DNA from: Candidatus Omnitrophota bacterium
GTDB lineage: Bacteria > Omnitrophota > Gorgyraeia > Aquiviventales > Aquiviventaceae
DNA length: 64,000 nucleotides
NCBI GenBank assembly: GCA_016180575.1
Contig: JACPAY010000002.1
Location: forward strand, 27,235 to 91,234
Direction of reading: 5' to 3'
Shown: one piece after another, positions 1 through 64,000 of the stretch
Numbering within the stretch: position 1 is the first letter of the stretch
Layout of the letters: each line of letters opens with the position of its first letter
Position numbers and translations under genes: made by a program
Notes under the pieces: generated by a model
The model's database searches: none
What the model was told of the DNA's origin: nothing
What the model saw: the letters and a program-made list of their open reading frames with translations, nothing else

Positions 1-1055
1 CGGCCGCCGTCGCGGGGTTCCTGGCCGCCTGCGCGCTCTCCATCGCGTTCAGCGGGCACCCGCAGTTGAGCGTGCGCGGCTTCGTGGGGAAGTGGCTGGA
101 GTACTTGTTGCTGATGGTGATCGCGGCCGATGTCGCCTCGCGTCCGCGGGTGGCTCAGCGCGGCGTGATGGCGCTCATTGCCGGGTCGGTGTTTGTCCTC
201 ATCGAGGGGGTCACCCAGGAGCTCTTCGGCAAGGGCCTCTTCCGCGGGCACCTGATCGGGTGGGAGGGAGGGTCCCTCTATCAGCGCATGATCGGCCCGT
301 ACGAAAACCCGATTGATCTCGCGACCTACCTCATGGTGGTCATCCCCATCCTGGCGGCCTTCGCCATGAGCCGCAAGGGAGGGATCCGGTGGGGGCTGTG
401 GGGGCTCCTGCTCTCGCTGCTCCTCTGCCTGGCGAGGACGCAGGCCCGGGGCGCCTGGATCAGCCTCGCCGTCGGCGGGCTCATCGTGGCGGGCTGGCGC
501 GCCGCGCCTCGGCGGGCCGGGATGGTCCTCGCGGCCGTCGCGCTGCTGGCCGGCGGCGTCCTGCTCATGAGGCAGGGAAGGCCGCTCGGAGACGCCGTGG
601 CCCTGCACGACATCGGGACGCGCGACCGGTGGGTGATGTGGCAGGCGGCCATCGGGATGATCCGGGATCGGCCGATCGTCGGCCACGGGGTGAACACCTT
701 CATGGCCAACTACCTCGAGTACTGGGTCGGGGGCGAGCGCATGCCGCGGTACGCCCACAACTGTTACCTGCAGGTCGCGGCGGAGACCGGGATCGTCGGC
801 CTCGCCGCGTTCCTCTGGCTGCTGGCGGCCCTGTTTCTCCGGCTGGGGCGCGCGGCCAGGCGCCCGCCGCTCGACGCCTCGCGCCTGCTGCTCGTCGGGA
901 TCTGCGCAGGCCTGGCGGCGTTCGCGGTGCAGGCGGCGATCGACACGAATTTCTACGCGCTGCGGCAGGCGGCGCTCTTCTGGGTGCTGGCCGGGATGGC
1001 CGTGGGGTTGAGCGAACATGCCGCCGCTCCTCAGCATCATCGTCCCGGTCTATAA
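1..1055 (+). CDS. O-antigen ligase / Wzy_C family membrane protein, 5'-truncated at window edge
   Basis: The reading frame is open from nt 3. The C-terminal region GHGVNTFMANYLEYW..RYAHNCYLQVAAETGIVGLAAF resembles the matching loop of the paralog at 1866..3086, and several hydrophobic segments are present. Confidence 0.6.
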   Translation, partial: AAVAGFLAACALSIAFSGHPQLSVRGFVGKWLEYLLLMVIAADVASRPRVAQRGVMALIAGSVFVLIEGVTQELFGKGLFRGHLIGWEGGSLYQRMIGPYENPIDLATYLMVVIPILAAFAMSRKGGIRWGLWGLLLSLLLCLARTQARGAWISLAVGGLIVAGWRAAPRRAGMVLAAVALLAGGVLLMRQGRPLGDAVALHDIGTRDRWVMWQAAIGMIRDRPIVGHGVNTFMANYLEYWVGGERMPRYAHNCYLQVAAETGIVGLAAFLWLLAALFLRLGRAARRPPLDASRLLLVGICAGLAAFAVQAAIDTNFYALRQAALFWVLAGMAVGLSEHAAAPQHHRPGL

Positions 1056-1728
1056 CGAGGCTCGGCTCATCGAGCCGACGCTCCGCAGGGTGCTGGCCTC
1101 GCCGCTGGAGAAGGAGGTCATCGTGGTCGATGACGCCTCCACGGACGGGACCGCCGGGGTGCTCGCGCGCCTGGCGCAGGAGCTGCCGATCCGCGTCCTC
1201 ACCCACCCGGCGAATCGGGGCAAGGGGGCGGCCGTGCGCACGGGGTTTCAGGCCGCGACCGGCATGATCCTCCTCATCCAGGACGCGGACCTCGAATACG
1301 ATCCCGCCGACTACCCGGCGCTCATCGAGCCGATCCGCCGGGGCGAGGCCGACGCGGTCATGGGCTCGCGCTTCCTGCGCGAGCGCCCTCGGTTCTTCAC
1401 CCCGCGCGGCGATCCGTTCTTCTCCCACTACATCGGCAATAAAATCATCATCTGGCTCACCAACCTGCTCTACGGCTTCCACGCCACCGACTATGAGGGG
1501 TGCTACAAGGCGTTCAGCCGGGAGGTGGTCGACTCGACGCCGGTCCTCGCCGACGGCTTCGAATTCGACAACGAGCTCGTCTGCAAGCTCCTGCGTCGGC
1601 ACCGGCGGATCGTCGAGGTGCCGATCCGCTACACCCCCCGCGACTACCGGGAGGGGAAGAAGATCCGGTGGCCGCACGGCGTCAAGATGGTGTGGACCAT
1701 CCTGAAATGGCGCGTGAAGCCGTTCTAG
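1018..1728 (+). CDS. GT2 glycosyltransferase (dolichyl-phosphate-sugar synthase-like)
   Basis: N-terminus LSIIVPVYNEA...VIVVDDASTDGT carries a DxD-type motif (QDADLEYDP). Length 236 aa. It overlaps the upstream gene by 38 nt. Confidence 0.8.
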   Translation: MPPLLSIIVPVYNEARLIEPTLRRVLASPLEKEVIVVDDASTDGTAGVLARLAQELPIRVLTHPANRGKGAAVRTGFQAATGMILLIQDADLEYDPADYPALIEPIRRGEADAVMGSRFLRERPRFFTPRGDPFFSHYIGNKIIIWLTNLLYGFHATDYEGCYKAFSREVVDSTPVLADGFEFDNELVCKLLRRHRRIVEVPIRYTPRDYREGKKIRWPHGVKMVWTILKWRVKPF

Positions 1729-1740
1729 GGAACGGCGGCC

Positions 1741-1850
1741 GGACGTCGGTGACGTTGCCCGTATCGGTTGTCGGTGACGGTGGTCGGCCACGGTCATTGA
1801 CGAAGACCGACAACCAACGGACGACACGGGCCACGTCACCGAGAGACGAC
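1741..1850. repeat. Long imperfect intergenic palindrome (about 110 nt)
   Basis: Arms cggtgacgttgcccgtatcggttgtcgg and ccgacaaccaacggacgacacgggccacgtcaccg are near reverse complements, flanking the loop ccacggtcattgacgaagacc. Confidence 0.45.
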
Positions 1851-1865
1851 TGACGAACACCTGAG

Positions 1866-3086
1866 ATGACCCGCTCCATACCGTGGGCACCTCGCATCCA
1901 ATACGCGGCGGTGGTGGCGTTCGCCGCGGTCCTCCCGCTCGGGCAGGCGCCAGCCGAGATCACCCTGGTGATCGGCCTGGCGGCCTGGGTGTTCCGCGCC
2001 GTGCGGGAACGGCGCGGGTCCCAGCTGCTGAGGAATCCCCTCAGCGGGCTCCTGGTCCTCTGGTTCCTGGCGGCACTCGTCTCCATGCTGAACTCCGTTG
2101 ATCCGGCGGCGAGCCTGCACGGCCTGCGCAAGCTCCTGAAGGGGTTCGGCCTCTACTTCCTCGTCGTCGACACGGTCGGCTCCCGGGATGCCCTCCGCGG
2201 CGTCGTTGCCGGATCGCTGGCGGGCCTCAGTCTCGTCGTGGGAGACGGCCTGTGGCAGTGGGCCGCTGGCCGCGATCTCATCTACGGCCACGTCCCGGTC
2301 AACGAGTTGCCGACCGGCAAGACCATCCTGCGGTTGTCGGCGATGTTCGGCCACTCGGCGAGCCTGGCGATGTACCTGGTCAGTTGGGCTCCCCTGGCGA
2401 TCGCGGCCGGGCTGGCCGGGGGGCGGCGATGGCGGCGTTGGCTGTTCGGTCTGGGCGCGCTGGCCGCCGTGGTCCTCGTGTTCAGCCGGACCCGCGGGGG
2501 GATCCTTGGGTTTGCGTGCGCGCTCCCGCTCATGAGCTGGTGGCTGCGCAGCTGGATTCCCGCGGCGGTGGGGGTGGCGGCCGCGGCGCTGCAGGTCGCC
2601 ACGGTGCCGCCGGCGGTGGCCGAGTGGGCGGCGGCGATGCCGACGCTGCTGCATCAATTCACGGAGCCGGAGCGGCTCATGTATTGGCAGGCGGCGCTGC
2701 GGATGGTGCAGGCCCATCCGCTCATCGGCGTCGGGGTCAACACGTTCGTCAAGGCATATCCCTCCTATCGCGTCGCGGGCGACCCGTATGCGGCCCTGGG
2801 CCCCTATGCGCATAACCAGTACCTGCAGGTGGCGGCCGAGCTGGGGCTGGTCGGCCTTGCCGTATTCGCGGGGGTCCTGGTCCGGCTCGGTCTTGCGCTG
2901 CGCCGGGGCCTCGCCGCGCGGTCCGGGCACCCGTTCGAAGCGGCCGTCGCCGCGGGCGTGGGGGCGGGGCTCGTGGGCTACCTGATCCTCGGGGGCCTTG
3001 AGTCCTCGCTCTTCTACGGGCGGGGCTCGCTCATCTTCTGGACGCTGGCAGGACTGTTGGTTGCGGTCGAGCGGCGATACAAATGA
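1866..3086 (+). CDS. O-antigen ligase / Wzy family membrane protein
   Basis: 406 aa, multi-TM, with the motif GVGVNTFVKAYPSY...YAHNQYLQVAAELGLVGLAVF. Its stop TGA lies inside the family-A repeat. Confidence 0.75.
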   Translation: MTRSIPWAPRIQYAAVVAFAAVLPLGQAPAEITLVIGLAAWVFRAVRERRGSQLLRNPLSGLLVLWFLAALVSMLNSVDPAASLHGLRKLLKGFGLYFLVVDTVGSRDALRGVVAGSLAGLSLVVGDGLWQWAAGRDLIYGHVPVNELPTGKTILRLSAMFGHSASLAMYLVSWAPLAIAAGLAGGRRWRRWLFGLGALAAVVLVFSRTRGGILGFACALPLMSWWLRSWIPAAVGVAAAALQVATVPPAVAEWAAAMPTLLHQFTEPERLMYWQAALRMVQAHPLIGVGVNTFVKAYPSYRVAGDPYAALGPYAHNQYLQVAAELGLVGLAVFAGVLVRLGLALRRGLAARSGHPFEAAVAAGVGAGLVGYLILGGLESSLFYGRGSLIFWTLAGLLVAVERRYK

Positions 3087-3152
3087 GGAGTCCGGTTCCC
3101 GCTTTCCCATCGGAGAACTCCAGGAAACCGGGAACCGGACCCGGGACTATCG
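3080..3152 (+). repeat. Family-A palindromic element, copy 1 (caaATGAGGAGTCCGGTTCCC...GGGAACCGGACCCGGGAC)
   Basis: Four copies in the window: 3080, 6765 (short), 19270 and 31410. A nested inverted repeat is present, and copies 1 and 3 differ by a compensatory CCCG/CGGG versus CCCT/AGGG change. Confidence 0.8.
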
Positions 3153-4156
3153 GGGACTGTCCGCGTCTCCTGTTCATTCGGACTGATCGGCTCGGCGAAA
3201 CGCTCCTCGCCCTGCCGGCGGCGCTGGCGCTGCGCGCCGCGTCCCCCGGGGCGCACCTGACGCTGCTCGTGCAGCCTGGGCTCCAGCCGCTTCTGGCCGG
3301 CGTGCCGGGGATCGACGAGGTGCTGGCCTATGACGAGACCGCCCCGCCCCAATGGTGGCGGCGGGCGCTGCGCCTGGGGCGCGCGCTGCGGCCCAGGCGG
3401 TTTGACGCGGCGGTCATCGCCAACCCGAAGAAGGAGCTGCACCTGGCGGTGTGGCTGGCCGGCATCCCGGTGCGGGCGGGCTACGGCCGGAAGTGGGGCG
3501 GCCTGTTGACCCACCGGGTGCCGGACCGCAAAGCGCTTGGCGAGCGTCACGAAGTCGAGTATAATCTGAGGCTGGTCGAGGCGGTCCTCGGGCCGCTCGC
3601 CCCGGCGTCGGCTCCGACGGTGCGGCTGCCGCTCCGCGAGGAGGCGAAGGGCCGCGTCCTGCAGCGGCTGGCCCGCCACGGCGTGCAGGGGACCGACCCG
3701 TTCCTCGCGGTCCATCCGTGGACCTCGAACCCCGTCAAGCGATGGGCGTCCGCCCGCTACGGGGAGCTGGTCCGCGCGATGGCGCAGCGCCTTCCCGTCG
3801 TGGTCATCGGCGGCCCTGAAGCCGTGGGCTGGGCCCCAGACGTTGCTCCCGCCGGTCAGCCTCGCGTCGTGAACCTCGTGGGAGGCCTGTCGTTGAGCGA
3901 GCTGGCCGAGCTCCTGCGCGCTGCCCGGCTGCTGGTGTCGAACGACAGCGGGCCCGTCCATCTCGCGGCGGCGGTGGGGACGCCGACGGTGGTGCTCTTC
4001 GGCGGCTCGTCCCCGGCGGCCGGCCCGCGCCGCTGGGGACCCTGGGGGGATGGCCACACGGTGATCTGGAAAGGCTCGATGGAGGAGATCACGGTCGATG
4101 AAGTCGTCGCGGCGGCCCGCGACGTCCTGGACGCTCGCGATCCCCGCGCAGGATGA
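3083..4156 (+). CDS. ADP-heptose:LPS heptosyltransferase (GT9)
   Basis: Motifs LLFIRTDRLGETLL and NDSGPVHLAAAVGTPTVVLFG. No ATG, GTG or TTG lies between the repeat and the conserved N-terminus, so the ATG inside the family-A repeat (overlapping the upstream TGA) is the likely start. The alternative is a rare ATC or CTG near 3149-3170. Confidence 0.75.
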   Translation: MRSPVPAFPSENSRKPGTGPGTIGDCPRLLFIRTDRLGETLLALPAALALRAASPGAHLTLLVQPGLQPLLAGVPGIDEVLAYDETAPPQWWRRALRLGRALRPRRFDAAVIANPKKELHLAVWLAGIPVRAGYGRKWGGLLTHRVPDRKALGERHEVEYNLRLVEAVLGPLAPASAPTVRLPLREEAKGRVLQRLARHGVQGTDPFLAVHPWTSNPVKRWASARYGELVRAMAQRLPVVVIGGPEAVGWAPDVAPAGQPRVVNLVGGLSLSELAELLRAARLLVSNDSGPVHLAAAVGTPTVVLFGGSSPAAGPRRWGPWGDGHTVIWKGSMEEITVDEVVAAARDVLDARDPRAG

Positions 4157-4229
4157 TCCTTCGACTCGCTTCGCTCGCTCAGGATCATGGTGAGCAAGGC
4201 CCCGCCGTACGGCGGGGCCGCGTCGAACC

Positions 4230-5339
4230 ATGAGCGCCGCCCCCGATCGCATCCTCGTCATCAACCCGTTCGGGATCGGGGACGTGCTGTTCACGACCCC
4301 CCTCGTGCGGGCGGTGCGCCGCGCCTTTCCCTCGAGCCGCCTCTGCTACCTCTGCAACCGACGGACGGAAATGATCCTCCGGACCAACCCGCATCTCGAC
4401 CGCCTGTTCGTGTACGAAAAGGACGAGCTGGTCGCGCGCTGGCGCGCGTCCCCCCGGCAGGGCCTGCGCGAGGTGGGCCGGCTGTTCCGGCGGCTGCGAC
4501 AGGAGCGGTTTGACCTCGTGATCGATCTCTCCCTGGGCGAGCGCTACGGGTTTCTTCTGAAGTGGTTCGGCGCCCCCCGCCGCATCGGGTTCACCTACCG
4601 CAACCGCGGCCGGTTCCTCTCGGACGCGCTGGGGATCGACGGCTACCACGAGGTCCACGTGGTGGAGTACTACCGGCGGCTGCTGCGGTTCATGGGGATG
4701 CGGCTGCTGGAGGATGCGTTGGAGCTTGAGCCGTCCGAGGAGGATCAGCGATGGGCCGCGGAGTGGCTGCGGTCCCGCGGCCTGGGGAGCGGCCGGTTCC
4801 TCGTCGGGATGGTCCCGGCGGGCGGCGTGAGCTGGGGGGTGAGCGCGCCGTTCCGGCGGTGGAACGCCGAGGGGTTCGCGGCGGTGGGCGATTGGCTGAT
4901 CGAGCGCCACGGCGCGCAGGTGCTCCTCTTCGGCGAGGCGGCGGATGGGTCCATCTGCCAGATGGTGGCGCAGCTCATGCAGCATCCCACCCTCGACGTG
5001 AGCGGGCAGACGACGCTGGGCCAGTTCGTCGGGCTGCTTGGCCGCCTGGACTTGGTCATCTGCAATGACGGCGGGCCGCTCCACCTCGCCGTCACGCAGG
5101 GGGTGAAGACCGTCTCGGTCTTCGGACCGGTTGACCCGCGCGTGTACGGGCCGTACCCGCCCGGCCCCAGGCACCGGGTGGTGTACCGGGCTGACCTGAC
5201 GTGCCGCCCCTGCTATCGCAATTTTCGGCTGCCGCCGTGCCCCTATGAGCGCGCCTGCCTGCGCGAGCTCGGCGCGGAGGCGGTCATGGAGGCCTGCGGC
5301 GACCTCCTCGCGGACGCAACCCCGATCGGCCGCGGATGA
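4230..5339 (+). CDS. ADP-heptose:LPS heptosyltransferase (GT9), second paralog
   Basis: Motifs ILVINPFGIGDVLFTTPL and ICNDGGPLHLAVTQGVKTVSVFGP. Length 369 aa. Confidence 0.8.
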   Translation: MSAAPDRILVINPFGIGDVLFTTPLVRAVRRAFPSSRLCYLCNRRTEMILRTNPHLDRLFVYEKDELVARWRASPRQGLREVGRLFRRLRQERFDLVIDLSLGERYGFLLKWFGAPRRIGFTYRNRGRFLSDALGIDGYHEVHVVEYYRRLLRFMGMRLLEDALELEPSEEDQRWAAEWLRSRGLGSGRFLVGMVPAGGVSWGVSAPFRRWNAEGFAAVGDWLIERHGAQVLLFGEAADGSICQMVAQLMQHPTLDVSGQTTLGQFVGLLGRLDLVICNDGGPLHLAVTQGVKTVSVFGPVDPRVYGPYPPGPRHRVVYRADLTCRPCYRNFRLPPCPYERACLRELGAEAVMEACGDLLADATPIGRG

Positions 5340-5358
5340 GCGGCCTCGCCACCCCACA

Positions 5359-5523
5359 GCTGCGGGGCCTGGCAGGGTGGTGTCTCGCCGGACCGCTCGG
5401 CGTGCCCCACCGTGGCACGCCGTCGCTCGGCTTCCGGGGCTCGCTCGTCCCGCCTGCGGCGGGACACCATGGCCGCTCGCCCCGTCAGACGTCCGGCTCG
5501 ACATCCACCCTGCCACCCGCAGC
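5359..5523 (+). ncRNA. Candidate structured RNA or structured repeat, family E copy 1
   Basis: About 85 % identical to 49803..49972. The closing helix is GCUGCGGG/CCCGCAGC plus GGCAGGGUGG/CCACCCUGCC. Compensatory changes between the copies occur in three helices, so structure is conserved. Confidence 0.45.
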
Positions 5524-5673
5524 CACGCGGTGGCTCAATGGCCCGACGGGTGACGCGGAGCGAGCCCACCGCCCGCGCGCAGTCCCGCCATCGGCGGGAC
5601 GAGCACGGACGGTGGGGTCGCGCAGCGGCAGGACCCGTCGGGCGATCGAGCCAGGGCGGGGGGGAGCGAGTCA

Positions 5674-6771
5674 ATGAGCCCGGTGCCGTTCCTTGAGGTG
5701 GCGCCGTCCCCCGCGCTCCAGGGGGAGCTGGAGGCGGCGGTGCGCGGGGTCCTCGCGGGCGGGCAGTACATCCTCGGGGAGCGGGTGCGCGCGTTCGAAG
5801 AGGCGCTGGCCGCCCGGTGCGGCTGCCGCTTCGGCGTGGGCGTGAACTCGGGCACCGACGCGCTGGAGCTTGCCCTGCGCGCCTGCGGGATCGGGCCGGG
5901 CGATGAGGTGATCGTGCCCGCGTTCACCTTCATGGCCACCGCGCTCGCGGTGACCTGCGCCGGGGCGACGCCGGTCCTGGCGGATATCGACGAGGCGTCC
6001 TATGGCATCGACGTGGAGGACGCCGCCCGCCGCGTGAGCGCCAAGACGAAAGCCATCATCCCCGTCCACCTCTACGGCCAGCCCTGCGACCTGGACGGGG
6101 TGCTGCGCCTCGCGGAGCGCCGGCGCCTGTGCGTCATCGAGGACTGCGCGCAGGCGATCGGCGCCGCCTACCGCGGACGAGCGGTGGGCGGCTTCGGCGC
6201 GGCCGGGTGCTTCAGCTTCTACCCGACGAAGAACCTGGGCGCGGCCGGAGACGGCGGGGCGGTCGTCACCAACGACCCCGCGATCGCCGAGCGGCTGTCG
6301 CTGCTACGCCAATGCGGCACGCGCGACAAGGTGCGCTATGAGATGGTCGGGCGCAACAGCCGGCTGGACGAGCTGCAGGCGGCCATCCTCCTCGTCAAGC
6401 TCAAGTATCTGGACGGCTGGAATGAGGCCCGGCGGGCGCGGGCGGGGTGGTACCGCGCGGCATTCGAGCAGGAGCGGGTGGAGGGGGTCGGCCTGCCCCA
6501 GGAGCTCGCGGAGCGGCGCCACGTCTACAACGTGTTCACCGTGCGCGTGAGCGAGCGGGACCAGGTGCGGGCAGAGCTGGCGTCGGGGGGCATCGAGACC
6601 ATGGTGTACTATGCGCGCCCGCTGCACCTGGATTCGTTCTACGAGGGCGGCGCGGCCAAGCGGGGAGACCTGCCGCGGGCCGAGCAGGCCGCCCGCGAGG
6701 CGCTGGCGCTGCCGATGTATCCCGGGCTCAGCCGGGAAGCGATCGCGGCGGTCGTGCGCGCCTTCAAATGA
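5674..6771 (+). CDS. DegT/DnrJ/EryC1/StrS family sugar aminotransferase (PLP-dependent)
   Basis: 365 aa with motifs GQYILGERVRAFEE, FYPTKNLGAAGDGGAV and YGQP. Its stop TGA lies inside the short family-A copy. Confidence 0.85.
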   Translation: MSPVPFLEVAPSPALQGELEAAVRGVLAGGQYILGERVRAFEEALAARCGCRFGVGVNSGTDALELALRACGIGPGDEVIVPAFTFMATALAVTCAGATPVLADIDEASYGIDVEDAARRVSAKTKAIIPVHLYGQPCDLDGVLRLAERRRLCVIEDCAQAIGAAYRGRAVGGFGAAGCFSFYPTKNLGAAGDGGAVVTNDPAIAERLSLLRQCGTRDKVRYEMVGRNSRLDELQAAILLVKLKYLDGWNEARRARAGWYRAAFEQERVEGVGLPQELAERRHVYNVFTVRVSERDQVRAELASGGIETMVYYARPLHLDSFYEGGAAKRGDLPRAEQAAREALALPMYPGLSREAIAAVVRAFK

Positions 6772-6800
6772 GGAGTCCGGGAACCGGACCCGGGACAATC
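6765..6800 (+). repeat. Family-A element, truncated copy 2
   Basis: caaatgaggagtccgggaaccggacccgggacaat. The internal part of the full element is deleted, leaving the short hairpin GTCCGG-gaa-CCGGAC. Confidence 0.7.
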
Positions 6801-7151
6801 GTCCTTTCACTCGTCGAGCGCGGCTGGCAGGCGGCGCGGGAGTATTCGCTGGACGTGCAGCGGGAGGGCGGAGGCGTGGTCCATCTCGTGAAGGGGGCTC
6901 TCTCGCCGGCGGTCCACGCCATGATCGCCCCCCAGCCGCGCGTCCGCGTCGTGAGCGTCCGGCGCGCGCTGTTCTGGCCCCTCGCGTGGGCGTGGTGCGC
7001 CGGATTGCTCGCGGCGGCCAGGCTGCGCGGGGTGCTCGTGGACAACGAGCGGTCGCTGCGGCGCGTGCGGCGCTGGGTCGGCGGCCCGCGCGTGCGCCTC
7101 GTCCGGGTTGGGCCCGGAGGGCGGGGCTACGAGCTCGCCGGTGGCTCATGA
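6768..7151 (+). CDS. Hypothetical protein (127 aa) that initiates on the repeat ATG
   Basis: It starts at the ATG of the family-A copy, which overlaps the DegT stop as ATGA. It ends in an ATGA overlap with the next gene. No recognisable domain. Confidence 0.35.
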   Translation: MRSPGTGPGTIVLSLVERGWQAAREYSLDVQREGGGVVHLVKGALSPAVHAMIAPQPRVRVVSVRRALFWPLAWAWCAGLLAAARLRGVLVDNERSLRRVRRWVGGPRVRLVRVGPGGRGYELAGGS

Positions 7152-8032
7152 AGCTGGCGTTGATCTTCGATAAGACCCGCCCGGACACGATCGGGGGGTA
7201 CTTCGAGCGGGCCACTCGCGCGCTCGGCCTCTCCGCGGACCACTGGTGGCTGCGGGACGCGGGCCGCATGCCGGCCGCCTATGACCTGTACCTGCGCATC
7301 GACCACGGCGATGACTACGACGTGGCGCTGCCGGAGCATCTGCGGCCGGCCGTGTTTTACGCTATCGACACGCACCTCCCGCACAGCTGGCGCAAGATCC
7401 GGCGCGCCGCGCCGCGGTATGACCTGGTCTTCTGCTGCCATGAGGAGGGCGCCGGCCGCCTGCCCGGGGCCGAGTGGCTGCCGGTGGCCTGCGACCCGGA
7501 GCTGCACGGGCGCCTCGACGTCGAGCCGGCGTGGGACGTTGCGTTCGTCGGGACGGACGGCGGCGTGCCCAGGAAGTTCTACCTCCAGGCGCTGCGGGAG
7601 CGGTATCCGAACAGCTTCCTCGGCATGGCCGGCCACACGCAGCTCGCCGCCATCTACAGCCGGGCCCGGATCGGGTTCAACTATTCCATCGCCGATGACG
7701 TCAACATGCGGGTCTTCGAGGTGCTGGCCGCGGGGACGCTGCTCCTCACCAACGCCCTGAGGGGCGACCCCTTCCGGCGGCTGGGGCTGGAGGATCGGAA
7801 GCACCTCGCGCTCTACCGGAGCCCCGAGGAGCTGTTCCGGCTCCTCGATGAGTGGCTGGGGCGCGCGGAGGAGCGGCAGCGGGTCGCGCGCGCGGGGCGC
7901 GAAGTCGCGCTGGCGCGCCACACCTACGCGCACCGCCTCCGGCGGATCCTGGCCGTCTCGGCCGACCGCCTGGGCCTGGACGCGTCGCGGACGGCGCCTG
8001 AGGGCCGTCCGGCCATGGAGGCGCCGCGATGA
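7148..8032 (+). CDS. CgeB-like / DUF3880-type glycosyltransferase domain protein
   Basis: MKLALIFDK...FVGTDGGVPRKFYLQALRE...RIGFNYSIADDVNMRVFEVLAAGTLLLTN resembles the spore-maturation CgeB glycosyltransferase family. Confidence 0.6.
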   Translation: MKLALIFDKTRPDTIGGYFERATRALGLSADHWWLRDAGRMPAAYDLYLRIDHGDDYDVALPEHLRPAVFYAIDTHLPHSWRKIRRAAPRYDLVFCCHEEGAGRLPGAEWLPVACDPELHGRLDVEPAWDVAFVGTDGGVPRKFYLQALRERYPNSFLGMAGHTQLAAIYSRARIGFNYSIADDVNMRVFEVLAAGTLLLTNALRGDPFRRLGLEDRKHLALYRSPEELFRLLDEWLGRAEERQRVARAGREVALARHTYAHRLRRILAVSADRLGLDASRTAPEGRPAMEAPR

Positions 8033-9141
8033 GGGTCCTCGTCACCGGCGGCGCCGGGTTCATCGGCTCCCATCTCGTGGACGCCCTCGTGCGCGACGGC
8101 CACGCCGTCCGCGTCCTGGACAGCTTCGACCCGCAGGTGCATGGCGGACGAGCCCCGGACTACCTGAACCCGGCAGCCGAGTACGTGGAGGGCGATGTCC
8201 GGGACCGCGACGCGCTGCGCCGCTCGCTCCGGGATATTGAGGTGGTGTTCCACGAGGCGGCGGTCGTCGGCGTCGGCCAGTCCATGTACGAGATCGAGCG
8301 GTACGTCTCGGTCAACGTCCTGGGCACGGCCACCCTCCTCGACGTCATCGTCAATGACCGCCTTCCGCTGAAGAAGCTCGTGGTGGCGAGCTCGATGAGC
8401 ATCTACGGGGAAGGGCAGTACGCCTGCCCGTCCTGCGGGCCGGTGACGCCGCCGCTCCGCCCCCTCGAGCAGCTCAAGGCGCGCGAGTGGGAGATGCGCT
8501 GCCCGCGCTGCAGCCGTCCGGCGCGCCCCCAGCCGACCGCGGAGGCCAAGACGCTTTCCCCCACGTCGGTCTACGCGGTGTCCAAGCGGGACCAGGAGGA
8601 GCTGTGCCTGTGCGTGGGCCGCAGCTACGGCATCCCGACGACGGCGCTGCGCTACTTCAACGTCTACGGGCCCCGCCAGGCGCTGTCGAACCCCTATACC
8701 GGCGTCTGCGCCATCTTCTCGGCGCGGATCAAGAACCGGCACCGCCCCCTCCTGTTCGAGGACGGCGGGCAGACCAGGGATTTCATCGCCGTCCAGGATA
8801 TCGTCCAGGCGAACCTGCTGGTGATGCGGGATGCCCGCGCCGACTTTGAGGTGCTGAACGTGGGCACAGGGCACCCGGTGTCGATCGCCCAGATCGGCCG
8901 GCTGCTCGCCCAGCTCTACGGGGTGCCGGTCGAGCCGGAGCTCACCCGCAAGTACCGCGCCGGCGACATCCGCCATTGTTATGCGGACATTTCCAAGCTG
9001 CAGGCGCTGGACTTTCGCCCGTCCGTCTCGCTGGAGGAGGGGCTGCGCGCGCTGGCGGCGTGGGGCCGTGGGGTGGAGGCGGAGGACCGGGTGGAGAAGG
9101 CGGCGAAGGAGCTGGAATCGCGCGGCCTCACCCGAGGGTGA
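8029..9141 (+). CDS. NAD-dependent epimerase/dehydratase (GalE-like) with an inserted Cys4 zinc ribbon
   Basis: Motifs GGAGFIGSHL and YAVSK...YFNVYGPRQ. An approximately 33-aa insertion CPSCG...CPRCS lies at nt 8424..8525. Confidence 0.85.
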   Translation: MRVLVTGGAGFIGSHLVDALVRDGHAVRVLDSFDPQVHGGRAPDYLNPAAEYVEGDVRDRDALRRSLRDIEVVFHEAAVVGVGQSMYEIERYVSVNVLGTATLLDVIVNDRLPLKKLVVASSMSIYGEGQYACPSCGPVTPPLRPLEQLKAREWEMRCPRCSRPARPQPTAEAKTLSPTSVYAVSKRDQEELCLCVGRSYGIPTTALRYFNVYGPRQALSNPYTGVCAIFSARIKNRHRPLLFEDGGQTRDFIAVQDIVQANLLVMRDARADFEVLNVGTGHPVSIAQIGRLLAQLYGVPVEPELTRKYRAGDIRHCYADISKLQALDFRPSVSLEEGLRALAAWGRGVEAEDRVEKAAKELESRGLTRG

Positions 9142-9147
9142 CCGTCC

Positions 9148-10263
9148 ATGCCAGTCTGCGATCTAGTCTTGATCAGTTGGAATCATCTCGAGCAGACGCG
9201 GCCGTGCCTGGAGACGCTCTTCCGGTCGACCCGGACGCCGTGCCGCCTCTTCATCGTGGACAACGGCAGCACACCTGCGGTGCGCGCGTTCCTCGCCGGG
9301 GTGAAGCCGCAGGGCGAGATCCGGGAGGTCGTGCTGCTGCAGAACGACTCCAATGAGGGGTTCCCCCGCGCCGTGAACCGCGGCATCCGCGCCTCCTCGG
9401 CGCCGTTCGTCTGCCTCCTCAACAACGACCTGCGGTTCGCCGCGGGGTGGCTGGAGGAGATGCTCGAGGTGGCGCGCGCCGGCCCCTCGATCGGCGCGGT
9501 CAACCCGACCAGCAACACGTTCGGCAATGTCCCTCCGGACGGCCTGCCGCTCGACGCCTACGCCGACCGCCTCCGGGCGCGTCACGGCCGGTACACGGAA
9601 GTCGGGATGTGCATCGGGTTCTGCATCCTGACGAAGCGGGAGGTGCTGGATCGGCTGGGGGGGCTCTCCGAGGAGGTCGAGCGGATCTTCTTCGAGGACG
9701 AGGATTTCTCCATCAGGGTCCAGCAGGCCGGGTTTCGGTGCGTCGTGGCGCATGCGGCGTACGTCTTTCACGCGGAGCATCAGACGGTGAAGAAGATGCC
9801 GGAGCGCGAGGCGCTCTTCGTGAGGAACCAGCGGTGGTGCCACGCGAAGTGGGGCCGGTGGGTCCGCATGGCCTGGCCGCGCTTCACGCCGCTCACCCCG
9901 GGCTCGGAGGAGCTGCGCCGGTGGCTGGAGGAGCTGCTGGGCTGGGCCAGGCGCCGGACCCACGTCTACGTCTACTGCCCCCTGCCGCCCCGGATGACGC
10001 GGGACGCGCTGTTCGGCTCCGTCGGCCTCGTCCCGCACGCGGACATCCGGTGGCATCCGGTGGCCGCCGGCTGGGCCCGCTGGGCGGCCGCCGGGCGCAT
10101 CCTGCGGCGGCGGAAGAAGCGGTTCGATATCATCGTGGCGCCGGACGAGCGGTGGCGGCGGGCGCTTGAGCGCCTGGCGTGGGTGCACCGCGCGCAGGTG
10201 GTCCCCGCCGCGCACGCCGAGGAACTGGAGGCGCAATGGGAACGGTCCCGCTCTCGGTTGTGA
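9148..10263 (+). CDS. GT2 glycosyltransferase
   Basis: Motifs LFIVDNGST and LLNNDLRFAAGWLEEM. Length 371 aa. Confidence 0.8.
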   Translation: MPVCDLVLISWNHLEQTRPCLETLFRSTRTPCRLFIVDNGSTPAVRAFLAGVKPQGEIREVVLLQNDSNEGFPRAVNRGIRASSAPFVCLLNNDLRFAAGWLEEMLEVARAGPSIGAVNPTSNTFGNVPPDGLPLDAYADRLRARHGRYTEVGMCIGFCILTKREVLDRLGGLSEEVERIFFEDEDFSIRVQQAGFRCVVAHAAYVFHAEHQTVKKMPEREALFVRNQRWCHAKWGRWVRMAWPRFTPLTPGSEELRRWLEELLGWARRRTHVYVYCPLPPRMTRDALFGSVGLVPHADIRWHPVAAGWARWAAAGRILRRRKKRFDIIVAPDERWRRALERLAWVHRAQVVPAAHAEELEAQWERSRSRL

Positions 10264-11762
10264 TCATCGCCAGGAACGAAGCTGGGCGGCTCCGCGACTG
10301 CATCGAGAGCGCGCGGTGGGCGGGAGAGGTCCTCGTCGTGGACGACCGCAGCACCGACGACACCGCGCGCCTCGCGGAGTCGCTCGGGGCGCGCGTCCTT
10401 GCGCGCGCAATGGACATCGAGGGCCGCCATCGGAACTGGGCCCACGCGCAGGCCCGGCATGACTGGATCCTGAGCCTCGACGCGGATGAGCGGGTGACGC
10501 CGGAGCTGGCCGAGGAGATCCGCGGGCTCTTCGCCGCCGGCCCGCGGTTTGAGCTGTACGCGATCCCGCGCCGGAACTTCATCGGGGGCCGGTGGATCCG
10601 CTACGGGGGCTGGTATCCGAGCGCGCAGATCAAGCTGTTCAAGCGCACGGCGCTGCGCTGGGAGGAGACGACGGTGCACCCCCGGGCGATCTCCGACAAG
10701 CCGGGGGGGACGCTGACGCACGACCTCATCCACCTCTCCTATCGCGACCTGGCGGATTTCCTCGACAAGCTGAACCGCCAGACGACGCTGGAGGCCGAGA
10801 AGTGGCGGCTCGACGGCCGCCGGGTGACGCTGGGCAAGGCGCTGTGGCGCACGGCGGACCGCGCCCTCCGGAGCTATGTCGGGAAGCAGGGCTGGCGCGA
10901 CGGGTTCTGGGGCCTCGTGACGGCGGTCCTGGCCGGCCTGTACCAGTTTGTGGCGTGGGCGAAATACACGGAGCAGCGGCGGGCGCTGGCGGTCGAGGCG
11001 GTCGTGGCGCCGTTCGGGTCGCTGGTCGTCGACCAGGAGCGGTATGATCGCCAGCTGCTCATGTCGCACCTGTGCGCCTATCGGATCGCGGCGCACGTGG
11101 GCCGGCGGAAGCGGATGCTGGAGATCGGCTGCGGGGCGGGCTACGGGGCGTTCTACCTGGCGCATCACGCCCGGGAGGTGACGGCCATCGATGTGCAGCA
11201 GCCGAAGCTCGAGCAGGCCGCGCGGCTCTTCCGCCGCGACAACGTGCGGTTCCTGCCGGCGCAGGGGAGCCGCTTGGCCTTCCCCGACGCGAGCTTCGAG
11301 TGCGTGGGGACCTTCCAGGTCATCGAGCACATCCCGGAGCCGGAGCTTGAGACGTTCGTCCGGGAGATGGCGCGCGTCCTCACCCCCGACGGCGTCCTCG
11401 TCGTCTCGACGCTGAACCTGGACCACAACTGCAAGGACCCGGCGACCTACGTGAAGCCGTCGTTTCACGAAAAGGAGTTCAGGCCGGAGGAGCTCCGGGC
11501 GCTGCTGCAGCGCGCCTTCCCGGCCGTGGAGCTCTTCGGGCTGTACCCGGGCCGGCGCTACCGGATCTACCGGCGGCTCAAGAAATGGGGCCTGGACAAG
11601 TGGGGCCCGGCGCGGTGGAACCCGGTCCGGCGGTTCCTCCAGACGCTCGACACCGACGCGCATGAGCTCCGGCCGCAGCTGGACGCGAGCGCGGTGGACC
11701 TCATCGCGATCTGCCGGAAACAGGCGGCTCCGCTTGACGGGTTGCCGCTGCTGCGCCGGTGA
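10236..11762 (+). CDS. Bifunctional GT2 (WaaE/KdtX-like) fused to a class-I SAM methyltransferase
   Basis: The N-terminus LSVVIIARNEAGRL...VVDDRSTDDT is a GT2 domain. The C-terminus MLEIGCGAGYGAF...VIEHIPEPE is a methyltransferase fold. Start taken at the internal ATG MGTVPLSVV. Confidence 0.7.
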   Translation: MGTVPLSVVIIARNEAGRLRDCIESARWAGEVLVVDDRSTDDTARLAESLGARVLARAMDIEGRHRNWAHAQARHDWILSLDADERVTPELAEEIRGLFAAGPRFELYAIPRRNFIGGRWIRYGGWYPSAQIKLFKRTALRWEETTVHPRAISDKPGGTLTHDLIHLSYRDLADFLDKLNRQTTLEAEKWRLDGRRVTLGKALWRTADRALRSYVGKQGWRDGFWGLVTAVLAGLYQFVAWAKYTEQRRALAVEAVVAPFGSLVVDQERYDRQLLMSHLCAYRIAAHVGRRKRMLEIGCGAGYGAFYLAHHAREVTAIDVQQPKLEQAARLFRRDNVRFLPAQGSRLAFPDASFECVGTFQVIEHIPEPELETFVREMARVLTPDGVLVVSTLNLDHNCKDPATYVKPSFHEKEFRPEELRALLQRAFPAVELFGLYPGRRYRIYRRLKKWGLDKWGPARWNPVRRFLQTLDTDAHELRPQLDASAVDLIAICRKQAAPLDGLPLLRR

Positions 11763-12996
11763 GCAGCCGCCGCTGAGACAACAGGCACCAGGCGAGTGAC
11801 AGCCCGAGGAGGGGGAGGATCATCAGGACTTCGAAGACGTACGTCTCCCCCTTGATGGCCAAGACGCCGAAGAAACGCCACACCTTGGCGTGCGTCAGGG
11901 TGCTGAAGATCGCGAGCGCCGCCGCCCCGAAGAGCAGCGAAGGGCGGCGCAGCGTGGCGCGGGGCGTTGCCGCGAGCAGCGCGAGCGCCACGAAGGCGGG
12001 CCAGAGCAGGGCGCTGTACGTTGCGACCCAGCAGGTGGGGGAGCTGAGCACCATGAGCACGGCCAGCAGCGCGCCATCAAAGACGGCCCGCGCAGGTCCG
12101 GGCGTCGGGCGCGCACGGGGGAGGCACACCGCGGCGAACAGCGCTGCCGCGAGCACGGCGGTGACCGCGGCGACCGCGCCGTCGGAGAGCGCCAGCACGT
12201 TGAAGCCATAGCCGTCCGCGCGCAGCAGCCGCCCCATGAGGGCGAGGAGCGACTGGCTGCCGATTTCAAACGCGCGGTCTGGTCCGCTGGCCGCAAGCGT
12301 CTGCCACCAGGACCCGAGCAGGGTGAGCGGGCCGGCAGGCGCGAGCGCCCAGGCGGCGGCCAGATTGAGGACGAGGAACAGCAGGGCGGCCCGTCCGGCC
12401 GAGGCAAAGCGGCGGCGCACGAGGAGGTACGCGAACACGATGAGCGCCGGCAGCTTGAGCGAGACGGCCAGCGCCAGCGACAGGGCGGCGGGCCAGGGGC
12501 GCCCGCTCGTTTCGCCGAGCAGGAAGGCGAGGACGAGCAGCCCCCAGAGGATGTTGACCTGCCCGTTGAGCAGCTCGGCGGTCAGCGGACGCACGAGGAG
12601 CAGGACGGCGGCTGCCGCAGCGAGCGGATGGACGCGGATGCCATGGCGTCGGCAGAGCCGCGCGGACAGCGCGAGGGTCGCGAGCAGCAGCGCCACGCCG
12701 ACCGCGGTCCAGAGGATGGCGCCGGCGCGCGGCGTGAGCCAGCCGAGCGGCGCCCAGGCGAGCGCCCAGAGGGGCGCGTACTTGAACAGCGCGGTCGCGG
12801 AGAGCGTTGGGTCGTACAGGGCGGCCCCCCCGCCGTCCAGGACGCGCTCCGCCACCGCGCGGTAGACCTCGAAGGTCATGAGGTACGGTTGCGTGAGGGC
12901 AAAGTGGATCGGGAAGCGAATGAGGAACACCGCGCCGAGCAGGGTCAGGCAGGCGCGCTCGAGAATGCGGGGACGTTGCGCGAGCAAATTCCACAT
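11701..12996 (-). CDS. DUF2029 / GT87-like polytopic membrane glycosyltransferase (GT-C type)
   Basis: 431 aa with more than 10 predicted TM helices. Its architecture matches polyprenol-phosphate-dependent mannosyl/arabinosyl transferases. It converges on the upstream gene by about 60 nt. Confidence 0.55.
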   Translation of the reverse strand: MWNLLAQRPRILERACLTLLGAVFLIRFPIHFALTQPYLMTFEVYRAVAERVLDGGGAALYDPTLSATALFKYAPLWALAWAPLGWLTPRAGAILWTAVGVALLLATLALSARLCRRHGIRVHPLAAAAAVLLLVRPLTAELLNGQVNILWGLLVLAFLLGETSGRPWPAALSLALAVSLKLPALIVFAYLLVRRRFASAGRAALLFLVLNLAAAWALAPAGPLTLLGSWWQTLAASGPDRAFEIGSQSLLALMGRLLRADGYGFNVLALSDGAVAAVTAVLAAALFAAVCLPRARPTPGPARAVFDGALLAVLMVLSSPTCWVATYSALLWPAFVALALLAATPRATLRRPSLLFGAAALAIFSTLTHAKVWRFFGVLAIKGETYVFEVLMILPLLGLSLAWCLLSQRRLLTGAAAATRQAEPPVSGRSR

Positions 12997-13035
12997 GGCA
13001 AGCGGCGTTCATTCTAACACACTGGGGGACGCGGC

Positions 13036-15699
13036 ATGAAACCGCCCGTGTTCATCGTCGGATCGGGCGGGTCCGGCACCACCCTCCTTCGGTTGATGCT
13101 GAACGCGCACCCCCACCTCGCGATCCCGCCGGAATCGAACTTCGTCCCGGAGGTGTGGAAGGCGTTCGAGCGCGCGCAGCCCTGCAGCCCGGACACGCGC
13201 CGGGAAATTCTGCGCTTTCTGGAGGGGTTTCCCGGCTACCATGACTTCCAGCTCGACCGCGCCCGCGTCGAGGCCCGGCTGGATGCGCTCTCCCGGCCCA
13301 TGCTGTCGGACGTGCTCGACGCCATCTACCGCGAATACGCCGAGCGGCACGGCAAGTCGCGGTGGGGCGACAAGACGCCCGGCTACGTCGAGCAGCTCAG
13401 GCGGCTCAACGCGCTCTTTCCGAACTGCCTGGTCATCCACCTGATCCGCGACGGCCGGGATGCGGCGCTCTCCATGCTCGCCCGGGGCGTCGGGCCCCGC
13501 ACCCTCTACGAGGCGGCCAGGGAATGGGTGGGGCGCGTCCGGCGGGGGCGTCGCGACGGCGCGCAGGTGCTGGGGAGCGCCCGCTACCTGGAGGTCTATT
13601 ACGAGCGGCTCGTCGCCGAGCCCCGGGAAACGCTGCAGCGCGTCTGCGCGTTCGTCGGCGAGCCTATGGATGAGGTGCTGCTGGCCTTCTACCGCGACGC
13701 GAGCCGGCACATCCCTGAGGCGGAGCGGCAGAAGCACGCGGCGACGACCCGCCCGGTGACGACCGAGCGGGTGGGGCGGTGGGAGCGGGACATGCGCCTG
13801 CTGGACGTACTGATCGTGCAGGCGGTTGCAGGGTCGCTGCTCGCGGAGCACGGCTACGCGCTGAAGCGCTCGCCGCTGGCCGCGCCGGTCAGCGCCGCGG
13901 TCTGGTGCCGCCTGGCGGCCGAGCGGTTGCTGCGAACGCCCAAAAAGCTCTACAATAGCGTCGCCAAACGGCTCACCAAAAAAAGGGGTCAGACCCCTTT
14001 TGCCGAAAAGGGGTCTGACCCCTCTGAGCGCCAGGCGCTGTCGGTGGTCATCATCGCGCGCAACGAGGAGCGGCGGATCGGCCGGTGCCTTTCGAGCGTG
14101 CAGTGGGCGGATGAGATCATCGTCGTGGACGGGATGAGCGAGGACCGGACGGCCGAGATCTGCCGGCAGATGGGGGCGCGGGTCGTGTCGCACCCCTTTG
14201 AGGGGAGCTTTGCAAAGGAGCGAAATCTCGGGATGGAGCACGCCCGGGGTGAGTGGGTGCTGCAGCTTGACGCCGACGACGTGGTCACGCCGGCGTTCCG
14301 GGAGGCGGTGGCGCGGATGCTGAAAACGCCCCAGCCCCACGAGGCGTTCAAGTTCAGGCGGAAGAGTTTCCTGATGGGGCGATTCATGCGCCACGGCGGC
14401 TGGTACCATGAGCTGCCGAACCTCGTGCGGCGGACGGTCCGCTACGAAGGGCTGGTCCATGAGCGTCCGGTGATCCGAGGCACCATCGGCCGGCTGGACG
14501 CCGACGTGGAACACCATCCTTGCGACGACCTGACATCGTTCCTGGACCGGCACAACCGCTACACGACGCTCAGCGCCCAGGAGCTGGCCGGCCGGGGCGA
14601 GCGGCTGACCGAGGCCCAATGGCGCGCGCGCCTCGTCCGGAAGCCGTGGAAGACGTTCTGGAAGACCTGCGTCAAGAAACAGGGGTTCCGGGAGGGGATG
14701 CACGGCCTGGTGTTCTCGCTCTTCTTTGCCGGTGTGGAGCTCATCAAGTGGGCGAAGGTCTGGGAGCGCTCACTGCGCGCCCCCGGCATGCCGCCGGGGG
14801 ACGAGCCGATGGCCGTCCGCGCCGCGCCGCCGGGCGCCGCCCCGTCGAGGGCAGCCCACCGTGAGACGCTGTCGGTCGTCCTCATGACGAAGAACGAGGA
14901 GGCGCGCCTTTCGGCCTGCCTCGACCAGGTCGTCGGATGGGCGGATGAGATCGTCGTCATCGATGACCTGAGCACCGACCGGACCGTGGAGATCGCCCGG
15001 CGCTATACCGACAAGGTCTTCGCCTTCGCCTTGGAGGACAACCACGACCGGCAGTGGAACCGGGGGATCGAGCGCGCCACCGGCGAATGGGTCCTCCACA
15101 TCGATGCGGACGAGGTGGTGACGCCCGCGCTCCGGGAGGCGATTGACCGGCGGCTCGCGGGGGCGGAGGGCTACGGCGCATTTGAGCTGATGCGGAAAAA
15201 CTTCTTTCTGGGCCGCCCGATGCGCGACGGCGGCTGGTACCACCGGCACCTCGTCCTGTTCCGCCGCCGGCTGTCGCGGTGCGTGGGGCAGGGGATCCAC
15301 GTGCGGCTGCAGGTGGACGGCCGCATCGGGTTCCTGGATGCCGAGATCGAGCACTACCCCTTCAGCTCCCTCGCGCAGTTCGTCGAGCGGCAGAACCACT
15401 ACACCGGCGTCGAGGCCCGCGTCCTCTTGGCGGAGCGCGGCGCGCCGAGCCTGCGGGTCCTCCGCTACCAGCTGACGGTGCGGCCGGTGAAGCTGTTCTG
15501 GAAGAGCTACATCAAGCATCGGGGCCGCCGCGAGGGGGTGCACGGGCTCGTGTTCGCGCTCCTCTACGCGTTCGCCCACGTGATGCTGTGGGCCAAGGTC
15601 TGGCAGCTGAGCCTGTCGGAGGCGCCGCCCGCCTCCGCGGCGGCTGCGCAGCCGAACCAGGAGCCTGAGCTGACGCCATGGCACGCCAGTCCGACGTGA
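13036..15699 (+). CDS. Sulfotransferase domain followed by two tandem WaaE/KdtX-like GT2 domains in one stop-free frame (fusion or unseparated genes)
   Basis: The N-terminus VFIVGSGGSGTTLL is a PAPS-binding P-loop sulfotransferase. LSVVIIARNEERRIG starts at about 14040 and LSVVLMTKNEEARLS at about 14870. An AT-rich hairpin element lies in-frame at the first junction. Confidence 0.55.
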   Translation: MKPPVFIVGSGGSGTTLLRLMLNAHPHLAIPPESNFVPEVWKAFERAQPCSPDTRREILRFLEGFPGYHDFQLDRARVEARLDALSRPMLSDVLDAIYREYAERHGKSRWGDKTPGYVEQLRRLNALFPNCLVIHLIRDGRDAALSMLARGVGPRTLYEAAREWVGRVRRGRRDGAQVLGSARYLEVYYERLVAEPRETLQRVCAFVGEPMDEVLLAFYRDASRHIPEAERQKHAATTRPVTTERVGRWERDMRLLDVLIVQAVAGSLLAEHGYALKRSPLAAPVSAAVWCRLAAERLLRTPKKLYNSVAKRLTKKRGQTPFAEKGSDPSERQALSVVIIARNEERRIGRCLSSVQWADEIIVVDGMSEDRTAEICRQMGARVVSHPFEGSFAKERNLGMEHARGEWVLQLDADDVVTPAFREAVARMLKTPQPHEAFKFRRKSFLMGRFMRHGGWYHELPNLVRRTVRYEGLVHERPVIRGTIGRLDADVEHHPCDDLTSFLDRHNRYTTLSAQELAGRGERLTEAQWRARLVRKPWKTFWKTCVKKQGFREGMHGLVFSLFFAGVELIKWAKVWERSLRAPGMPPGDEPMAVRAAPPGAAPSRAAHRETLSVVLMTKNEEARLSACLDQVVGWADEIVVIDDLSTDRTVEIARRYTDKVFAFALEDNHDRQWNRGIERATGEWVLHIDADEVVTPALREAIDRRLAGAEGYGAFELMRKNFFLGRPMRDGGWYHRHLVLFRRRLSRCVGQGIHVRLQVDGRIGFLDAEIEHYPFSSLAQFVERQNHYTGVEARVLLAERGAPSLRVLRYQLTVRPVKLFWKSYIKHRGRREGVHGLVFALLYAFAHVMLWAKVWQLSLSEAPPASAAAAQPNQEPELTPWHASPT
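13978..14026. repeat. Perfect 17-bp-stem hairpin (AAAAGGGGTCAGACCCCTTTT gccg AAAAGGGGTCTGACCCC) embedded in-frame
   Basis: It has family-C-like architecture around a TCAGA/TCTGA core. The local AT-rich, Lys-rich codons are atypical for this genome. TGA occurs in both alternative frames but not in the coding frame. Confidence 0.6.
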
Positions 15700-16070
15700 T
15701 CATCCAGCCGCGGGAGCCGTTCATCGACGCCCGCGGCCGGATCCTGAACCTGATCGATGCGCCGTTTACCAGCGCCGCCGTCGTGACCTCGGTCAAGGGC
15801 GCAGTCCGCGGCAACCACTACCACAAGACCGACTACCATTATTGCTGGCTGCAGCGCGGCGGGCTCATCTACCTGCACCGGCCTGCCGGCGCCGCGACGC
15901 CCCCGGAGCGATGGGTCATCGCGCCGGGGCAGCTCTTCTACACGCCGCCGGGCTATGAGCACGCGATGCGCTTCACGGAGGATTCCGTGATGGTGGTCCT
16001 GGCCCGCAACAACCGCGAGATGGCCAACTACGAGGCGGACACCGTGCGCACCCCGCCCCTCGGTCCATGA
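15678..16070 (+). CDS. FdtA/WxcM-like cupin (NDP-sugar 3,4-ketoisomerase family)
   Basis: 130 aa with the His-rich cupin motif VRGNHYHKTDYHYCW. It overlaps the neighbouring genes by a few nt. Confidence 0.65.
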   Translation: MARQSDVIIQPREPFIDARGRILNLIDAPFTSAAVVTSVKGAVRGNHYHKTDYHYCWLQRGGLIYLHRPAGAATPPERWVIAPGQLFYTPPGYEHAMRFTEDSVMVVLARNNREMANYEADTVRTPPLGP

Positions 16071-17389
16071 GGCAAGAGCCCCCAGCCTCCAGCCTCCAGC
16101 CTCCAGCCCCCGCCGCCGTCAGGCGGCGGACGGACTGCCGGCTGTGCGGGTCCCGCGACTTGCAGCAGGTCATGTCGCTTGGCGCGACGCCGCTCGCCAA
16201 CGCCTTCGTCAGCGCCGCCGACCGAAAGACACCGCAGGCGCGCTTCCCGCTCGACGTGCACCTCTGCGGGGGCTGCGGCCACGTGCAGCTGCTCGACGTG
16301 GTGGACCCGGAGGTCCTCTTCCGGGACTACGTCTATGTCTCCTCGACCTCGCCCGTGTTCGTGGACCATTTCCGCCGCTACGCCGAGGCGATGCTCGCCC
16401 TCACCGGCATGCCGGCGGGTTCGCGGATCGTGGAGATCGGCTCAAATGACGGCGCGCTGCTCGGCTTCTTCCAGGCGGCCGGCATGCGGGTCCTGGGGAT
16501 CGACCCGGCCCGCCGGATCGCCGAGCGAGCCACCGCCGGCGGCATCCCGACGCTGCCCGAGTTCTTCACCCCGGCGCTCGCCAAGCGGCTGCGCACGGAG
16601 GGCGGGGAGGCGGCGCTCGTGGCGGCCAACAACGTCTTCGCGCACGCGGATGACCTGCACGCGATCGCCGAGGGGGTCGCGCAGCTCCTCGCGCCCGACG
16701 GCCTCTTCGTCTTTGAGGTCTCCTACCTCCTCGACGTCGTGGAGAAGACGCTCTTCGACACGATCTACCATGAGCACCTCAGCTACCACACGGTGAAGCC
16801 GCTGGCCAGCTTCTTCGAGCGGCACGGGATGGAGCTCATCGACGCCATCCGCATCGATTCCCATGGCGGATCGCTGCGCGGCATCGCCAAGCGACGCCCG
16901 CCCCGGCGATGGTCAGCGGCGGGCCGGGGCGGCGGCCGCTTCCCCAGGCAGCCGGGCGTGGACCGGCTCATCAGTGAGGAGGCCCGCCTGGGCCTGCACG
17001 GGCCCGAAGCGTTCCGGGCGTTCTTCCGCGACATCCAGAGCCGCAAGGCGGAGCTGACCCAGCTGCTGCGGCGGCTCAAAGGAGAAGGGAAGCGGATCGC
17101 CGGCTTCGGCGCCCCGGCCAAGGCGACGACGCTGATGTTCCACTTCGGCCTCGGGCCAGAGACGCTGGACTACGTGATCGATGACAGCCCCCTCAAGCAG
17201 GGGCTCTACACGCCTGGCCACCACCTGCCGGTCGTGCCCTCCTCCTGCCTCTACGAGGCGTCCCGCCGGCCGGACGAGGTACTCATCCTCGCCTGGAACT
17301 TCGCCGAGCCGATCATGCAGGCGCACCGGAAGTTCCTCGATGCGGGCGGCCATTTCATCGTGCCGCTCCCCCGCGTGGAGGTCCGATGA
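16067..17389 (+). CDS. NDP-hexose C-methyltransferase (TylCIII/NovU-like) with an N-terminal Zn-ribbon
   Basis: CRLCGS...CGGCGHVQL zinc-binding domain, followed by the SAM-binding motif IVEIGSNDG and the C-methyltransferase C-terminal domain. Confidence 0.75.
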   Translation: MRQEPPASSLQPPAPAAVRRRTDCRLCGSRDLQQVMSLGATPLANAFVSAADRKTPQARFPLDVHLCGGCGHVQLLDVVDPEVLFRDYVYVSSTSPVFVDHFRRYAEAMLALTGMPAGSRIVEIGSNDGALLGFFQAAGMRVLGIDPARRIAERATAGGIPTLPEFFTPALAKRLRTEGGEAALVAANNVFAHADDLHAIAEGVAQLLAPDGLFVFEVSYLLDVVEKTLFDTIYHEHLSYHTVKPLASFFERHGMELIDAIRIDSHGGSLRGIAKRRPPRRWSAAGRGGGRFPRQPGVDRLISEEARLGLHGPEAFRAFFRDIQSRKAELTQLLRRLKGEGKRIAGFGAPAKATTLMFHFGLGPETLDYVIDDSPLKQGLYTPGHHLPVVPSSCLYEASRRPDEVLILAWNFAEPIMQAHRKFLDAGGHFIVPLPRVEVR

Positions 17390-18453
17390 CCGCCCCGTAC
17401 GTGGAGAGCGACATCCGGGAGATCGCCGCGACGCTCGGCGAGGAGGCCAAGGCGTTCAGCCGCTCCACCATCCTGCTCTGCGGCGGCGCGGGGTTCCTCG
17501 GCCGCTACTTCACCGCGCTCTTCGCCCACCTCAACGCCCACGTGCTGAAGCACCCCTGCCGCGTCATCGTGTGCGACAACCTCATCACGAGCGGGCGGGC
17601 CGGCGCCAAGGCGCCGCGGCTGGACGGGTTCCGGTTCCTCACGCACGACATCATCAAGCCGCTGAAGATCACCGAGCGCATCGACTACGTGATCCAGGCG
17701 GCCGGCATCGCCAGCCCCTACTACTACCGGAAGTATCCGCTGGAAACGCTGGAGGTGGCGACGCTCGGCACCAAGCGGGTCCTGGAGCTGGGGGTCAGGC
17801 ACCCGCTCAAGGGGTTCCTCTTCTTCAGCTCAAGCGAGATCTACGGCGACCCGGACCCGCGCCATGTGCCGACGCCCGAATCGTACCGGGGCAACATCTC
17901 CTGCCTGGGCCCCCGGGCCTGCTACGACGAGTCGAAGCGGCTCGGGGAGACGCTCTGCGCCATTTTCCACGAGCTCCACGGGGTGCCGACCCGGATGGTC
18001 CGGCCCTTCAACGTCTACGGGCCGGGCATGCAGGAGACCGACTACCGCGTGCTGCCGAACTTCGCCAGCCGGATCATCGCGGGGAAGCCCGTGCAGGTGT
18101 ACGGCAGCGGGAAGCAGACCCGCACCTTCTGCTACGTGACGGACGCGATCACCGGCTTCATCAAGGTGCTCCTGCGCGGCAGCCCGGGCCAGGCCTACAA
18201 CATCGGCAACCCGGTGCCGGAGCTCTCCATGCTGGAGCTGGCACGTGTGCTCGAGCGCGTCGCCGGCCGGAAGCTCGACGTGCGGGTCGTGGAATACCCC
18301 GACACGTACCCGGCCGATGAGCCGCAGCGGCGCTGTCCTGATATCGCCAAGGCCGCGCGCCAGCTTGGCTACAAGCCGGCGGTCAGCCTCGAGGAGGGGC
18401 TGAAGCGGTTCATGGCGTGGGCGAGCGCGGTCTACACGGGAACGCAGTTCTAG
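17386..18453 (+). CDS. SDR-family NDP-sugar dehydratase/decarboxylase (UXS / dTDP-glucose-4,6-dehydratase-like)
   Basis: Motifs ILLCGGAGFLGRYF, YDESKRLGE and FNVYGPGM. Confidence 0.85.
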   Translation: MTAPYVESDIREIAATLGEEAKAFSRSTILLCGGAGFLGRYFTALFAHLNAHVLKHPCRVIVCDNLITSGRAGAKAPRLDGFRFLTHDIIKPLKITERIDYVIQAAGIASPYYYRKYPLETLEVATLGTKRVLELGVRHPLKGFLFFSSSEIYGDPDPRHVPTPESYRGNISCLGPRACYDESKRLGETLCAIFHELHGVPTRMVRPFNVYGPGMQETDYRVLPNFASRIIAGKPVQVYGSGKQTRTFCYVTDAITGFIKVLLRGSPGQAYNIGNPVPELSMLELARVLERVAGRKLDVRVVEYPDTYPADEPQRRCPDIAKAARQLGYKPAVSLEEGLKRFMAWASAVYTGTQF

Positions 18454-18456
18454 CCG

Positions 18457-19554
18457 ATGCCTGAGCCGGTCCGTTTGGGCCTGATCGGCGCCGGGCGGTG
18501 GGGGCGCGTCCACCTCCGGACCCTCCTCTCGCTCGGGGACCGCGTCCGGCTCACGCACCTGTGCACCACCAAGCCGGCTGCGGCCGACCTCTTGCCGTAC
18601 CCGGTGAGCGTCGTGCCCGACTGGCGGCAGCTCCTCCGGGCGCCGTGCGATGCGCTGATCATCGCGACGCCTCCCGCGTACCATCCCGAGATGCTCGAGG
18701 CCTGCCTGGACGCCGCCAAACCGTGCCTGGTGGAGAAGCCGCTGTGCCTCGACGTCGCCACTGCCGAGCGGCTCCACGAGCGCATCCGGGCCTCAGGCGT
18801 CCCGGTGCTGGTCAACCACACCCACCTCTTCGCGCCGGCGTATCGCGCCCTGAAGCGGGCGGTGGCGGAGGGCGGGGAGCCGATCCGGATCCTCCTCTCG
18901 GAGGGGATGGGCTTCGGCCCGTTCCGGACCCACACCCCCACCCTCTGGGATTGGGGTCCGCATGACGTGAGCCTCTGCCTCGACCTCCTGGGGGAATCCC
19001 CGCGCGGCGTGGAGGCGCTGGGCGGCCCGCGCAGCCCGGACGGCGACCCGGAGCTGGTCAGCCTGCGCCTCGAGTTTCCGGGGGGCGCCTGCGCCTGGAT
19101 CCAGACGGGGCGGCTCGCCGCCAAGAAGCGGCGGAGCCTGGCGGTCATCACCAACAGCCGGCTCTATCTCCTCGACGACCTGGCGGCCGAGCCGCTGACG
19201 GTCGCTCCCATCCAGTTCTCAGAACGGTACACCGATGGCGTGCCGGAGCCGCCGGCCCCTGTGCCGCTACAAATGAGGAGTCCGGTTCCCTCTTTCCCTT
19301 CGGAACACTCGGGGAAACAGGGAACCGGACCCGGGACTGGCATGGCGACGATGGCCCATGTCCTGACCTATTTCCTGGACGGGCTGGCCGGAGGCGACCG
19401 CAGCCAGTTCGGGACCGGGCTTGCGCTGGAGGTGACCCGCGTGCTGGCCGCCTGCGAGCGGGCGCGCATCTCCCGGTATCAGATACCGGTTGAAGGAAGC
19501 CGCTCTTTCAGGCCGGTATCTGATACCGGAGAGGGACATGGCGCCGTTCCGTGA
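18457..19554 (+). CDS. Gfo/Idh/MocA-family oxidoreductase carrying an in-frame family-A element
   Basis: N-terminus RLGLIGAGRWGRVHL, and DALIIATPPAYH. The C-terminal third contains the repeat translated as QMRSPVPSFPSEHSGKQGTGPGT. Confidence 0.7.
   Translation: MPEPVRLGLIGAGRWGRVHLRTLLSLGDRVRLTHLCTTKPAAADLLPYPVSVVPDWRQLLRAPCDALIIATPPAYHPEMLEACLDAAKPCLVEKPLCLDVATAERLHERIRASGVPVLVNHTHLFAPAYRALKRAVAEGGEPIRILLSEGMGFGPFRTHTPTLWDWGPHDVSLCLDLLGESPRGVEALGGPRSPDGDPELVSLRLEFPGGACAWIQTGRLAAKKRRSLAVITNSRLYLLDDLAAEPLTVAPIQFSERYTDGVPEPPAPVPLQMRSPVPSFPSEHSGKQGTGPGTGMATMAHVLTYFLDGLAGGDRSQFGTGLALEVTRVLAACERARISRYQIPVEGSRSFRPVSDTGEGHGAVP
19270..19340 (+). repeat. Family-A element copy 3 (inside a CDS, in-frame)
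   Basis: caaatgaggagtccggttccctctttcccttcggaacactcggggaaacagggaaccggacccgggactgg. Confidence 0.8.
19473..19528. repeat. Family-C REPIN-like element (CCGGTATCAGATACCGG ... CCGGTATCTGATACCGG)
   Basis: Two self-palindromic 17-mers in inverted orientation separated by a 22-nt spacer. It overlaps the 3' end of the oxidoreductase and the 5' region of the methyltransferase. Confidence 0.8.
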
Positions 19555-20428
19555 CCGGCGGATGGAGGCGGGCTTCCCCTCATGGGGGCTGCCCGGCAGC
19601 CGCGCCGCCCGGCTGGTCTTCGGAGACCTGGCCGCCTACCTCCGGCAGCCGCTGGAGACGGTCGCAGAGGCCTACTGGCGCCACCGGGACGGCGACGACC
19701 TGGCCGCGCAGCGGCGGGTCGGCGAGGCGACGGAGGCGGCCGACGTCCTGGCCTACTACGCGGCGACGCCCCACTATCTCTATGAGCTGAGCTACTGGGA
19801 GGCCTCGCCCGACAAGCAGGCGTGGTTCCGCGTCATCGAGCGGGCCTGCCGGCGGCACCGGCTGCGGCGCGTCCTGGATTTCGGCGGGGGGGTGGGCGGC
19901 CTGTGCCTGTTCCTCAACGCCCGGGGCATCCGCTGCGACTACCTCGACGTGGGCGGCAAGACGTTTGAGTACGCGGCCTGGCGGTTCGCGCGGCACCGGC
20001 TCGACGTGGCGATGCATGACGCGGCATCCGGCGACGGCCACTCGTCCGGCTCGTACGATGCCGTGGTCGCCTGGGATGTCCTGGAGCACCTCTTCGATCT
20101 GGAGGGGGCGATCCGGCGCATAGCCGCCCTCCTGCGCCCCCGGGGCTGGTTCCTCAGCAAGTCGACCTTCGCGGTGTCCGGCACTGAGCATGAGGCGATC
20201 CACCTGGCCCAGCATGCCCGGTACGCGGACGTCGCGGAGCTCAACCGCCTGATGGCCCGCAGCGGCTTTCGGTTCGTCGGGCAGCTCAAGCCGGACCGGC
20301 TCTCCCGGCTGCTGCGGCTGTGTGGCCTCCGGCAGGCGGTCGCGGGGATCCGGATCGCGCCGCGCCTGAAGCACGGCGGCAACTTCCTCATCCATGAGCG
20401 GGGCGGCACCGAGGCGGGCGATGCATAA
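19538..20428 (+). CDS. Class-I SAM-dependent methyltransferase
   Basis: VLDFGGGVGGL motif. Start chosen at ATG MAPFRDRR, downstream of a GGAGAGGGA Shine-Dalgarno-like site. An upstream in-frame extension through the repeat is also possible. Confidence 0.65.
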   Translation: MAPFRDRRMEAGFPSWGLPGSRAARLVFGDLAAYLRQPLETVAEAYWRHRDGDDLAAQRRVGEATEAADVLAYYAATPHYLYELSYWEASPDKQAWFRVIERACRRHRLRRVLDFGGGVGGLCLFLNARGIRCDYLDVGGKTFEYAAWRFARHRLDVAMHDAASGDGHSSGSYDAVVAWDVLEHLFDLEGAIRRIAALLRPRGWFLSKSTFAVSGTEHEAIHLAQHARYADVAELNRLMARSGFRFVGQLKPDRLSRLLRLCGLRQAVAGIRIAPRLKHGGNFLIHERGGTEAGDA

Positions 20429-21227
20429 GACGGTGCGGAAGGTCCTGCGGGCGGTGGCGGACTACGACCCGGACTACTTCGACATGTACGCGGATGCGGC
20501 CGAGGCGATGTTCGCCCGGCTCTACGTGGAGCGGATCCTGCGGCACGCCTCCGCCGCGGGCATCCGCCAGCCGGCCACGCTGCTGGAGGCCGGCTGCCAG
20601 GCGGGGCGGCTCGTGGTCCCGTTCGCAAGAGCGGGCTTCCGCGTGACCGGCATCGACACCTCCGGCTTCGCCCTCCGGCGCGCCCGCGAGCACGCGAAGG
20701 CCGCCGGCGTGGACGCCGCGTTCATCCAGGGCGACCTGCTCGCGGTGCTGCGCCGCCAGCCGGCGCCGCAATTCGATGTGGTCGTCTGCGCCGAGGTGGT
20801 CTATCTCTCGCCGCAGCACCGCCAGATGCTGGAGGCGCTCGCGGCGGCGGTCAGGCCGGGGGGGCTGCTGTGCGTCTCGCACCGGCCGAAAATGTATTAC
20901 CTGCTCGAGGCGCTCCGGCAGTATGATGTGACGAGCGCAACGGACGTCCTGCGGCGCGGCGAGGGACCGTTTCGGGACAGCGCCTATTACAACTGGCAGA
21001 CCCCAGACGAGCTGCGCGCCCTGTACCGGTCGCTTGGGCTGCGCTGCCTCGCGGTGCATCCCATCGACCGCCTGGCGTGGCTGGCCCAAGTGGACGTGAA
21101 GCGGCTGAGCGAGCCGCAGCGCGCGCAGTGGGTGCAGTGGGAGCTGGAGCTGCCGGATGACACCGCCGGGGACTGCGCCCGCTACCTCCTCATCGTGGCG
21201 GAGCGTCCGGCAGAATCGCACGCATGA
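20421..21227 (+). CDS. Class-I SAM-dependent methyltransferase
   Basis: LLEAGCQAGRL motif. Its ATG overlaps the upstream TAA as ATGCATAA. Confidence 0.7.
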   Translation: MHKTVRKVLRAVADYDPDYFDMYADAAEAMFARLYVERILRHASAAGIRQPATLLEAGCQAGRLVVPFARAGFRVTGIDTSGFALRRAREHAKAAGVDAAFIQGDLLAVLRRQPAPQFDVVVCAEVVYLSPQHRQMLEALAAAVRPGGLLCVSHRPKMYYLLEALRQYDVTSATDVLRRGEGPFRDSAYYNWQTPDELRALYRSLGLRCLAVHPIDRLAWLAQVDVKRLSEPQRAQWVQWELELPDDTAGDCARYLLIVAERPAESHA

Positions 21228-21934
21228 GCCGCTGGGCGTACCATCTCCCCATCCTGGCCTATCACCGCGTGGGCCCCTTCAGAGCGGACCACGTCCCGAC
21301 CGTTTCGGCGGAAGCCTTCGAGCGGCAGCTCGAGCTCCTGGCCAGGTTCCAGTACCGTGTCCTGCCCCTGGAGGACCTCATCAGCTGCCTCGACCGCGGC
21401 GAGCGGCTCCCGCGCCGCAGCGTCGTCATCACGTTCGACGACGGCTATGCGGAGACCCACACCGTGGCCTGGCCGCTCCTCAAGCGGTTCGGCTATCCAG
21501 CGGCCGTCTTCGTCGCGCCGGGAGAGGTGGGACGGGCAGGCTTTGCGACCTGGGAGCAGCTCGCGGAGCTGGCGCGGGACGGCATCGCGGTCGGCAGCCA
21601 CACGATGCACCACAGCTACGTCCCGCTGCTGAGCGCGGAGCGCCTCCAGGAGGAGTTCCGGCAGTCGAAGGCGGTCATCGAGTCGCGCATCGGACGCGTG
21701 GTCCAGTGTCTCAGCTATCCCAGCGGGGGGTTCACGCCGCAGGCGCAGGCGGCCGCACGAGCTGCCGGGTACCTTGCGGCCTGCACGACGAACCGCTCGC
21801 TCCCCGGTGCTTCGCTCGACCGCTGGGCGCTTCGCCGGATCAAGATGACGGAGCGCGACGCCCAGCCGCTGCGCCTGCTCGCCAAGGTCTCCGGGCACTA
21901 TGACTGTTTTCGCCGGCTGAAGCGGCCGAACTAG
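21224..21934 (+). CDS. Polysaccharide deacetylase (CE4 family)
   Basis: Motifs VITFDDGY and SHTMHH. Confidence 0.8.
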   Translation: MSRWAYHLPILAYHRVGPFRADHVPTVSAEAFERQLELLARFQYRVLPLEDLISCLDRGERLPRRSVVITFDDGYAETHTVAWPLLKRFGYPAAVFVAPGEVGRAGFATWEQLAELARDGIAVGSHTMHHSYVPLLSAERLQEEFRQSKAVIESRIGRVVQCLSYPSGGFTPQAQAAARAAGYLAACTTNRSLPGASLDRWALRRIKMTERDAQPLRLLAKVSGHYDCFRRLKRPN

Positions 21935-21950
21935 CCAACTTCCTACGCCG

Positions 21951-23093
21951 ATCCGCATCCTCGTCACCTACGTCACCGCCGGCGCGGGCCATCGCCGGGC
22001 CGCCGAAGCGGTCGCGCAGGCGGCCGGCGCCCAGTACCCCGACGCGGACATCCGCTGCGTGGACGCGCTCGACTACACCTCGCGGCGGTTCCGCGCGTTC
22101 TACGGGGCCACCTACATCTTCCTCGTCCGGCATGCGCCATGGCTGTGGCGGGCGAGCTACGCCCTGCTGGACTGGGGGCCGGTGTACCGCCTCATCCAGC
22201 CCTTCCGCCGGCGGTGGAACCTCTGGATCTGCCGGCCGCTGACGGCATGGCTGCGGGAGTTCCAGCCCGACGTGATCGTCACGACGCATTTCCTGCCCGC
22301 CGACGTCTGCGGCGCCGGGAAGGCCGCCGGCTGGCTCACCAGCGCGCTGGTCGTCGTGGTGACGGACCTCTTTCCGCACCGCTTCTGGATCGCCCCGGAG
22401 GCGGAGGCGTTCGTCATCAGCACCGCTGAGGGGCGGGAGGTGCTGACGCGGCGGGGGATGGCCCCTGACCGGATCCACATGCAGGGCATCCCCATCGCGC
22501 GCGCCTTCAACTCGGCCATCGGCGACCGTGCCGTGCTGTATGAGCGGCTTGCGCTGGACCCCGGCCGCCTGACGGTGCTGGTGACGAGCGGCGGCACGAC
22601 GGTGGGACAGTTCGAGCGCGTGGTGCACTCGCTTGCGGAGCTGGAGGTCGCACTGCCGCAGCGGCTGCAGCTGCTCGTGGTCTGCGGGGAAGACGGCCGG
22701 GCCTGCCGCCGGCTGGCCGAGCGGGCGGGAGCCCTCGCGATGCCGATCCGGGTCTTCGCGTTCATCGACCACATGGCCGAGCTGATGGCGGCGAGCGACC
22801 TGATCGTCACGAAGGCGGGCGGCCTCACGGTGAGCGAGGCGCTGGGCCGCGGCCTGCCGATTGTCCTCTACCATGTGATCCCGGGGCAGGAGCGGATGAA
22901 CGCGCACTACATCGCCCTGCACGGGGCGGGGCTCATCGCGAGGCGCCCCCGCGCCGTCGCGCAGACGGTGCGGCGGCTCGCGGAGGATCCTGAGCTGCTG
23001 GCGCGGATGCGGGCGGCGGCGAGGGCGCTTTCCCGTCCGGACGCCGCAGCGCAGATCGTGTCGCAGGCGGTGCAGCCGCTCGTGCGCCGATGA
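21951..23093 (+). CDS. MGDG-synthase-like glycosyltransferase (GT28, diacylglycerol glycosyltransferase family)
   Basis: N-terminus IRILVTYVTAGAGHRRAAEAV and C-terminal motif KAGGLTVSEAL. No ATG, GTG or TTG lies in-frame between the upstream stop (21918-20) and the conserved N-terminus. Confidence 0.6.
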   Translation: MRILVTYVTAGAGHRRAAEAVAQAAGAQYPDADIRCVDALDYTSRRFRAFYGATYIFLVRHAPWLWRASYALLDWGPVYRLIQPFRRRWNLWICRPLTAWLREFQPDVIVTTHFLPADVCGAGKAAGWLTSALVVVVTDLFPHRFWIAPEAEAFVISTAEGREVLTRRGMAPDRIHMQGIPIARAFNSAIGDRAVLYERLALDPGRLTVLVTSGGTTVGQFERVVHSLAELEVALPQRLQLLVVCGEDGRACRRLAERAGALAMPIRVFAFIDHMAELMAASDLIVTKAGGLTVSEALGRGLPIVLYHVIPGQERMNAHYIALHGAGLIARRPRAVAQTVRRLAEDPELLARMRAAARALSRPDAAAQIVSQAVQPLVRR

Positions 23094-23785
23094 GCCGCGT
23101 CCTGGCCTCCCCCCTGGTCCGAGCGGTGCAGCAGCATCTTGAGGGGCTGCGCGCGCTCGGGGTCACCGCGGTGCCGGCGTCCCCCGTGGGCGCAGCCCCT
23201 CCGACTGGGGCAAAGGGCGGCGCTTCAAAGGAGGAGCGGTTGAGCCGGCTCGCCCGCGAGGTCGAGCGCTGCCGGCGCTGCACGCTCTACCGCACGCGCA
23301 CCCACGCCGTCGTCAGCGACGGCTCGCCGCATGCGCGCCTGGTCTTCATCGGCGAGGCGCCCGGACGCGACGAGGATCTCCAGGGCAAGCCGTTCGTCGG
23401 CGCGGCCGGCAAGCTCCTCACGAAGATGATCGAGGCGATGGGCCTCGCGCGCGAGGCGGTGTACATCTGCAACGTCCTCAAGGACCGGCCCCCCGGCAAC
23501 CGGACGCCGCTGCCGGAGGAGGTCGAGGCCTGCCTGCCGTTCCTGCAGGAGCAGCTCGCCATCATCCGGCCGGCGGTCATCTGCACGCTGGGGGCGGTCG
23601 CGGCCAAGGCGCTCCTGGGGCCGCATGTCGCCATCACCAAGGTCCGCGGCGAGGTCAGGGAGTATCAGGGGGTTCCGCTGGTGCCCACGTTCCATCCGGC
23701 GTACCTCCTGCGCAATCCGGACGCCAAGCGATACGCCTGGGCCGACCTCAAGAAAGTAAAGCGGCTGCTTGAGAGAGAGCAATGA
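23090..23785 (+). CDS. Uracil-DNA glycosylase, family 4
   Basis: Motifs CRRC and LVFIGEAPGRDEDLQGKPFVGAAGKLL. Confidence 0.85.
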   Translation: MSRVLASPLVRAVQQHLEGLRALGVTAVPASPVGAAPPTGAKGGASKEERLSRLAREVERCRRCTLYRTRTHAVVSDGSPHARLVFIGEAPGRDEDLQGKPFVGAAGKLLTKMIEAMGLAREAVYICNVLKDRPPGNRTPLPEEVEACLPFLQEQLAIIRPAVICTLGAVAAKALLGPHVAITKVRGEVREYQGVPLVPTFHPAYLLRNPDAKRYAWADLKKVKRLLEREQ

Positions 23786-25986
23786 TGGATCCATCGAAAT
23801 CCCGTGTGGCCGCGGGTGACGCGGAGCCGGGGACCCCGTCGCCTGCCCGCAGGCCGAGGCCGAGGACAGCCGACGGGGTGGCGGCGCGGCAGGACCCGCG
23901 GCCGACGATTGCTGAGGTCGCCTTCAATCTGCCGCTCGACAAGTCGTTCCACTACCTCATCCCGGAGGCGATGCGCCAGACGCTCGCGCCCGGGATGCGG
24001 GTGGCGGCCCCGTTCGGCCCTCGCGAGCGCATCGGCTTCGTCCTCAAGGTTGTGGCCGAGAGCCCCGTGAAGGAGCTGAAGGAGATCCGCCGCGTCCTGG
24101 ACCCGCGGCCGGTGATCGGCGAGGAGCAGTGGGCGCTGGCGTCGTGGCTGTCCACCTACTACTGCTGCAGCATGGGCGAGGCGCTGGCCACGATGGTGCC
24201 TGGCGGCCTGCGCCTCCGAGCGGGGGCGGGTCCTGCCGCCTCGGGCACTCCGCCTGCCGTCCTCGTCCCTGACGGGACTGCGGCCGGCGGCGGAGGCCTC
24301 CCCTCGGCGTCACCCGTCCCCACGGGTGTTGTGATGTTGACCGCGCATCAGCGGCAGGCGCTGCCGCCCATCCTCGAGGCGCTGGAGGCGAAACGCTTCG
24401 CCTCCATCCTCCTCTTCGGGGTCACCGGGTCAGGGAAGACCGAGCTCTACCTGCAGGCGATCGACCGCGCGCTGCGCCAGGGACGCTCCGCCATCTGCCT
24501 CATCCCGGAGATCGCGCTCACGCCGCAGACGACCGACCGCTTCGTCGAGCGCTTCGGCGGCGGCGTCGCGGTCTGGCACAGCCGCATGAGCGCACGAGCT
24601 CGCTCGCGCGACTGGATGCGGATGAGCGACGGGGCGTGCCGGATCGTGGTCGGGGCCCGCTCGGCGGTCTTCGCCCCGGTGCAGCGCCTGGGGCTCATCA
24701 TCATCGATGAAGAGCACGAGCCGACCTACAAGCAGGAGGATGCCCCGCGCTACCACGCCCGCGAGGTCGCCATGGCCCGCGCGCGGCTCGCCGGCGCCGC
24801 CGTCGTGCTGGGGAGCGCCACGCCGTCCGTGGAGAGCTACTATGCCGCCGCGCGGCGGGCGGGGGGTGTCGTGACGCTGCCGGAGCGGATCGCGGGACGG
24901 GGGCTGCCGGCGGCGGAGGTCATCGACATGCGGGAGGAGATGAGCAGCCGCCGCCGCTTCGGCCCTCTCTCAGCCCGCCTGGAGCGGGCGCTCGCGCAGA
25001 CCGTGGAGCGCGGGGAGCAGGCCATGCTCCTGCTCAACCGGCGCGGGTTCGCGCGGGTGGCGCAGTGCAAAACGTGCGGGGCGGTCGAGCGGTGCGCGCG
25101 CTGCTCCGTCCCGCTCGTCTACCACGCCGGCCGCCGGGAGCTGGTCTGCCACTATTGCAACTTCCATGAGCCGCCGCGGGAGCTCTGCCGCCAGTGCCGG
25201 AAGGGCTACCTGAGCTTTCGGGGGAGCGGGACGGAGCGGGTCGAGTCCGAGCTGCACCGGCTCTTTCCCGTGGCGTCCATCGCCCGGATGGACCGGGACA
25301 CCACCGCGCGCCGCGGCAGCCACCGCGAGCTCTACGAGGCGGTCAAGACGCGCCAGGTGAACCTCCTCGTCGGCACGCAGATGATCGCCAAGGGGTTCGA
25401 TTTCCCGCAGGTGACGCTCGTCGGCGTGGTGTCGGCGGACACGGCGCTCAACCTGCCGGATTTCCGGGCCGGCGAGCGGACGTTCGACCTCCTGACGCAG
25501 ATGGCGGGACGGGCGGGGCGGGGGGAGCGGCCGGGGCGGGTGCTGATCCAGACTTTCTGCCCGGGCCACTACGCGATCCAGGCCGCCAAGGCGCACGACT
25601 ACCTGGGATTCTACGCGCAGGAGATCCGGATGCGGCGAGCGCTGCGGCTGCCGCCCTTCGTGCACCTCATCGAGCTGACGGTGCTCGGCTCCTCGCTGCC
25701 GCGCGTGGAGGAGGCGGCGCAGTGGCTCGCGGGCCGCCTGCGGCGGGCGCTCGCCCGCCGCCTGCCTGCCGCGCCGGGGAAAGGCGCGACTCGCGCGGCG
25801 CAGGCAGGCGCCGTCCTGCTCGGGCCGGCGCCGCACCGCATCCCGCGGCTGCGCCGGGCCTACCGGGTGCACCTCCTCCTCAAGGCCCGGTCGGTCGAGG
25901 CGGTGACGCCGATCGTGCGCCGGGTCCTCGCGCCGGGGCGGAAGGCGAAGGGCCTCCCCGTGATCGTCAACGTCGACCCACTGTGA
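23782..25986 (+). CDS. priA: Primosomal protein N' (PriA helicase)
   Basis: Contains the 3' DNA-binding domain NLPLDKSFHYLIP, Walker A GVTGSGKT, Cys-rich zinc motifs (CKTCG, CARC, CHYC, CRQC) and a C-terminal region. Its ATG overlaps the UDG stop as ATGATG, which implies an N-terminal extension of about 38 aa read through the family-B repeat. Confidence 0.85.
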   Translation: MMDPSKSRVAAGDAEPGTPSPARRPRPRTADGVAARQDPRPTIAEVAFNLPLDKSFHYLIPEAMRQTLAPGMRVAAPFGPRERIGFVLKVVAESPVKELKEIRRVLDPRPVIGEEQWALASWLSTYYCCSMGEALATMVPGGLRLRAGAGPAASGTPPAVLVPDGTAAGGGGLPSASPVPTGVVMLTAHQRQALPPILEALEAKRFASILLFGVTGSGKTELYLQAIDRALRQGRSAICLIPEIALTPQTTDRFVERFGGGVAVWHSRMSARARSRDWMRMSDGACRIVVGARSAVFAPVQRLGLIIIDEEHEPTYKQEDAPRYHAREVAMARARLAGAAVVLGSATPSVESYYAAARRAGGVVTLPERIAGRGLPAAEVIDMREEMSSRRRFGPLSARLERALAQTVERGEQAMLLLNRRGFARVAQCKTCGAVERCARCSVPLVYHAGRRELVCHYCNFHEPPRELCRQCRKGYLSFRGSGTERVESELHRLFPVASIARMDRDTTARRGSHRELYEAVKTRQVNLLVGTQMIAKGFDFPQVTLVGVVSADTALNLPDFRAGERTFDLLTQMAGRAGRGERPGRVLIQTFCPGHYAIQAAKAHDYLGFYAQEIRMRRALRLPPFVHLIELTVLGSSLPRVEEAAQWLAGRLRRALARRLPAAPGKGATRAAQAGAVLLGPAPHRIPRLRRAYRVHLLLKARSVEAVTPIVRRVLAPGRKAKGLPVIVNVDPL
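23806..23905 (+). repeat. Family-B palindromic element copy 1 (about 100 nt, ends GGCCGCGGGT...ACCCGCGGCC)
   Basis: Four copies: 23806, 35505, 49537 and 56788 (inverted). The internal pairing is CCCCGTCG/CGACGGGG. A conserved left-flank TCGAA motif precedes every copy. Confidence 0.8.
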
Positions 25987-26008
25987 GGTTGGCGTGTTTG
26001 CCGGTTAG

Positions 26009-26052
26009 CGTGTTTGCGCGTTAACGCACGAACGCGCCAACGCGCAAACGAA
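26009..26052. terminator. Hairpin between convergent priA and the TPR gene (GTTTGCGCGTT...AACGCGCAAAC), candidate bidirectional terminator
   Basis: An 11-bp stem lies in the 75-nt gap between the convergent stops. It is followed by the AAAGGCGCTTTTAGGCGGAAAAACCTTT hairpin. Confidence 0.4.
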
Positions 26053-26060
26053 AGGCGCTT

Positions 26061-26660
26061 TTAGGCGGAAAAACCTTTCTTGATGGTGCCGAGGGCGTCG
26101 AGGTTGCGCAGGCTCTGCTGCGCCTCGATGTCGCCTGGGTGGAGCTGGAGGATCCGCTCGAAACAGTGGCGGGCCTTCGGGTCGTCGCCGCGCTTCATGG
26201 CCAGCCGGGAGAGCTTGCGCAGCGCCCCGAGGTGGTTGGGGTCGACGGTGAGCAGCTCCTCGTAGGTCTGCAGCCCGGCGTCATCCAGCCCGCTCTGCGT
26301 GAGGGTGCCCGCCAGGCGCATCAGGAGCGAGCGGGAGCGCGGGGTGAGGCTCAGGAGCCACTCATAGACGTTGATCGCCTGCCGGCTCTGCCCCCGCAGC
26401 TGGCACACGATCGCCCAGCCGCGGAGGGGAAGGGTGGCGAGCAGCAGGCCCGCCTGCGTCAGCGCCGACGGCGGGTGCTGGCTGAATTGTTTCTGCACGG
26501 CGAGGCGCAGATAGCGGCGCGCCTCGGTGGCGTCCGGCGCGTGTCTGACGACGAATGTCAGCAGGTCAACGGCGTACGCGTAGCTGCCCTGCGTGTAGGC
26601 CTGGATGCCCTTGTCGAAATACGGCTGGAGGTCGGTCGGGACCGCGGCGGCGCCGGCCAT
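26061..26660 (-). CDS. TPR-repeat protein
   Basis: 199 aa with repeated A..Y..A helical TPR-like motifs. It is the only confident minus-strand gene in this stretch. Confidence 0.65.
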   Translation of the reverse strand: MAGAAAVPTDLQPYFDKGIQAYTQGSYAYAVDLLTFVVRHAPDATEARRYLRLAVQKQFSQHPPSALTQAGLLLATLPLRGWAIVCQLRGQSRQAINVYEWLLSLTPRSRSLLMRLAGTLTQSGLDDAGLQTYEELLTVDPNHLGALRKLSRLAMKRGDDPKARHCFERILQLHPGDIEAQQSLRNLDALGTIKKGFSA

Positions 26661-26684
26661 GACGCCCTATCATACCACACGTGA

Positions 26685-26712
26685 TTGCAATTTCACCCCC
26701 CATCGCTAGAAT
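26685..26712 (+). promoter_or_regulatory. Sigma-70-like promoter TTGCAA-N16-TAGAAT, placing the def ATG at the predicted transcription start (leaderless)
   Basis: -35 at 26685-90 and -10 at 26707-12. The ATG at 26720 lies 7 nt downstream of the -10 box. Confidence 0.4.
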
Positions 26713-26719
26713 ACCATCA

Positions 26720-27220
26720 ATGGATCATCCGGCCCTGTGCACGGCCCCGCACCCTGCGCTCCGCGCCGTGGCGCGTCCGGTGGAGGCGTTCGCGGAGGAG
26801 GTGCGCCGCCTTGCGCACGACCTCATCGAGACCATGTACGCCCACGACGGCATCGGCCTCGCGGCGCCGCAGATCGGCCGCGATGTCCAGGTCTTCGTGG
26901 CGAACCCCTCGCAGCGGCGTGGGAGCGAGCTCGTCGTCGTCAATCCCGTGCTGCGCGGCTCGCGCGGGCGCGCCTCCGTGACGGAAGGGTGCCTCAGCCT
27001 GCCCAGCATCTGGGCGCGGGTGCGGCGCGCGTCGGCCGTCCGCCTGGAGGGATGGGACCTGGCGGGGAAGCCGCTCGTCGTCGAGGCGGAGGGGCTGCTT
27101 GCCATCGTCCTCCAGCATGAGTGCGATCATCTGCAGGGCCGCTTGTTCATCGACCGCCTGCCGTGGCTCCAGCGCCGCCGGGTGGAGGCGCGGCTCCGCG
27201 ACACTGCCGCATGCGCGTGA
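26720..27220 (+). CDS. def: Peptide deformylase
   Basis: Motifs GIGLAAPQIG, EGCLS and HECDHL. Confidence 0.85.
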   Translation: MDHPALCTAPHPALRAVARPVEAFAEEVRRLAHDLIETMYAHDGIGLAAPQIGRDVQVFVANPSQRRGSELVVVNPVLRGSRGRASVTEGCLSLPSIWARVRRASAVRLEGWDLAGKPLVVEAEGLLAIVLQHECDHLQGRLFIDRLPWLQRRRVEARLRDTAACA

Positions 27221-28134
27221 TGTTTTGCGGCACGGCGGCCTTTGCGGTGCCGAGCCTGGAACGGCTCCTCGCCGCGGGGCACACGATCGCGCGGTGCATC
27301 ACGCAGCCCGACCGGCCCCGGGGCCGGGGGCTCGCCCGTGAACCCTCCCCGGTGAAAGCGGCGGCGCTGCGCCTCCGCGTGCCGCTCGCCCAGCCGGAGC
27401 GCCTTTCGGCGGCGCCGCTGGAGGGCCTGGGCGCGGATGTCGGGGTCGTGGCGGCGTACGGGCAGCTGATTCCCCGGGACGTCCTGGCCTTGAGCCCGCA
27501 TGGGATGTTGGGCGTGCATCCGTCGCTCCTGCCGAAATACCGGGGTGCCGCGCCAGTCGCCTGGGCGCTCTTACACGGCGACACGGTGACCGGGGTCACG
27601 ATTTTCCGCCTCAACGAGCGCCTGGACGCCGGGGACATCCTGCTGCAGCGGCGTATGGAGGTCGAGCCGCGCGAGGACGCCCAGGCGCTCACGAGCCGGT
27701 TGGCGGAGGCGGGGGCCGAGGCGCTGGTGGAGGCGCTGGAGGCGGTGGCGGAGGGCCGAGCGCGCGCCACGCCGCAGGATGAGGCGCAGGCCACCCTGGC
27801 GCCGAAGCTGGCCAAGGCGCAGGGCCGGATTGACTGGCGCGCGCCGGCCGAGACGATTGAGCGGCTCGTGCGCGCGACCGTGCCGTGGCCTGGCGCCTCC
27901 ACCGCGTGGCGGGGCGTCTCCTTGAGGGTGTGGCGCGCCGCAGTCGGGGCGGGCGATTCCGCCTCCGCCCCGCCGGGGACGGTCGCGGCGGCGGGGCAGG
28001 GCATCATTCGTGTGGCGGCCGGGCGAGGGTGCGTGGATCTCCTCGAGGTGCAGCCGGCGGGCCGACGCCGGATGGGTGTTGCGGAGTTCCTCGCCGGCCA
28101 TCGCATGACTGTGGGAGAGCGGTTTGAGACATGA
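27211..28134 (+). CDS. fmt: Methionyl-tRNA formyltransferase
   Basis: N-terminus MRVMFCGTAAFAVPSL, and GVHPSLLPKYRGAAP. Overlaps def by 10 nt. Confidence 0.85.
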   Translation: MRVMFCGTAAFAVPSLERLLAAGHTIARCITQPDRPRGRGLAREPSPVKAAALRLRVPLAQPERLSAAPLEGLGADVGVVAAYGQLIPRDVLALSPHGMLGVHPSLLPKYRGAAPVAWALLHGDTVTGVTIFRLNERLDAGDILLQRRMEVEPREDAQALTSRLAEAGAEALVEALEAVAEGRARATPQDEAQATLAPKLAKAQGRIDWRAPAETIERLVRATVPWPGASTAWRGVSLRVWRAAVGAGDSASAPPGTVAAAGQGIIRVAAGRGCVDLLEVQPAGRRRMGVAEFLAGHRMTVGERFET

Positions 28135-28200
28135 GACAGGAGACAAGTGCAAGCCACACCTGTCCCATGTCCCATGTCCCATGTCCCATGTCTCAGCTTT
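28127..28200. repeat. Family-D palindromic heptamer array (GGACATG x4 and inverse) upstream of GalT-like gene 1
   Basis: gagacatgagacaggagacaagtg...cacctgtcccatgtcccatgtcccatgtcccatgtctc. The fmt stop lies in the left arm. Confidence 0.75.
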
Positions 28201-28204
28201 TCAC

Positions 28205-29287
28205 ATGCCTGAGCTGCGCAAGGATCCCTTGATCGGCCGGTGGGTGATCATCGCCACCGAGCGGGCCAAGCGGCCGGTGGACTTCATCGCGTTCCATGAG
28301 GAGCCGGCGCTGCAGGCCGACTGCCCGTTCTGCGCCGGAAACGAGGCGCGCACGCCCAAGGAGATCCTCGTCCTCCGCGGCGACGGGCCCGGCGCCCCAA
28401 ACGGCTGGCAGGTCCGGGTCGTCCCCAGCATCAACCCGGTGCTGCGCATCGAGGGGGCGCTCAACCGGCGCGGCAAGGGGATGTACGACATGATGGACGG
28501 CATCGGCGCGCATGAGATCGTGGTCGAGAGCCCGCAGCACATCGCCAATGCCGCGGACCTGCCGGTGGAACAGGTCCACGCCGCGCTCCAGGCGTCGATC
28601 GCGCGCATCGCGGACCTGGAGCGCGACCCCCGGTTCCGCTATGCGCTGTGGTTCAAGAACTACGGGTCGGTCGCCGGGGCCGGCCGGATCGAGCACACCC
28701 GGTCCCAGCTGATCGCCACCCCCGTGACCCCGCTGCGGGTCAAGGAGGAGCTGGTCGGCGCGCGGCGCTACTACGAGGACAAGGAGCGCTGCCTCATCTG
28801 CGACCTGCTCTTCCAGGAGCGGGAGGCCAAGCTCCGTGTGGTCATCGACTCGACCCACATCATCGCGCTGTGCCCCTTCGCGTCCCGGTTCCCCTTCGAG
28901 CTCTGGCTCCTCCCCAAACGGCACAACTGCGACTTCGCGAAGATGCAGCCGGAGGAGCTGAGCGACCTCGCGGCGGTCCTCAAGCAGGTCCTCAGCCGGC
29001 TCAAGACGGTGCTGGACGATCCGCCCTACAACGCCCTCCTGCACACCGCGCCCTTCCGCCGGCAGCGCGGGAAGGTCGGCCACTGGAAGACGATCGAGGA
29101 GGACTACCACTGGCACATCGAGCTGATCCCCCGCCTCACGCGGGTGGCGGGCTTTGAGTGGGGCAGCGGGTTCTACATCAACCCCACCCCGCCGGAGGAG
29201 TCGGCGAAGTACCTGCGGGAAGCCGGGGTCGACGTCGGCGAACATGTTGGGACAGGAGACAGGGGACAGGAGACAGGGGACAGGTAA
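28205..29287 (+). CDS. Galactose-1-phosphate uridylyltransferase-like (GalT/HIT superfamily) paralog 1, with HPH replaced by HTR
   Basis: CPFCAGNE zinc motif and FKNYGSVAGAGRIEHTRSQ. The position of the nucleophilic His is Arg (codons 28694-28702). The last approximately 14 aa (GTGDRGQETGDR) are encoded by the family-D array. Confidence 0.7.
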   Translation: MPELRKDPLIGRWVIIATERAKRPVDFIAFHEEPALQADCPFCAGNEARTPKEILVLRGDGPGAPNGWQVRVVPSINPVLRIEGALNRRGKGMYDMMDGIGAHEIVVESPQHIANAADLPVEQVHAALQASIARIADLERDPRFRYALWFKNYGSVAGAGRIEHTRSQLIATPVTPLRVKEELVGARRYYEDKERCLICDLLFQEREAKLRVVIDSTHIIALCPFASRFPFELWLLPKRHNCDFAKMQPEELSDLAAVLKQVLSRLKTVLDDPPYNALLHTAPFRRQRGKVGHWKTIEEDYHWHIELIPRLTRVAGFEWGSGFYINPTPPEESAKYLREAGVDVGEHVGTGDRGQETGDR

Positions 29288-29325
29288 TATGTCTCACGTC
29301 TCTTGTCTCCTGTCTCAGCAATTCC
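29237..29325. repeat. Family-D palindromic heptamer array (GACAGG[A/G] x5 and inverse) upstream of GalT-like gene 2
   Basis: gggacaggagacaggggacaggagacaggggacagg taatat gtctcacgtctcttgtctcctgtctc. It is followed by the conserved CTCAG-N12-CTGAG hairpin with the ATG in its loop. Confidence 0.75.
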
Positions 29326-30330
29326 ATGTCTGAGCTGAGGCGCGATCCCGTCATCGGGCGGTGGAACATCATCGAGGCCGAGGGGCCGGTCGGCCCGGAG
29401 GCGTTCGAGGTGGCGCGGCACACGCCAAGCGGCGGCCGCTGCCCCTTCTGCGTCGGAAACGAGGGGATGACCCCGCCGGAGATCTACACGGTGCGGCCCG
29501 CCGGGAGCGCCGCCAACGGCGCTGGCTGGCAGCTCCGCGTCGTCTCGAACAAGTTCCCCGCGCTCAAGATCGAGGGGGACCTGGACCGCCGCGGCATCGG
29601 CGTCTTCGACTTCTGCAACGGGGTCGGCGCGCACGAGGTGATCATCGAGACGCCCGACCACCAGCGGCAGATGAGCGACCTCTCTCTGGAGGAGCTCTCA
29701 GGCGTCATCACGGCGTTCAAGGTGCGGTCGCTGGACCTCCGGGGCGACCGGCGGTTCCGGTACACGCTCATCTTCAAGAACTTCGGGATCTCCGCCGGGG
29801 CGTCGCTTGAGCACTCGCACTCGCAGCTCATCGCGCTGCCCATCGTCCCGAAGCGGGTCCAGGAGGAGCTGAAGGGCGCGCAGCTCTACTTCGAGTTCCG
29901 CGAGCGCTGCCCCTACTGCGACATGCTCCACCAGGACCTGCAGGAGGATGAGCGGCTGGTCTGCGAGAACCGCTCCTTCGTGGCCCTCTGCCCGTTCATG
30001 TCGGGCTTCCCGTTCGAGGTCTGGATCCTCCCGAAGGAGCACCGGGCCGACTTCGCCCAGATCGGCCCCGAGGCGGTCGGCGATTTCGCGCGGGTCCTCA
30101 GGGAGGTCCTGCTGCGCGTCCGGACGACCCTCTCGAACCCGTCGTACAACTTCATCATCCACACGGCACCCATCGAGACGCGCGAGCGGGAGGAGTACCA
30201 CTGGCACCTGGAGCTGATCCCGAAGCTCACCAAGATCGCCGGCTTCGAGTGGGGGACCGGGTTCTACATCAACCCCACCTCGCCGGAGCGCGCCGCCAAG
30301 GCCCTCCGCGAGGCCGCCCTTCCATCCTGA
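29326..30330 (+). CDS. Galactose-1-phosphate uridylyltransferase-like (GalT/HIT superfamily) paralog 2, canonical HSHSQ
   Basis: CPFCVGNE and FKNFGISAGASLEHSHSQLIALP. Length 334 aa. Confidence 0.8.
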   Translation: MSELRRDPVIGRWNIIEAEGPVGPEAFEVARHTPSGGRCPFCVGNEGMTPPEIYTVRPAGSAANGAGWQLRVVSNKFPALKIEGDLDRRGIGVFDFCNGVGAHEVIIETPDHQRQMSDLSLEELSGVITAFKVRSLDLRGDRRFRYTLIFKNFGISAGASLEHSHSQLIALPIVPKRVQEELKGAQLYFEFRERCPYCDMLHQDLQEDERLVCENRSFVALCPFMSGFPFEVWILPKEHRADFAQIGPEAVGDFARVLREVLLRVRTTLSNPSYNFIIHTAPIETREREEYHWHLELIPKLTKIAGFEWGTGFYINPTSPERAAKALREAALPS

Positions 30331-32661
<2,331 letters not shown>

Positions 32662-32669
<8 letters not shown>

Positions 32670-33438
32670 GCCCATCGTCGCCGGGAACTGGAAGGCGAAC
32701 CTGACGGCGGGGGAGGCGGCCGCCCTCGTGCGGCAGTTGAAGGCCTCCTGCGAAACGGCTGCCGCGGAGGTCGTCGTCTGCCCCCCGTTCACGGCGCTGG
32801 CGGCGGTCGCGCCGCTCCTGAAAGGCTCGCGGATCGCCCTCGGCGCCCAGGACGTCTTCTGGGAGCCGGCCGGCGCGTTCACCGGCGAGGTGACCCCGCC
32901 GATGCTGCGCGATGCCGGCTGCCAGTACGTCATCGTCGGCCACTCGGAGCGCCGGACGCACTTCGGCGAGACGGACCAGATTGTCAGGCGCAAGCTGCAG
33001 GCGGCGCTCGCCCACGGCCTGACCCCGATCGTGTGCATCGGCGAGACGCTGGCCCAGCGGGAGGCCGGGCAGACGTTTGACATCCTGACCAGGCAGCTGG
33101 ACGGGGCGCTGGGTGATTGCCCTCCGGAGACGTGCCGCCGTCTCATTCTGGCCTATGAGCCGGTCTGGGCGATCGGGACCGGGAAGAACGCGACGCCTGA
33201 GCAAGCGCAGGAGGCCCATCAGGCCATCCGCCGGTGGGTGGCGGACCGCTGCGGCTCGTCGGCGGGCGGGGGGATCCGGATTCAATACGGCGGCAGCGTG
33301 ACCCCTGCCAACGCCGCGAGCCTGCTCCAACAGCCGGACGTGGACGGCGCGCTCGTGGGCGGGGCGAGCCTGAAGGCGGACGCATTCAGCGCGATCGTCA
33401 AAGCGGCGAAGACAGGGGCGGCGGCCCCGCACGAATAG
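32662..33438 (+). CDS. tpiA: Triosephosphate isomerase
   Basis: Motifs AGNWKAN, VGHSERR and AYEPVWAIGTG. Confidence 0.92.
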
Positions 33439-33447
33439 GTGGGTGGC

Positions 33448-33837
33448 ATGCTCTATGCGCTGGTGTTGGTGGTCCACGTCCTGGTCTCGTTCTTTCTCGT
33501 CGGCGTCATCCTCCTGCAGGGCGGGCGGGGGGGCCTGGGCGAAGCGCTGGGCGGCTCCGGGACGCAGTCGCTCTTCGGCGGCGGGGCGAACATCGTCATG
33601 ACGAAAATCACCGCGGTGGTCGGGACGCTGTTCATGGTGACGTGCCTCTCCCTGGCGGCGCTCTCCACCGCGCAGGGGCGGTCGGTGATCGACCGCCTGC
33701 CGGCCTCGATCGACCAGCTCCCGTTCACCCTGCCGTCCGAGCCCGCTCCAGCGCCGGCTGCCCCCGAACCGAGCTCCGCCCTCGATCCGGAGCTGACAGA
33801 GCCGCCATCCTCTGAGGCCCCGCAGCCGGCCCCGTAG
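33448..33837 (+). CDS. secG: Preprotein translocase subunit SecG
   Basis: MLYALVLVVHVLVSFFLVGVILLQGGRGGLG is a typical SecG N-terminus. The gene order pgk-tpiA-secG is conserved. Confidence 0.75.
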   Translation: MLYALVLVVHVLVSFFLVGVILLQGGRGGLGEALGGSGTQSLFGGGANIVMTKITAVVGTLFMVTCLSLAALSTAQGRSVIDRLPASIDQLPFTLPSEPAPAPAAPEPSSALDPELTEPPSSEAPQPAP

Positions 33838-33850
33838 CGACGGAGGTCTC

Positions 33851-35470
33851 GTGCGCCCGCGCAAGTGGTTGGTGGCCGGCGCGATCGCCGCGCTCGCCAT
33901 CGGGATCGCCCTTCCGGTTCCCGTGACGGCGCAGTCCCAGCCGGCGTCCGGGGACGCGCTCGTCGTCAGCTCCATCGGGGACGCCAGCCGCCTCCTGCCT
34001 CTCCTCGCCACCGACAGCGCCTCGGGCGACATCGTCGGGCTGCTGTTCAACGGCCTCCTGAAGTACAACGAGCGGCTGGAGATCGTGGGCGACCTCGCCG
34101 AATCGTGGACCGTGAGTCCGGACGGCCTCACGATCACCTTCGTCCTGCGCCCCGGCATCCGCTGGCATGACGGGGCGCCGGTCACGGCGGAGGACGTCCG
34201 GTTCACCTACGAGAAGCTCATCGATCCAGCCGTCCTGACCCCCTACTCGAGCAGCTACCAGCTCGTGGAGGCCGTGGAGGTGCTCGATCCTCGGACCATC
34301 CGCGTGCGCTACCGCGAGCCGTTCGCGCCGGCGCTGGAGAGCTGGATGATGGGCATCATCCCGAAGCACCTGCTCGAGGGGGAGGACCTCAACACGACGC
34401 CGTTCCTGCGCCGGCCCGTGGGGATGGGGCCCTATCGCTTCAGGCGATGGAGCACCGGCGAGCTGATCGAGCTTGCGGCCAACCCGGACTACTTCGAGCA
34501 CCGGCCGCACATCGACCGCTACCTCTACCGCATCATCCCGGACCAGGCCACGGCGTTCCTGGAGCTGCTCACCGGCCAGGTGGACCTGGCGGGGCTTTCG
34601 CCGCTGCAGTACCGCCGGCAGACCGACACCCCGTACATCCGGCGGTCCTACCGGAAGTTCCGCTATCCCTCCTTCGGCTTCACGTACGTCGGCTACAACC
34701 TGCAAGACGCGCGGTTTGCGGACCCGCGGGTGCGGCAGGCGTTCAACCTGGCGATCGACAAGCAATCGCTCATCGACGGGGTGCTCTTCGGCCTCGGCGC
34801 TGCCGCCACCGGGCCGTACCCGCAGGAATCCTGGGCCTACGACCCGTCGATCCAGCCGCCGCCGCCGGATCGGGAGGCGGCCCGGGCGCTGCTGGCGGAG
34901 GCCGGGTGGCGCGACCAGGACGGCGACGGCGTGCTCGACAAGGACGGGCGGCCGTTCCAGTTCACCCTCATCACCAACCAGGGCAACGAGGTGCGCCGGC
35001 AGGTCGCGGAGCTTGTCCAGCAGCAGCTCCGGGCGCTCGGGGTGGACGTGAAGATCCGGATCATCGAGTGGAGCTCGTTCGTCCACGAGTTCATTGACAA
35101 GCGCCGCTTCGAGGCGGTCCTGCTCGGCTGGAGCCTCTCGCGCGACCCGGACCTCTATGACCTCTTCCACTCCTCGAAGACCCGGGAGGGCGAGTACAAC
35201 TTCGTGGGCTACGCGAGCCCCGAGGTGGACCGGCTCCTTGAGCGGGGCCGGCGCGTGTTCGACCAGGCCGAGCGGCAGCGCATCTACCGCGAGGTCCACC
35301 GCCGCCTGGCGGAGGACCAGCCCTACACGTTCCTGTTCGTCCCGGATGCGCTGCCCATCCTCCACGCGCGGTTCCGCAACGTCGCCGCCACCCCCATCGG
35401 CATCGCCTACAACCTCATCGACTGGCACGTGCCGCCGGCGGAGCAGCGCTACCGCCGGATGACGCCATGA
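33851..35470 (+). CDS. ABC transporter substrate-binding protein, family 5 (Opp/Dpp peptide-binding)
   Basis: 539 aa. GTG start preceded by GGAGG. Signal-peptide-like N-terminus and SBP_bac_5-type length and composition. Confidence 0.75.
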   Translation: MRPRKWLVAGAIAALAIGIALPVPVTAQSQPASGDALVVSSIGDASRLLPLLATDSASGDIVGLLFNGLLKYNERLEIVGDLAESWTVSPDGLTITFVLRPGIRWHDGAPVTAEDVRFTYEKLIDPAVLTPYSSSYQLVEAVEVLDPRTIRVRYREPFAPALESWMMGIIPKHLLEGEDLNTTPFLRRPVGMGPYRFRRWSTGELIELAANPDYFEHRPHIDRYLYRIIPDQATAFLELLTGQVDLAGLSPLQYRRQTDTPYIRRSYRKFRYPSFGFTYVGYNLQDARFADPRVRQAFNLAIDKQSLIDGVLFGLGAAATGPYPQESWAYDPSIQPPPPDREAARALLAEAGWRDQDGDGVLDKDGRPFQFTLITNQGNEVRRQVAELVQQQLRALGVDVKIRIIEWSSFVHEFIDKRRFEAVLLGWSLSRDPDLYDLFHSSKTREGEYNFVGYASPEVDRLLERGRRVFDQAERQRIYREVHRRLAEDQPYTFLFVPDALPILHARFRNVAATPIGIAYNLIDWHVPPAEQRYRRMTP

Positions 35471-35504
35471 AAAAGTGCCAGGCTGCTCCATCGAAGACTC
35501 CCGT

Positions 35505-35606
35505 GCGGCCGCGGGTGACGCGGAGCCGGGGACCCCGTCGCCTGCCCGCAGGCCGACCAGGCCGAGGACAGCCGACGGGGTGGCGGCGCGGCAGGACCCG
35601 CGGCCA
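35505..35606 (+). repeat. Family-B element copy 2 (in the 5' leader of the permease gene)
   Basis: Near-identical to copy 1. Confidence 0.8.
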
Positions 35607-35621
35607 AACCGGGGGGCCGAG

Positions 35622-36473
35622 ATGATCGGCTATCTCGCCCGGCGGCTGCTCGGCCTGATCCCCGTCCTGCTCGGCATCACCCTGATCTCGTTCGGCGTCA
35701 TGAAGCTCGCCCCCGGCAAGCCGACCGACGCCGCGGTGCAGTTCAACCCCAAGGCCTCCTTCGAGGCGCGCGAGCGGATGGAGAAGCTCCTGGGCCTCGA
35801 TCAGCCGCTCCATCGCCAGTACCTCCGGTGGCTGGGCCGCGTGGTCCGCTTCGACTTCGAGGTCCGGCCCGGAGGGCTCTTCGACCGGCTGACCACGGTG
35901 CTCGTCTTCATCGGCTACTCCGCGCCGGGATTCTGGCTCGCGCTCCTGGCGATCGGCTGGTTCGGCGTGACGCTGCGCTGGTTCCCGGTCTCCGGCCTCC
36001 ACGCGATCGACCACGAGGCGATGGGGCTTCTCCGGCGCGGCCTGGACGTCGCCTGGCACCTCGCCCTGCCGGTGGGGGTCATGACGTTCGTCGGCCTCGC
36101 CGGGCTCTCGCGGTACGCCCGCTCCGGGATGATCGAGGTCCTGCGGCAGGACTACATCCGCACGGCCCGCGCCAAGGGGCTGCCCGAGCGCCGGGTGCTG
36201 TTCCGCCACGGCCTGCGCAACGCCCTGCTGCCGATCATCACGATCCTGGGGCTCTCGCTTCCCGACCTCATCGCGGGCAGCGTCGTCATGGAGACGGTCT
36301 TCTCCATCCCCGGGATGGGGCGGCTCTTCTACGACGCGGTGATGGCGCGCGACCAGAACGTGGTCATGGCGCTGGTGACCATCGGGGCGCTGCTGACGCT
36401 GCTGGGCAACCTGCTCGCGGACCTGGCGTACGCCTACGCCGACCCGCGCATCCGCGTCAGGGGCGGCAGATGA
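35622..36473 (+). CDS. ABC peptide transporter permease (OppB/DppB-like)
   Basis: MIGYLARRLLGLIPVLLGITLISF is a typical N-terminus. Confidence 0.8.
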   Translation: MIGYLARRLLGLIPVLLGITLISFGVMKLAPGKPTDAAVQFNPKASFEARERMEKLLGLDQPLHRQYLRWLGRVVRFDFEVRPGGLFDRLTTVLVFIGYSAPGFWLALLAIGWFGVTLRWFPVSGLHAIDHEAMGLLRRGLDVAWHLALPVGVMTFVGLAGLSRYARSGMIEVLRQDYIRTARAKGLPERRVLFRHGLRNALLPIITILGLSLPDLIAGSVVMETVFSIPGMGRLFYDAVMARDQNVVMALVTIGALLTLLGNLLADLAYAYADPRIRVRGGR

Positions 36474-37315
36474 AAAAAGTACCGGGTACTTTTCCCGCTT
36501 TGCGAAGTACCCGGTACTTCGGCAACCGGCTGGCGGCGACCGGGGCCGCGGTGCTGCTCCTGCTGGCGGTCATCGCGGTCTGCGCCCCGTGGCTGGCCCC
36601 CTACGACCCCTTGGCCGTCAACCTGCCGGAGGCGCTCCTGGCGCCGTCGCCGGCCCACTGGCTGGGGACGGACCCGCTCGGCCGCGACGTCCTCAGCCGG
36701 CTCATCTTTGGCAGCCGCATCTCGCTCCTCATCGGGTTCATCGCGGTCGGCGTGGCGGTCGTCATCGGGACGGCGGTGGGGCTCCTGGCCGGCTACGCCG
36801 GCGGGCGGTGTGATGCGGCGCTCATGCGCCTGGTGGACACGATGCTCGCGTTTCCCTCCATCTTCCTCCTCCTCGCGGTGATCGCGATCCTGGAGCCGAA
36901 CATCTACAACATCATGGCGGTCATCGGGCTGACGAGCTGGATGGGGGTGGCCCGCCTCGTGCGCGCCGAGATCCTCAGCCTCAAGGAGCGCGACTTCGTG
37001 CTCGCGGCGCGCGCCCTTGGCGCCTCGCCGCTTCGGCTCATGGTCCGCCACCTGCTGCCCAACGCGATGGGGCCGGTGCTGGTGGCCGCGACGCTGGGCG
37101 TCGGCGGCGCCATCCTGACCGAATCGGTGCTGAGCTACCTCGGGCTCGGGGTGCAGCCCCCCACGCCGAGCTGGGGGAACATCCTCAACGAAGGGCGGGT
37201 GGCGCTGGGGATCGCCTGGTGGCTGACGCTCACGCCAGGGGTGTGCATCCTGGTGACGGTGCTCGCGTTCAACCTGCTCGGGGAAGGGATCCGGGATGGC
37301 CTTGCTCGACGTTGA
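36470..37315 (+). CDS. ABC peptide transporter permease (OppC/DppC-like)
   Basis: ATGA overlap with the upstream gene. Typical permease motifs. Confidence 0.8.
   Translation: MKKVPGTFPALRSTRYFGNRLAATGAAVLLLLAVIAVCAPWLAPYDPLAVNLPEALLAPSPAHWLGTDPLGRDVLSRLIFGSRISLLIGFIAVGVAVVIGTAVGLLAGYAGGRCDAALMRLVDTMLAFPSIFLLLAVIAILEPNIYNIMAVIGLTSWMGVARLVRAEILSLKERDFVLAARALGASPLRLMVRHLLPNAMGPVLVAATLGVGGAILTESVLSYLGLGVQPPTPSWGNILNEGRVALGIAWWLTLTPGVCILVTVLAFNLLGEGIRDGLARR
36477..36520. repeat. Paired self-palindromic 15-mers AAGTACCGGGTACTT / AAGTACCCGGTACTT inside the DppC-like N-terminal coding region
   Basis: Same arm, spacer, inverse-arm architecture as family C. It lies in a locally AT-rich, Lys-rich coding stretch. 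Confidence 0.6.
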
Positions 37316-38114
37316 AGACCTCTCGGTGACCTACCACGGGCGCGGCGCTGACGTCCGCGCCGTCGACCGGGTCAGCCTGTCGGTAGAGCCCGGCGAGGTG
37401 GTGGCGGTCGTCGGAGAGTCCGGCTCGGGGAAGTCGACGCTCGCGCTCTCGCTCACCCGGCTCTTGCCGTCTCCGCCGGCTGAGCTGCGCGCCCGGCGCG
37501 TGCGCTTCGAGGGGGTGGACCTCCTGACCGCCTCGGAGCCGCAGCTCCAGCGCCTGCGGGGCGGCCGGATCGCCTACGTGTTCCAGGATCCCGCCACGTC
37601 GCTCAACCCGGTCCTGACCATCGGGGAGCAGCTCCGGGAGCCCATCGAGCGGCACACGGACCGGCGCGGGCATGACGCGGACACCGTGGCGCTGGACTGG
37701 CTCTCGCGCGTCGGCATCCCGTCCGCGCAGCGCCGCCTCGGCGCCTACCCGCACGAGTTCTCCGGCGGGATGCAGCAGCGCGTCATGATCGCGATGGCGA
37801 TGGCCTCGCACCCGCAGCTCCTCATCGCCGATGAGCCGACCTCGGCGCTCGACGTGACGGTCCAGGTCCAGATCCTGCGCCTGCTGCGCGACCTTCAGCG
37901 CCGGCTGGGCCTCTCGCTGCTCCTCATCTCCCACGACCTGCTCGTCGTGCAGCGCCTGGCGCATCGCACCGTGGTGCTCTCGCGCGGCGCCGTGGTGGAA
38001 TCCGGGCCGACCGAGCAGGTCCTGCAGCGGCCGGCGCACCCCTACACGAAGAGCCTGCTCGAGGCGCGCGCCTCGATGACCTGGCGGAGAGGGGAAGGCG
38101 GGCCGGATGGCTGA
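37296..38114 (+). CDS. ABC peptide transporter ATP-binding protein (OppD/DppD-like)
   Basis: Walker A GESGSGKST and signature LSGGMQQR. Confidence 0.85.
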   Translation: MALLDVEDLSVTYHGRGADVRAVDRVSLSVEPGEVVAVVGESGSGKSTLALSLTRLLPSPPAELRARRVRFEGVDLLTASEPQLQRLRGGRIAYVFQDPATSLNPVLTIGEQLREPIERHTDRRGHDADTVALDWLSRVGIPSAQRRLGAYPHEFSGGMQQRVMIAMAMASHPQLLIADEPTSALDVTVQVQILRLLRDLQRRLGLSLLLISHDLLVVQRLAHRTVVLSRGAVVESGPTEQVLQRPAHPYTKSLLEARASMTWRRGEGGPDG

Positions 38115-38922
38115 GCCGGTCCTGGCGGTCCGGTCGCTGACGAAATCGTTCCCCATCCACTGGGGATGGCTGCGCCGAGAGACCAGCCGCATCGAGGCGG
38201 TGCGGGAGGTGACCTGGTCGCTGGCCAAGGGGGAAACGCTCGGCCTGGTGGGGGAATCCGGGTGCGGCAAGTCCACGCTGGCGAAGCTGTGCGTGGGGCT
38301 GCTGGCGCCGACCGCCGGCGAGGTCCTGGTCGCGGGGGCGCGCCTCGCCGGGCTGCGGGGCGGAGCAGCCCGCGCGGCGCGCCGGATGATCCAGATGGTC
38401 TTTCAGGACCCCACCGGCAGCCTCAACCCGCGGATGACGGTTGGCGAGATGCTCGATGAGCCGCTGGTCATCCACCGCCTCGCGGCCGGCCGGGCCGCGC
38501 GCCGCCGGCGGGTGGCGGAGCTGCTGGAGACGGTGCAGCTGCCGGCAGGCTTCGCCCGCCGCCTGCCGAGGGAGCTGAGCGGGGGAGAGCGCCAGCGCGT
38601 CGGCATCGCCCGGGCGCTCGCCGTCGAGCCGGCGGCGCTGATCTTGGACGAGCCGGTGGCATCGCTCGATGTGTCGGTGGGCGCCAAGATCCTGGAGCTG
38701 CTGCGCGCGCTGCGCGCGCGCCTTGGCATGGCGGTGCTGTTCATCTCGCATGACCTCGGCATGGTGGCCTCGCTCTGCGAGCGGATGGCGGTCATGCGCG
38801 AGGGGCGCCTGGTGGAGCTTGCCCCGACCCAGCAGCTCCTGGCCCATCCGGCGCACCCCTATACCCAGCTCCTCATCCGCTCATCCGCGCTCGACCTCGA
38901 CGCCGACACGTCCCGTATCTGA
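38107..38922 (+). CDS. ABC peptide transporter ATP-binding protein (OppF/DppF-like)
   Basis: Walker A GESGCGKST and signature LSGGERQR. The stop TGA is inside the family-C arm. Confidence 0.85.
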   Translation: MAEPVLAVRSLTKSFPIHWGWLRRETSRIEAVREVTWSLAKGETLGLVGESGCGKSTLAKLCVGLLAPTAGEVLVAGARLAGLRGGAARAARRMIQMVFQDPTGSLNPRMTVGEMLDEPLVIHRLAAGRAARRRRVAELLETVQLPAGFARRLPRELSGGERQRVGIARALAVEPAALILDEPVASLDVSVGAKILELLRALRARLGMAVLFISHDLGMVASLCERMAVMREGRLVELAPTQQLLAHPAHPYTQLLIRSSALDLDADTSRI

Positions 38923-38971
38923 TACGGGTACGGGGCCTATGTTATAATGAAGCCCCGTATCAGATACGGGG
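38912..38971. repeat. Family-C REPIN-like element (CCCGTATCTGATACGGG ... CCCCGTATCAGATACGGGG) with an internal TTATAAT hairpin
   Basis: The left arm contains the oppF stop codon. The spacer carries TATAAT 26 nt upstream of the marC ATG. Confidence 0.8.
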
Positions 38972-38974
38972 ACG

Positions 38975-39553
38975 ATGGAACAGTTCTGGCATGCGTTCAT
39001 CCCCCTGTTCGTGGCGTTTGACGCCGTGGGGCTGCTGCCGCTCTTCTGGGGGCTGGCCCACCGTCTGAGGCCCAGCGAGCGCAGAAGGGCGGTGACCGAG
39101 GCGGCCGCCACCGCGCTCCTCGTGGGGCTGGGGTTTCTCCTCGTCAGCCGCTTCGTCTTCGCGCTGATGGGGCTCGAGCTCGCCGACGTCATGGTCGCCG
39201 GCGGGGCCATCCTCATCGTCCTCTCGCTGCGGGACCTGCTGCTCCCGGGCCCGCCGCCCCAGGAGACGCTCCAGAGCCCCGGGGTGGTGCCGCTGGGGGT
39301 CCCGCTGCTCGCGGGGCCGGCGGTCCTGACGACGCTGCTGCTGGTCAGGGACCGGCACGGCTGGGTGGTCACCCTTGCCGCGCTCCTCGCGAACATGGCG
39401 GTGGTGTGGATCGTGCTGCGCGGCGCCGAGGGGCTGATGCGGCGGCTCGGCCAGGACGGGGCGCAGGTCATCTCGAAGATTGCGAGCCTGATCCTCACCG
39501 CGTACGGGGTCATGCTGATCCGGCACGGCCTGGCCGTGTTCGTGACGAGATAG
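38975..39553 (+). CDS. MarC family integral membrane protein
   Basis: MEQFWHAFIPLFVAFDAVGLLPLF is a typical MarC N-terminus. Confidence 0.8.
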   Translation: MEQFWHAFIPLFVAFDAVGLLPLFWGLAHRLRPSERRRAVTEAAATALLVGLGFLLVSRFVFALMGLELADVMVAGGAILIVLSLRDLLLPGPPPQETLQSPGVVPLGVPLLAGPAVLTTLLLVRDRHGWVVTLAALLANMAVVWIVLRGAEGLMRRLGQDGAQVISKIASLILTAYGVMLIRHGLAVFVTR

Positions 39554-39565
39554 GGGCGCGCAATC

Positions 39566-40816
39566 ATGCGGCGTGTCGTGACGTTCATCATGGCGGGGGG
39601 CAAGGGGGAGCGGCTGCTGCCGCTCACGAAGGACCGCGCCAAGCCGGCGGTGCCGTTCGGCGGGACCTACCGGATCATCGACTTCACCCTGTCCAACTGC
39701 ATCAACTCAGGGATCCGGACGATCCACGTCCTCACCCAATACAAGTCCATCTCGCTCCAGCGCCACCTGCAGATGGGGTGGAATGTCTTCAACAGCGAGC
39801 TGGGCGAGTACATCGACGTGATGCCGGCGCAGCAGCGCACCGGGGAGCACTGGTACCTGGGCACGGCCGATGCCGTGTACCAGAACCTCCATGTCCTGGC
39901 GCATGAGCGGCCGGACCAGGTCCTCATCCTGGCGGGCGACCACGTCTACAAGATGAACTACGCCGACATGGTCGCGTTCCACCAGGCCCAGCGGGCCGCC
40001 GTCACCGTTGGGGTGATCGAAATGGAGCAGGAGCGCGCGAGGGGCTTCGGCATCGTCGAGGTGGACGCGCAGGAGCGGATCAGCGGGTTCGAGGAGAAGC
40101 CGGCGCGGCCCAAGACGATCCCCGGACGAGCGGGGCGGTGCTACGTGTCGATGGGCATCTACCTCTTCAACCGGCCCCTGCTGGACGAGGTCCTGGACGA
40201 GGACGCGCGGCGCGCGGACAGCACCCACGATTTCGGCCGGGACGTGATCCCGAGGATCGCGCGCAGCGTCCGCGTCATGGCCTACACCTTCCGGGATGAG
40301 GCCAGCCAGGAGCCCCGGTACTGGCGGGACATCGGGACCCTCGACGCGTACTATGAGGCCAACATGGACCTGGTGCAGGTGACGCCGCAGTTCAACCTGT
40401 ACGACCGGGATTGGCCGATCCGGACCTATCACGAGCAGTGGCCGCCCGCGAAGACGGTCTTCGCCGACGAGGCGACGGGCCGGGTGGGGAAGGTGCTGGA
40501 CTCGCTCGTCTCCAACGGCTGCATCATCAGCGGCGGCCGGGTCGAGCGCAGCGTGCTCTCCCCGGACGTGCGCGTCAACAGCTTCGCCCAGGTCGAGGAC
40601 GCGATCCTGATGGAGCACGTGGAGGTGGGGCGCTACGCCAAGATCCGGCGCGCCATCGTCGACAAGGACGTCGTGATCCCGCGCTACGCGGAGATCGGCT
40701 ACAACCTGGAGGAGGACCGGCGGCGCTTCACGGTGACCGAGTCCGGGATCGTTGTCGTCGGCAAGGGGACGGTCATCGACGAGCCGCGGCCCGCCGTGTC
40801 GCTCGCGGGGACCTGA
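39566..40816 (+). CDS. glgC: Glucose-1-phosphate adenylyltransferase
   Basis: Motifs [14 protein letters not shown] and YLGTADAV. C-terminal LbH domain. Confidence 0.9.
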
Positions 40817-40818
40817 CG

Positions 40819-41634
40819 ATGGATGAGCTGCGGATCGGGGAGCGCGCCTTTTCATCGCGGCTGATCGTGGGGACGGGGAAGTACGCGAGCTTCCCGCTGA
40901 TGCGGGACGCCATCGAGGCCTCCGGCGCCCAGGTCGTGACCGTCGCCGTGCGCCGCATCAACCTCGACCGGCCCAAGGAGGAGGGCCTCCTGGATTACCT
41001 GGATCGCTCCCGGCTCACCATCCTGCCCAACACGGCGGGCTGCTACACGGCGGAGGAGGCCATCCGCACCGCGCGCCTGGGCCGCGAGGCGGGGCTCTCC
41101 AACCTGGTCAAGCTCGAGGTGATCGGCGACCGGACGACGCTGCTGCCGGATACCGAGGCACTCCTCGAGGCGACCCGCGCGCTGGTCCGCGAGGGGTTCA
41201 TCGTCATGCCCTACACCAACGACGACCCGATCATGGCGAGGAAGCTCCAGGACGCCGGCGCCGCGTGCGTGATGCCGCTCGCAGCACCCATCGGCTCGGG
41301 CCAGGGCATCCTCAACCCGCTGAACATCCGGTTCATCCTCGAGGCCGTTTCGGTGCCGGTGATCGTCGATGCCGGCGTCGGGACCGCCTCGGATGCCTCG
41401 GTCGCGATGGAGCTCGGCGCGGACGGCGTGCTCATGAACACCGCCATCGCCGGAGCGCGGGACCCGGTCAAGATGGCGCGGGCGATGCGCCTGGCGGTGG
41501 AGGCGGGGCGCCTGGCCTATGAGGCCGGGAGGATCGCGAAGAGGCCGCACGCCGCCGCCTCCAGCCCGCCGGAGGGCCGGGTGGCGCCCGCCCCGCCGGC
41601 GGCGGGGCCCGCGCGCGAGCCGGTCCGCTCATGA
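40819..41634 (+). CDS. thiG: Thiazole synthase
   Basis: Motifs [16 protein letters not shown] and [12 protein letters not shown]. Confidence 0.85.
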
Positions 41635-44600
41635 GCGCGCTACAGCGCGAGACGGCCGCGGTGCTGCGGAACGTCCACCTCTGCTACTTCCTCTCCGGGG
41701 CGCTCGGCCTGGCCTATCAGATCCTCTGGCTGCGCAAGCTCCTCCTGGTATTCGGCAGCACGGTGCATGCCGTGAGCACCGTGCTCACCGTCTTTTTCGG
41801 CGGCCTGGCGCTGGGCAGCTGGCTGTTCGGCCGGCTCATCGACCGGCCGCGGTGGACGGGGACCGGCCTGCGCTGGTACGCGGCCCTGGAGGTCGGGGTC
41901 GGCCTCTGCGCGTTCGCCACGCTGCCGCTCTTCGAGGCGATGCAGCGCCTGTATCTCCCGGCGTATCAGGCGTCGGGGTTCTCCCCGGCGATCCTCATGG
42001 GCGGCGCGTTTGTCTGCTCGGCCGCCATCCTGCTTGTGCCCACGACGCTGCTGGGCGGGACGTTCCCCGTGCTGAGCCGGTTCCTCATCCGGTCAAGCGA
42101 AGGGCGCGGCCCCGCCATCGCCACGCTGTACGCGGTGAACACGGCCGGCGCGATGGCCGGCACCCTGCTGGTGTACTTCGTGGGCCTGCCGGTCCTGGGG
42201 ATGTTCCGCACCCTGTTATGCGCGGGCATCCTGAACGTAGGGATCGGGCTGCTGTGTCTCGCCTTTGACCGCCATCTGGCGACCCTCGGCTGGACGGCGC
42301 CGCGCGCGGCGGACACGTCCCCCGCCGCGCGACCGAGCCCAGCAGGCGAGGGAGTCCCGAGCGAGCGCAAGCGAGTCGAGGGGCCGCCCCGGCAGCCGCT
42401 CGGGCCCCTCCGCTGGGTGTTCGCGGCCTTCGCGCTCTCAGGCTTTTCGGCGATGGTCTATGAGGTGGCCTGGACGCGCGCCCTGAGCCTGGTCCTCGGC
42501 AGCTCCACCTACGCGTTCTGCCTCATGCTGGCGACGTTCCTCGGCGGCATCGCCCTGGGCAGCGCCCTGGCGCGACGGGACCTGCGCGCGCGGCCCGCCA
42601 CCGTGAAGCTGTTCATCGATCTGGAGCTGTGGCTGGGCGGCTATGGCCTGCTCTCGGTGTGGCTGTTCAGCCAGCTGCCGTCCGTGTTTCTCTCCCTGTG
42701 GCCGGCGGCGGGGCGGACGTTCGCGGGCCTGTTGTGGCTGCAGGCGACGCTGAGCGCGCTCGCGATGCTGACGCCCACCCTGATGCTGGGCGTGCTGTTC
42801 CCGCTGGTGAGCGACCTCGTGACCACGCGGTTCGGCCAGTTCGGCGAGCGGCTCGGGGCCGCCTATGCCGTCAACACGGCGGGGGGGATCCTCGGGTCGT
42901 TCCTGGCCGGGTTTGCGCTGATCCCGTGGCTCGGGCTCCCGGGGGCGATCGTCGCGGCGGCCCTGGTCAACCTGCTCGCGGCGGCGGTCCTCTACGTCCG
43001 GTTCGAGCCGCAGCGCGCGCTGCCGGTGCGCCTGGGCCTCGCGGCGCTCCTGCTGGCGCAGGCCGCGTGGCTGGGCGCCGCGGCGGTCGTCCCCGCCTGG
43101 CAGCGGCAGGCCTTCGCCGCGGGCGTGTACATGTATGCCGATAGGCTCCAGCCGGCATCGGTCGAAGAGGGGGCGGGCGCCAAGCTGCTCTACTACCGGG
43201 ACGGCCTCAATACGACGGTCAGCGTCCACCAGACCAGCGACACGACCTTCCTCCGGGTCGGGGGGAAGACGGATGCGTCCAATGGCCGCGACATGGGGAC
43301 CCAGGTGCTGGCTGCGCACGTCCCACTTCTGATGCACGCGGACCCGCAGCGCGTGCTCGTCATCGGGTTGGGGAGCGGGGTGACGCTCGGCCACGCGGCG
43401 CGCCATCCGGTGTCGCTCGTCCACTGCGCGGAGATCGAGCCGGCGGTCATCGAGGCCGCGCGGTACTTCAAGAAGGAAAACTACGGCGTCCACGAGGATC
43501 CCAAGGTGCGGATCATCGCCGCGGACGGCCGCAACTTCCTGCGGGCGACGCGCGAGGCGTACGACGTCATCATCTCAGAGCCGTCCAACCCATGGATGAC
43601 GGGGGTGGCCGCGCTGTTCACGGAGGAGTTCTACGAGCTGGCGAAGGCGCGCCTCGCGCCGGACGGCATCATGTGCCAATGGCTCCAGCTCTACGGGCTC
43701 TTCCCGAACGACGTGAAGCTGATGCTGAAGACCTTTCACGAGGCGTTCCCGCACGTGTCGGTGTGGTCCTCGGCGCCGGGCGACCTGCTCCTCATCGGCT
43801 CGATGGCGTCCCAGCGGCTCGACCACCAGCGGCTCTCGGCGCGCATGGCCGCGCCAGCGGTCCACGACAGCCTGGCGGTCGTCCATGCCGAGCGGCCCAA
43901 CATGCTCCTCCAGCTCTTCTGGTTTGGGACGCGCGAGGTGGAGGCGCTGACGGCGGACATCACGTGGGTCCATGAAGATGACCAGCCTTCCGTGGAGTTC
44001 AACGCGCCCAAGTCGCTCTACGCTCGCGACGCCTTCAGGATCAACAGCGAGGGGCTGAAGCGGTTCGCGGGCCGTCCCCGCGCGATCGCGCTCGACTACG
44101 CTCCGGAGGAAGATGCCGAGTTTTACCGGGCGCTGGCGCGGCTGCGGCGGTTCCGCGACGAGCGGGAGGAAGGGATGGCGGCGCTGGAGCGGGCGGTGGA
44201 GCTGGACCCGTCTTCCGGCGACACGTGGAGGCAATTGGGGACATTGGCGCTCGAGCGCCACCAGCCGTTGAGGGCGCAGGAGGCCTGGCTGCGCGCCATC
44301 GAAGCGGACCCGGCAGACGCCGAGGCGCATCGCCTCCTGGCGAGGCTCTCCCGGCAGCAGGGCCAGCGCGAGGAGGCGCAGGCGTGGTACCGCCGCGCCG
44401 CCGCCATCGCGCGCCCCGACGGGATGTTCGCCGCCGAGCTGGGGGACGTGCTGCGCGAGGCCGGCGAGCTGCCGCTGGCGGTCGAATGCTACCGCTCCGC
44501 CATGTCGCTCGGGGGAGGGGATCGGCCGCCGTTCCTGCTGGCGTATGGCCGCGCGCTGCGGGACCTGCGCGCATGGGAGGAGGGGGAGTGGATTGCGGCG

Positions 44601-44870
44601 TTTGCGATGCGCCAGTTTCCATCGGACGGCGCATTTCCGCTGCTCTTGGGCGAGACGCTGCTGGCGCAGGAGCGGTGGCGGGACGCCGAGCCGCTGCTGG
44701 CCCGGGCCGCGGAGCTCGATCCGCGGAGCGCAGAGGCGTATAGCGGGCTGGGACGCGCGGCGCTGGGACAGGGCGCGCGCGCGGAGGCCGCCCGGTGGTT
44801 CGAGCGCGCCCTGGCCCAGGATCCGTACCATCGCAGGGCCGCGCAGGGGCTCTACGACGCGTTGAACTGA
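41631..44870 (+). CDS. Giant membrane-anchored spermidine-synthase-like protein with a C-terminal TPR array
   Basis: The N-terminal half is polytopic (MFS-like). The core is a spermine/spermidine-synthase fold ([10 protein letters not shown]...ISEPSNPW). The C-terminus has multiple TPR-like repeats. Length 1079 aa. Confidence 0.65.
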
Positions 44871-44896
44871 CCATCCACCAGGCGAGGGGTGCGCGC

Positions 44897-45997
44897 ATGA
44901 CGACAGGAACGACGAAGCGACCCGCGGCGGCCCGCACCGCGACGCGGACCTATCAGGTGGCGGTGATCCCGGGCGACGGCACCGGCCCCGAGGTGATCCG
45001 CGAAGGGCGCAAGGTCCTGGACGCCGCGGCCGGTCGGGGCGGATTCCGGGTCGACTGGCGCGCCTATGACATCGGCGGCGCGCGGTACCTCAAGACGGGC
45101 GAGGCGCTGCCGTCCGCCGTGCTCAAGGAGCTGCGCGAGGCGGACGCCATCTATCTTGGCGCCATCGGCCATCCGGACGTCAAGCCGGGCATCCTGGAGC
45201 AGGGGATCCTGCTCCGGATCCGCTTCGAGCTGGACCAGTACATCAACCTGCGCCCCGTGAAGCTCTATCCCGGGGTGTGGACGCCGCTCAAGGACAAGGG
45301 GCCCGAGCACATCGACTTCATCGTGGTGCGGGAGAACACGGAGGGGCTCTACGCCGGGGTCGGGGGGTTCCTGCGCAAGGGGACGCCCGAGGAGGTCGCG
45401 CTCCAGACGTCGGTCAACACGCGGCGCGGGGTGGAGCGGTGCATCCGGTTCGCCTTCGACCTCACGCGGAAGCGGGGAAAGAGCAAGAAGCTCACGCTGT
45501 GCGGCAAGACCAACGTCCTGACCTACGCGCATGACCTGTGGCAGCGCGCCTTCAACGAGGTCGCCGCGGAGTACCCGGACGTCCGGACCGACTACACGCA
45601 CGTGGACGCCTGCTGCATGTGGATGGTGAAGAACCCGGAGTGGTTCGACGCCATCGTGACGGACAACATGTTCGGCGACATCATCACGGACCTCGGCGCC
45701 ATGATCCAGGGCGGGATGGGGATCGCGGCGGGCGGCAACCTCAACCCCGGGGGGGTCTCCATGTTCGAGCCCATCGGGGGCTCGGCGCCGAAGTACACCG
45801 GCAAGGGGGTCATCAATCCGCTCGCCGCCATCTGCGCGGGCGGCATGATGCTGGAGCAGCTGGGCGAGCCCCAGGCCGGGCGGGCCGTGGAGCAGGCGGT
45901 CATGCAGGTGACCCCGCGGCTGAAGAGCCTCGCGGCCGGCAAGATGGGGTTTTCGACCTCGGAAGTTGGCGACCTTGTGGTCGAAGCTTTGCGATGA
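44897..45997 (+). CDS. Isocitrate/isopropylmalate dehydrogenase family enzyme (tartrate-dehydrogenase TtuC-like)
   Basis: Motifs VIPGDGTGPEV, LDQYINLRPVKLYPGV and IVRENTEGLYAG. Confidence 0.8.
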   Translation: MTTGTTKRPAAARTATRTYQVAVIPGDGTGPEVIREGRKVLDAAAGRGGFRVDWRAYDIGGARYLKTGEALPSAVLKELREADAIYLGAIGHPDVKPGILEQGILLRIRFELDQYINLRPVKLYPGVWTPLKDKGPEHIDFIVVRENTEGLYAGVGGFLRKGTPEEVALQTSVNTRRGVERCIRFAFDLTRKRGKSKKLTLCGKTNVLTYAHDLWQRAFNEVAAEYPDVRTDYTHVDACCMWMVKNPEWFDAIVTDNMFGDIITDLGAMIQGGMGIAAGGNLNPGGVSMFEPIGGSAPKYTGKGVINPLAAICAGGMMLEQLGEPQAGRAVEQAVMQVTPRLKSLAAGKMGFSTSEVGDLVVEALR

Positions 45998-47112
45998 AGA
46001 GACGCTATAACGTCGCCGTCGTCGGCGCCACGGGCGCCGTCGGCACGGAGATGCTCCGGGTGCTTGCGGAGCGCCGGTTCCCCGTGAACCGGCTCCGGGT
46101 CCTGGCGTCCGCCCGCTCGGCGGGCCGGCGCGTGCCGTTCAACGGCGCCACGCACGCGGTGGAGGAACTGCGCGGGCGGTCATTCGACGGGATCGACTTA
46201 GCGCTCTTCAGCGCCGGGGCGACGCGGAGCCTCGAGTTTGCGCCCGAGGCGGTCCGGCGGGGCGCGGTGGTCGTCGACAACTCCAGCGCCTTCCGCATGG
46301 CGCCGAACGTGCCGCTCATCGTGCCCGAGGTCAACCCCGAGGCGCTGTCGGGTCACCGCGGGCTCATCGCCAACCCCAACTGCTCCACCATCATCATGCT
46401 GGTGCCATTGGCCCCGCTGCACCGGGCAGCAGCCCTGCGGCGCATCGTCGTGGCGACCTACCAGTCGGTGTCGGGCGCGGGCGCCAAAGCCATGTGGCAA
46501 CTCCTCAACGAGACAAAAAAGGCCCTGAGACATTACGAGGCTAGGGGCTCAGGGCTAGGGGCTCAGGGCAAAAGCCCCAAAGGGTTTTCAATGAAGCAAC
46601 TCCTTGCTCGGCCCATAGCCCATAGCCCACAGCCCAGGGTCTTGCCCGCGCAGATCGCCTTCAACGTCATCCCGCAGGTGGACGTCTTCCTCGACAACCG
46701 CTCCACCAGGGAAGAGTTGAAGATGGTGAACGAGACCCGCAAGATCCTCGGCGAACCGCGCCTGCCGGTCTCCGCCACGTGCGTCCGCGTGCCGGTCTTC
46801 GTCTCGCATTCGGAGGCGGTGTGGATCGAGACCGAGCGGCCGCTCTCACGCGCGCGGGCGGCCGCGCTCCTGCGCCGCGCGCCGGGGGTGAAGCTGATCG
46901 ACGACCCCGGCCGGGGGGCCTACCCGCTGCCGATCCAGGCAGCCGGGCAGGACGACGTGCTCGTCGGCCGCCTCCGGCGGGATGAGTCGGTGGCGCACGG
47001 GCTCGCCCTCTGGATCAGCGGCGATAACCTCCGCAAAGGGGCGGCGACCAACGCCGTCCAGATCGCCGAGCTACTTACCGGTATCAGATACCGAACTCGC
47101 TTTGGTATCTGA
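45994..47112 (+). CDS. asd: Aspartate-semialdehyde dehydrogenase, with an in-frame repeat insertion and a repeat-encoded C-terminus
   Basis: Motifs VAVVGATGAVG and NPNCSTI (active-site Cys). IAFNVIPQVD. Stop inside the family-C arm. Confidence 0.85.
   Translation: MKRRYNVAVVGATGAVGTEMLRVLAERRFPVNRLRVLASARSAGRRVPFNGATHAVEELRGRSFDGIDLALFSAGATRSLEFAPEAVRRGAVVVDNSSAFRMAPNVPLIVPEVNPEALSGHRGLIANPNCSTIIMLVPLAPLHRAAALRRIVVATYQSVSGAGAKAMWQLLNETKKALRHYEARGSGLGAQGKSPKGFSMKQLLARPIAHSPQPRVLPAQIAFNVIPQVDVFLDNRSTREELKMVNETRKILGEPRLPVSATCVRVPVFVSHSEAVWIETERPLSRARAAALLRRAPGVKLIDDPGRGAYPLPIQAAGQDDVLVGRLRRDESVAHGLALWISGDNLRKGAATNAVQIAELLTGIRYRTRFGI
46537..46640. repeat. Palindromic heptamer-array element inserted in-frame in asd (GGGGCTCAGGGCTAGGGGCTCAGGGC ... 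GCCCATAGCCCATAGCCCACAGCCC)
   Basis: The arms are imperfect reverse complements built from the 7-mer GGGCT[C/A][A/G]. The centre is AT-richer. It adds about 25 aa (ARGSGLGAQGKSPKGFSMKQLLARPIAHSPQPR) between conserved Asd blocks. Confidence 0.65.
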
Positions 47113-47118
47113 TACCGG
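47078..47118. repeat. Family-C REPIN-like element (CCGGTATCAGATACC ... GGTATCTGATACCGG)
   Basis: It encodes the last 12 aa and the stop of asd (TGIRYRTRFGI*). Confidence 0.8.
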
Positions 47119-47123
47119 GACTG

Positions 47124-47888
47124 ATGCGGACGCTCAAGCTGACCGTCGCCTACGACGGGACGCGCTACGCCGGCTGGCAGGCGCAGCGTCGAAGCCGCAC
47201 GGGCGGCAAGCCGACGATCCAGGAGACACTGGAGCGGGCGCTGCGCCGGATCCTGCGGGAGCCGGTGCGGGTCGTCGGCAGCGGCCGGACAGACGCCGGC
47301 GTCCACGCCGAATCACAGGTCGCCCACCTCCGGACGCGCACGACCCTCCCCGTCGCCGGGCTGCTGCGCGGCGTCAACGCCTTGCTGCCGGCCGACCTGG
47401 CCGTGACGCGCATCGAAGAGGTCCGCGGCTCGTTCCATGCCCGGTTCGGGGCGTCTCGCAAGCGATACCGCTACCGCCTCTTCACCGGTCCGGTGGCGCC
47501 CCCGTTCATCCGGCCCTACGTCCATCACGTCCGCGCCCCCCTGAACGTCGCCCTGATGCGGCGGGAGGCGGCGGCCCTGCGCGGTACGCACGACTTCAAG
47601 GCCTTCGCCCGCGCCGCAGCGGTCCCGCGCGGCACGACCCGCCGGACCATCACGGACATCCAGGTGCGCAGACGCGGCGGCGAGTTGCAGGTTGACGTCG
47701 AGGGCAATGGGTTCCTCCACACGATGGTCCGCACGATCGCTGGCACGCTGATCGACGTCGGGCGGGGCCGCCTGCCGCCCGGGACGGTGCGCCGCATGCT
47801 GCGCACCGGCTCGCGGTCGCTCGCCGGCACGGTGGCGCCGGCGCAGGGGCTCACACTGCGCGCCGTGACCTATCGGGACGCCCCCTGA
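47124..47888 (+). CDS. truA: tRNA pseudouridine(38-40) synthase
   Basis: Motifs KLTVAYDGTRYAGWQ and VVGSGRTDAGVHA. Confidence 0.85.
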   Translation: MRTLKLTVAYDGTRYAGWQAQRRSRTGGKPTIQETLERALRRILREPVRVVGSGRTDAGVHAESQVAHLRTRTTLPVAGLLRGVNALLPADLAVTRIEEVRGSFHARFGASRKRYRYRLFTGPVAPPFIRPYVHHVRAPLNVALMRREAAALRGTHDFKAFARAAAVPRGTTRRTITDIQVRRRGGELQVDVEGNGFLHTMVRTIAGTLIDVGRGRLPPGTVRRMLRTGSRSLAGTVAPAQGLTLRAVTYRDAP

Positions 47889-49435
47889 TGGCGAAGCCGA
47901 CCGCGGCTGCCGCCATCCACGCCGGCGGCCACGAGCGATGGGGCTCAAAGCTGGGCGTCATCCTCGCGGTGGCCGGCAGCGCGGTGGGCCTTGGCAACTT
48001 CCTCAGGTTCCCGGTCCAGGCGGCGCAGAACGGCGGCGGCGCCTTCATGATCCCGTACTTCCTCGCCCTCATCTTCCTGGGGATCCCGCTGGCGGTGGTG
48101 GAGTGGACGATCGGCCGCCACGGCGGCATGCACGGGCACAACACCGCCGCCGGCGCCTTCAGCGCGATGTGGCCCTGGCGCGGGGCCAAGTACCTGGGGC
48201 TGCTGGGGGTGTTCGGCCCGTGGGTGATCTTCCTCTATTACACCTACATCGAGAGCTGGACCCTGGCCTTCAGCTACTTTTCCTTGGCGGGCCTCCTGGG
48301 ACAGGCCAGGGAACAGGCCGCGATGACCGGGTTCCTCCAGGCGTTCCAGGGTCTTTCGCCGAACGCCATCTTCCCGCATATCGGCACTGCCTACTTCTTC
48401 TTCCTCCTGACGTTCGCCGTGAACCTCCTCGTCGTCGCCGGGGGGATCCAGAAGGGCATCGAGTTCGTTTCCAAGGTGTTCCTGCCGCTGCTCTTTCTCT
48501 TCGCGTTCGTGCTGGCCGTCCGTGTCTTCTGGATCGGCGCGCCGGACCCGGCCCGGCCGGACTGGCACGTGGTTAACGGCCTCGGCTACCTTTGGAACCC
48601 GAACCTGTCCGTCTTGGGCAGCTCCCGCGTGTGGCTGGCGGCGGCCGGGCAGGTCCTCTTCACCCTGAGCGTCGGCATCGGCGCGATCGTGACCTATGCG
48701 AGCTACCTCAGGCGGGATGACGACGTCGCGCTCTCCTCGCTGACCGCCGTCGGCACCAACGAGTTCGCGGAGGTGATCCTGGGCGGCTGCCTGGTCATCC
48801 CGGCCGCCTTCGCGTTCTTCGGCCCGGAGCAACTGGCCGCCATCGCCAAGGGCGGCGCCTTCAACCTGGGGTTCGTCACCATGCCGCTCGTGCTGGGGCA
48901 GCTCTCCTGGGGCCAGCTGTTCGGGTGCCTCTGGTTCCTCCTCCTCTTCCTCGCCGGCATCACCTCATCAATCTCGCTCGCCCAGCCGGTCATCGCCTTC
49001 TTCCAGAACGTCTACGGCTGGCGGCGGGCCAGGGCGGTGGCGGTCTTCGGCGCGGTGAGCTTCGTGCTGAGCCAGCCGGCGATCCTCTGGCTCGGCCGGG
49101 GCGCGCTGGATGAGATGGATTTCTGGGGCGGGACGGTGTGCCTGGTCGTCTTCGGCCTGCTGGAGGTGCTGCTCTTTGCCTGGGTCTTCGGGATGGAGCG
49201 GGGCTGGCGCGAGATCCACCACAGCTCGGACATCCGCCTGCCAGGGTTCTTCCGGTGGGTCATCGCCTACGCCACCCCGGCCTACCTGCTCTTCGTCCTC
49301 GGCTTCTGGCTCTATGACAACGCGAAGACCACCATCAGCATGGCCGGCGTGGATGCCGCGAATCGGCCCTACGTCATCGGGGTCCGATGGATGCTGATCG
49401 GCCTTCTCCTGGTCATGGCGCTGACGATGCGCTGA
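47888..49435 (+). CDS. Sodium:neurotransmitter symporter (SNF) family transporter
   Basis: N-terminus RWGSKLGVILAVAGSAVGLGNFLRFP, with 11-12 TM segments. TGATG overlap with truA. Confidence 0.8.
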   Translation: MAKPTAAAAIHAGGHERWGSKLGVILAVAGSAVGLGNFLRFPVQAAQNGGGAFMIPYFLALIFLGIPLAVVEWTIGRHGGMHGHNTAAGAFSAMWPWRGAKYLGLLGVFGPWVIFLYYTYIESWTLAFSYFSLAGLLGQAREQAAMTGFLQAFQGLSPNAIFPHIGTAYFFFLLTFAVNLLVVAGGIQKGIEFVSKVFLPLLFLFAFVLAVRVFWIGAPDPARPDWHVVNGLGYLWNPNLSVLGSSRVWLAAAGQVLFTLSVGIGAIVTYASYLRRDDDVALSSLTAVGTNEFAEVILGGCLVIPAAFAFFGPEQLAAIAKGGAFNLGFVTMPLVLGQLSWGQLFGCLWFLLLFLAGITSSISLAQPVIAFFQNVYGWRRARAVAVFGAVSFVLSQPAILWLGRGALDEMDFWGGTVCLVVFGLLEVLLFAWVFGMERGWREIHHSSDIRLPGFFRWVIAYATPAYLLFVLGFWLYDNAKTTISMAGVDAANRPYVIGVRWMLIGLLLVMALTMR

Positions 49436-49450
49436 AGCATCGGCGCGACC

Positions 49451-49518
49451 ATGGTGTCAGACACCATATTCCTGACCGGGGCAGCGAGGCGACCGAGCTG
49501 AACATGGTGTCTGACGGC
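49451..49518. repeat. Family-C variant arms (ATGGTGTCAGACACCAT ... CATGGTGTCTGAC)
   Basis: GTGTCAGACAC is a covarying version of GGTATCAGATACC around the same TCAGA/TCTGA core. Confidence 0.7.
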
Positions 49519-49536
49519 TCTGTCGAACACCTCCGT

Positions 49537-49637
49537 GTGGCCGCGGGTGACGCGGAGCCGGGGCCCCCGCCGCCTGCCCGCAGGCCGACGAGGCCGAGGA
49601 CAGCCGGCGGGGTGGCGGCGCGGCAGGACCCGCGGCT
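49537..49637 (+). repeat. Family-B element copy 3
   Basis: gtgtggccgcgggtgacgcggagccggggcccccgccgcctgcccgcaggccgacgaggccgaggacagccggcggggtggcggcgcggcaggacccgcggc. Confidence 0.8.
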
Positions 49638-49656
49638 CAGCGAAGTATTCGATAGA

Positions 49657-49676
49657 GCAGTGTCTGACACCATATT
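49657..49676. repeat. Family-C variant arm (AGCAGTGTCTGACACCATAT)
   Basis: Third GTGTCTGACAC arm of the cluster. Family-B copy 3 sits between arms. Confidence 0.6.
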
Positions 49677-49679
49677 TAA

Positions 49680-49790
49680 ATGACGCGGGCTGGGTGGGTG
49701 TTCCTGGTGGTGTCGTGGGGCGCGATCCTGGCGCTGTGCGCCTTCTGCTTCAGTCGAGTCTTTCGGCACCACCGGCAGCGACGGTCATGA
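49680..49790 (+). CDS. Possible small single-TM membrane peptide (36 aa, MTRAGWVFLVVSWGAILALCAFCFSRVFRHHRQRRS)
   Basis: ATG directly after an AT-rich catatttaa box. One hydrophobic helix followed by a basic tail. No SD, so it would be leaderless. Confidence 0.25.
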   Translation: MTRAGWVFLVVSWGAILALCAFCFSRVFRHHRQRRS

Positions 49791-49802
49791 GCACGCGTGG
49801 CG

Positions 49803-49972
49803 GGTCCCGCTAGCTGCGGGTCCTGGCAGGATGGTGTCTCGCCGGACCGCTCGGCCCGCCCCACCGTGGCGGGCCTTCGCTCGGCTTCAGGGGTTCGCTC
49901 GTCCCTCCGGTTCACCGAGGGGACACCATGGCCGCTCACCCCTTCAGACGTCCGGCTCGACATCCATCCTGC
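49803..49972 (+). ncRNA. Candidate structured RNA or structured repeat, family E copy 2
   Basis: Homologous to 5359..5523. The covarying helices are GGCCCGCC/GGCGGGCC (versus GGCGTGCC/GGCACGCC), CCCTC/GAGGG (versus CCCGCC/GGCGGG) and GGCAGGATGG/CCATCCTGCC (versus GGCAGGGTGG/CCACCCTGCC). Confidence 0.45.
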
Positions 49973-50127
49973 CACCCGCAGCCAACAAGGACCCATGCCC
50001 GCCCGCACGACCGCGAGCCCCGGCATCGCAAGTCCCCTGTCACCCGCCAACCTTTTTCGCTTGACAGCGGAACCTGGAGGCTCCATAATTTCCAACAAAT
50101 GGTTGGTAAGGCATTGGGGGGGGAAGG

Positions 50128-50586
50128 TTGATGAGAGAGACGCAGCCGGTTGCGGTGAATGTGCCCCTAGAGCTTCAAAAGACCCTAGCGGAGCTTTTGA
50201 AGCTTGAGAAGGCAATGGATATCCTCGGCAAGCGGATTGCCGATCGCCGATGCTACGTTGATGCGCTCAAGCGAGTGCAGAACCATTTCAACGATCATCT
50301 GGAAACGTCCGAGTCCTCCAACCCCTCCTCGTCAAGCTCATCCTGCTCTTCCTCCAGCTCCATTCCAATTAGTGAATCAGCGGCACCTGTCACTTCCGCT
50401 TGTCTTGAGATTTTCAGGCAAGAACACGGCCCCCTCAGGTTGAGCTTTATTGAGAAACGACTTCGCGAACGGGGAGTTCGAGTGGGGCGAAACACGGCAT
50501 GGATGGCGATCAAGCGACTTGAGCAGAGGCACCGCATCCGTAAACGTAGCCGCGGTGTCTACGAGTTGATGAATGGTTCGAGCTAG
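50128..50586 (+). CDS. Hypothetical protein (152 aa) in a low-GC patch, with coiled-coil N-terminus, Ser-rich linker and basic C-terminal domain
   Basis: Its GC is markedly lower than the genome. GGGGGGAAGG lies upstream of the ATG. No recognisable family. Confidence 0.4.
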   Translation: MMRETQPVAVNVPLELQKTLAELLKLEKAMDILGKRIADRRCYVDALKRVQNHFNDHLETSESSNPSSSSSSCSSSSSIPISESAAPVTSACLEIFRQEHGPLRLSFIEKRLRERGVRVGRNTAWMAIKRLEQRHRIRKRSRGVYELMNGSS

Positions 50587-50724
50587 GGAATAAAAACAGG
50601 GCCAGTAGCTTCCACTACTGGCCCCGCAAAACTGATCGGTGCCCCGACTAGGAGACACGCGATCTGCGCTTTCGCGCTTTAATTTATTCTAAACCAATTG
50701 GAACTCCTGTCAAGCACTTTATGC

Positions 50725-50815
50725 GGAGGGGTGGGCGAGTGGTCGAAGCCAGCTGACTTAAAATCAGCCAATCGTCTGGGAGGACGGTTCACGAGTTCAA
50801 ATCTCGTCCCCTCCG
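50725..50815 (+). tRNA. tRNA-Leu (anticodon TAA), class II with a long variable arm
   Basis: Acceptor GGAGGGG/CCCCTCC, U8, 3-bp D stem, anticodon stem GCTGA/TCAGC with loop CTTAAAA, 22-nt variable arm, T arm ACGAG-TTCAAAT-CTCGT. No CCA is encoded. Confidence 0.85.
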
Positions 50816-51407
50816 CACACTCTTTAAGCTAAGTTGTCAAGGACCTATTAGCTTAATTCGGAGAAAGTACCCGCATAATTGTGCCTGTCCGGTCAAGTAA
50901 ATGTCAAATAAATTAATAAATTGAGCCGTTGATGAACCAGGAAGGCGACGGCAAGTGTGGGAGTAGTTAACCGTGAGGCGTGCATGGCGAAGAACGAGCG
51001 CACATCCCGGCGTGTCGCGTCGATTGCCAGCCGCATCCTTCGCGACCCTTGGGCAACTAGGGCGCAGAAGAGTGCGGCGGGTTCGGCGCTGACTCAGATT
51101 CGGGATCGCAAGCGGCGCGGACGGTAAGGCTCACTTAGCCGAGTGAGACGGACAATTGCGCAGGCTGGTATGGTAATCTGCCCTATCACCTGCGCATTGT
51201 CCTTTGTAGTATTCAAGCTCTGAGCCAGCGTCTTGTAGTCCTTCTGATTATCTGTCAGGAACCCGACGGAGAAACGCCGAGCTGGGAAAAAGGGTAGAAT
51301 ACCTTCCAGATGTTCCCAGCCAGGATCAGTCCTCTTGCTGTCTAGCCATTCGACTAGGACGAGCGGCGGCGGGTAGTGTCTCATTTTGAACGGTAGGAGG
51401 TCATAAG

Positions 51408-51521
51408 ATGCCTGAGTGTCAGCATGAGTGGGTGCAGGTGGTTGAAGACAAGGCGATTGGCCTGAAGCACATTGAGGTCTGCCGTTTGTGCGGCGTCAAG
51501 AAGTCCGAGAAGCAAACTTGA
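51408..51521 (+). CDS. Possible small zinc-ribbon protein (37 aa, MPECQHEWVQVVEDKAIGLKHIEVCRLCGVKKSEKQT)
   Basis: A perfect AGGAGG lies 8 nt upstream of the ATG. C4/H...CxxC arrangement. Located in the low-GC patch. Confidence 0.4.
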   Translation: MPECQHEWVQVVEDKAIGLKHIEVCRLCGVKKSEKQT

Positions 51522-51557
51522 CCACTACCGGCTCGACCACGCGGCTCGACCGCGCGG

Positions 51558-51586
51558 TTGACAGCTGCGCCCTCGTGTGTTACACT
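51558..51586 (+). promoter_or_regulatory. Consensus sigma-70 promoter TTGACA-N17-TACACT for rplM-rpsI
   Basis: -35 at 51558-63 and -10 at 51581-86. The rplM ATG (51596) lies about 10 nt downstream, giving a near-leaderless transcript. Confidence 0.55.
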
Positions 51587-51595
51587 CCCTCGCTA

Positions 51596-52001
51596 TGTCG
51601 ACGACGTTTCCCGCGGTCAAGACGATGCAGCGCGATTGGCTCGGATCGCGCTCATCCTCCGCGGCAAGCACAAGCCGACCTACACGCCGTTCCTGGACAC
51701 CGGCGATTTCGTCGTGGTCATCAACGCGGGGAAGGTCGCGGTGACCGGCAACAAGCTGAAGCAGAAGACGTATCAGCGCTACTCCGGCTACCCGGGCGGG
51801 CGGCGGGCGCGCACGCTGGAGGAGGTCCTCCGGACGCATCCCGACCGGGCGCTCCGCCAGGCGGTGAAGGGCATGATGCCGGACGGGCCGCTGGGGCGGC
51901 GGCTGCTCGGCAAGCTCAAGGTCTACGCCGGCCCGGCGCACCCGCACGCAGCGCAGCAGCCGAAACCGATTGACGTGGGGACCTCGACTCGCCATGGCTG
52001 A
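51596..52001 (+). CDS. rplM: 50S ribosomal protein L13, with the canonical N-terminus in a different frame from the body (apparent frameshift/deletion near codon 15)
   Basis: The ATG at 51596 encodes [15 protein letters not shown], matching the L13 consensus M.TF.A....V.RDW. The body [40 protein letters not shown]... reads in the +2 frame from about 51631 (the ORF track starts it at a TTG inside the -35 box). Confidence 0.75.
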
Positions 52002-52410
52002 CGCGACCGCACCGGCCGCCTCCGCGGGGCCGCTCTTGGGCACCGGGCGCCGGAAAGAGTCCGTCGCGCGCGTGCGCCTCATGCCGGGGGCCGGCACGAT
52101 CCTGATCAACGAGCGGCCGTATGAGGAGTACTTTCCCCGCGAGGCGCTGCGCCTGGCCATCCGCGCGCCGCTCTTGCTGACGCACCAACTGGGCAAGATG
52201 AACGTCCTCGTCAACGTCGAAGGGGGCGGGCTCACCGGCCAGGCCGGTGCGGTCCGCCTCGGCATCGCCCGGGCCCTGGCGGGCCTGGACCCCGCGCACC
52301 GCGTGAGCCTGCGCGGCGCCGGGCTGCTCACCCGGGATCCCCGGATGAAGGAACGGAAGAAGTACGGGCACAAAGGGGCCCGCAAGCGGTTCCAGTGGAC
52401 GAAGCGCTGA
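51994..52410 (+). CDS. rpsI: 30S ribosomal protein S9
   Basis: [14 protein letters not shown] and the C-terminus [11 protein letters not shown]. Confidence 0.9.
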
Positions 52411-52472
52411 GCCCGCGTATCGTTGCGCCCCTGAAGCGGTTCTGTTAAGATGACAGCCACTCAACCTCACAG

Positions 52473-53513
52473 ATGTCCACGATTCGCGTCGCGATCGCAG
52501 GCGCGACCGGCTACGCAGGCGAAGAGCTTATCCGGTTGCTCCTCCAACACCCGCATGTCCAGCTCACCTGCTTGGCGGCCTCAGCCAAGTGGGAGCGCCC
52601 GACCTCTGTCGCAGAGGTCTATCCACGGTTCGCCCGCCAGCTAGACCTTCCCGTTGAAGCGCTCGACCTCGGCCGGCTCGCCCGGGCCGCCGACGCGGTC
52701 TTCCTCGCGCTGCCCCATGGCACGGCCATGGCGCTGGTCCCCTCGCTCTTGGAGGCGGGCAAACGCGTCATCGACTTAAGCGGCGACTTCCGGCTGCGCG
52801 ACCCCTCGCTCTACCCGCGGTGGTACCGCTTCACCCACGCCCACCCCGAGTGGCTTGGCCAAGACGGGCTCGCCTACGGCCTCACCGAGTTCCACCAAGA
52901 GGCCATCAAGAAGGCCCGCCTCGTGGCCAACCCCGGCTGCTACGCGACCAGCATCCTGCTCGGCGTCCTGCCGCTCTTCCAGGCCCAGCTCATCGAGGAG
53001 GGCCGCTTCCTGGTGGACGCCAAATCCGGCCTGAGCGGGGCGGGCCGCAAGGCCGATACCTCGCTCCTCTTCACCGAGATGACGGAGAACCTCCGCGCCT
53101 ACAAGGTGAACGAGCACCAGCACATGCCGGAGGTCCTGCAGGAGCTGGAGCGGGCCTCCGAGACCCGGCCGCTCATGGGGTTCGTCCCGCAGGTCATCCC
53201 GGTCAGCCGCGGCCTCATCTCGATGATCTACGCGAAGACGCGCGCCACGCCCGATGCGATTGCGGCGGCGTACCGCTCGGCGTACCCGGAGGACCGCGCG
53301 CCGTTTGTCCGCGTCCGGCCGCATGGCGCGCTGCCCGAGCTGCGGGACGTCGTCGGGACGAACTTCTGCGACGTCGGCTTCCAGCTCGACCCCGCGCTCG
53401 GCTATGTCATCGTGGCGAGCGCCCTGGACAACCTCACGAAGGGCGCCGCGGGCCAGGCGATCCAGAACTTCAACGTGATGCACGGGTTCCCTGAAGCCGC
53501 AGGTCTGCGCTGA
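52473..53513 (+). CDS. argC: N-acetyl-gamma-glutamyl-phosphate reductase
   Basis: Motifs VAIAGATGYAGEEL and PGCYAT. Confidence 0.9.
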   Translation: MSTIRVAIAGATGYAGEELIRLLLQHPHVQLTCLAASAKWERPTSVAEVYPRFARQLDLPVEALDLGRLARAADAVFLALPHGTAMALVPSLLEAGKRVIDLSGDFRLRDPSLYPRWYRFTHAHPEWLGQDGLAYGLTEFHQEAIKKARLVANPGCYATSILLGVLPLFQAQLIEEGRFLVDAKSGLSGAGRKADTSLLFTEMTENLRAYKVNEHQHMPEVLQELERASETRPLMGFVPQVIPVSRGLISMIYAKTRATPDAIAAAYRSAYPEDRAPFVRVRPHGALPELRDVVGTNFCDVGFQLDPALGYVIVASALDNLTKGAAGQAIQNFNVMHGFPEAAGLR

Positions 53514-54712
53514 TGCGGTGGGTGCCGGGCGGGGTGACCGCCCCCAAGGGGTTCGTCGCCGCAGGGGTCGCGGCGGGGATCAAGCGCAGCCGCAAGCCGG
53601 ACCTCGCGCTCGTGGCGGCGGATCGGCCGGCCGCCGCGGCCGCGGTGTTCACGACGAACCGTGTCCAGGCCGCCCCGGTCCTCATCAGCCGGGCGCGGGC
53701 CCGCCGCGGCCGCGCGCAGGCGGTGCTCATCAACAGCGGCTGCGCCAACTGCCTGACCGGCCCGGCCGGGATGCGCGATGCGCTGCGCGTGAGCCGGGCG
53801 GCCGCGGAGGCGCTGCGCATCAAGGAGTCTCACGTGCTGGTCGCCTCGACCGGGCTCATCGGGACCCGCCTGCCGGTGGCCAAGATCGAGCGGGCCTTGC
53901 CGAAGCTCGCGCGGCAGCTGAGCCGCCGCCGCCACGAGGCGGCCGCCCAGGCGATCCTGACGACCGACCTGCACCCCAAAGAGGCGGCGGTGGAGGCGCG
54001 CATCAACGGGCGCTTCGTCCGCGTCGGCGGCATGGCCAAGGGGTCGGGCATGATCGCGCCCTCGATGGCGACGATGCTGTGCGTGCTCACCACCGATGCG
54101 GCCGCGCCGGCCCGGTGGCTCGGCGGGCTCCTGCGCGAGGCGGCCGAGGAGACGTTCAACCGGATCAGCGTGGACCATGACATGAGCACCAACGACACCG
54201 TCTTCGCCCTCGCCGGGGGCGGCTCCGGCGCCGCGATCCGTCCCGGGACCGCCGGGGCGCGGCGCTTCGCGCGGATGGTGACCGCGGTGGCCGGGCGCCT
54301 CGCCGAGCGGCTCGTGCGGGACGGGGAAGGCGCCACCAAGCGCATGACGGTGGAGGTCTGCGGGGGCCGGACGGCCCGGGAGGCGCAGGCCTGCGCCCGG
54401 CAGGCGGCCGGTTCGCCGCTTGTGAAGACGATGCTCGCCGGCAGCGACGCCAACGTCGGCCGGCTCGCCGCCGCCGCGGGCGCGTCGGGGGCGCGGTTTG
54501 ATCCGGCGCGCCTTGAGATCCACGTGGAGGGGGTTCGCCTCGTCGCCGGCGGGGCGGCCCTGCCGGTGCCGGCGGCGGCGCTGCGTCGGCTGCTGCGGCG
54601 GCCGCACGTGCGCGTGCGCATCCACCTGCACGCGGGGCGCGCCTCGGCCCGCATGCTCACGTGCGACCTGACCGAGGAGTACGTGCGGATCAACGCGGGC
54701 TACGCGACGTAG
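53513..54712 (+). CDS. argJ: Bifunctional glutamate N-acetyltransferase / amino-acid acetyltransferase
   Basis: PKGFVAAGVAAGIK, and the self-cleavage region ATMLCVLTTDA. Confidence 0.9.
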   Translation: MRWVPGGVTAPKGFVAAGVAAGIKRSRKPDLALVAADRPAAAAAVFTTNRVQAAPVLISRARARRGRAQAVLINSGCANCLTGPAGMRDALRVSRAAAEALRIKESHVLVASTGLIGTRLPVAKIERALPKLARQLSRRRHEAAAQAILTTDLHPKEAAVEARINGRFVRVGGMAKGSGMIAPSMATMLCVLTTDAAAPARWLGGLLREAAEETFNRISVDHDMSTNDTVFALAGGGSGAAIRPGTAGARRFARMVTAVAGRLAERLVRDGEGATKRMTVEVCGGRTAREAQACARQAAGSPLVKTMLAGSDANVGRLAAAAGASGARFDPARLEIHVEGVRLVAGGAALPVPAAALRRLLRRPHVRVRIHLHAGRASARMLTCDLTEEYVRINAGYAT

Positions 54713-54719
54713 CGGGCTC

Positions 54720-55568
54720 ATGCGCGCATCGATCCGGAAAGCGGACATCCTCATCGAGGCGATCCCGTACATCCAAGCGTTCCGGGGGAAGGTCATCGTG
54801 GCGAAGTACGGCGGCAGCGCCATCGACGACCCCGCCGCGATGCGGCGGATCCTCCAGGACCTCATCTTCCTCACGGAGGTCGGGGTCCGGTCGGTCCTCG
54901 TCCACGGGGGCGGGCCGGCCATCACGAAGCGGCTGGCCGCCTCGGGCGCGGAGAGCCGGTTCGTGGACGGGCTGCGCGTGACGGACGCGCGCGCGGTCCG
55001 CCTCGTCAACCGAGCGCTGGCGGAGGTCAACCGCCGCCTCGTGCGGCAGGTCCGGTCGCTGGGCGGGCGCGCGGTCGGGCTCACCCCCCGGCAGAAGGTC
55101 GTCGCCGCCGAGCCGCACCCGCGGGCCGGGGAGCTGGGCGCCGTCGGGACGGTCGCCTGGGTCCAGAACGGGCTCATCCGGCGCGTCCTCGCCGGGCACG
55201 CGATCCCGGTCATCTCGCCGGTGGGGGTCGGGCACGGGCGGCTCTACAACGTCAACGCCGACGACGTGGCGAGCGAGGTGGCCGCGGCGCTGCGGGCGGA
55301 GAAGCTCGTCCTGCTCACGAACGTCCGGGGCATCTGCCGCACGCCGGGGGAGCCGTCGTCGCTCATCCCCCACGTGTCGGTGAAGGACGCCAAGGCGCTG
55401 GCGCGCCGCGGGGTCGTCCAGTCCGGGATGATCCCGAAGGTCCGGGCCTGCGTGCGGGCGTTGCGGCGCGGCGTGAAGAAGACGCACATCATCGACGCCG
55501 CGATCCCGCACGCTCTCCTGCTTGAGATCTTCACGAAGCGGGGCATCGGGACCGAGATCGTCCGCTGA
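54720..55568 (+). CDS. argB: Acetylglutamate kinase
   Basis: Motifs VIVAKYGGSA and VLVHGGGP. Confidence 0.9.
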   Translation: MRASIRKADILIEAIPYIQAFRGKVIVAKYGGSAIDDPAAMRRILQDLIFLTEVGVRSVLVHGGGPAITKRLAASGAESRFVDGLRVTDARAVRLVNRALAEVNRRLVRQVRSLGGRAVGLTPRQKVVAAEPHPRAGELGAVGTVAWVQNGLIRRVLAGHAIPVISPVGVGHGRLYNVNADDVASEVAAALRAEKLVLLTNVRGICRTPGEPSSLIPHVSVKDAKALARRGVVQSGMIPKVRACVRALRRGVKKTHIIDAAIPHALLLEIFTKRGIGTEIVR

Positions 55569-56755
55569 TGGGACAGGCGACCGACGAGGTCATGCAGCAG
55601 TACGAGCGGTACGTGATGAACACGTACGTGCGGCAGCCGCTCGTCATCACCAAGGCGAAGGGCAGCCGGGTGTGGGACGTCGAGGGGCATGAGTACCTGG
55701 ACCTCTTTCCCGGCTGGGGGGTGGGGGGCCTCGGCTACAACCACCCGTGGGTGACGGCGGCGCTGCGCGGGCAGGCGGGCCGCGTCCTCCACGTCTCGAA
55801 CAACTACTACCACCCGCTCCAGTGGCGGGCGGCCAAGCGGCTCATCACAGCCTCGTTCGACGGGACGGTCTTCTTCACGAACAGCGGCGCCGAGGCGGTC
55901 GAGACCGCGGTCAAACTCAGCCGACGCTGGGGGGGTGGCCGCCACGAGATCATCGTCATGGAGCGGTCGTTCCACGGCCGGACGATGGCAGCGCTGAGCG
56001 CCACCGGGCAGTCCAAGCACCAGGAGGGGTTTGAGCCGCTGCTGGCGGGGTTCGTGCGCGTGCCGTTCAACGACCTGGCCGCGGCGCAGGCGGCGGTGAC
56101 GCCGAAGACCGTCGCCGTGCTGGTCGAGCCGATCCAGGGGGAAGGGGGGGTGCGCGTGGCGGACGACGAGTTCCTCACGGGGCTGCGCCGGCTGTGCGAT
56201 GAGCGGCGCCTCTTGCTCATCATGGATGAGATTCAGACCGGGATGGGACGGACCGGGACCTGGTTCGCCTACCAGCGCAGCGGGGCCGAGCCGGACCTCT
56301 TGCTCGTCGCGAAGATGCTCGGCGGGGGGTTCCCGATCGGGGCGGTGGTGGCCAAGCGGGCGCTGGCGGGCGTGCTGAGCCCGGGGACCCATGCGACCAC
56401 GTACGGCGGAAGCCCGCTCGGCTGCGCCTGCGTCCTGGCGGCCTTCGAGGCGATCGAGAAGCAGCGGCTGCTGGAGCGGGTCAACACGCTGAGCCCGATC
56501 CTGTTTGAGCGGCTGCGCGCGCTCAAGGAGCGCGTCCCCGCCATCCGCGAGGTGCGCGGGCGGGGGTTCATGGCCGGCATCGAGCTGGCGGCGAGCGGCA
56601 AGCCCATCGTCGAGGCGTGCCGCGCCAAGCGGCTGCTCATCAACTGCACGCAGGAGACCGTCCTGCGCCTGCTGCCCGCGCTGACGATCACGCGCGCGCA
56701 GCTGGACCGGGGGCTGGGCGTCTTGGAGGAGACACTCGTGGAGTCGAGCCGATGA
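55568..56755 (+). CDS. argD: Acetylornithine aminotransferase
   Basis: Motifs FTNSGAEAVE, DEIQTGMGRTG and LLVVAKMLGGG. Confidence 0.9.
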   Translation: MGQATDEVMQQYERYVMNTYVRQPLVITKAKGSRVWDVEGHEYLDLFPGWGVGGLGYNHPWVTAALRGQAGRVLHVSNNYYHPLQWRAAKRLITASFDGTVFFTNSGAEAVETAVKLSRRWGGGRHEIIVMERSFHGRTMAALSATGQSKHQEGFEPLLAGFVRVPFNDLAAAQAAVTPKTVAVLVEPIQGEGGVRVADDEFLTGLRRLCDERRLLLIMDEIQTGMGRTGTWFAYQRSGAEPDLLLVAKMLGGGFPIGAVVAKRALAGVLSPGTHATTYGGSPLGCACVLAAFEAIEKQRLLERVNTLSPILFERLRALKERVPAIREVRGRGFMAGIELAASGKPIVEACRAKRLLINCTQETVLRLLPALTITRAQLDRGLGVLEETLVESSR

Positions 56756-56787
56756 AGCCGCGTCTGTTCCGTCGAACACCCCGCCTG

Positions 56788-56886
56788 GGCCGCGGGTCCT
56801 GCCGCGCCGCCACCCCACCGGCTGTCCTCGGCCTCGGCCTGCGGGCAGGCGGCGGGGGCCCCGGCTCCGCGTCACCCGCGGCCGGA
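56788..56886 (-). repeat. Family-B element copy 4, internal segment inverted relative to the other copies
   Basis: The plus strand reads the reverse complement of the copy 1-3 core, but retains the same left-flank gtcgaacacc motif seen in copy 3. Confidence 0.75.
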
Positions 56887-56892
56887 CGACGT

Positions 56893-57834
56893 TTGCAACA
56901 GCGCAGCGCGCGCCACTTCCTCACGGTGAGCGACCTCACCCGCGAAGAGCTGGGCGCGCTCTTCCGCACCGCCGCGCGCGTCAAGCGGCGGCCCTCGGCC
57001 GGACGGGCCGCGCTGGCGGGGAAGACTGTCGCCCTAGTCTTCCAGAAACCGTCCATGCGGACCCGCGTGGCGTTTGAGGTGGCGGTGCTTCAGCTGGGCG
57101 GGTCGGTGGTCTATCTCGGCCAGGACGATATCCAGCTGGGGCTGCGGGAGCCGGTCAAGGACGTCGCGCGGGCGCTCTCGCGCTACGTGGACGGGATCGT
57201 GGTGCGGACGTTCTCGCACGAGAACGCGGTGGAGTTCGCGGCGTACGCGGCGATCCCGGTCATCAACGGGCTCTCGGACCTCGTCCACCCGTGCCAGGCG
57301 CTGGCGGACCTCTTCACGCTGCAGGAAACGTTCGGCCGCCTCAAGGGGCTGCGGCTGGCCTACGTGGGCGACGGGAACAACGTGCTGCACTCGCTGCTGG
57401 AGGGATGCGCCCTCTTCGGCGTGCGCGTGGCGGTGGCGACGCCGAGCCGCTACCGGCCCGATCCGGCCATCTGGAAGGCGGCCTCGCGGCAGGCGGCGGC
57501 GCACGGCGGCTCGCTGCGGTGGGACGCGGATCCGCGCCGCGTGATGCGCAAGGCGGACGCCGTGTACACCGATGTCTGGGTGAGCATGGGGCAGGAGCGG
57601 GAGCGCGCGCGACGGCTGCGGGCGTTTGCGCCCTACCAGCTCAACCGGGCGCTGCTGGGGCAGGCGCCGCGCGGCTGCCGGGTCATGCACTGCCTGCCGG
57701 CGCACCGGGGCGAGGAGATCACCGACGAGGTGATGGAAAGCCCGCGCTCCGTCATCTTCGACCAAGCGGAGAACCGGCTGCACGTCCAGAAGGCGCTCTT
57801 GATGATGCTCCTCGGAACGAAAGGGTCGCGATGA
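56893..57834 (+). CDS. argF: Ornithine carbamoyltransferase
   Basis: RHFLTVSDLTREEL and STRTR-like motif region, HCLPAHRGEE. The start is uncertain; TTG at 56893 was chosen downstream of the repeat. Confidence 0.8.
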   Translation: MQQRSARHFLTVSDLTREELGALFRTAARVKRRPSAGRAALAGKTVALVFQKPSMRTRVAFEVAVLQLGGSVVYLGQDDIQLGLREPVKDVARALSRYVDGIVVRTFSHENAVEFAAYAAIPVINGLSDLVHPCQALADLFTLQETFGRLKGLRLAYVGDGNNVLHSLLEGCALFGVRVAVATPSRYRPDPAIWKAASRQAAAHGGSLRWDADPRRVMRKADAVYTDVWVSMGQERERARRLRAFAPYQLNRALLGQAPRGCRVMHCLPAHRGEEITDEVMESPRSVIFDQAENRLHVQKALLMMLLGTKGSR

Positions 57835-59012
57835 ATCGCACGGTGGTGCTGGCCTACTCGGGGGGGTTGGACACGTCGGTCTGCGTGAAGTGGCTGACGG
57901 AGCGCGGGTCCCGCGTCGTCGCGTTCATGGCCGACGTCGGCCAGGGCGATCCCTCGGCCAAGGCGATCGCCCGCGCCAAAGCGGCCGGGGCGTCCCGGGT
58001 CATCGTCCGGGACCTGCGCCGGGAGTTCGTGGCGGACTACTGCTGGCCGGCGCTGCAGGCGCACGCGGTCTATGAGGGCAAGTACCTGCTGGCCACGGCG
58101 CTCTCCCGGCCGCTCATCGCGGCCCACCTGGTGGACGTGGCGCACCGCCTCGGCGCGACGGCGGTCGCGCACGGGTGCACGGGCAAAGGGAACGATCAGG
58201 TGCGATTCGAGGTGACCGTGCGCACCCTCGATCCGCGGCTTGAGATTGTGGCGCCGGTGCGGGAATGGGAGTTCAAGTCGCGCGAGGAGGAGATCGACTA
58301 CGCCAAGCGCCACCGCATCCCCATCGACATCTCCAAGCGCAGCCCGTACAGCATCGACCAGAACCTGTGGGGCACGAGCATCGAGTCGGGCGTGCTGGAG
58401 GACCCGCAGGCGGAGCCGCCCGCGGACACGTACCGGTCCATCCGCGCCCCGGAGCGCGCCAAGGGCGCGCCGGCGTACGTGACGGTGGCGTTCTCGCGCG
58501 GGGTGCCGACGCGGCTCAACGGGACGGCGCATGCGCCGGTGGCGCTGGTCGAGCGGCTCAATCGGCTGGGTGCGGCGCACGGCATCGGGCGCTCGGACCT
58601 CATCGAGAGCCGGGTCGTCGGGATCAAGTCGCGCGAGGTGTACGAGGCGCCGGCCGGGACGATCCTGTTCGAGGCGCACCAGGAGCTTGAGCGCCTCGTG
58701 CTCGACCGCGAGCTGCTGCAGTTCAAGCAGGGGGTGGCGGGCGACTACGCGCGCCTCGTCTACGCGGGGCTGTGGCTGACGCCGCTCAAGCGCGCGCTGG
58801 ACGCGTTCGTGCGCCAGACGCAGCGCCGCGTGACCGGGACGGTCCGGCTCAAGCTGTTCAAGGGCTCCTGCCGCGTCGTGGGCCGCAGCTCGCCGTACAG
58901 CCTGTATCGGGAGCGCCTCGCGACCTACTCCGCGCGCGATGCGTTCGACCAGCGCGCAGCGGAGGGATTTATTAAACTCTACGGCCTCCCGTATGAAGGG
59001 AGCGGGAAATAG
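57831..59012 (+). CDS. argG: Argininosuccinate synthase
   Basis: Motifs VLAYSGGLDTS and GCTGKGNDQVRFE. ATGA overlap with argF. Confidence 0.9.
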   Translation: MNRTVVLAYSGGLDTSVCVKWLTERGSRVVAFMADVGQGDPSAKAIARAKAAGASRVIVRDLRREFVADYCWPALQAHAVYEGKYLLATALSRPLIAAHLVDVAHRLGATAVAHGCTGKGNDQVRFEVTVRTLDPRLEIVAPVREWEFKSREEEIDYAKRHRIPIDISKRSPYSIDQNLWGTSIESGVLEDPQAEPPADTYRSIRAPERAKGAPAYVTVAFSRGVPTRLNGTAHAPVALVERLNRLGAAHGIGRSDLIESRVVGIKSREVYEAPAGTILFEAHQELERLVLDRELLQFKQGVAGDYARLVYAGLWLTPLKRALDAFVRQTQRRVTGTVRLKLFKGSCRVVGRSSPYSLYRERLATYSARDAFDQRAAEGFIKLYGLPYEGSGK

Positions 59013-59013
59013 G

Positions 59014-60417
59014 ATGGCACGCAAACTGTGGGGTGGACGGTTCATGAAGCGGACGGACCCGCTCGTGGAGCGGTACACCTCGAGCATCGGGGTGGATTAC
59101 CGGCTTGCCCGGTACGATGTCCTGGGCTCCATCGCGCATGCCCAGATGCTGGGCAAGTGCCGCATCATCCGGGCGGCGGAGAGCCGCCGGCTCGTCGCCG
59201 GCCTCACGCGCATCCTCCGCGCCGTCGAGGCGGGGCGATGGCGGCCTGACCCCCGGGCGGAGGACATCCACACGCAGATCCAGCAGTGGCTCACGCGGCT
59301 CGTCGGCCCGGCGGCCCGCACGCTCCACACCGCGCGCAGCCGCAACGACCAGGTGGCGCTGGACCTGCGGCTCTACTGCCGCGAGGCGGTGGCGGAGCTG
59401 TCGGCGCGCATCCGGGAGCTGCAGCGCTCGCTCGTCCGGATCGCCGCCGCGCACCGCCGGGCGGTGATCCCCGGCTACACGCACCTGCAGCGGGCCCAGC
59501 CGGTGCTGCTCGCGCACCACCTGCTCGCCTATGTGGAGATGCTGGAGCGCGACCAGGAACGGCTGCGGGACGCCCGCAAGCGGATCGACGTCCTGCCGCT
59601 GGGCGCCGGCGCGCTCGCGGGGACGTCGCTTCCCATCGACCGCCGCGACGTGGCCAAGCGGCTCGGCTTTCCCCGGGTGGCCGAGAACAGCATCGATGCG
59701 GTGTCCGACCGGGACTTCGCGCTGGAGCTGCTGTCGGCGCTCGCGATCCTGGGCGTGCACCTCTCCCGCCTGGCCGAGGATGGCGTCCTGTGGACCACGG
59801 AGGAGTTCGGCATCCTCGCCCTGGACGACGCGGTGGCGACCGGCTCGAGCCTCATGCCGCAGAAGAAGAACCCCGACGTCTTCGAGCTGGTCCGCGGCCA
59901 GGCCGGGATCGTCATCGGGGAGCTGACGGCGCTTTTGGCGGTGCTGAAGGGGTTGCCCCTGTCGTATAATCGAGATCTGCAGTGGGACAAGCGGTGCGTG
60001 TTCGGCGCCGTGGAGATCAGCCTTGACGCGCTGGCGGCGCTGGCGCTCGTGCTTCGGCACGCCCAGGTGCGGACGGCGCGCCTGCCGGCGCTCCTCGTCT
60101 CCGACGCGCTCTGCGCGACGGACCTGGCCGAGCATCTGGTCGAGCGGGGCGTGGCGTTCGCCGACGCGCATGGGGTCGTCGGCCGGGTCGTGTCCTACGC
60201 CGAGCAGCGGGGCAAGCGGCTCCGGGACCTGTCCCTCGATGAGCTGCGCCGGTTCTCCGGCCGGTTCGACCGCCAGGCGCTGGCCCGGCTCGACCCGGAG
60301 CGCTCCGTCGAGCGCAAGCGCAGCCTGGGCAGCACGAGCCCTGCGGAGGTCGCGCGGGCGCTGGCCCGCTGGCAGCGGCAGCTTGGTATCAGATACCAAT
60401 CGGGGCACGGTATCTGA
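59014..60417 (+). CDS. argH: Argininosuccinate lyase
   Basis: Motifs KLWGGRF and GSSLMPQKKNPD. The last 11 aa and the stop are encoded by a family-C element. Confidence 0.9.
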   Translation: MARKLWGGRFMKRTDPLVERYTSSIGVDYRLARYDVLGSIAHAQMLGKCRIIRAAESRRLVAGLTRILRAVEAGRWRPDPRAEDIHTQIQQWLTRLVGPAARTLHTARSRNDQVALDLRLYCREAVAELSARIRELQRSLVRIAAAHRRAVIPGYTHLQRAQPVLLAHHLLAYVEMLERDQERLRDARKRIDVLPLGAGALAGTSLPIDRRDVAKRLGFPRVAENSIDAVSDRDFALELLSALAILGVHLSRLAEDGVLWTTEEFGILALDDAVATGSSLMPQKKNPDVFELVRGQAGIVIGELTALLAVLKGLPLSYNRDLQWDKRCVFGAVEISLDALAALALVLRHAQVRTARLPALLVSDALCATDLAEHLVERGVAFADAHGVVGRVVSYAEQRGKRLRDLSLDELRRFSGRFDRQALARLDPERSVERKRSLGSTSPAEVARALARWQRQLGIRYQSGHGI

Positions 60418-60420
60418 TAC
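60384..60420. repeat. Family-C REPIN-like element (TTGGTATCAGATACCAA ... GGTATCTGATAC)
   Basis: It encodes LGIRYQSGHGI* of argH. Confidence 0.8.
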
Positions 60421-60431
60421 GCTGAGGTGAG

Positions 60432-61709
60432 ATGTACTATCCACACGACTTCAAGCGGGTGAGGGGCGAGCTCTACTGTGAGCAGGTGCCGGTGGCGCGC
60501 ATCGCCGAGGCGGTGGGGACGCCCGTCTACATCTACAGCCACAAGACGCTGGTGGACCACCTCCGGAAGCTGCAAGCGGCCTTTCGGACGCTGCGCCCGC
60601 TCATCTGCTTTTCCGTCAAGGCGAACGGGAACCTGGCGATCCTCCGCCTCCTCGTCCGCGAGGGGGCGGGCCTGGACATCGTCTCCGGCGGGGAGCTGTT
60701 CAAGGCGCTGCGGGTCGGCTGCCCCCCGTCGCGGATCGTCTTCGCGAGCGTCGGGAAGCGGCCGGAGGAGATCCGCGAGTCGCTCCGGGCCGGCATCTTC
60801 TGCTTCAACGTCGAGTCGGCGCCCGAGCTGGACGCGGTCGACCGGATCGCCCGCGCGATGGGCCGGACGGCGCGCGTCGCGCTGCGGGTCAACCCCGACG
60901 TCGAGGCCCACACGCACCGCTACATCACGACCGGGGTCGCCGAGAGCAAGTTCGGCATCGACCCCCGCACGGCCGTGGAGCTCCTGCGCCGCGCGGAGAC
61001 GTTCGCCGGGGTGCGCATCGTGGGGCTGCACCTGCACATCGGCTCGCAGATCACGCAGGCCGAGCCCTTTGTCCGGGCGATCCGGCGGGTGGCGGAGGTG
61101 CTGAAGGCGGGCAGGCACGCCGGGGCGCCGCTGGAATGGCTGAACCTCGGCGGCGGCCTCGGGATCATCTACAAGAACGAGCGCCCGCAGACCCCGCAGC
61201 AGTTCGCCGCGGCGGTCCTGCCGCTCCTGCGGCCGCTGCGGGCGCGGCTCATCCTGGAGCCGGGCCGGTTCATCGTCGGCAACGCGGGGATCCTCGTGAC
61301 CGAGGTGCTGTACGTCAAACAGGCCCGCGGCAAGCGGTTCGCCGTGGTGGATGCGGGCATGAACGACCTGGTCCGCCCCGCGCTCTACGGCGCCTACCAC
61401 GAGGTCATCCCGGCGGTGCAGCCCGCGCGCGCGGCAAGCGGCCTCGCGCGCTATGACGTGGTCGGGCCGGTGTGCGAGAGCGCCGACGTCCTGGCGAGGA
61501 ACCGGCGCCTGGGGCCGGTGAAGCCCGGGCACCTGCTGGCGGTGCTGGGCGCCGGGGCGTACGGCTCCGTGATGGCGTCGAACTACAACGGGCGGCTGCG
61601 GCCGGCCGAGGTCCTCGTCCGGGGCCGCCGCTTTGCGCTCATCCGGCGGCGCGAGACGGTGCGCGACCTCATCCGCCACGACGTGATGCCCCGCGCGCTG
61701 CTCAGATGA
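60432..61709 (+). CDS. lysA: Diaminopimelate decarboxylase
   Basis: Motifs CFSVKAN, GLHLHIGSQ and EPGR. Confidence 0.9.
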   Translation: MYYPHDFKRVRGELYCEQVPVARIAEAVGTPVYIYSHKTLVDHLRKLQAAFRTLRPLICFSVKANGNLAILRLLVREGAGLDIVSGGELFKALRVGCPPSRIVFASVGKRPEEIRESLRAGIFCFNVESAPELDAVDRIARAMGRTARVALRVNPDVEAHTHRYITTGVAESKFGIDPRTAVELLRRAETFAGVRIVGLHLHIGSQITQAEPFVRAIRRVAEVLKAGRHAGAPLEWLNLGGGLGIIYKNERPQTPQQFAAAVLPLLRPLRARLILEPGRFIVGNAGILVTEVLYVKQARGKRFAVVDAGMNDLVRPALYGAYHEVIPAVQPARAASGLARYDVVGPVCESADVLARNRRLGPVKPGHLLAVLGAGAYGSVMASNYNGRLRPAEVLVRGRRFALIRRRETVRDLIRHDVMPRALLR

Positions 61710-62626
61710 CGGGCGTGCCGATTCCATTCACCAAGATGGTCGGGACCGGCAACGACTTCGTCGTGGTGGATGCCGTGGCGCGTTCCTTCGGCCGCCTGCG
61801 GGCGAGGTGGGGCGCGGTCAGCCGGGCGCTGTGCGACCGGCACGCCGGGATCGGCGCCGACGGATTGCTCGTGCTGGAGCGCTCGCCCCGCGCGGATGTC
61901 CGGATGCGGGTGTTCAACCCGGACGGCTCGGAGGCCGAGATGTGCGGCAACGGGGCCCGCTGCGTCGCGCGCTATCTCCAGGAACGCATCCGGCGGCGCG
62001 GCGACGGCAAGGCGCCCGTCACAATCGAGACGCGGGCCGGGCTCATTGCCGCCAAGGTGCTCGGCCGTCCCGCGGCCGACGGCGCCCGGCGCGTCGCCAT
62101 GCGGATGACGGACCCAACGGGGCTGCGCCTCGAGATGAGCCTGCCGGTCGAGGGGCGCCGCCTGCGCCTGGGGTTCGTGAACGCTGGCGTCCCTCACGCG
62201 GTCGTGTCCGTCGCCTCGCTTGACGCCGTCGATGTGGCGCGCCTGGGGCGGCTGATCCGGCGCCACCGCGCGTTCGCCCCGGCGGGGGCCAACGTGAACT
62301 TCATCCAGCCGGATGCCCGGCATCCGTCGCGGTTGCGGGTGCGGACCTATGAGCGCGGCGTCGAAGGCGAGACGCTCGCCTGCGGGACCGGCGCGGCCGC
62401 CTCGGCGGTCGTGTACGGCGCGCGCCGCCAGCTCGTGGCGGACGGTGCGATGCCCTCGACGGAGCGGCATCGGTACGAGGTGCAGGTGCAGAGCGGCGAG
62501 GTGATGGCGGTGTCCTTCCGCGCCTCCCGCGCCGGGCGAACCCCGCGCGTCACCGACCTCATGCTCGAGGGCGGGGCGGAGCAAGTCTTCGAGGGCACCG
62601 TCGTGTGGCCAGGGGGGAGGGGCTGA
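61706..62626 (+). CDS. dapF: Diaminopimelate epimerase
   Basis: Motifs FTKMVGTGNDFVVVD and CGNGARC. Confidence 0.85.
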   Translation: MTGVPIPFTKMVGTGNDFVVVDAVARSFGRLRARWGAVSRALCDRHAGIGADGLLVLERSPRADVRMRVFNPDGSEAEMCGNGARCVARYLQERIRRRGDGKAPVTIETRAGLIAAKVLGRPAADGARRVAMRMTDPTGLRLEMSLPVEGRRLRLGFVNAGVPHAVVSVASLDAVDVARLGRLIRRHRAFAPAGANVNFIQPDARHPSRLRVRTYERGVEGETLACGTGAAASAVVYGARRQLVADGAMPSTERHRYEVQVQSGEVMAVSFRASRAGRTPRVTDLMLEGGAEQVFEGTVVWPGGRG

Positions 62627-63531
62627 TGGCACGGCTGATCCTGCAGGGATCCATGGTGGCGCTGGTCACCCCGTTCCGGAACGACCAGATCGACGAGCCC
62701 GCGCTCAAGCGGCTCATCGAGCTGCAGGTGGAGGGCGGCACCAGCGCCATTGTGCCCTGCGGCACGACGGGAGAGTCCGCGACGCTTTCCTTCGACGAGC
62801 ATGAGCGCGTCATCGAGCTGGCGGTGCAGGCGGTGCGGGGCCGCATCCCGGTCATCGCCGGGACCGGCTCCAACAACACGCGGGAGGCGATCCGGCTGAC
62901 GAAGCACGCGAAGGAGGCCGGGGCGGACGCGGCGCTGCTCATCTCGCCCTACTACAACAAGCCGACGCAGCGGGGGCTCACCCTGCACTTCAAGGCGATC
63001 GCCGAAGCGGTCGATCTGCCGCTGATCGTCTATAACATCGCCTCGCGGACGGCGGTCAACATCGAGCCGGAGACGTTCGCCCAGCTGGCCGCCATCAAGA
63101 ACATTGTGGCAGTCAAGGAGTCAAGCGGCAACCTCGAGCAGATGAGCCGGATCCTGCAGCTCACCCAGGGAAAGCTCACGCTCCTCTCAGGGGACGACGC
63201 GCTGACGCTGCCGGTCCTCGCCATTGGAGGCACGGGGGTCATCTCCGTGGCGGCCAACCTGGTCCCCCGCGACGTGGCCGCGATGGTCGCGGCGTTCCGC
63301 GCCGGGCGGCAGGAGGAGGCGCTCCAGCGGCACCAGCGCCTTGCGCCGCTCGTGAAAGCGCTGTTCCTGGAGACCAACCCCATCCCGGTCAAGACCGCGA
63401 TGGGCCTGCTGGGGATGATCGAGCCGGAGCTGCGCCTGCCCCTCTGCGGGATGTCCGAGGCGAACGAGGCCAGGCTCCGCCAGGCCCTGGAGGCCTACGG
63501 CCTGCTGAAACCGGGCGCTCGTCTGGATTGA
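62626..63531 (+). CDS. dapA: 4-hydroxy-tetrahydrodipicolinate synthase
   Basis: Motifs GSMVALVTPF and GTTGES. Confidence 0.9.
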   Translation: MARLILQGSMVALVTPFRNDQIDEPALKRLIELQVEGGTSAIVPCGTTGESATLSFDEHERVIELAVQAVRGRIPVIAGTGSNNTREAIRLTKHAKEAGADAALLISPYYNKPTQRGLTLHFKAIAEAVDLPLIVYNIASRTAVNIEPETFAQLAAIKNIVAVKESSGNLEQMSRILQLTQGKLTLLSGDDALTLPVLAIGGTGVISVAANLVPRDVAAMVAAFRAGRQEEALQRHQRLAPLVKALFLETNPIPVKTAMGLLGMIEPELRLPLCGMSEANEARLRQALEAYGLLKPGARLD

Positions 63532-63533
63532 AC

Positions 63534-64000
63534 ATGGCGATTAAGCTGGTCATCTCAGGTTGTTGCGGGCGGATGGGGCGCAGCATCGCGCTGCTCGCCC
63601 TGCAGGATCCGGCGTTCACCCTCAGCGCGGCCGTGGAGGCCGCCGGGCATGAGGCGGTGGGCCGCGACCTCGGGTTGGCGATCGGCCACCCGTCGGACCT
63701 TGGCGTGAAGGTGGCGAGCGACGCCCGGGCGGCGATCGCGCAGGGCGACGTCGTCATCGAATTCACCACGCCCGACGTGACGGTCGCCCACGCGCAGCTG
63801 GCCCAGGAGCTGCGCAAGGCGATGGTCATCGGGACGACCGGGCTCTCCGACGCCCAGCTGCAGACGGTCCGCCTGGCGTCGAAGACGGTCCCCATCGTGC
63901 TGAGCCCGAACATGAGCCCCGGCGTCAATGTGCTCTTCGAGCTCGCCCAGGCTGCGGCCCAGCGGCTGGGGCCGGACTATGACGCGGAGGTGGTGGAATG
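63534..64000 (+). CDS. dapB: 4-hydroxy-tetrahydrodipicolinate reductase, 3'-truncated at window edge
   Basis: MAIKLVISGCCGRMGR is a typical DapB N-terminus. Confidence 0.8.
   Translation, partial: MAIKLVISGCCGRMGRSIALLALQDPAFTLSAAVEAAGHEAVGRDLGLAIGHPSDLGVKVASDARAAIAQGDVVIEFTTPDVTVAHAQLAQELRKAMVIGTTGLSDAQLQTVRLASKTVPIVLSPNMSPGVNVLFELAQAAAQRLGPDYDAEVVE

What the first reader, a model, noticed from the sequence alone, without database searches (positions are those of the whole stretch)
19270..19340. Family-A element inserted in-frame inside a sugar oxidoreductase gene
The Gfo/Idh/MocA oxidoreductase (18457-19554) reads straight through copy 3, gaining QMRSPVPSFPSEHSGKQGTGPGT in the same frame used at the pgk and heptosyltransferase termini. 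Its C-terminus then runs into a family-C element. An intact long ORF across two repeat insertions argues that the insertions are tolerated as peptide segments.
Basis: seen in the sequence. Interest (0 to 1): 0.55.

Follow-up and report, generated by a model that had tools for sequence, protein, structure and literature searches.

The report
Hairpin repeat translated inside an enzyme gene
A 73-base hairpin-forming repeat that normally sits between genes in a groundwater Omnitrophota bacterium has landed in frame inside a sugar-type oxidoreductase gene, where it is kept as a floppy extra loop. This kind of event is known from Rickettsia and other bacteria, but the repeat family here is new and undescribed.

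Summary

**The insert.** Window 19270-19342 is one of four copies of a ~73-nt repeat. The repeat consists of CAAATGAGGAG, a 17-bp hairpin, and CCGGGACTATCG. This copy lies in frame inside a Gfo/Idh/MocA gene (18457-19554).
- 120 orthologues align on both sides of it.
- The loop is 28 aa in 87 of 121 sequences and 47 aa here.
- An 82%-identical orthologue has the empty site.
- A sister lineage (MAG nzgw327) has the same insertion plus 8 more codons, still in frame.
- dN/dS between the two insert-bearing lineages is 0.18 before the insert and 0.09 after it, so translation runs through the element.
- AlphaFold gives a confident fold (pLDDT 92), with the insert as a low-confidence coil before the C-terminal helices.

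**The tail.** The C-terminal tail comes from a second palindromic element (19473-19529). Both orthologous loci lack it.

**The family.** I found it only in a narrow Omnitrophota clade. Its hairpin shows three perfectly compensated base-pair changes.
- Intergenic copies replace stop-start junctions.
- Its TGA ends the upstream gene in 15 of 21 copies.
- Its ATG is the only canonical start for pgk and the heptosyltransferase.
- There are no TIRs, TSDs or GTAG tag, and the mobilising enzyme is unknown.

**Verdict.** This is a new member of a known kind (RPE/REP-like), of moderate interest.

The parts
18457..19554 (+). Gfo/Idh/MocA-family oxidoreductase ORF (365 aa; GenBank MBI2104147.1). It carries both repeat-derived segments.
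   Evidence: Pfam PF01408 and PF22725. 120 orthologues of ~325-330 aa. AlphaFold pLDDT 92.4. Best PDB match is 3c1a, TM 0.89 normalised to the target. Exact product found in GenBank and Logan assemblies.
19270..19342 (+). Family-A element, the intragenic copy. It encodes Q272-T294 (QMRSPVPSFPSEHSGKQGTGPGT) in the frame of its own ATG.
   Evidence: 86-92% identical to the other window copies. CM score 97 bits. Absent from orthologue L002 and present in L001/L008.
19280..19330 (+). Hairpin of the element. The outer arms are 19280-19291 and 19319-19330 (12 bp). The inner stem is 19293-19298 with 19312-19317.
   Evidence: RNA fold of -37.7 kcal/mol, z = -4.3. Across 18 copies, 17 pairs are 99.7% paired, and 3 pairs change on both sides with no broken or G-U intermediates.
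19273..19276 (+). The ATGA motif of the element. Here the ATG is read as Met273 and the TGA is out of frame.
   Evidence: Read from the sequence. In intergenic copies the same TGA ends the upstream ORF and the ATG opens the downstream ORF.
19473..19529 (+). Family-C element. It consists of CCGGTATCAGATACCGG, a 23-nt spacer, and CCGGTATCTGATACCGG. It replaces the native 3' end and stop of the gene, and most of the tail residues ~339-365 derive from it.
   Evidence: 6 half-sites found in the window against 0 expected. Absent from L001 and L002. Fold of -46.7 kcal/mol, z = -7.9. The tail has low pLDDT and is coil.
19538..20428 (+). Downstream methyltransferase gene. Its ATG at 19538 is conserved in L001 and L002. 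It overlaps the extended oxidoreductase ORF by 17 nt.
   Evidence: The alignment shows a conserved ATGGCGCCG start. Pfam methyltransferase families are recorded for the orthologous gene in L001.
3080..3152 (+). Family-A copy at the junction of an O-antigen-ligase-like gene and the heptosyltransferase gene.
   Evidence: The upstream ORF ends at its TGA (3086). The downstream ORF opens at its ATG (3083), and the next canonical start is at codon 63. Solved heptosyltransferases align from query residue 28.
6765..6801 (+). Short family-A copy with a 36-nt internal deletion between CCGG repeats.
   Evidence: Alignment. CM hit of 38 bits across model positions 1-84. The DegT-like ORF ends at its TGA.
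31410..31482 (+). Family-A copy at the gap-pgk junction.
   Evidence: The GAPDH ORF ends at its TGA and the pgk ORF opens at its ATG. Relatives L027 and L028 have a plain ATGA overlap there. Solved PGKs align from query residue 24-25.
9139..9150 (+). Empty site (TGA CCGTC ATG) at an epimerase/GT2 junction. The orthologous junction in MAG nzgw327 (L016:7102-7185, minus strand) is occupied by a family-A copy.
   Evidence: Synteny by blastn. Filled/empty alignment. ORFs listed.

Best explanation
**What it is.** Family A is a small (~73 nt), non-autonomous, dispersed palindromic repeat. I found it only in a narrow lineage of groundwater Candidatus Omnitrophota. Its normal home is the junction between co-directional genes. 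One copy landed inside the coding sequence of a Gfo/Idh/MocA oxidoreductase, in the only arrangement that leaves the protein intact:
- it lies in the element's stop-free ATG frame;
- its net length is a multiple of three;
- it sits in a Pro-rich linker between the beta-sheet domain and the two C-terminal helices.

**What happens to it.** The ribosome reads through the hairpin. The protein gains a Pro/Gly/Ser-rich, probably disordered, 23-residue segment, a net gain of 19 aa. The insertion predates the split of the window organism and MAG nzgw327. It has been kept in frame since then, while the rest of the gene, including the part after the insert, stayed under purifying selection. A second, unrelated palindromic element (family C) later replaced the gene's last codons and its stop. 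That gave a ~24-residue unstructured tail that ends 17 nt into the next gene.

**Shown:** the insertion, its absence from orthologues, frame retention, purifying selection downstream, hairpin covariation, and the lack of TIR and TSD.

**Inferred:** that the protein is active, that the loop is solvent-exposed, and that the element spreads through recognition of its hairpin by an unidentified enzyme.
For: **The insertion and its age**
- Orthologue alignments cover both sides of the insert.
- The loop from Y258 to F306 is 28 aa in 87 of 121 sequences, 47 aa here and 55 aa in P0001.
- DNA-level comparison shows L002 empty, and the window and L001 filled.
- The same insertion is present in GTDB MAG nzgw327, locus L008.

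**Selection and structure**
- dN/dS is 0.18 over 267 codons before the insert and 0.09 over 37 codons after it.
- AlphaFold gives pLDDT 92.4. Residues 284-292 are below 50 with no secondary structure. Helices 293-310 and 321-341 are confident.
- The insert-free fold is complete in 3c1a, which has 307 residues.
- An unrelated 22-aa insertion in the same loop of P0107 shows that the site is permissive.

**Repeat status and hairpin**
- 4 copies in the window, 14 in nzgw327 and 5 in metagenomes.
- Hairpin covariation is reported.

**Independent reproduction**
- Independent assemblies and GenBank carry the identical 365-aa product.
Against: - No expression, proteomic or enzymatic data exist, so activity of the insert-bearing enzyme is inferred from sequence conservation only.
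- The post-insert dN/dS rests on 13 substitutions.
- The insertion is not a clean cut-and-paste. About 12-20 nt of native loop is missing, so the ancestral state is reconstructed from a single close insert-free orthologue.
- The mobilising machinery was not found. The case for mobility is copy number, filled/empty sites and arm subfamilies, not an observed transposition.
Confidence: 0.85

Rival explanations
1. Fortuitous read-through. The oxidoreductase normally ends before the repeat, and the downstream ORF is chance open frame in high-GC DNA.
For: High-GC DNA does give many long spurious ORFs in this window.
Against: All 120 orthologues extend past the site. They share 14 invariant and many near-invariant columns, including F306, G309, G312, F318, G319 and L330, after the insert. 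The post-insert dN/dS is 0.09. The post-insert residues form two confident helices.
Confidence: 0.01
2. The insertions have inactivated the gene. On this view it is a young pseudogene that merely still has an open frame.
For: There is no functional evidence. There are two repeat insertions in one gene. The C-terminal tail is changed and overlaps the next gene.
Against: The family-A insertion is old. It is shared by lineages at dS of about 0.26-0.43, and both keep the frame despite a 24-nt indel. dN/dS stays at 0.09-0.18 on both sides. The structure model is confident outside the insert. The loop tolerates a different insertion in P0107.
Confidence: 0.07
3. The intragenic copy has been exapted. 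Its strong mRNA or DNA hairpin, or its Pro/Gly loop, now has a function of its own. Examples would be a translational pause for co-translational folding, an mRNA processing or stability site inside the operon, or a protein interaction loop.
For: The hairpin is perfectly maintained in both lineages. In L001/L008 two arm positions differ and both are compensated. The fold energy is -37.7 kcal/mol.
Against: The compensated arms in L001/L008 match a second arm subfamily that is common elsewhere in that genome. A remnant 3' end of the first type is still present next to it. This points to replacement or conversion by another copy rather than to in-place selection. The element-encoded residues evolve faster than the rest of the gene, at dN/dS of about 0.6 over 18 codons.
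Confidence: 0.1
4. Assembly or binning chimera. The repeat caused a mis-join that only looks like an in-frame insertion.
For: Repeats are classic sites of metagenome mis-assembly.
Against: The same 365-aa product is found in three separate Logan run assemblies and in the GenBank MAG. The orthologous insertion is found in two other independent assemblies, ERZ27280021 and nzgw327. Both flanks are the same gene.
Confidence: 0.01

Closest known systems
Rickettsia palindromic elements (RPE; Ogata et al. 2000, as summarised in PMC10969869 and PMC3733652)
   Same: Both are dispersed palindromic repeats that insert in frame into unrelated housekeeping or metabolic genes. Both are translated as a conserved extra peptide, and both are thought to be compatible with the fold of the host protein.
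   Different: RPEs are ~105-150 bp, belong to Rickettsia, are CGTC-tagged, and are frequently intragenic. Family A is 73 nt, occurs in Omnitrophota and has no CGTC tag. Only one of about 22 independent sites found is intragenic. The others are intercistronic.
REP / GTAG-tagged palindromic repeats mobilised by RAYT transposases (PMC3733652, PMC3184786)
   Same: - Short GC-rich stem-loops between co-directional genes.
- Subfamilies with alternative complementary stem residues.
- Termini that often supply the stop codon of the flanking ORF.
- Occasional intragenic copies.
   Different: - REPs are 20-40 nt with a terminal GTAG and often show G-T pairing. Family A has a 17-bp stem and long asymmetric flanks, CAAATGAGGA at the 5' end and CCGGGACTATCG at the 3' end.
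- Family A has no GTAG tag. G-T pairs are absent from the 18 copies counted, though the metagenome copy L018 has one.
- No RAYT gene was seen in the DNA examined.
Neisseria REP2 and Borrelia inverted-repeat elements (PMC3184786)
   Same: These are repeats that sit immediately upstream of genes. They contribute the translational start (ATG) that is fused to the downstream ORF.
   Different: REP2 carries a promoter and an RBS ahead of its ATG. Family A has no RBS ahead of its ATG. Its ATG overlaps a TGA (ATGA), and the hairpin follows the start codon rather than preceding it.
MITEs with intragenic in-frame fusions (ERIC, Coxiella QMITE1, Anabaena MITEs; PMC10969869, PMC5896051)
   Same: Both are small non-autonomous repeats that can create in-frame peptide insertions or new termini.
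   Different: MITEs are defined by terminal inverted repeats and target-site duplications. Neither is present here.

Membership tests
Gfo/Idh/MocA oxidoreductase (host gene) | N-terminal NAD(P)-binding Rossmann domain (PF01408), a C-terminal alpha/beta domain, and the matching overall fold | tested here: met
   PF01408 E=6.8e-19 over residues 6-121, and PF22725 E=5e-7. Foldseek best hits are 3c1a (35% identity, TM 0.89 normalised to the target) and GnnA 7bvj.
Rickettsia palindromic elements (RPE) | Palindromic repeat of ~105-150 bp from Rickettsia, tagged at one end by CGTC | tested here: not met
   The element is 73 nt and comes from Candidatus Omnitrophota. No CGTC abuts the stem in the consensus. 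Sequence similarity to RPEs was not tested.
Rickettsia palindromic elements (RPE) | In-frame insertion into protein-coding genes, with a conserved encoded peptide | tested here: met
   One intragenic copy is shared by two lineages. The same peptide frame is open into 10-11 of 21 downstream genes.
REP (GTAG super-family, RAYT-mobilised) | Terminal GTAG (or GYAG/GTRG) tetranucleotide next to a short imperfect palindrome | tested here: not met
   The 5' foot reads GAGGA|G and the 3' foot reads C|CCGGGAC. No GTAG variant is present on either strand in the 18-copy alignment.
REP (GTAG super-family, RAYT-mobilised) | Association with a RAYT / IS200-IS605-type Y1 transposase gene flanked by the repeats | tested here: inconclusive
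Only part of either genome was available, and the query is distant from RAYTs.
MITE | Terminal inverted repeats | tested here: not met
   The palindrome is internal. The conserved ends, (W)CAAATGAGGA and CCGGGACTATCG, are not complementary to each other.
MITE | Target-site duplication flanking the insertion | tested here: not met
   Three filled/empty comparisons show no duplication. In each, 12-20 nt of native sequence is replaced.
Neisseria REP2-type start-site repeat | The repeat supplies an RBS and an ATG that are fused to the downstream ORF | tested here: inconclusive
   The ATG is fused to downstream ORFs and is the only canonical start for pgk, the heptosyltransferase, Era, a SpoIID-like gene and a GT2 gene. 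However, no RBS precedes the ATG, and GenBank annotates pgk from the ATC at the element's 3' end.
Any Rfam RNA family | Match at the gathering threshold | tested here: not met
   The only hit in the 64-kb window is a tRNA at 50725-50815.

The most novel reading that the evidence does not exclude
Family A is not just a selfish hairpin. On this reading it is a mobile intercistronic cassette that replaces native stop-start junctions.
- It brings its own stop (TGA, or TAA in TAACAAATGA) for the upstream gene.
- It brings an overlapping ATG for the downstream gene.
- It brings a benign 22-23-residue Pro/Gly-rich leader that is really translated.
- Its 17-bp hairpin, placed 5 nt after the AUG, makes downstream initiation strictly dependent on termination-reinitiation, which would be enforced translational coupling.

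The oxidoreductase copy would then be the same cassette landing off-target in the one frame that evolution has kept harmless.
Probability: 0.3. Interest if true: 0.65.

Novelty: new member of a known kind. Interest (0 to 1): 0.42.

Why it matters
- **A clean example in an uncultivated phylum.** It is a phylogenetically dated case of a small palindromic repeat being absorbed into an enzyme as a peptide loop. The case has an empty-site control, a sister lineage that re-modelled the insert while keeping the frame, and evidence of continued purifying selection. This extends the Rickettsia RPE phenomenon to Omnitrophota.
- **A practical annotation warning.** In this clade the same element sits on stop-start junctions. 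Gene callers therefore either add a 22-aa leader or, as GenBank did for pgk, invoke a non-canonical ATC start.
- **A possible new role.** If the leader is really translated, the family would be a natural mobile module that rewires translational coupling and protein N-termini.

Tried and rejected
1. **Rfam scan of the whole window.** Only a tRNA was found and nothing matched the element.
2. **Protein-level census of element-encoded peptides.** I searched the 5.8-billion-protein set with a concatenated four-frame peptide profile. Only one protein passed E<=10, because 23-aa matches cannot reach significance at that database size, so the search was uninformative.
3. **Collection scans with the hairpin pattern.**
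   - Genome contigs returned a single MAG (14 stretches).
   - Metagenome contigs returned 6 stretches, one of them (L019) a chance match.
   - The family is therefore rare, and a broad survey of intragenic copies was not possible.
4. **Covariance model R1.** It found no extra diverged copies in the window.
5. **CAAATGA as a pre-existing target rather than part of the element.** Four of the five CAAATGA sites in the window are element copies. The intragenic and GT2 sites have no native ATGA, so the motif travels with the element. The excess of ATGAGGAG (14 against 1.6 expected) is ordinary coding sequence, not hidden copies.
6. **Clean insertion after a native ATGA.** This fits gap-pgk but not the GT2 junction or the oxidoreductase loop.
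7. **IS200/RAYT-like transposase near the copies.** Nothing was found, but the test was weak.
8. **Integron attC, intein and translational bypass readings.**
   - The neighbouring genes are core genes.
   - No R'/R'' core sites are present.
   - The frame is simply open.
   - I did not pursue these further.
Full report
**1. The observation**

Window 19270-19342 reads CAAATGAGGAG-GTCCGGTTCCCT-c-TTTCCC-ttcggaacactc-GGGGAAA-c-AGGGAACCGGAC-CCGGGACTGGCA.
- A hairpin-pattern search finds exactly three full copies in the window (3090, 19280, 31420) against 0.00 expected.
- The repeat finder aligns 3080-3152, 19270-19342 and 31410-31482 at 86-92% identity.
- A fourth copy at 6765-6801 has lost 36 internal bases between two CCGG repeats.
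- ORF 18457-19554 (365 aa) crosses the copy in the frame of the element's own ATG, giving Q272-MRSPVPSFPSEHSGKQGTGPGT-294.
- The ORF is a Gfo/Idh/MocA oxidoreductase (PF01408 6.8e-19, PF22725 5e-7).
- The mechanical pgk and heptosyltransferase ORFs begin at the same ATG in the same frame.
- The 3' end of the ORF runs through a second palindromic element, CCGGTATCAGATACCGG-N23-CCGGTATCTGATACCGG at 19473-19529. This element has two more copies in the window.

**2. Is the insert really inside the gene?**

A search of 5.8 billion proteins returned over 800 relatives. The best 120 are 312-402 aa long, mostly about 325-330, and cover about 92% of the query.
- In alignments of 17 and 121 sequences the orthologues match on both sides of the element. 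After the insert come conserved columns F306, G309, G312, F318, G319, L322, A323 and L330.
- Between the anchors Y258 and F306, the linker is 28 residues in 87 of 121 sequences. It is 47 residues in the window protein and 55 in P0001.
- The closest insert-free orthologue is P0002 (82% identity, locus L002). It reads ...CCGCTGCACGCGGCGTCGGAGGGCTCGACGATGGCC..., where the window reads ...CCGCT-ACAAATGAGGAG...GGGACTGGCATGG-CGACGATGGCC....
- The element therefore replaced about 20 nt with 77 nt, a net gain of 57 nt or 19 codons. There is no target-site duplication.

**3. Age, and evidence of translation**

P0001 (locus L001, ENA) and the 99.9% identical gene in GTDB MAG 'Candidatus Omnitrophota bacterium nzgw327' (locus L008) carry the element at the same codon.

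Their copy has hairpin arms GACCGC/GCGGTC instead of GTCCGG/CCGGAC. Both changes are compensated. The copy is followed by an extra 24 nt, a second 3' end of the GTCCGG type. A second family member therefore overwrote or converted the first, and the frame survived because the difference is 8 codons.

Nei-Gojobori estimates between the window gene and L001:

| Region | Codons | dS | dN | dN/dS |
|---|---|---|---|---|
| Before the insert | 267 | 0.26 | 0.048 | 0.18 |
| After the insert | 37 | 0.43 | 0.038 | 0.09 |
| Element-encoded codons | 18 | 0.175 | 0.104 | ~0.6 |

The post-insert estimate rests on 10 synonymous and 3 non-synonymous differences. Purifying selection downstream of the insert in both insert-bearing lineages means that ribosomes read through the element in this frame.

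The identical 365-aa product is present in three separate Logan assemblies and in GenBank (MBI2104147.1, contig of 103,869 nt). This excludes an assembly artefact.

**4. Structure**

AlphaFold2 with the 121-sequence alignment gives mean pLDDT 92.4 and pTM 0.89.
- Residues 258-292 have no secondary structure.
- pLDDT falls to 73, 49 and 71 in the blocks 271-280, 281-290 and 291-300. It is below 50 for residues 284-292.
- The helices 293-310 and 321-341 that follow are confident.
- The tail 342-365, which is family-C-derived, is coil with pLDDT falling from 78 to 59.
- The best solved match is 3c1a (307 residues, 35% identity, TM 0.89 normalised to the target). It has the complete fold without the insert or the tail.
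- P0107 carries an unrelated 22-residue insertion in the same linker, so the site is permissive.

Solvent exposure itself was not computed. It is inferred from disorder.

**5. The C-terminal element**

L001 ends ...GCCATCGCCGGCAGGTGA, 9 nt before the conserved ATGGCGCCG start of the next gene. L002 ends in its own short tail. Neither has the family-C sequence.

In the window the element replaces the native end. The ORF therefore continues to a TGA 17 nt inside the methyltransferase gene. The element folds at -46.7 kcal/mol (z = -7.9), and its 3' foot includes the GGAGAGG that lies ahead of the next ATG.

**6. What family A is**

*Distribution*
- A 23-base hairpin pattern hit only one of the 185,579 species-representative genomes, nzgw327, with 14 stretches and 15 copies.
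- It hit five true copies in JGI and ENA metagenomes plus one chance match.
- A covariance model built from 18 copies finds no further copies in the window.
- Rfam has no match.

*Hairpin*
- Across the 18 copies the 17-pair hairpin is 99.7% paired.
- Three positions change on both sides: U-A/A-U in 11 and 7 copies, G-C/C-G in 14 and 4, and U-A/G-C in 14 and 4.
- None of the 18 copies has a one-sided change or a G-U intermediate. Slid controls drop to 26-67% paired.
- The metagenome copy L018, which was not in that alignment, has one T-G mismatch.
- The loop is variable.
- Distinct arm types, each present in several copies, are what amplification from palindromic master copies would give. The near-absence of G-U pairs is compatible with recognition at the DNA level.

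*Ends and borders*
- The ends, (W)CAAATGAGGA and CCGGGACTATCG, are asymmetric, so there are no terminal inverted repeats.
- Three filled/empty comparisons show replacement of a short native stretch and no duplication:
  - the oxidoreductase loop;
  - the gap-pgk junction, a plain ATGA overlap in L027 and L028;
  - an epimerase/GT2 junction, which is filled in L016 and empty at window 9139-9150 as TGA-CCGTC-ATG.
- Four of the five CAAATGA sites in the window belong to the element, so the motif travels with it.
- No IS200-like gene was seen, but that test was weak.

**7. Behaviour at gene junctions**

- In 15 of 21 non-intragenic copies a long upstream ORF ends exactly at the element's TGA. In two more it ends at the TAA of TAACAAATGA.
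- In 10-11 of the 21 copies the ATG frame stays open into the downstream gene.
- For pgk the next canonical start is codon 42, inside RVDFNVP. Solved PGKs align from query residue 24-25.
- For the heptosyltransferase the next canonical start is codon 63. Solved enzymes align from query residue 28.
- Era (L003), a SpoIID-like protein (L014) and a GT2 (L016) behave in the same way.
- Insert-free PGK orthologues begin MKQTV....
- GenBank annotates the window's PGK as 396 aa (MAKQTV...), which requires the non-canonical ATC at the element's 3' end.

Either these proteins carry the 22-23-residue leader MRSPVP(A/S)FPS...GTGPGTI, started by termination-reinitiation at AUGA, or they start at AUC. Sequence alone cannot decide.

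Family C behaves similarly. The copies at 38912-38970 and 47078-47118 give their TGA (in TCTGATA) to the upstream ORF and abut the next start.

**8. Comparison with known systems**

In-frame palindromic repeats in genes are the hallmark of Rickettsia RPEs (reviewed in PMC10969869). GTAG and CGTC REPs frequently donate stop codons, have stem subfamilies with alternative complementary residues, and are occasionally intragenic (PMC3733652). Neisseria REP2 and Borrelia repeats donate an RBS and an ATG to downstream ORFs (PMC3184786).

Family A works like a combination of these but fails each membership test that could be run:
- It has no CGTC or GTAG tag, and its size and host differ from RPE and REP.
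- It has no TIR and no TSD, which rules out MITE.
- It has no RBS ahead of its ATG, unlike REP2.

It is therefore a new family of a known kind, not a new kind.

**9. Verdict**

This is a moderately interesting, well-controlled case rather than a surprise.

The more novel possibility is that the family is a mobile stop-start cassette that enforces translational coupling and is co-translated as a leader. That possibility is left open, at about 0.3.

Noticed in passing
window 31410-31484 (gap-pgk) and 3080-3152 (heptosyltransferase); L003, L014, L016: The downstream genes have no canonical start codon other than the element's ATG. For pgk the next one is codon 42, and for the heptosyltransferase it is codon 63. 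GenBank's PGK (MBI2104160.1, 396 aa) is annotated from the non-canonical ATC at the element's 3' end. Relatives without the element have a plain ATGA overlap and start MKQTV.
   Followed up: partly
window 38912-38970 and 47078-47118 (family C): The other two family-C copies are intercistronic. The TGA inside their TCTGATA half-site ends the upstream ORF (ORF ends 38922 and 47112), and the next gene's ATG follows within 5-12 nt (38975 and 47124). The spacer between the two 17-nt palindromes varies between 7, 23 and 25 nt.
   Followed up: partly
L001:1483-1580 and L008:1869-1966: The sister-lineage copy in the same gene is a complete element of the GACCGC arm type. It is followed by a 24-nt remnant 3' end of the GTCCGG arm type. 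This suggests a second element overwrote or converted the first at the same site.
   Followed up: partly
L013:5640-5740 (minus strand), upstream of a bioD-like gene: The element's 3' tail motif CCCGGGACTATC recurs three to four times in about 70 nt, interleaved with small GGGAC...GTCCC palindromes. The tail may be a separate repeat unit. Window 3150-3165 has a similar GGGGACTGTCC after its copy.
   Followed up: no
window 6765-7151: The short element copy (36-nt internal deletion between CCGG repeats) is followed, in the ATG frame, by a 127-codon ORF of unknown status. This ORF ends where the next gene (MKLALIFDK...) seems to begin.
   Followed up: no
window 23776-23905, 35475-35604, 49507-49636; also 5358-5525 vs 49812-49984: There are other, longer dispersed repeats. 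One is a 130-nt family in three copies (63-89% identity). Another is a pair of ~97-nt and 65-nt segments at 90-95% identity, 44.5 kb apart. The window is unusually repeat-rich.
   Followed up: no
protein P0107 (orthologue, 402 aa): It carries an unrelated ~22-residue Pro/Thr/Ser-rich insertion in the same Y258-F306 linker and a 49-residue C-terminal tail. The same two positions therefore accept extra sequence in another lineage.
   Followed up: no
window 19464-19540: The 3' foot of the family-C hairpin (-46.7 kcal/mol) pairs part of the GGAGAGG Shine-Dalgarno-like sequence of the downstream methyltransferase gene (ATG at 19538). Translation of that gene may therefore depend on ribosomes finishing the oxidoreductase ORF.
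   Followed up: no

Follow-up and report, generated by a model that had tools for sequence, protein, structure and literature searches.

Small mobile repeats are known to reach into the coding sequences of bacteria. In-frame fusions of MITEs and RPEs with genes (PMC10969869), REPs at the N-termini of open reading frames (PMC3733652), and MIRUs that insert at start codons with −4 coupling (PMC12548453) have been reported, as has coupling at ATGA overlaps (PMC6728339). Here we describe such a case at the udg/priA junction in a 64,000-nucleotide stretch of a Candidatus Omnitrophota genome, the whole of which is called the window below. Judged from the sequence, a ~120-base mobile hairpin repeat occupies the precise point between codons 1 and 2 of priA. 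The PriA case adds an Omnitrophota example to what is already known of small selfish repeats; its hairpin family has no match in Rfam. The features of the window referred to in the text are the following.

5534–5651, plus strand: copy c5, divergent subfamily, intergenic; stem GCCCGACGGGT/ACCCGTCGGGC with many compensatory changes
23090–23785, plus strand: uracil-DNA glycosylase (UDG, udg) gene, from the ORF list; Pfam UDG found on the identical product in Logan contigs
23782–23784, plus strand: ancestral priA start codon, retained where stop and start overlap by 4 nt; the next ATG is at 23785
23782–25986, plus strand: priA ORF, 734 codons, open throughout, all PriA domains present
23785–23907, plus strand: copy c1, 123 nt (41 codons) inserted between ATG and ATT-GCT-GAG
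23878–23880, plus strand: in-frame GTG in c1, in a predicted hairpin stem; a start here would leave a 10-aa extension
24213–24329, minus strand: copy c6, degenerate, in frame inside the priA interdomain linker, about residues 145–183 (..RAGAGPAASGTPPAVLVPDGTAAGGGGLPSASPVPTG..)
35499–35614, plus strand: copy c2, in the spacer between a solute-binding-protein (SBP) gene and an ABC permease gene
49516–49659, plus strand: copy c3, full-length 144-nt element with terminal inverted repeats GGCTCTGTCGAAC… / …TTCGATAGAGCA
56756–56905, minus strand: copy c4, 150 nt (50 codons) inserted immediately behind the ATGA in which the argD stop and the argF start overlap

The RPEs described by Ogata et al. (2000), as summarised in PMC10969869 and PMC3733652, are multi-copy palindromic repeats of ~100–150 bp that occur between genes and also in frame in unrelated housekeeping genes, which remain intact, and the peptides they encode lie in loops or termini. 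The Omnitrophota element is alike in these respects, with in-frame copies in otherwise intact genes at the PriA N-terminus and linker, at the ArgF N-terminus, and in a loop of a cysteine desulfurase of another metagenome-assembled genome (MAG). Compared with the RPEs of those summaries, the element has a GC-rich sequence and a host from another phylum; no sequence relationship is apparent, homology is not expected on these grounds, and the likeness is one of working like an RPE, not of being a member. Intragenic copies are also the minority, amounting to 3 of the 6 window copies and 1 of the 35 from other MAGs, and the subfamily of this genome shows clear terminal inverted repeats, with 9-bp target duplications at c3 and at the metagenomic copy L049.

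MIRUs are likewise short mobile repeats at start codons in operons, with a repeat ORF coupled by −4 overlaps such that downstream expression survives (PMC12548453). Copy c2 has exactly this ATGA…ATGA form, in which a 52-codon ORF (35467–35625) starts at the ATGA on the upstream stop and ends at the ATGA on the permease start; by a rough estimate, the chance origin of this −4/−4 arrangement is ~1%. Coupled genes are the rule in the window, where ~18 of the 30 co-directional gene pairs show a −4 or −1 overlap of stop and start. The flanking ATGA…ATGA was rejected as a 4-bp target duplication because the same spacer in a relative holds a different hairpin. Copies c1 and c4 also begin at an ATGA overlap with the upstream stop. 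Unlike in MIRUs, however, the ORFs of c1 and c4 are fused in frame to the downstream gene without a second −4 overlap, and the elements are long hairpins, not tandem arrays, with unrelated sequences.

MITEs such as ERIC, Correia/NEMIS, and Coxiella QMITE (PMC3184786, PMC5896051, PMC10969869) are 100–170 bp long, have terminal inverted repeats and target duplications, lack transposase coding capacity, and are found at operon junctions in both orientations with occasional in-frame fusions. The present element agrees with them in being 100–150 nt long, multi-copy, and devoid of a transposase ORF, and terminal inverted repeats were found in c3 and the metagenomic copy L049, while the arms of c4 are degenerate. 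It differs in that no parent insertion sequence was found, with no autonomous insertion sequence sharing its ends among the 35 loci collected, and in that distant genomes share the central core but have outer arms specific to the subfamily, which looks more like a conserved hairpin module than a decayed insertion sequence.

REPs and REPINs (PMC3733652, PMC2817692, PMC3116915) resemble the element as GC-rich palindromes with a conserved non-palindromic part and stems that covary by subfamily, in transcribed spacers (here SBP-permease) and at times inside ORFs, often at N-termini. REPs are, however, 20–40 bp long and carry an unpaired GTAG or CGTC tag at one end, whereas we observed a single ~96-nt hairpin with conserved internal loops, in which CGTC lies within GCGTCACCC and is not a terminal unpaired tag. 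In contrast to REP-RAYT systems, no RAYT or other transposase gene adjoined any of the ~45 copies inspected.

Filled and empty sites at priA and argF

The UDG stop TGA (23783–23785) overlaps the priA ATG at 23782 (caATGATGg), as the original prediction had read it, and the ORF from this ATG is open for 734 aa. The overlap is also 4 nt at the orthologous junction (gGATGATTGCCGAGGTT) of the relative with 75% identity, where gATGATTGCC represents the empty site ...gGATGATTGCCGAGG. In place of the ATG directly followed by ATT in relatives, the window has ATG, 123 nt, and ATTGCTGAGG. The conserved IAEVAFNLPLD begins at ATT 23908, and the PriA N-terminus is M-IAEV in 61 of 119 orthologues. The filled and empty sites differ by 123 stop-free nt between ATG and ATT, so the insertion has separated the coupled start codon from the rest of priA. 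Copy c1 contains no stop in the priA frame and its length is divisible by 3; its boundary is ambiguous by the dinucleotide AT, making 23787–23909 equally possible. It consists of a left arm (GGATCCATCGAAATCCCGTGT), a core hairpin (23808–23903), and a nearly absent right arm (only GACG), with a predicted fold of −73.2 kcal/mol (z −4.0) and a covariance model (CM) score of 77 bits.

The inserted codons thus number 41, slightly more than the ~38 aa first proposed. The claim that no other start is available stands for the interval between the repeat end (23903) and ATT 23908, where no in-frame ATG, GTG, or TTG was found; within the repeat itself, in-frame GTGs are present at 23806 and 23878. The NCBI annotation gives the 733-aa form starting at 23785 (MBI2104153.1).

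The argF gene shows the same architecture. Copy c4 had been placed upstream of argF, but it lies inside the argF ORF, after the ancestral ATG. Empty sites in two genomes with 92% and 90% orthologues read gGATGAGCGCGCGCCAC, with proteins starting MSARHFLTV; an argF orthologue carries ATGAGCGCG where the window has 150 nt right after ATGA, and the window reads ATGA, 150 nt, and GCGCGCGCCAC with the frame kept. Copy c4 has no stop in the argF frame, retains both arms, and includes an in-frame TTG at 56893; the NCBI annotation is the 360-aa form with the leader included (MBI2104183.1). Copy c4 did to argF what c1 did to priA, in the opposite orientation.

A further copy, missing from the original prediction, is c6 inside priA, detected in the window scan with a CM score of 45.1 bits (E 7.8e-8) and both conserved cores in the alignment. 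It is ~67% identical to c1–c4 and makes up most of the variable linker of PriA, which is 40 aa here and 20–33 aa in orthologues, with pLDDT values of 41–48. The AlphaFold model of PriA has a mean pLDDT of 83.9 and falls below 50 only at residues 1–~40 and ~150–180, both repeat-encoded, plus short loops. Copy c6 is an older copy, translated within the interdomain linker, and PriA, an essential replication-restart helicase, would tolerate two repeat-encoded disordered segments.

A hairpin family in Omnitrophota genomes

The motif GGCCGCGGGT occurs 8 times in the window compared to 1.44 expected (0 of 100 shuffles reached 8). The six copies per 64 kb include four that are 90–94% mutually identical and two with ~67% identity to those four. 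The full-length copy c3 has a predicted fold of −93.2 kcal/mol (z −5.1) and is flanked by 9-bp direct repeats GTGTCTGAC (49507–49515 and 49660–49668); c5 has a predicted fold of −85.1 kcal/mol (z −7.8) and a CM score of 84 bits.

The family is present in at least 15 Omnitrophota MAGs; these 15 yielded 35 loci, and among the loci fetched a single MAG had as many as 5 exact-pattern copies. Its consensus structure is supported by covariation, with 96.3% of cells paired versus 83.8% after shuffling and 80 double-sided changes versus 27.7 (0 of 500 shuffles reached the observed value in either case), and at most 23 double-sided changes in slid controls. In the locus L012, a copy lies in frame inside the cysteine desulfurase mentioned above: PDB 9wep_A aligns to residues 6–249 and 289–409, and the ~38-aa insert between them coincides with the repeat. 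Five of the six reading frames are stop-free in 31–39 of 40 copies. The asymmetric internal loops (5' GGGUGACGCGGAGC, 3' GCGCAGCGGCAGGACCC) are kept in low-GC genomes with an entirely different inner hairpin; the invariance of the two cores is partly by construction, because the search pattern required both. Interpretation of the conserved internal loop as a k-turn was rejected, since inspection by hand showed a register that does not fit, with G•G where A•G is required.

At the gathering threshold, Rfam 15 reported only a tRNA in the whole window and no family for the repeat; permissive Rfam scans of c1 and a low-GC copy gave only chance miRNA-like hairpin matches far below threshold. No cognate transposase or recurrent neighbouring protein was found in the 35 loci, where the sole cluster was ABC ATPases, and no Y1 transposase was present in them. 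Within the sequence covered, the terminal inverted repeat motif occurs only at the copies themselves. A subfamily-specific metagenome scan returned only 3 loci, a viral contig scan 0 matches, and a literature search with the core sequences nothing relevant; phmmer with the 35-aa leader peptide as query found no match among 1.8 billion representatives, the query being too short to inform. With its presence in at least 15 MAGs, the hairpin core is a usable marker and a candidate handle for the mobilising enzyme.

Translation of the leader and competing readings

We propose that this element is a small non-autonomous mobile palindromic repeat, probably MITE-like, with terminal inverted repeats (TGCTCTGTCGAAC…) in this genome, 9-bp target duplications at two copies, and a ~96-nt central hairpin of a widespread Omnitrophota family. 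In this lineage, copy c1 entered the 4-nt udg/priA stop/start overlap immediately after the priA ATG. Neighbours that overlap by ATGA offer no neutral landing site; because the junction has no intergenic site, an insertion keeps both genes alive only if it follows the start codon, preserves the frame, and lacks stops. Translation of priA therefore most likely still begins at the ancestral ATG, presumably by termination-reinitiation coupled to udg. The ribosome would read through the hairpin, and PriA most likely carries a 41–42-residue Pro/Arg/Ala-rich disordered leader, the translated repeat. The predicted leader includes, for example, the peptide DPSKSRVAAGDAEPGTPSPAR.

Several observations favour the predicted N-terminal extension, namely the empty site with ATG next to ATT, the in-frame stop-free insert, the ancestral ATG as the sole start in a coupling context, the same architecture at argF, and the unavoidable translation of family members in the priA linker and the cysteine desulfurase; the leader product itself remains a prediction from the sequence. 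The start-codon position of the copies probably reflects survivorship and not targeting, although two of six copies exactly after a start codon may point to targeting instead, and translation could be hindered by a −73 kcal/mol hairpin immediately behind the start codon. An unrelated repeat, family A, shows the same ATGA-plus-read-through arrangement ahead of pgk and a GT9 gene (MBI2104134.1). The long annotated N-termini of MBI2104153.1, MBI2104183.1, and MBI2104134.1 are repeat-derived, neither ancestral domains nor simple mis-calls, which matters for gene calling in MAGs. The logic proposed for MIRUs and RPEs is thereby seen in a phylum without cultivated members, where two genes each provide a filled and an empty site.

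Many N-terminal "intragenic" repeats may really be extragenic through the use of new starts, a caveat raised for REPs (PMC3733652). Applied to priA, the start would have moved to GTG 23878, 11 nt downstream of the element's GAGGA and giving a product that begins M-AARQDPRPTIAEV, or to the near-cognate ATT 23908, 13 nt downstream of AGGA, and the ORF from ATG 23782 would be a coupled leader frame or unused. The top strand of the family has three conserved Shine-Dalgarno (SD)-like motifs (GGAG, GAGGA, AGGA), in three loci (L010, L018, L038) an ATG lies 5–9 nt past the closing stem, which places AGGA 9–13 nt before it, and argF offers TTG 56893. However, the candidate sites lie within the stem of the hairpin predicted at −73 kcal/mol, ATT was codon 2 of the ancestral gene and not a start, ancestral priA had no SD and depended on the ATGA overlap that is still intact in the window, and c6 and L012 show that a translated element is tolerated. 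Antisense copies adjoin gene starts as often as sense copies (~13 versus ~9), and the element is therefore not a dedicated SD donor for downstream genes. We consider a moved start unlikely, though by no means negligible.

It is also conceivable, though quite doubtful, that Omnitrophota hairpin repeats target, or are selectively retained at, coupled ATGA junctions as "coupling leaders". This would cover the present family, with its conserved asymmetric core, as a new REP-like superfamily with a putative protein partner, and family A as well; a ribosome terminating upstream would reinitiate, melt the hairpin, and set the expression of priA, argF, pgk, and the GT9 gene. If so, the repeats would provide operon tuning and a steady source of N-terminal extensions.

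It appears very unlikely that the element is not selfish and serves mainly as a structured functional RNA, whether a small RNA gene, a cis-regulator, or a hairpin that stabilises mRNA or resembles a terminator, with its junction positions reflecting regulation of the downstream genes. REP hairpins in SBP-permease spacers stabilise the upstream mRNA (malE-malF, hisJ-hisQ), and c2 occupies such a classic spacer. The strong covariation in the closing and inner stems, the asymmetric internal loops kept even in low-GC genomes, and the proximity of roughly half of the copies to a start codon (within 60 nt) are consistent with an RNA function. However, the search pattern required both conserved cores, no Rfam family matches, both orientations relative to transcription are about equally common, and copies occur inside coding sequence. 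The strand-specific folding expected of an RNA was not seen: the two strands fold about equally (top −66.7 versus bottom −65.1 kcal/mol, a mean difference of only 1.7 kcal/mol, the top being better in 24 of 40 copies). Near-identical copies have multiplied within genomes, and two have 9-bp target duplications.

A repeat-induced misjoin in the MAG, or priA as a decaying pseudogene, would be a most improbable explanation. Short-read assemblies do break within the repeat, the priA side of the junction is known from one MAG contig, exact-product look-ups returned no independent contig that encodes the 733/734-aa PriA or spans the priA or argF junction, and the neighbouring permease has a 43-aa internal deletion. 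Against this, UDG–PriA synteny is conserved in relatives, the filled junction is identical on the UDG side in five independent Logan assemblies, all breaking within the repeat, and the ORF is intact over 734 codons with a GC3 of 0.92 and a confident fold. Only one misjoin in three would preserve the reading frame, whereas priA and argF both have it preserved.

Symmetry of the element and orientation of c4

The core of c4 (hairpin 56788–56883) is inverted relative to c1–c3, as was originally noted; the copy (56788–56888) is 94% complementary to copy 1 and shares the 10-mer gtcgaacacc on the window-left side (56771–56780) with c3 (49522–49531). That the core between GGCCGCGGGT and ACCCGCGGCC was flipped by recombination between inverted ends is scarcely credible: the exact 10-mer does lie 5' of the core in c3 and 3' of it (in element orientation) in c4, but the flank is part of an inverted terminal repeat found on both sides in c3, c4, and L049, which arm keeps the 10-mer is a coin toss when symmetric arms decay independently, and no recombinase gene recurs near the copies. 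The flank motif stands on both sides in each full-length copy inspected (c3, c4, L049), the pattern that the original prediction had named as evidence against inversion, and the other option it offered, a fully symmetric ancestral element, is the right one.

The degenerate, inverted second flank lies at 49645–49658 in c3 and at 56892–56905 in c4 (gtttgcaacagcgc), and L049 also has one on its other side. The arm pairs are GCTCTGTCGAACAC / GCTCTATCGAATAC in c3, GTTCCGTCGAACAC / GCGCTGTTGCAAAC in c4, and GCTCTGTCGAACACC / GCTCTGTCGAAACCC in L049. With the motif on both sides of full-length copies, copy 4 reads simply as the whole symmetric element inserted in the opposite orientation. Full-length copies have inverted terminal repeats TGCTCTGTCGAA…, and 9-bp target duplications were found in two of them, c3 and L049, the latter with ends TGCTCTGTCGAAC… / …TTCGACAGAGCA and direct repeats GCGCGTCGT. 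The right arm of c1 and c2 is lost or degraded, and the target repeats are only AT at c1 and only A at c4; because of these degraded duplications and the missing right arm of c1, the history of both sites is partly reconstructed. No target repeats are evident in the short-arm subfamilies, and the outer arms of the other subfamilies differ, ranging from 6 to 38 bp.

Copies and folding of the family-B hairpin

The family-B element, a mobile hairpin repeat, proved to be a genuine repeat as originally predicted, with 8 occurrences of GGCCGCGGGT compared to 1.44 expected.

Family-B copies in the window (position, strand, description)
c1, 23803–23903, + strand: after the priA ATG; 90–94% identical to c2–c4
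c2, 35502–35605, + strand: in the SBP–permease spacer; 90–94% identical to c1, c3 and c4
c3, 49534–49640, + strand: 90–94% identical to c1, c2 and c4
c4, 56785–56888, − strand: after the argF ATG; 90–94% identical to c1–c3
c5, 5534–5651, + strand: covariance-model hit; ~67% identical to c1–c4
c6, 24213–24329, − strand: inside priA; covariance-model hit; ~67% identical to c1–c4

Every copy was a long imperfect hairpin, with folding energies of −73.2 kcal/mol for c1 (z −4.0), −93.2 for full-length c3 (z −5.1), and −85.1 for c5 (z −7.8). Both strands folded about equally well, and copy orientation relative to the flanking genes was mixed. One genome per species was scanned for the exact pattern, which recovered 35 loci from 15 MAGs, labelled Omnitrophota (10), Planctomycetia/Planctomycetales (4), and Patescibacteria (1). 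The scan pattern demanded the 5' core GGGTGACGCGGAGC and the 3' core GCGCAGCGGCAGGACCC, so that core invariance is partly by construction, and copy numbers in this exact-core census are lower bounds. The closing and inner stems varied freely yet remained complementary across copies. Of the cells in the consensus structure, 96.3% were paired (83.8% when shuffled) and 80 double-sided changes were counted (27.7 when shuffled); none of 500 shuffles reached either value, and slid controls gave at most 23 double-sided changes. In low-GC genomes, the cores were kept around an entirely different AT-rich inner hairpin. A variant of ~150 nt in the fetched locus L048 (480–632) had an enlarged apical region with an extra G-rich loop insert. 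No Rfam family matched the hairpin, and no protein recurred next to the copies besides generic ABC ATPases.

The priA junction and its predicted leader

The uracil-DNA glycosylase (UDG) gene udg and priA overlap as originally described: the TGA of the ORF at 23090–23785 overlaps the ATG at 23782 within caATGATGg. From this ATG, the priA ORF extends for 734 codons to 25986. In an orthologue of 75% identity (L007/L008), the empty site showed a 4-nt UDG/PriA overlap (...ctgggATGATTGCCGAGGTTGCC), while the filled site of the window reads ...gcaATG-[123 nt]-ATTGCTGAGGTCGCC. This comparison places the repeat exactly between the ancestral priA start codon and codon 2, with an insertion boundary ambiguous by the dinucleotide AT. 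The c1 insertion is stop-free in the priA frame, and the orthologue comparison supported the proposed N-terminal extension of PriA, although its length is 41 codons rather than the ~38 residues first estimated. Among 119 orthologues, PriA began with M-IAEV in 61, carried 1–4 extra residues in 25, and carried 5–35 in 28. Five independent Logan assemblies had the identical UDG-side junction, and each broke within the repeat, which is what a multi-copy element would be expected to cause; the priA-side junction is known from one MAG contig. The NCBI annotation of PriA retains the leader (733 aa).

Stop/start overlaps (−4 ATGA/GTGA or −1 TGATG) were found at ~18 of the 30 co-directional junctions in the window, and the orthologous priA junction had no SD sequence. 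Termination-reinitiation coupling occurs at such overlaps (PMC6728339, PMC10666635), and, given these two observations, it would be the expected mode for priA. With the ATGA overlap preserved, ribosomes finishing udg would, on the simplest view, restart at 23782/23785 and then read through the hairpin into priA. Judging from the sequence, the repeat-encoded leader is probably made as part of PriA. No in-frame ATG, GTG, or TTG was present between the repeat end (23903) and the conserved IAEVAFNLPLD, in agreement with the original prediction, and the two in-frame GTGs within c1 were at 23806 and 23878. Initiation at a new internal start, either GTG 23878 or ATT 23908, would yield an N-terminus of M-AARQDPRPTIAEV (alternatively IAEV). 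We consider this unlikely: GTG 23878 has GAGGA 11 nt upstream, but both codons lie in the hairpin stem, and ATT 23908 is merely the ancestral codon 2 of priA. In general, genes that overlap leave no intergenic site for an insertion to land in, and any insertion that spares both has to follow the ATG in frame.

An 81% relative (L006) had a two-gene cassette between UDG and PriA (1707–2698); one gene encodes a 124-aa protein that matched no Pfam family, the other a protein with a faint resemblance to M78 peptidases. Its UDG was called as a single 546-aa product joined to the upstream MGDG-synthase-like gene.

The argF junction and the element ends

Copy c4 had been placed upstream of argF, but orthologue comparison located it inside the argF ORF, after its start ATGA. 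In orthologues of 92% and 90% identity (P0121 and P0122), the empty site overlapped argD by 4 nt (gcgGATGAGCGCGCGCCACTTC) and the proteins start with MSARHFLTV. The filled site in the window is ccgATGA-[150 nt]-GCGCGCGCCACTTC, an in-frame insertion of 50 codons without a stop and in the orientation opposite to c1. An in-frame TTG lies at 56893 in the c4 element arm, and the NCBI annotation of ArgF is the 360-aa form with the leader.

In the subfamily of this genome, the hairpin has longer arms on either side. The full-length copy c3 reads GGCTCTGTCGAAC…TTCGATAGAGCA and has the 9-bp direct repeat GTGTCTGAC at both ends; the metagenomic copy L049 reads TGCTCTGTCGAAC…TTCGACAGAGCA, with GCGCGTCGT at both ends. 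Target duplications were degraded at c1 and c4. Such inverted arms and direct repeats are typical of MITEs that a DDE-type transposase mobilises. The family-B repeat largely fits the definition of a MITE, although the search turned up no parent IS; its size, its tag, and the lack of a RAYT association set it apart from REPs.

The motif gtcgaacacc belongs to the terminal inverted repeat. The arms were GCTCTGTCGAACAC and, inverted, GCTCTATCGAATAC in c3, GTTCCGTCGAACAC and, inverted, GCGCTGTTGCAAAC in c4, and nearly perfect on both sides in L049, while the right arm was lost in c1 and degraded in c2. Which arm retains the intact 10-mer reflects independent decay. The suggestion of an inverted core in c4 is not supported, as the motif lies on both sides in c3, c4, and L049, a pattern that the original prediction itself had set against inversion. 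Copy c4 is the entire element inserted the other way round, which requires no inversion.

A 17-bp palindrome, ATGGTGTCAGACACCAT, occurred at 49452–49468. The flanks of c3 (49504–49515 and 49669–49673) rebuild a second copy, ATGGTGTCTGAC|ACCAT, indicating that c3 inserted into a palindrome. Similar GGTATCAGATACC palindromes were found at 47081–47116, 60385–60420, and 19475–19487. A 91-nt tRNA gene (50725–50815, Rfam 57.8 bits) lies ~1 kb downstream of the repeat-rich 49.4–50.0 kb region.

Copies inside coding sequences and other repeats at gene junctions

Copy c6 (45.1 bits, E 7.8e-8) retained both conserved cores recognisably and lies in frame inside priA, where it forms most of the hypervariable linker from the N-terminal DNA-binding domain to the helicase core (40 aa in the window, compared to 20–33 aa in orthologues). 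Another copy, on MAG contig JAGVGS010000160 (L012), interrupts a cysteine desulfurase gene without breaking its frame. PDB 9wep_A aligned to residues 6–249 and 289–409 of this protein, and the ~38-aa insert between these segments coincides with the repeat. Their reading frames predict that these two copies must be translated. The AlphaFold model of the 734-aa PriA was confident (mean pLDDT 83.9, pTM 0.85), with low confidence at residues 1–~40 and ~150–180, both repeat-encoded, and at a few short loops. Of the six frames in which the core can be read, five lacked stops in 31–39 of 40 copies and the GGG-TGA frame alone was closed, so an insertion of 3n nt usually leaves a gene open.

Relatives had different hairpin repeats at the same two junctions, UDG–PriA and SBP–permease. 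In L051, a different heptamer-hairpin repeat (9902–10048, GAGTGGCGAGTGGCGAGG…CACTCACCACTCACCACTCACC) sits between UDG and ...ATC-ATT-GCG-GAA and also yields an annotated N-terminal extension, with PriA starting MAVSDHSPLTTHHSPIIAEV. L050 had (GTGCGGA)x3…(TCCGCAT)x3 between the SBP and permease genes (2410–2500). In L009, a 39-nt insert followed TGATG. Family A (CAAATGAGGAGTCCGGTTCCC…GGGAACCGGACCCGGGACTATCG), an unrelated repeat in the window, was found at 3063–3152, 6748–6801, 19253–19342, and 31393–31482. It contains the TGA of the upstream gene overlapping an ATG, and three of the four copies continue in frame into the next gene, which has no canonical start beyond the repeat: gap to pgk (ORF 31413–32669), 1866–3086 to a GT9 gene (3083–4156), and the short copy at 6765. 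An ATGA precedes read-through into pgk and the GT9 gene; the two long copies encode an identical leader, whereas after the copy at 19270 there is a separate ATG. The L051 repeat and the L009 insert, together with family A, provide independent support for the predicted leader architecture.

Fusion of MITEs in frame is "not unusual", and RPEs take it furthest (PMC10969869). A catalogue of REPs within ORFs, often at N-termini, comes with the caveat that part of them may in fact be extragenic (PMC3733652), and MIRUs have been described as inserting at start codons with −4 coupling (PMC12548453). The family-B repeat works like MITEs/RPEs, REPs, and MIRUs, a likeness and not a claim of membership in any of them. 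A different solution is seen at c2, where a 52-codon ORF is bounded by two ATGAs: the first joins its start to the upstream stop, and the second its stop to the permease start. This ATGA…ATGA arrangement is the one described for MIRUs (PMC12548453).

The ABC permease (35622–36473, 283 aa) was without 43 membrane-spanning residues found in all orthologues (325–327 aa), which points to a deletion in frame or else to a collapse in the assembly. A third repeat of ~170 nt, at 5358–5525 and 49812–49984 (copies 90–95% identical), had the inverted ends GCTGCGGG.CCTGGCAGG.TGG … CCA.CCTGCCACCCGCAGC, and its copies adjoin c5 and c3, respectively.

Follow-up and report, generated by a model that had tools for sequence, protein, structure and literature searches.

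Six inverted doublets of short palindromes and one single arm were found in the window, the whole 64-kb stretch analysed here from a Candidatus Omnitrophota MAG (~71% GC). We consider it quite probable that they are REP doublets (REPIN-like elements), most likely copied by a dedicated RAYT and surviving at gene junctions. They constitute a REP/REPIN family that is new, lacks the GTAG tag, and belongs to a new lineage; the system itself is of a known kind. The likeness to REPIN/RAYT systems proposed in the original prediction is supported by REPIN anatomy, dispersal, and a specific association between RAYT genes and these arms outside the window. The finding extends this element type to Omnitrophota-like uncultivated bacteria, and search tools keyed to known REP/REPIN families may miss such untagged elements.

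Palindromic doublets in the window

Each arm is a short palindrome centred on an invariant TCAGA or TCTGA (Table 1). The element predicted at the end of asd (D4) is present as CCGGTATCAGATACCGAA ctcgc TTTGGTATCTGATACCGG, with 18-nt arms that are 94% complementary. In RNA folding, all six doublets formed long hairpins (−22 to −47 kcal/mol, z −3.2 to −9.1). All copies in the window lie at junctions of co-directional genes; five of them are intra-operon, and there the ORF before the element extends into the left arm or further, with the following gene starting 4–14 nt past the right arm. D5 is intergenic, and the stop codon of an SNF-family transporter (49433–49435) precedes it by 16 nt. The single arm has GACACCATAT in common with the first arm of D5. 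It sits at the edge of a low-GC island.

Table 1. Palindromic elements of the window and the ORFs that they overlap, with predicted hairpin stability.
Feature	Positions	Strand	Description	Hairpin (kcal/mol; z)
D1	13981–14023	.	stem variant, GGGGTCAGACCCC type; arms AAAAGGGGTCAGACCCCTTTT / AAAAGGGGTCTGACCCCT, 18/18 complementary	−36.2; −7.6
D2	19473–19529	.	CCGGTATCAGATACCGG, 23-nt spacer, CCGGTATCTGATACCGG; 17/17 complementary	−46.7; −9.1
D3	38912–38971	.	rare T..A order: CCCGTATCTGATACGGG, 25-nt spacer, CCCCGTATCAGATACGGGG; 100% complementary; marC-family gene starts downstream at 38975	
D4 (element originally noted)	47078–47118	.	GGTATCAGATACC, 11-nt spacer, GGTATCTGATACC; asd-truA junction, truA ATG downstream at 47124	−30.2; −8.3
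D5	49451–49513	.	stem variant, GGTGTCAGACACC type; CCATGGTGTCAGACACCAT, then degenerate second arm CATGGTGTCTGAC	−32.3; −3.2
D6	60383–60421	.	TTGGTATCAGATACCAA, then GGTATCTGATACG (outer base changed); 11 nt between 13-mers; argH-lysA junction, lysA ATG downstream at 60432	−22.1; −4.0
Single arm	49658–49676	.	AGTGTCTGACACCATAT	
Fused ORF, 887 aa	13036–15699	+	sulfotransferase domain (aa 4–254), D1 linker, two GT2 domains	
GFO/IDH/MocA-family oxidoreductase ORF	18457–19554	+	C-terminal ~27 residues (SRYQIPVEGSRSFRPVSDTGEGHGAVP) encoded across D2, in frame	
oppF/dppF-like ABC ATPase	38107–38922	+	last codons (S)RI and TGA (38920–38922) in left arm of D3	
asd (aspartate-semialdehyde dehydrogenase, 372 aa)	45994–47112	+	D4 encodes last ~10 codons (GIRYRTRFGI) and TGA (47110–47112)	
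argH (argininosuccinate lyase)	59014–60417	+	D6 encodes IRYQSGHGI and TGA (60415–60417)	

The arms were far more frequent than expected by chance: GGTATCAGATACC had 15 matches in the window at up to two mismatches, compared with 0.32 expected, and none of 100 shuffles reached this number. Perfectly palindromic flanks of 3–8 bp were present at 12 of the 34 TCAGA/TCTGA pentamers of the window (approximately 0.5 expected). Arm variants had been predicted to keep both palindromy and the TCAGA/TCTGA core, and compensatory stem changes bear this out. Six of seven stem pairs had changed on both sides, the co-varying pairs being GTATC/GATAC, GGGTC/GACCC, and GTGTC/GACAC, and the observed covariation score was reached by 0 of 500 shuffles. 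Such covariation points to recognition of a structure rather than of a sequence.

The order of the two arms was also strongly biased, with 22 of the doublets examined having a TCAGA arm followed by a TCTGA arm (A..T), two the reverse order (T..A), and one T..T; hairpin formation alone would not give this bias. The spacing within doublets ranged from 5 to 28 nt, with one class having a fixed centre-to-centre distance of 24 bp, and the 11-nt spacers of D4, D6, L021, L026, and L084 were equal in length and different in sequence. Neither GTAG nor CTAC abutted the arms, and a CGTC-like tag was observed only at D3, where CGTC lies immediately outside each arm, and at some copies in relatives. The bases flanking the doublets extend the inverted repeat (CC...GG, ACGTGC...GCACGT) and form no direct repeats; thus, there is no target-site duplication, which fits what would be expected of HUH transposition. 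A MITE of a DDE transposon was rejected as a candidate because of these flanks, which continue the inverted repeat and lack a direct target-site duplication.

Gene termini inside the elements

The asd, argH, and oppF-like ORFs had been predicted to end at the TGA of TCTGA. The translations agree with this, and the tails noted earlier (...LTGIRYRTRFGI*, ...LGIRYQSGHGI*, and ...TSRI*, respectively) were reproduced exactly; none of the three ORFs has an earlier in-frame stop. The NCBI protein MBI2104173.1 (372 aa) is 100% identical to the Asd of the window, including the tail. When the C-terminus was compared with those of 119 Asd homologues, conservation stopped at ...QIAELL and was followed by variable tails, placing the D4-encoded tail beyond the conserved ...AELL. 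The argH ORF contains the Lyase_1 and ASL_C2 domains, and E. coli ArgH terminates opposite '...RQLG', so that IRYQSGHGI is extra in the protein of the window. The oppF-like ORF takes its stop from D3; besides this stop, the element contributes only the final three codons, and no truncation of the protein is seen.

Although three genes end in this way, the supply of stop codons is not a regular property of the elements, in that the upstream frames continue through both D1 and D2, and D5 follows a stop. The TGA was used by three of the five overlapped copies, compared with one in three expected from the frame alone. Since these proportions are not meaningfully different, active stop supply was rejected, and the supply of stop codons looks like a passive result of element position. 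Regarding D2, the stop of the oxidoreductase ORF overlaps the start region of the next gene (ATG at 19538).

At D1, the read-through has joined two genes. The element encodes, in frame, a linker (KRGQTPFAEKGSDPSER) at approximately aa 317–330 of the 887-aa ORF. In the closest relative, the sulfotransferase and GT2 are encoded by two genes (318 and 531 aa, respectively) with an 8-nt overlap, and D1 is missing from this orthologous junction, as seen from both the gene overlap and the protein start: the GT2 protein of the relative begins MPERQRLSVV..., compared with ...DPSERQALSVV... in the window. Because the genes are separate in the closest relative, D1 represents an insertion by which a stop codon and a start codon were lost. 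The effects at the gene level comprise tails on the housekeeping enzymes Asd and ArgH and an insertion fusing a sulfotransferase to a glycosyltransferase. For annotation, this means that, in such MAGs, unusual fusions and C-terminal extensions can originate from repeats and should not be taken for true domain novelty.

Association with RAYT genes and dispersal

The search for a RAYT gene suggested in the original prediction was positive outside the window, where three arm-flanked RAYT genes were recovered in the contig families L002, L102/L103, and L104/L105; within the 64-kb window itself, tblastn with 120 RAYT homologues detected none. An ORF of L002 (5699–6286; P0121) scored 98.6 bits on the NCBIfam model NF047646, 'REP-associated tyrosine transposase' (cutoff, 80 bits), and matched Pfam Y1_Tnp; its sole PDB match was E. 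coli TnpA_REP (4ER8). P0123 and P0147, with 97.7 and 88 bits, respectively, also exceeded the cutoff. The three proteins, from other metagenomic contigs, were 60–64% identical to one another. Arms of the GTATCAGATAC/GTATCTGATAC type border P0121 on either side, and GGTATCAGATACC/GGTATCTGATACC doublets are located upstream and at the 3' ends of all three RAYT genes. As a control, RAYT loci at 39–48% identity were inspected, and GTATC-type arms were present at none of the 80 among the matches listed. No clear synteny was found among the flanks of the RAYT loci L002, L102, and L104.

The motifs NHxHL and YxHxNPV were invariant in 31 RAYT homologues. Of these close homologues, 21 carried a C-terminal Ile, as expected from the ATC TGA of the arm, and many had arm-encoded peptides (VSDT, IRYQ, ISDI). 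The shared repeat is what provisionally links the RAYT-bearing contigs to Omnitrophota. The GGGGTCAGACCCC- and GGTGTCAGACACC-type arms are tied to the same RAYT only by co-occurrence and may be separate subfamilies.

Dispersal of the whole element was observed in another MAG. In this MAG, CAYJRJ01, three copies (L037, L044, and L091) share their arms and a 25-nt spacer, and their flanks are unrelated. In the window, the spacers all differ, so that there is no sign of recent transposition within it. At the asd-truA junction, the same element family was present in L101 and a different palindrome in L100. Elements in relatives were mostly located 5–35 nt past gene 3' ends.

In the proposed reading, the unit is a hairpin with a variable stem of 4–8 bp and an invariant TCAGA loop (TCTGA on the other strand), and the units stand in a fixed inverted order, each strand reading TCAGA arm, spacer, TCTGA arm. 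Such doublets would most likely spread as non-autonomous repeats copied on single-stranded DNA by a RAYT. The responsible enzyme would be an HUH/Y1 single-copy IS200-like transposase of the subclade whose genes these very arms border in related contigs. In this gene-dense genome, copies survive only at gene junctions, and elements overlap gene 3' ends because intergenic space is almost absent. The reading frame then decides between a stop at the TGA of TCTGA (asd, argH, and oppF-like) and read-through, the latter yielding the tail on the GFO-family ORF and the fusion of the sulfotransferase and GT2 genes. In mRNA, each doublet would fold into a highly stable hairpin lacking a U-tract. We infer that this genome has or had a cognate RAYT and that this enzyme moves the doublets; the mRNA hairpin may have a role. 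The RAYT subclade and the simple stem-TCAGA-stem hairpin make a defined candidate enzyme-substrate pair.

Alternative explanations and known systems

A bolder version of this reading appears rather unlikely to us. It would place the elements in a REPIN-RAYT lineage distinct from the classical GTAG-tagged systems of Group 2/3, with an opal codon built into the loop. Alongside two or more other palindromic families of the same genome, copies of this lineage would rewrite gene ends systematically in a very compact genome, supplying stops, starts, fusions, and peptides at both C- and N-termini, and in-frame retention at operon junctions would be selected, for example through a ribosome melting the hairpin and thereby coupling translation, rather than merely tolerated.

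There is also a slim chance that the doublets are RNA structures selected by the host, irrespective of mobility, as protection from 3' exonucleases, as a processing site, or for translational coupling, in which a ribosome that ends translation within the hairpin would unfold it and so expose the ribosome-binding site of the next gene. The predicted hairpins are very stable, every copy lies at a junction of co-directional genes, and the five intra-operon copies combine an upstream ORF entering the left arm with a next start 4–14 nt away; near-perfect arms around differing spacers of equal length suggest a constraint on the arms. However, this explanation does not account for the same arms occurring beside one RAYT subclade and being absent from the other RAYTs listed, for whole elements recurring at unrelated loci, or for the A..T polarity. 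An RNA role is compatible with RAYT-copied doublets as a secondary, exapted function.

It is very improbable that the arms are paired palindromic operators, that is, double-stranded sites for a dimeric regulator or a nucleoid-associated protein. Each arm is indeed a perfect palindrome of 13–17 bp with a conserved centre, and one class has the fixed 24 bp centre-to-centre spacing, but the stem positions co-vary instead of being conserved, the spacing varies between 5 and 28 nt, and the sites are located at gene 3' ends and inside ORFs rather than at promoters. Moreover, the arms are specifically tied to an HUH transposase, which acts on single-stranded hairpins.

The reading as ordinary intrinsic terminators or chance palindromes after an earlier stop, with entry into the elements being a frame error, is practically untenable and was rejected: GC-rich-flanked hairpins do occur at gene ends and D5 does follow a stop, but no copy is followed by a T-run, nothing terminator-like was called around D4 or D5, the asd, argH, and oppF-like ORFs have no earlier stop, the end of asd is the same in the NCBI annotation, and 15 matches contrast with 0.32 expected. 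An Rfam scan of the window at gathering thresholds yielded a single tRNA, and the elements themselves gave no match. Literature searches for the motif string returned only primers and unrelated sequences, and those for Omnitrophota and palindromic returned nothing relevant.

REPIN-RAYT systems are known from Pseudomonas fluorescens, E. coli (BIMEs), and Neisseria. As in REPINs, two short palindromic REP units are placed in inverted order around a spacer and form one long hairpin, and the copies are over-represented, occur at gene 3' ends, and lack target-site duplications. In contigs other than the window, these repeats also border an HUH/Y1 transposase gene, as in the REPtron arrangement. Unlike classical REPs, the unit lacks a GTAG head and consists of a small, perfect palindrome whose TCAGA loop is invariant. 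The elements reside in an uncultivated lineage of Omnitrophota, not in Proteobacteria; also unlike in those systems, many copies overlap coding sequence and the spacers are mostly not conserved.

The in-frame palindromes translated as extra peptide (D1, D2, and the asd and argH tails) are similar to Rickettsia palindromic elements (RPEs) and other intragenic REPs. RPE-1 elements are approximately 100–150 bp long, and no transposase is known to mobilise them. In contrast to RPEs, the elements described here are shorter, and most copies lie at the extreme 3' end, with one joining two genes. Mycobacterial interspersed repetitive units (MIRUs) are direct tandem repeats of 46–101 bp located at operon junctions, with frames overlapping the upstream stop and the downstream start. 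The present elements share this location in operon junctions, but they are inverted hairpin doublets with a RAYT association, and MIRUs have neither feature.

Several of the properties above have been described for REPs, including positions near or overlapping ORF ends, termini that supply stop codons (TAG) and C-terminal residues, dimers located wholly within ORFs and encoding 20–30 residues, dimers with spacers of similar length and different sequence, and tyrosine transposase genes ('TIRYT') flanked by self-complementary repeats (Di Nocera et al. 2013, PMC3733652). Stop-supplying and in-frame REPs are thus already known, and what is new here is the untagged family and the lineage. Compared with GTAG REPs, the stop originates from the loop (the TGA in TCTGA) and not from the GTAG tag. 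CGTC REPs have stems of 8–9 bp and were reported without a transposase (PMC3733652). Membership in the CGTC superfamily was not adopted because the CGTC-like tag is inconsistent, being restricted to D3 and some copies in relatives, and the stems are shorter than those described; moreover, in contrast to CGTC REPs, the arms here flank a RAYT.

Paired palindromic arms in the window

The 13-mer GGTATCAGATACC, with up to two mismatches, matched the window 15 times against an expectation of 0.32. When every TCAGA/TCTGA pentamer was taken with its flanks unconstrained, 12 of 34 showed perfect palindromic flanks of 3–8 bp per side (approximately 0.5 expected), and these 12 arms formed six doublets, D1–D6. 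The doublet reported in the original prediction, CCGGTATCAGATACCGAA-ctcgc-TTTGGTATCTGATACCGG, was present (D4).

Features of the window carrying palindromic repeats, with neighbouring elements
Feature	Position	Description
D1	13981–14023	doublet
D2	19473–19529	doublet
D3	38912–38971	doublet
D4	47078–47118	doublet, reported element
D5	49451–49513	doublet, degenerate second arm
D6	60383–60421	doublet
Single arm	near 49660	no partner arm
Second palindromic family	3077–3150, 31407–31480, 19267–19340	CAAATGAGGAGTCCGGTTCCCGCTTTCC...GGAAACCGGGAACCGGACCCGGGACT
Third inverted-repeat family	28125–28195, 29245–29320	gene junctions
Low-GC island	49700–51520	
tRNA-Leu(TAA)	50725–50816	within the low-GC island

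Four stem types (GGTA/TACC, CGTA/TACG, GGGG/CCCC, and GGTG/CACC) surrounded the common core. Alignment of the 12 arms revealed both-side changes in six of seven stem pairs, with a covariation score reached by no shuffle; the three innermost pairs were themselves the selection criterion, and the outer pairs, which lay outside it, also co-varied. This agrees with the earlier claim that arm variants retain palindromy and the TCAGA/TCTGA core. All six doublets were predicted to form a single long hairpin by both RNA and DNA folding. They could alternatively have been ordinary intrinsic terminators, but no window doublet was followed by a T-run, and therefore they are not canonical terminators. The spacers differed among all window copies, and the 11-nt-spacing class recurred with unrelated spacer sequences; therefore, either these are old copies whose arms selection has maintained, or spacer copying is unfaithful.

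Gene ends and a sulfotransferase-GT2 fusion

Nearly all genes in the window (approximately 71% GC) are carried on the + strand. The elements had been claimed to supply the tails and stop codons of asd, argH, and an oppF-like gene, and all three gene ends proved correct on translation. The asd product, which matches MBI2104173.1 (Candidatus Omnitrophica/Omnitrophota MAG, 103,869-bp contig) at 100% identity, ends in ...AELL-TGIRYRTRFGI followed by the TGA of TCTGA, as does the NCBI protein, while conservation ends at ...QIAELL in 119 homologues, followed by 1–16 unrelated residues. The argH product ends in ...RQLG-IRYQSGHGI, and the end of E. coli ArgH falls exactly opposite ...RQLG. For the oppF-like ATPase, D3 provides the last three codons and the stop only, and the protein is untruncated. 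D2 is read through in frame, giving a tail of approximately 27 residues on a GFO/IDH/MocA-family ORF, D5 lies 16 nt past a stop codon, and D1 lies in frame within an ORF of 887 aa, where it separates a sulfotransferase domain from GT2 domains. The TGA thus serves as the stop in three of five overlapped copies and, given the read-through of D1 and D2 and the position of D5, its use is a frame-dependent accident, not a fixed property. At each of the five copies within operons, the preceding ORF runs into the hairpin and the next start lies 4–14 nt past the right arm; this layout would fit ribosome-dependent unmasking of the downstream start.

REP dimers near 3' ends or entirely within ORFs, stop codons provided by REP termini, dimer spacers constant in length but not in sequence, and self-complementary repeats flanking tyrosine transposase genes have been described (Di Nocera et al. 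2013, PMC3733652). Supply of tails and stop codons by the window elements is real, but this effect has precedent in REPs and is probably passive. Unlike those REPs, the window family consists of perfect mini-palindromes with an invariant TCAGA loop, lacks the GTAG tag, occurs in a different lineage, and is embedded in coding ends to a greater extent. No repeat with this motif string turned up in the searchable literature.

Nearest to the 887-aa ORF, at 66–84% identity, were stand-alone glycosyltransferases of 502–565 aa, covering its C-terminal 60% only. The closest, P0247 (83%), has the N-terminus MPERQRLSVVVIARNEE..., versus ...GSDPSERQALSVVIIARNEE at the same place in the window. According to gene coordinates, the GT2 gene on its contig overlaps a gene for a 318-aa sulfotransferase by 8 nt, leaving no room for a 43-bp element; at the window junction, D1 is present and the stop and ATG are both missing. 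D1 is therefore an insertion that fused the sulfotransferase gene to the GT2 gene. No 100%-identity match for the 887-aa ORF or for a stand-alone GT2 of the window's MAG was found in the protein collection, and the source record may treat window 13036–15699 as a pseudogene.

Association with a RAYT subclade and occurrence in other genomes

[quoted passage not shown] On L002 (DASWKB01), a 195-aa ORF lies between two arm clusters approximately 650 bp apart. It matched Pfam Y1_Tnp and, with 98.6 bits, exceeded the cutoff (80) of the NCBIfam model 'REP-associated tyrosine transposase' (NF047646); its sole match among solved structures was E. coli TnpA_REP (4ER8). Its homologues P0123 and P0147 (60–64% identical; L102/L103 and L104/L105) also exceeded this cutoff. 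GGTATCAGATACC/GGTATCTGATACC doublets occur upstream of both genes and at the 3' end of each, with GGGTCAGACCC-type arms nearby, and the stop codons of these genes fall inside arms. Among 31 close RAYT homologues, 21 had a C-terminal Ile (ATC TGA), and many tails were VSDT, IRYQ, or ISDI, i.e., translated arms. As a control, arms of this type were found at none of 80 loci with RAYT relatives of only 39–48% identity; therefore, the association is specific to one RAYT subclade. This clean pairing and the D1 gene fusion are the most useful new points. The region around P0147 (L104/L105, 2897–4601) also contained several arm clusters, a short RAYT-like fragment (2994–3140), and a HicA/HicB toxin-antitoxin pair between arms.

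The pattern GTATCWGATAC-N7-37-GTATCWGATAC, searched in one genome per species, matched, among others, high-GC MAGs labelled Omnitrophota (JACQRD01 and MHGT01) or Planctomycetales (CAYJRJ01, CAYJWN01, and SBAZ01) and the unclassified DASWKB01. All six contained the same doublets, often extended into a hairpin of approximately 60 nt (ACGTGC-GGTATCAGATACC-ATTTTC...GAAAAT-GGTATCTGATACC-GCACGT), and the relatives' elements mostly lay 5–35 nt past gene 3' ends. In CAYJRJ01, three copies shared the arms and a 25-nt spacer but had unrelated flanks, which indicates copying to new sites. Arms in DASWKB01 also occurred in spacer-less head-to-tail runs (GTATCAGATACGTATCTGATACGTATCAGATAC...; L002 5563–5610 and 6255–6302; L017 2620–2663), which were not seen in the window.

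The TCAGA arm preceded the TCTGA arm in 22 of 25 doublets from high-GC genomes (reverse order in two, two TCTGA arms in one), where the search pattern left the central base free (A or T) in both arms. Since a hairpin alone would allow either order equally, the unit is directional, in line with two REPs joined in a single favoured inverted layout. Bases beyond the arms extended the inverted repeat, with no direct repeats there. HUH/Y1 transposition produces no target duplication, and the extended flanks fit this mode and argue against a DDE-type MITE.

Other repeats and neighbouring features

At two junctions of the second palindromic family, ATGA combines the upstream TGA stop with the downstream ATG, and the N-terminal stretch of the downstream protein includes ...RKPGTGP; the remaining copy is in frame within the GFO/IDH/MocA ORF. 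In the third family, GAGACA/GGGACA units face TGTCTC/TGTCCC units. The low-GC island (approximately 58% versus 71%) has D5 and the single arm at its border and is possibly what is left of an integrated element; its small ORFs had no Pfam or NCBIfam match.

In Saprospiraceae, the 11-mer core GTATCWGATAC occurred in doublets with a 7-nt spacer (L079 1648–2617, from a 33% GC MAG, and approximately 12 other loci). On L079, a RAYT-like gene is flanked by this core; its product shares just 26% identity with P0121, the L002 RAYT, and scores below the NF047646 cutoff (49.7 bits). The likeness may reflect either convergence or common descent from an old REP core. Bacteroides/Parabacteroides loci (L012, L034, L043, L069, L083, L094, and others) carried tandem arrays of 23-bp period whose unit contains GTATCTGATAC or GTATCAGATAC (e.g., GGGTATCTGATACTGTTGACGAAG), and the search of these 8-kb loci yielded no RAYT.

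The asd-truA junction of L101 (asd 70% identical) carried the same arm family as the window, and that of L100 (asd 81% identical) another palindromic repeat, a GTGACA-type element, like the third family, that fills the junction (4060–4190). Many Omnitrophota asd proteins (P0002–P0120) had recurrent non-homologous C-terminal tails of repeat-encoded appearance (...GSRL, ...KWQSGH/KWRGGK, ...PFPVTRHR/SHVTRHK, ...PISDI, and ...DRYQIPSSR), and therefore this junction seems to be a recurrent landing site of several palindromic families.
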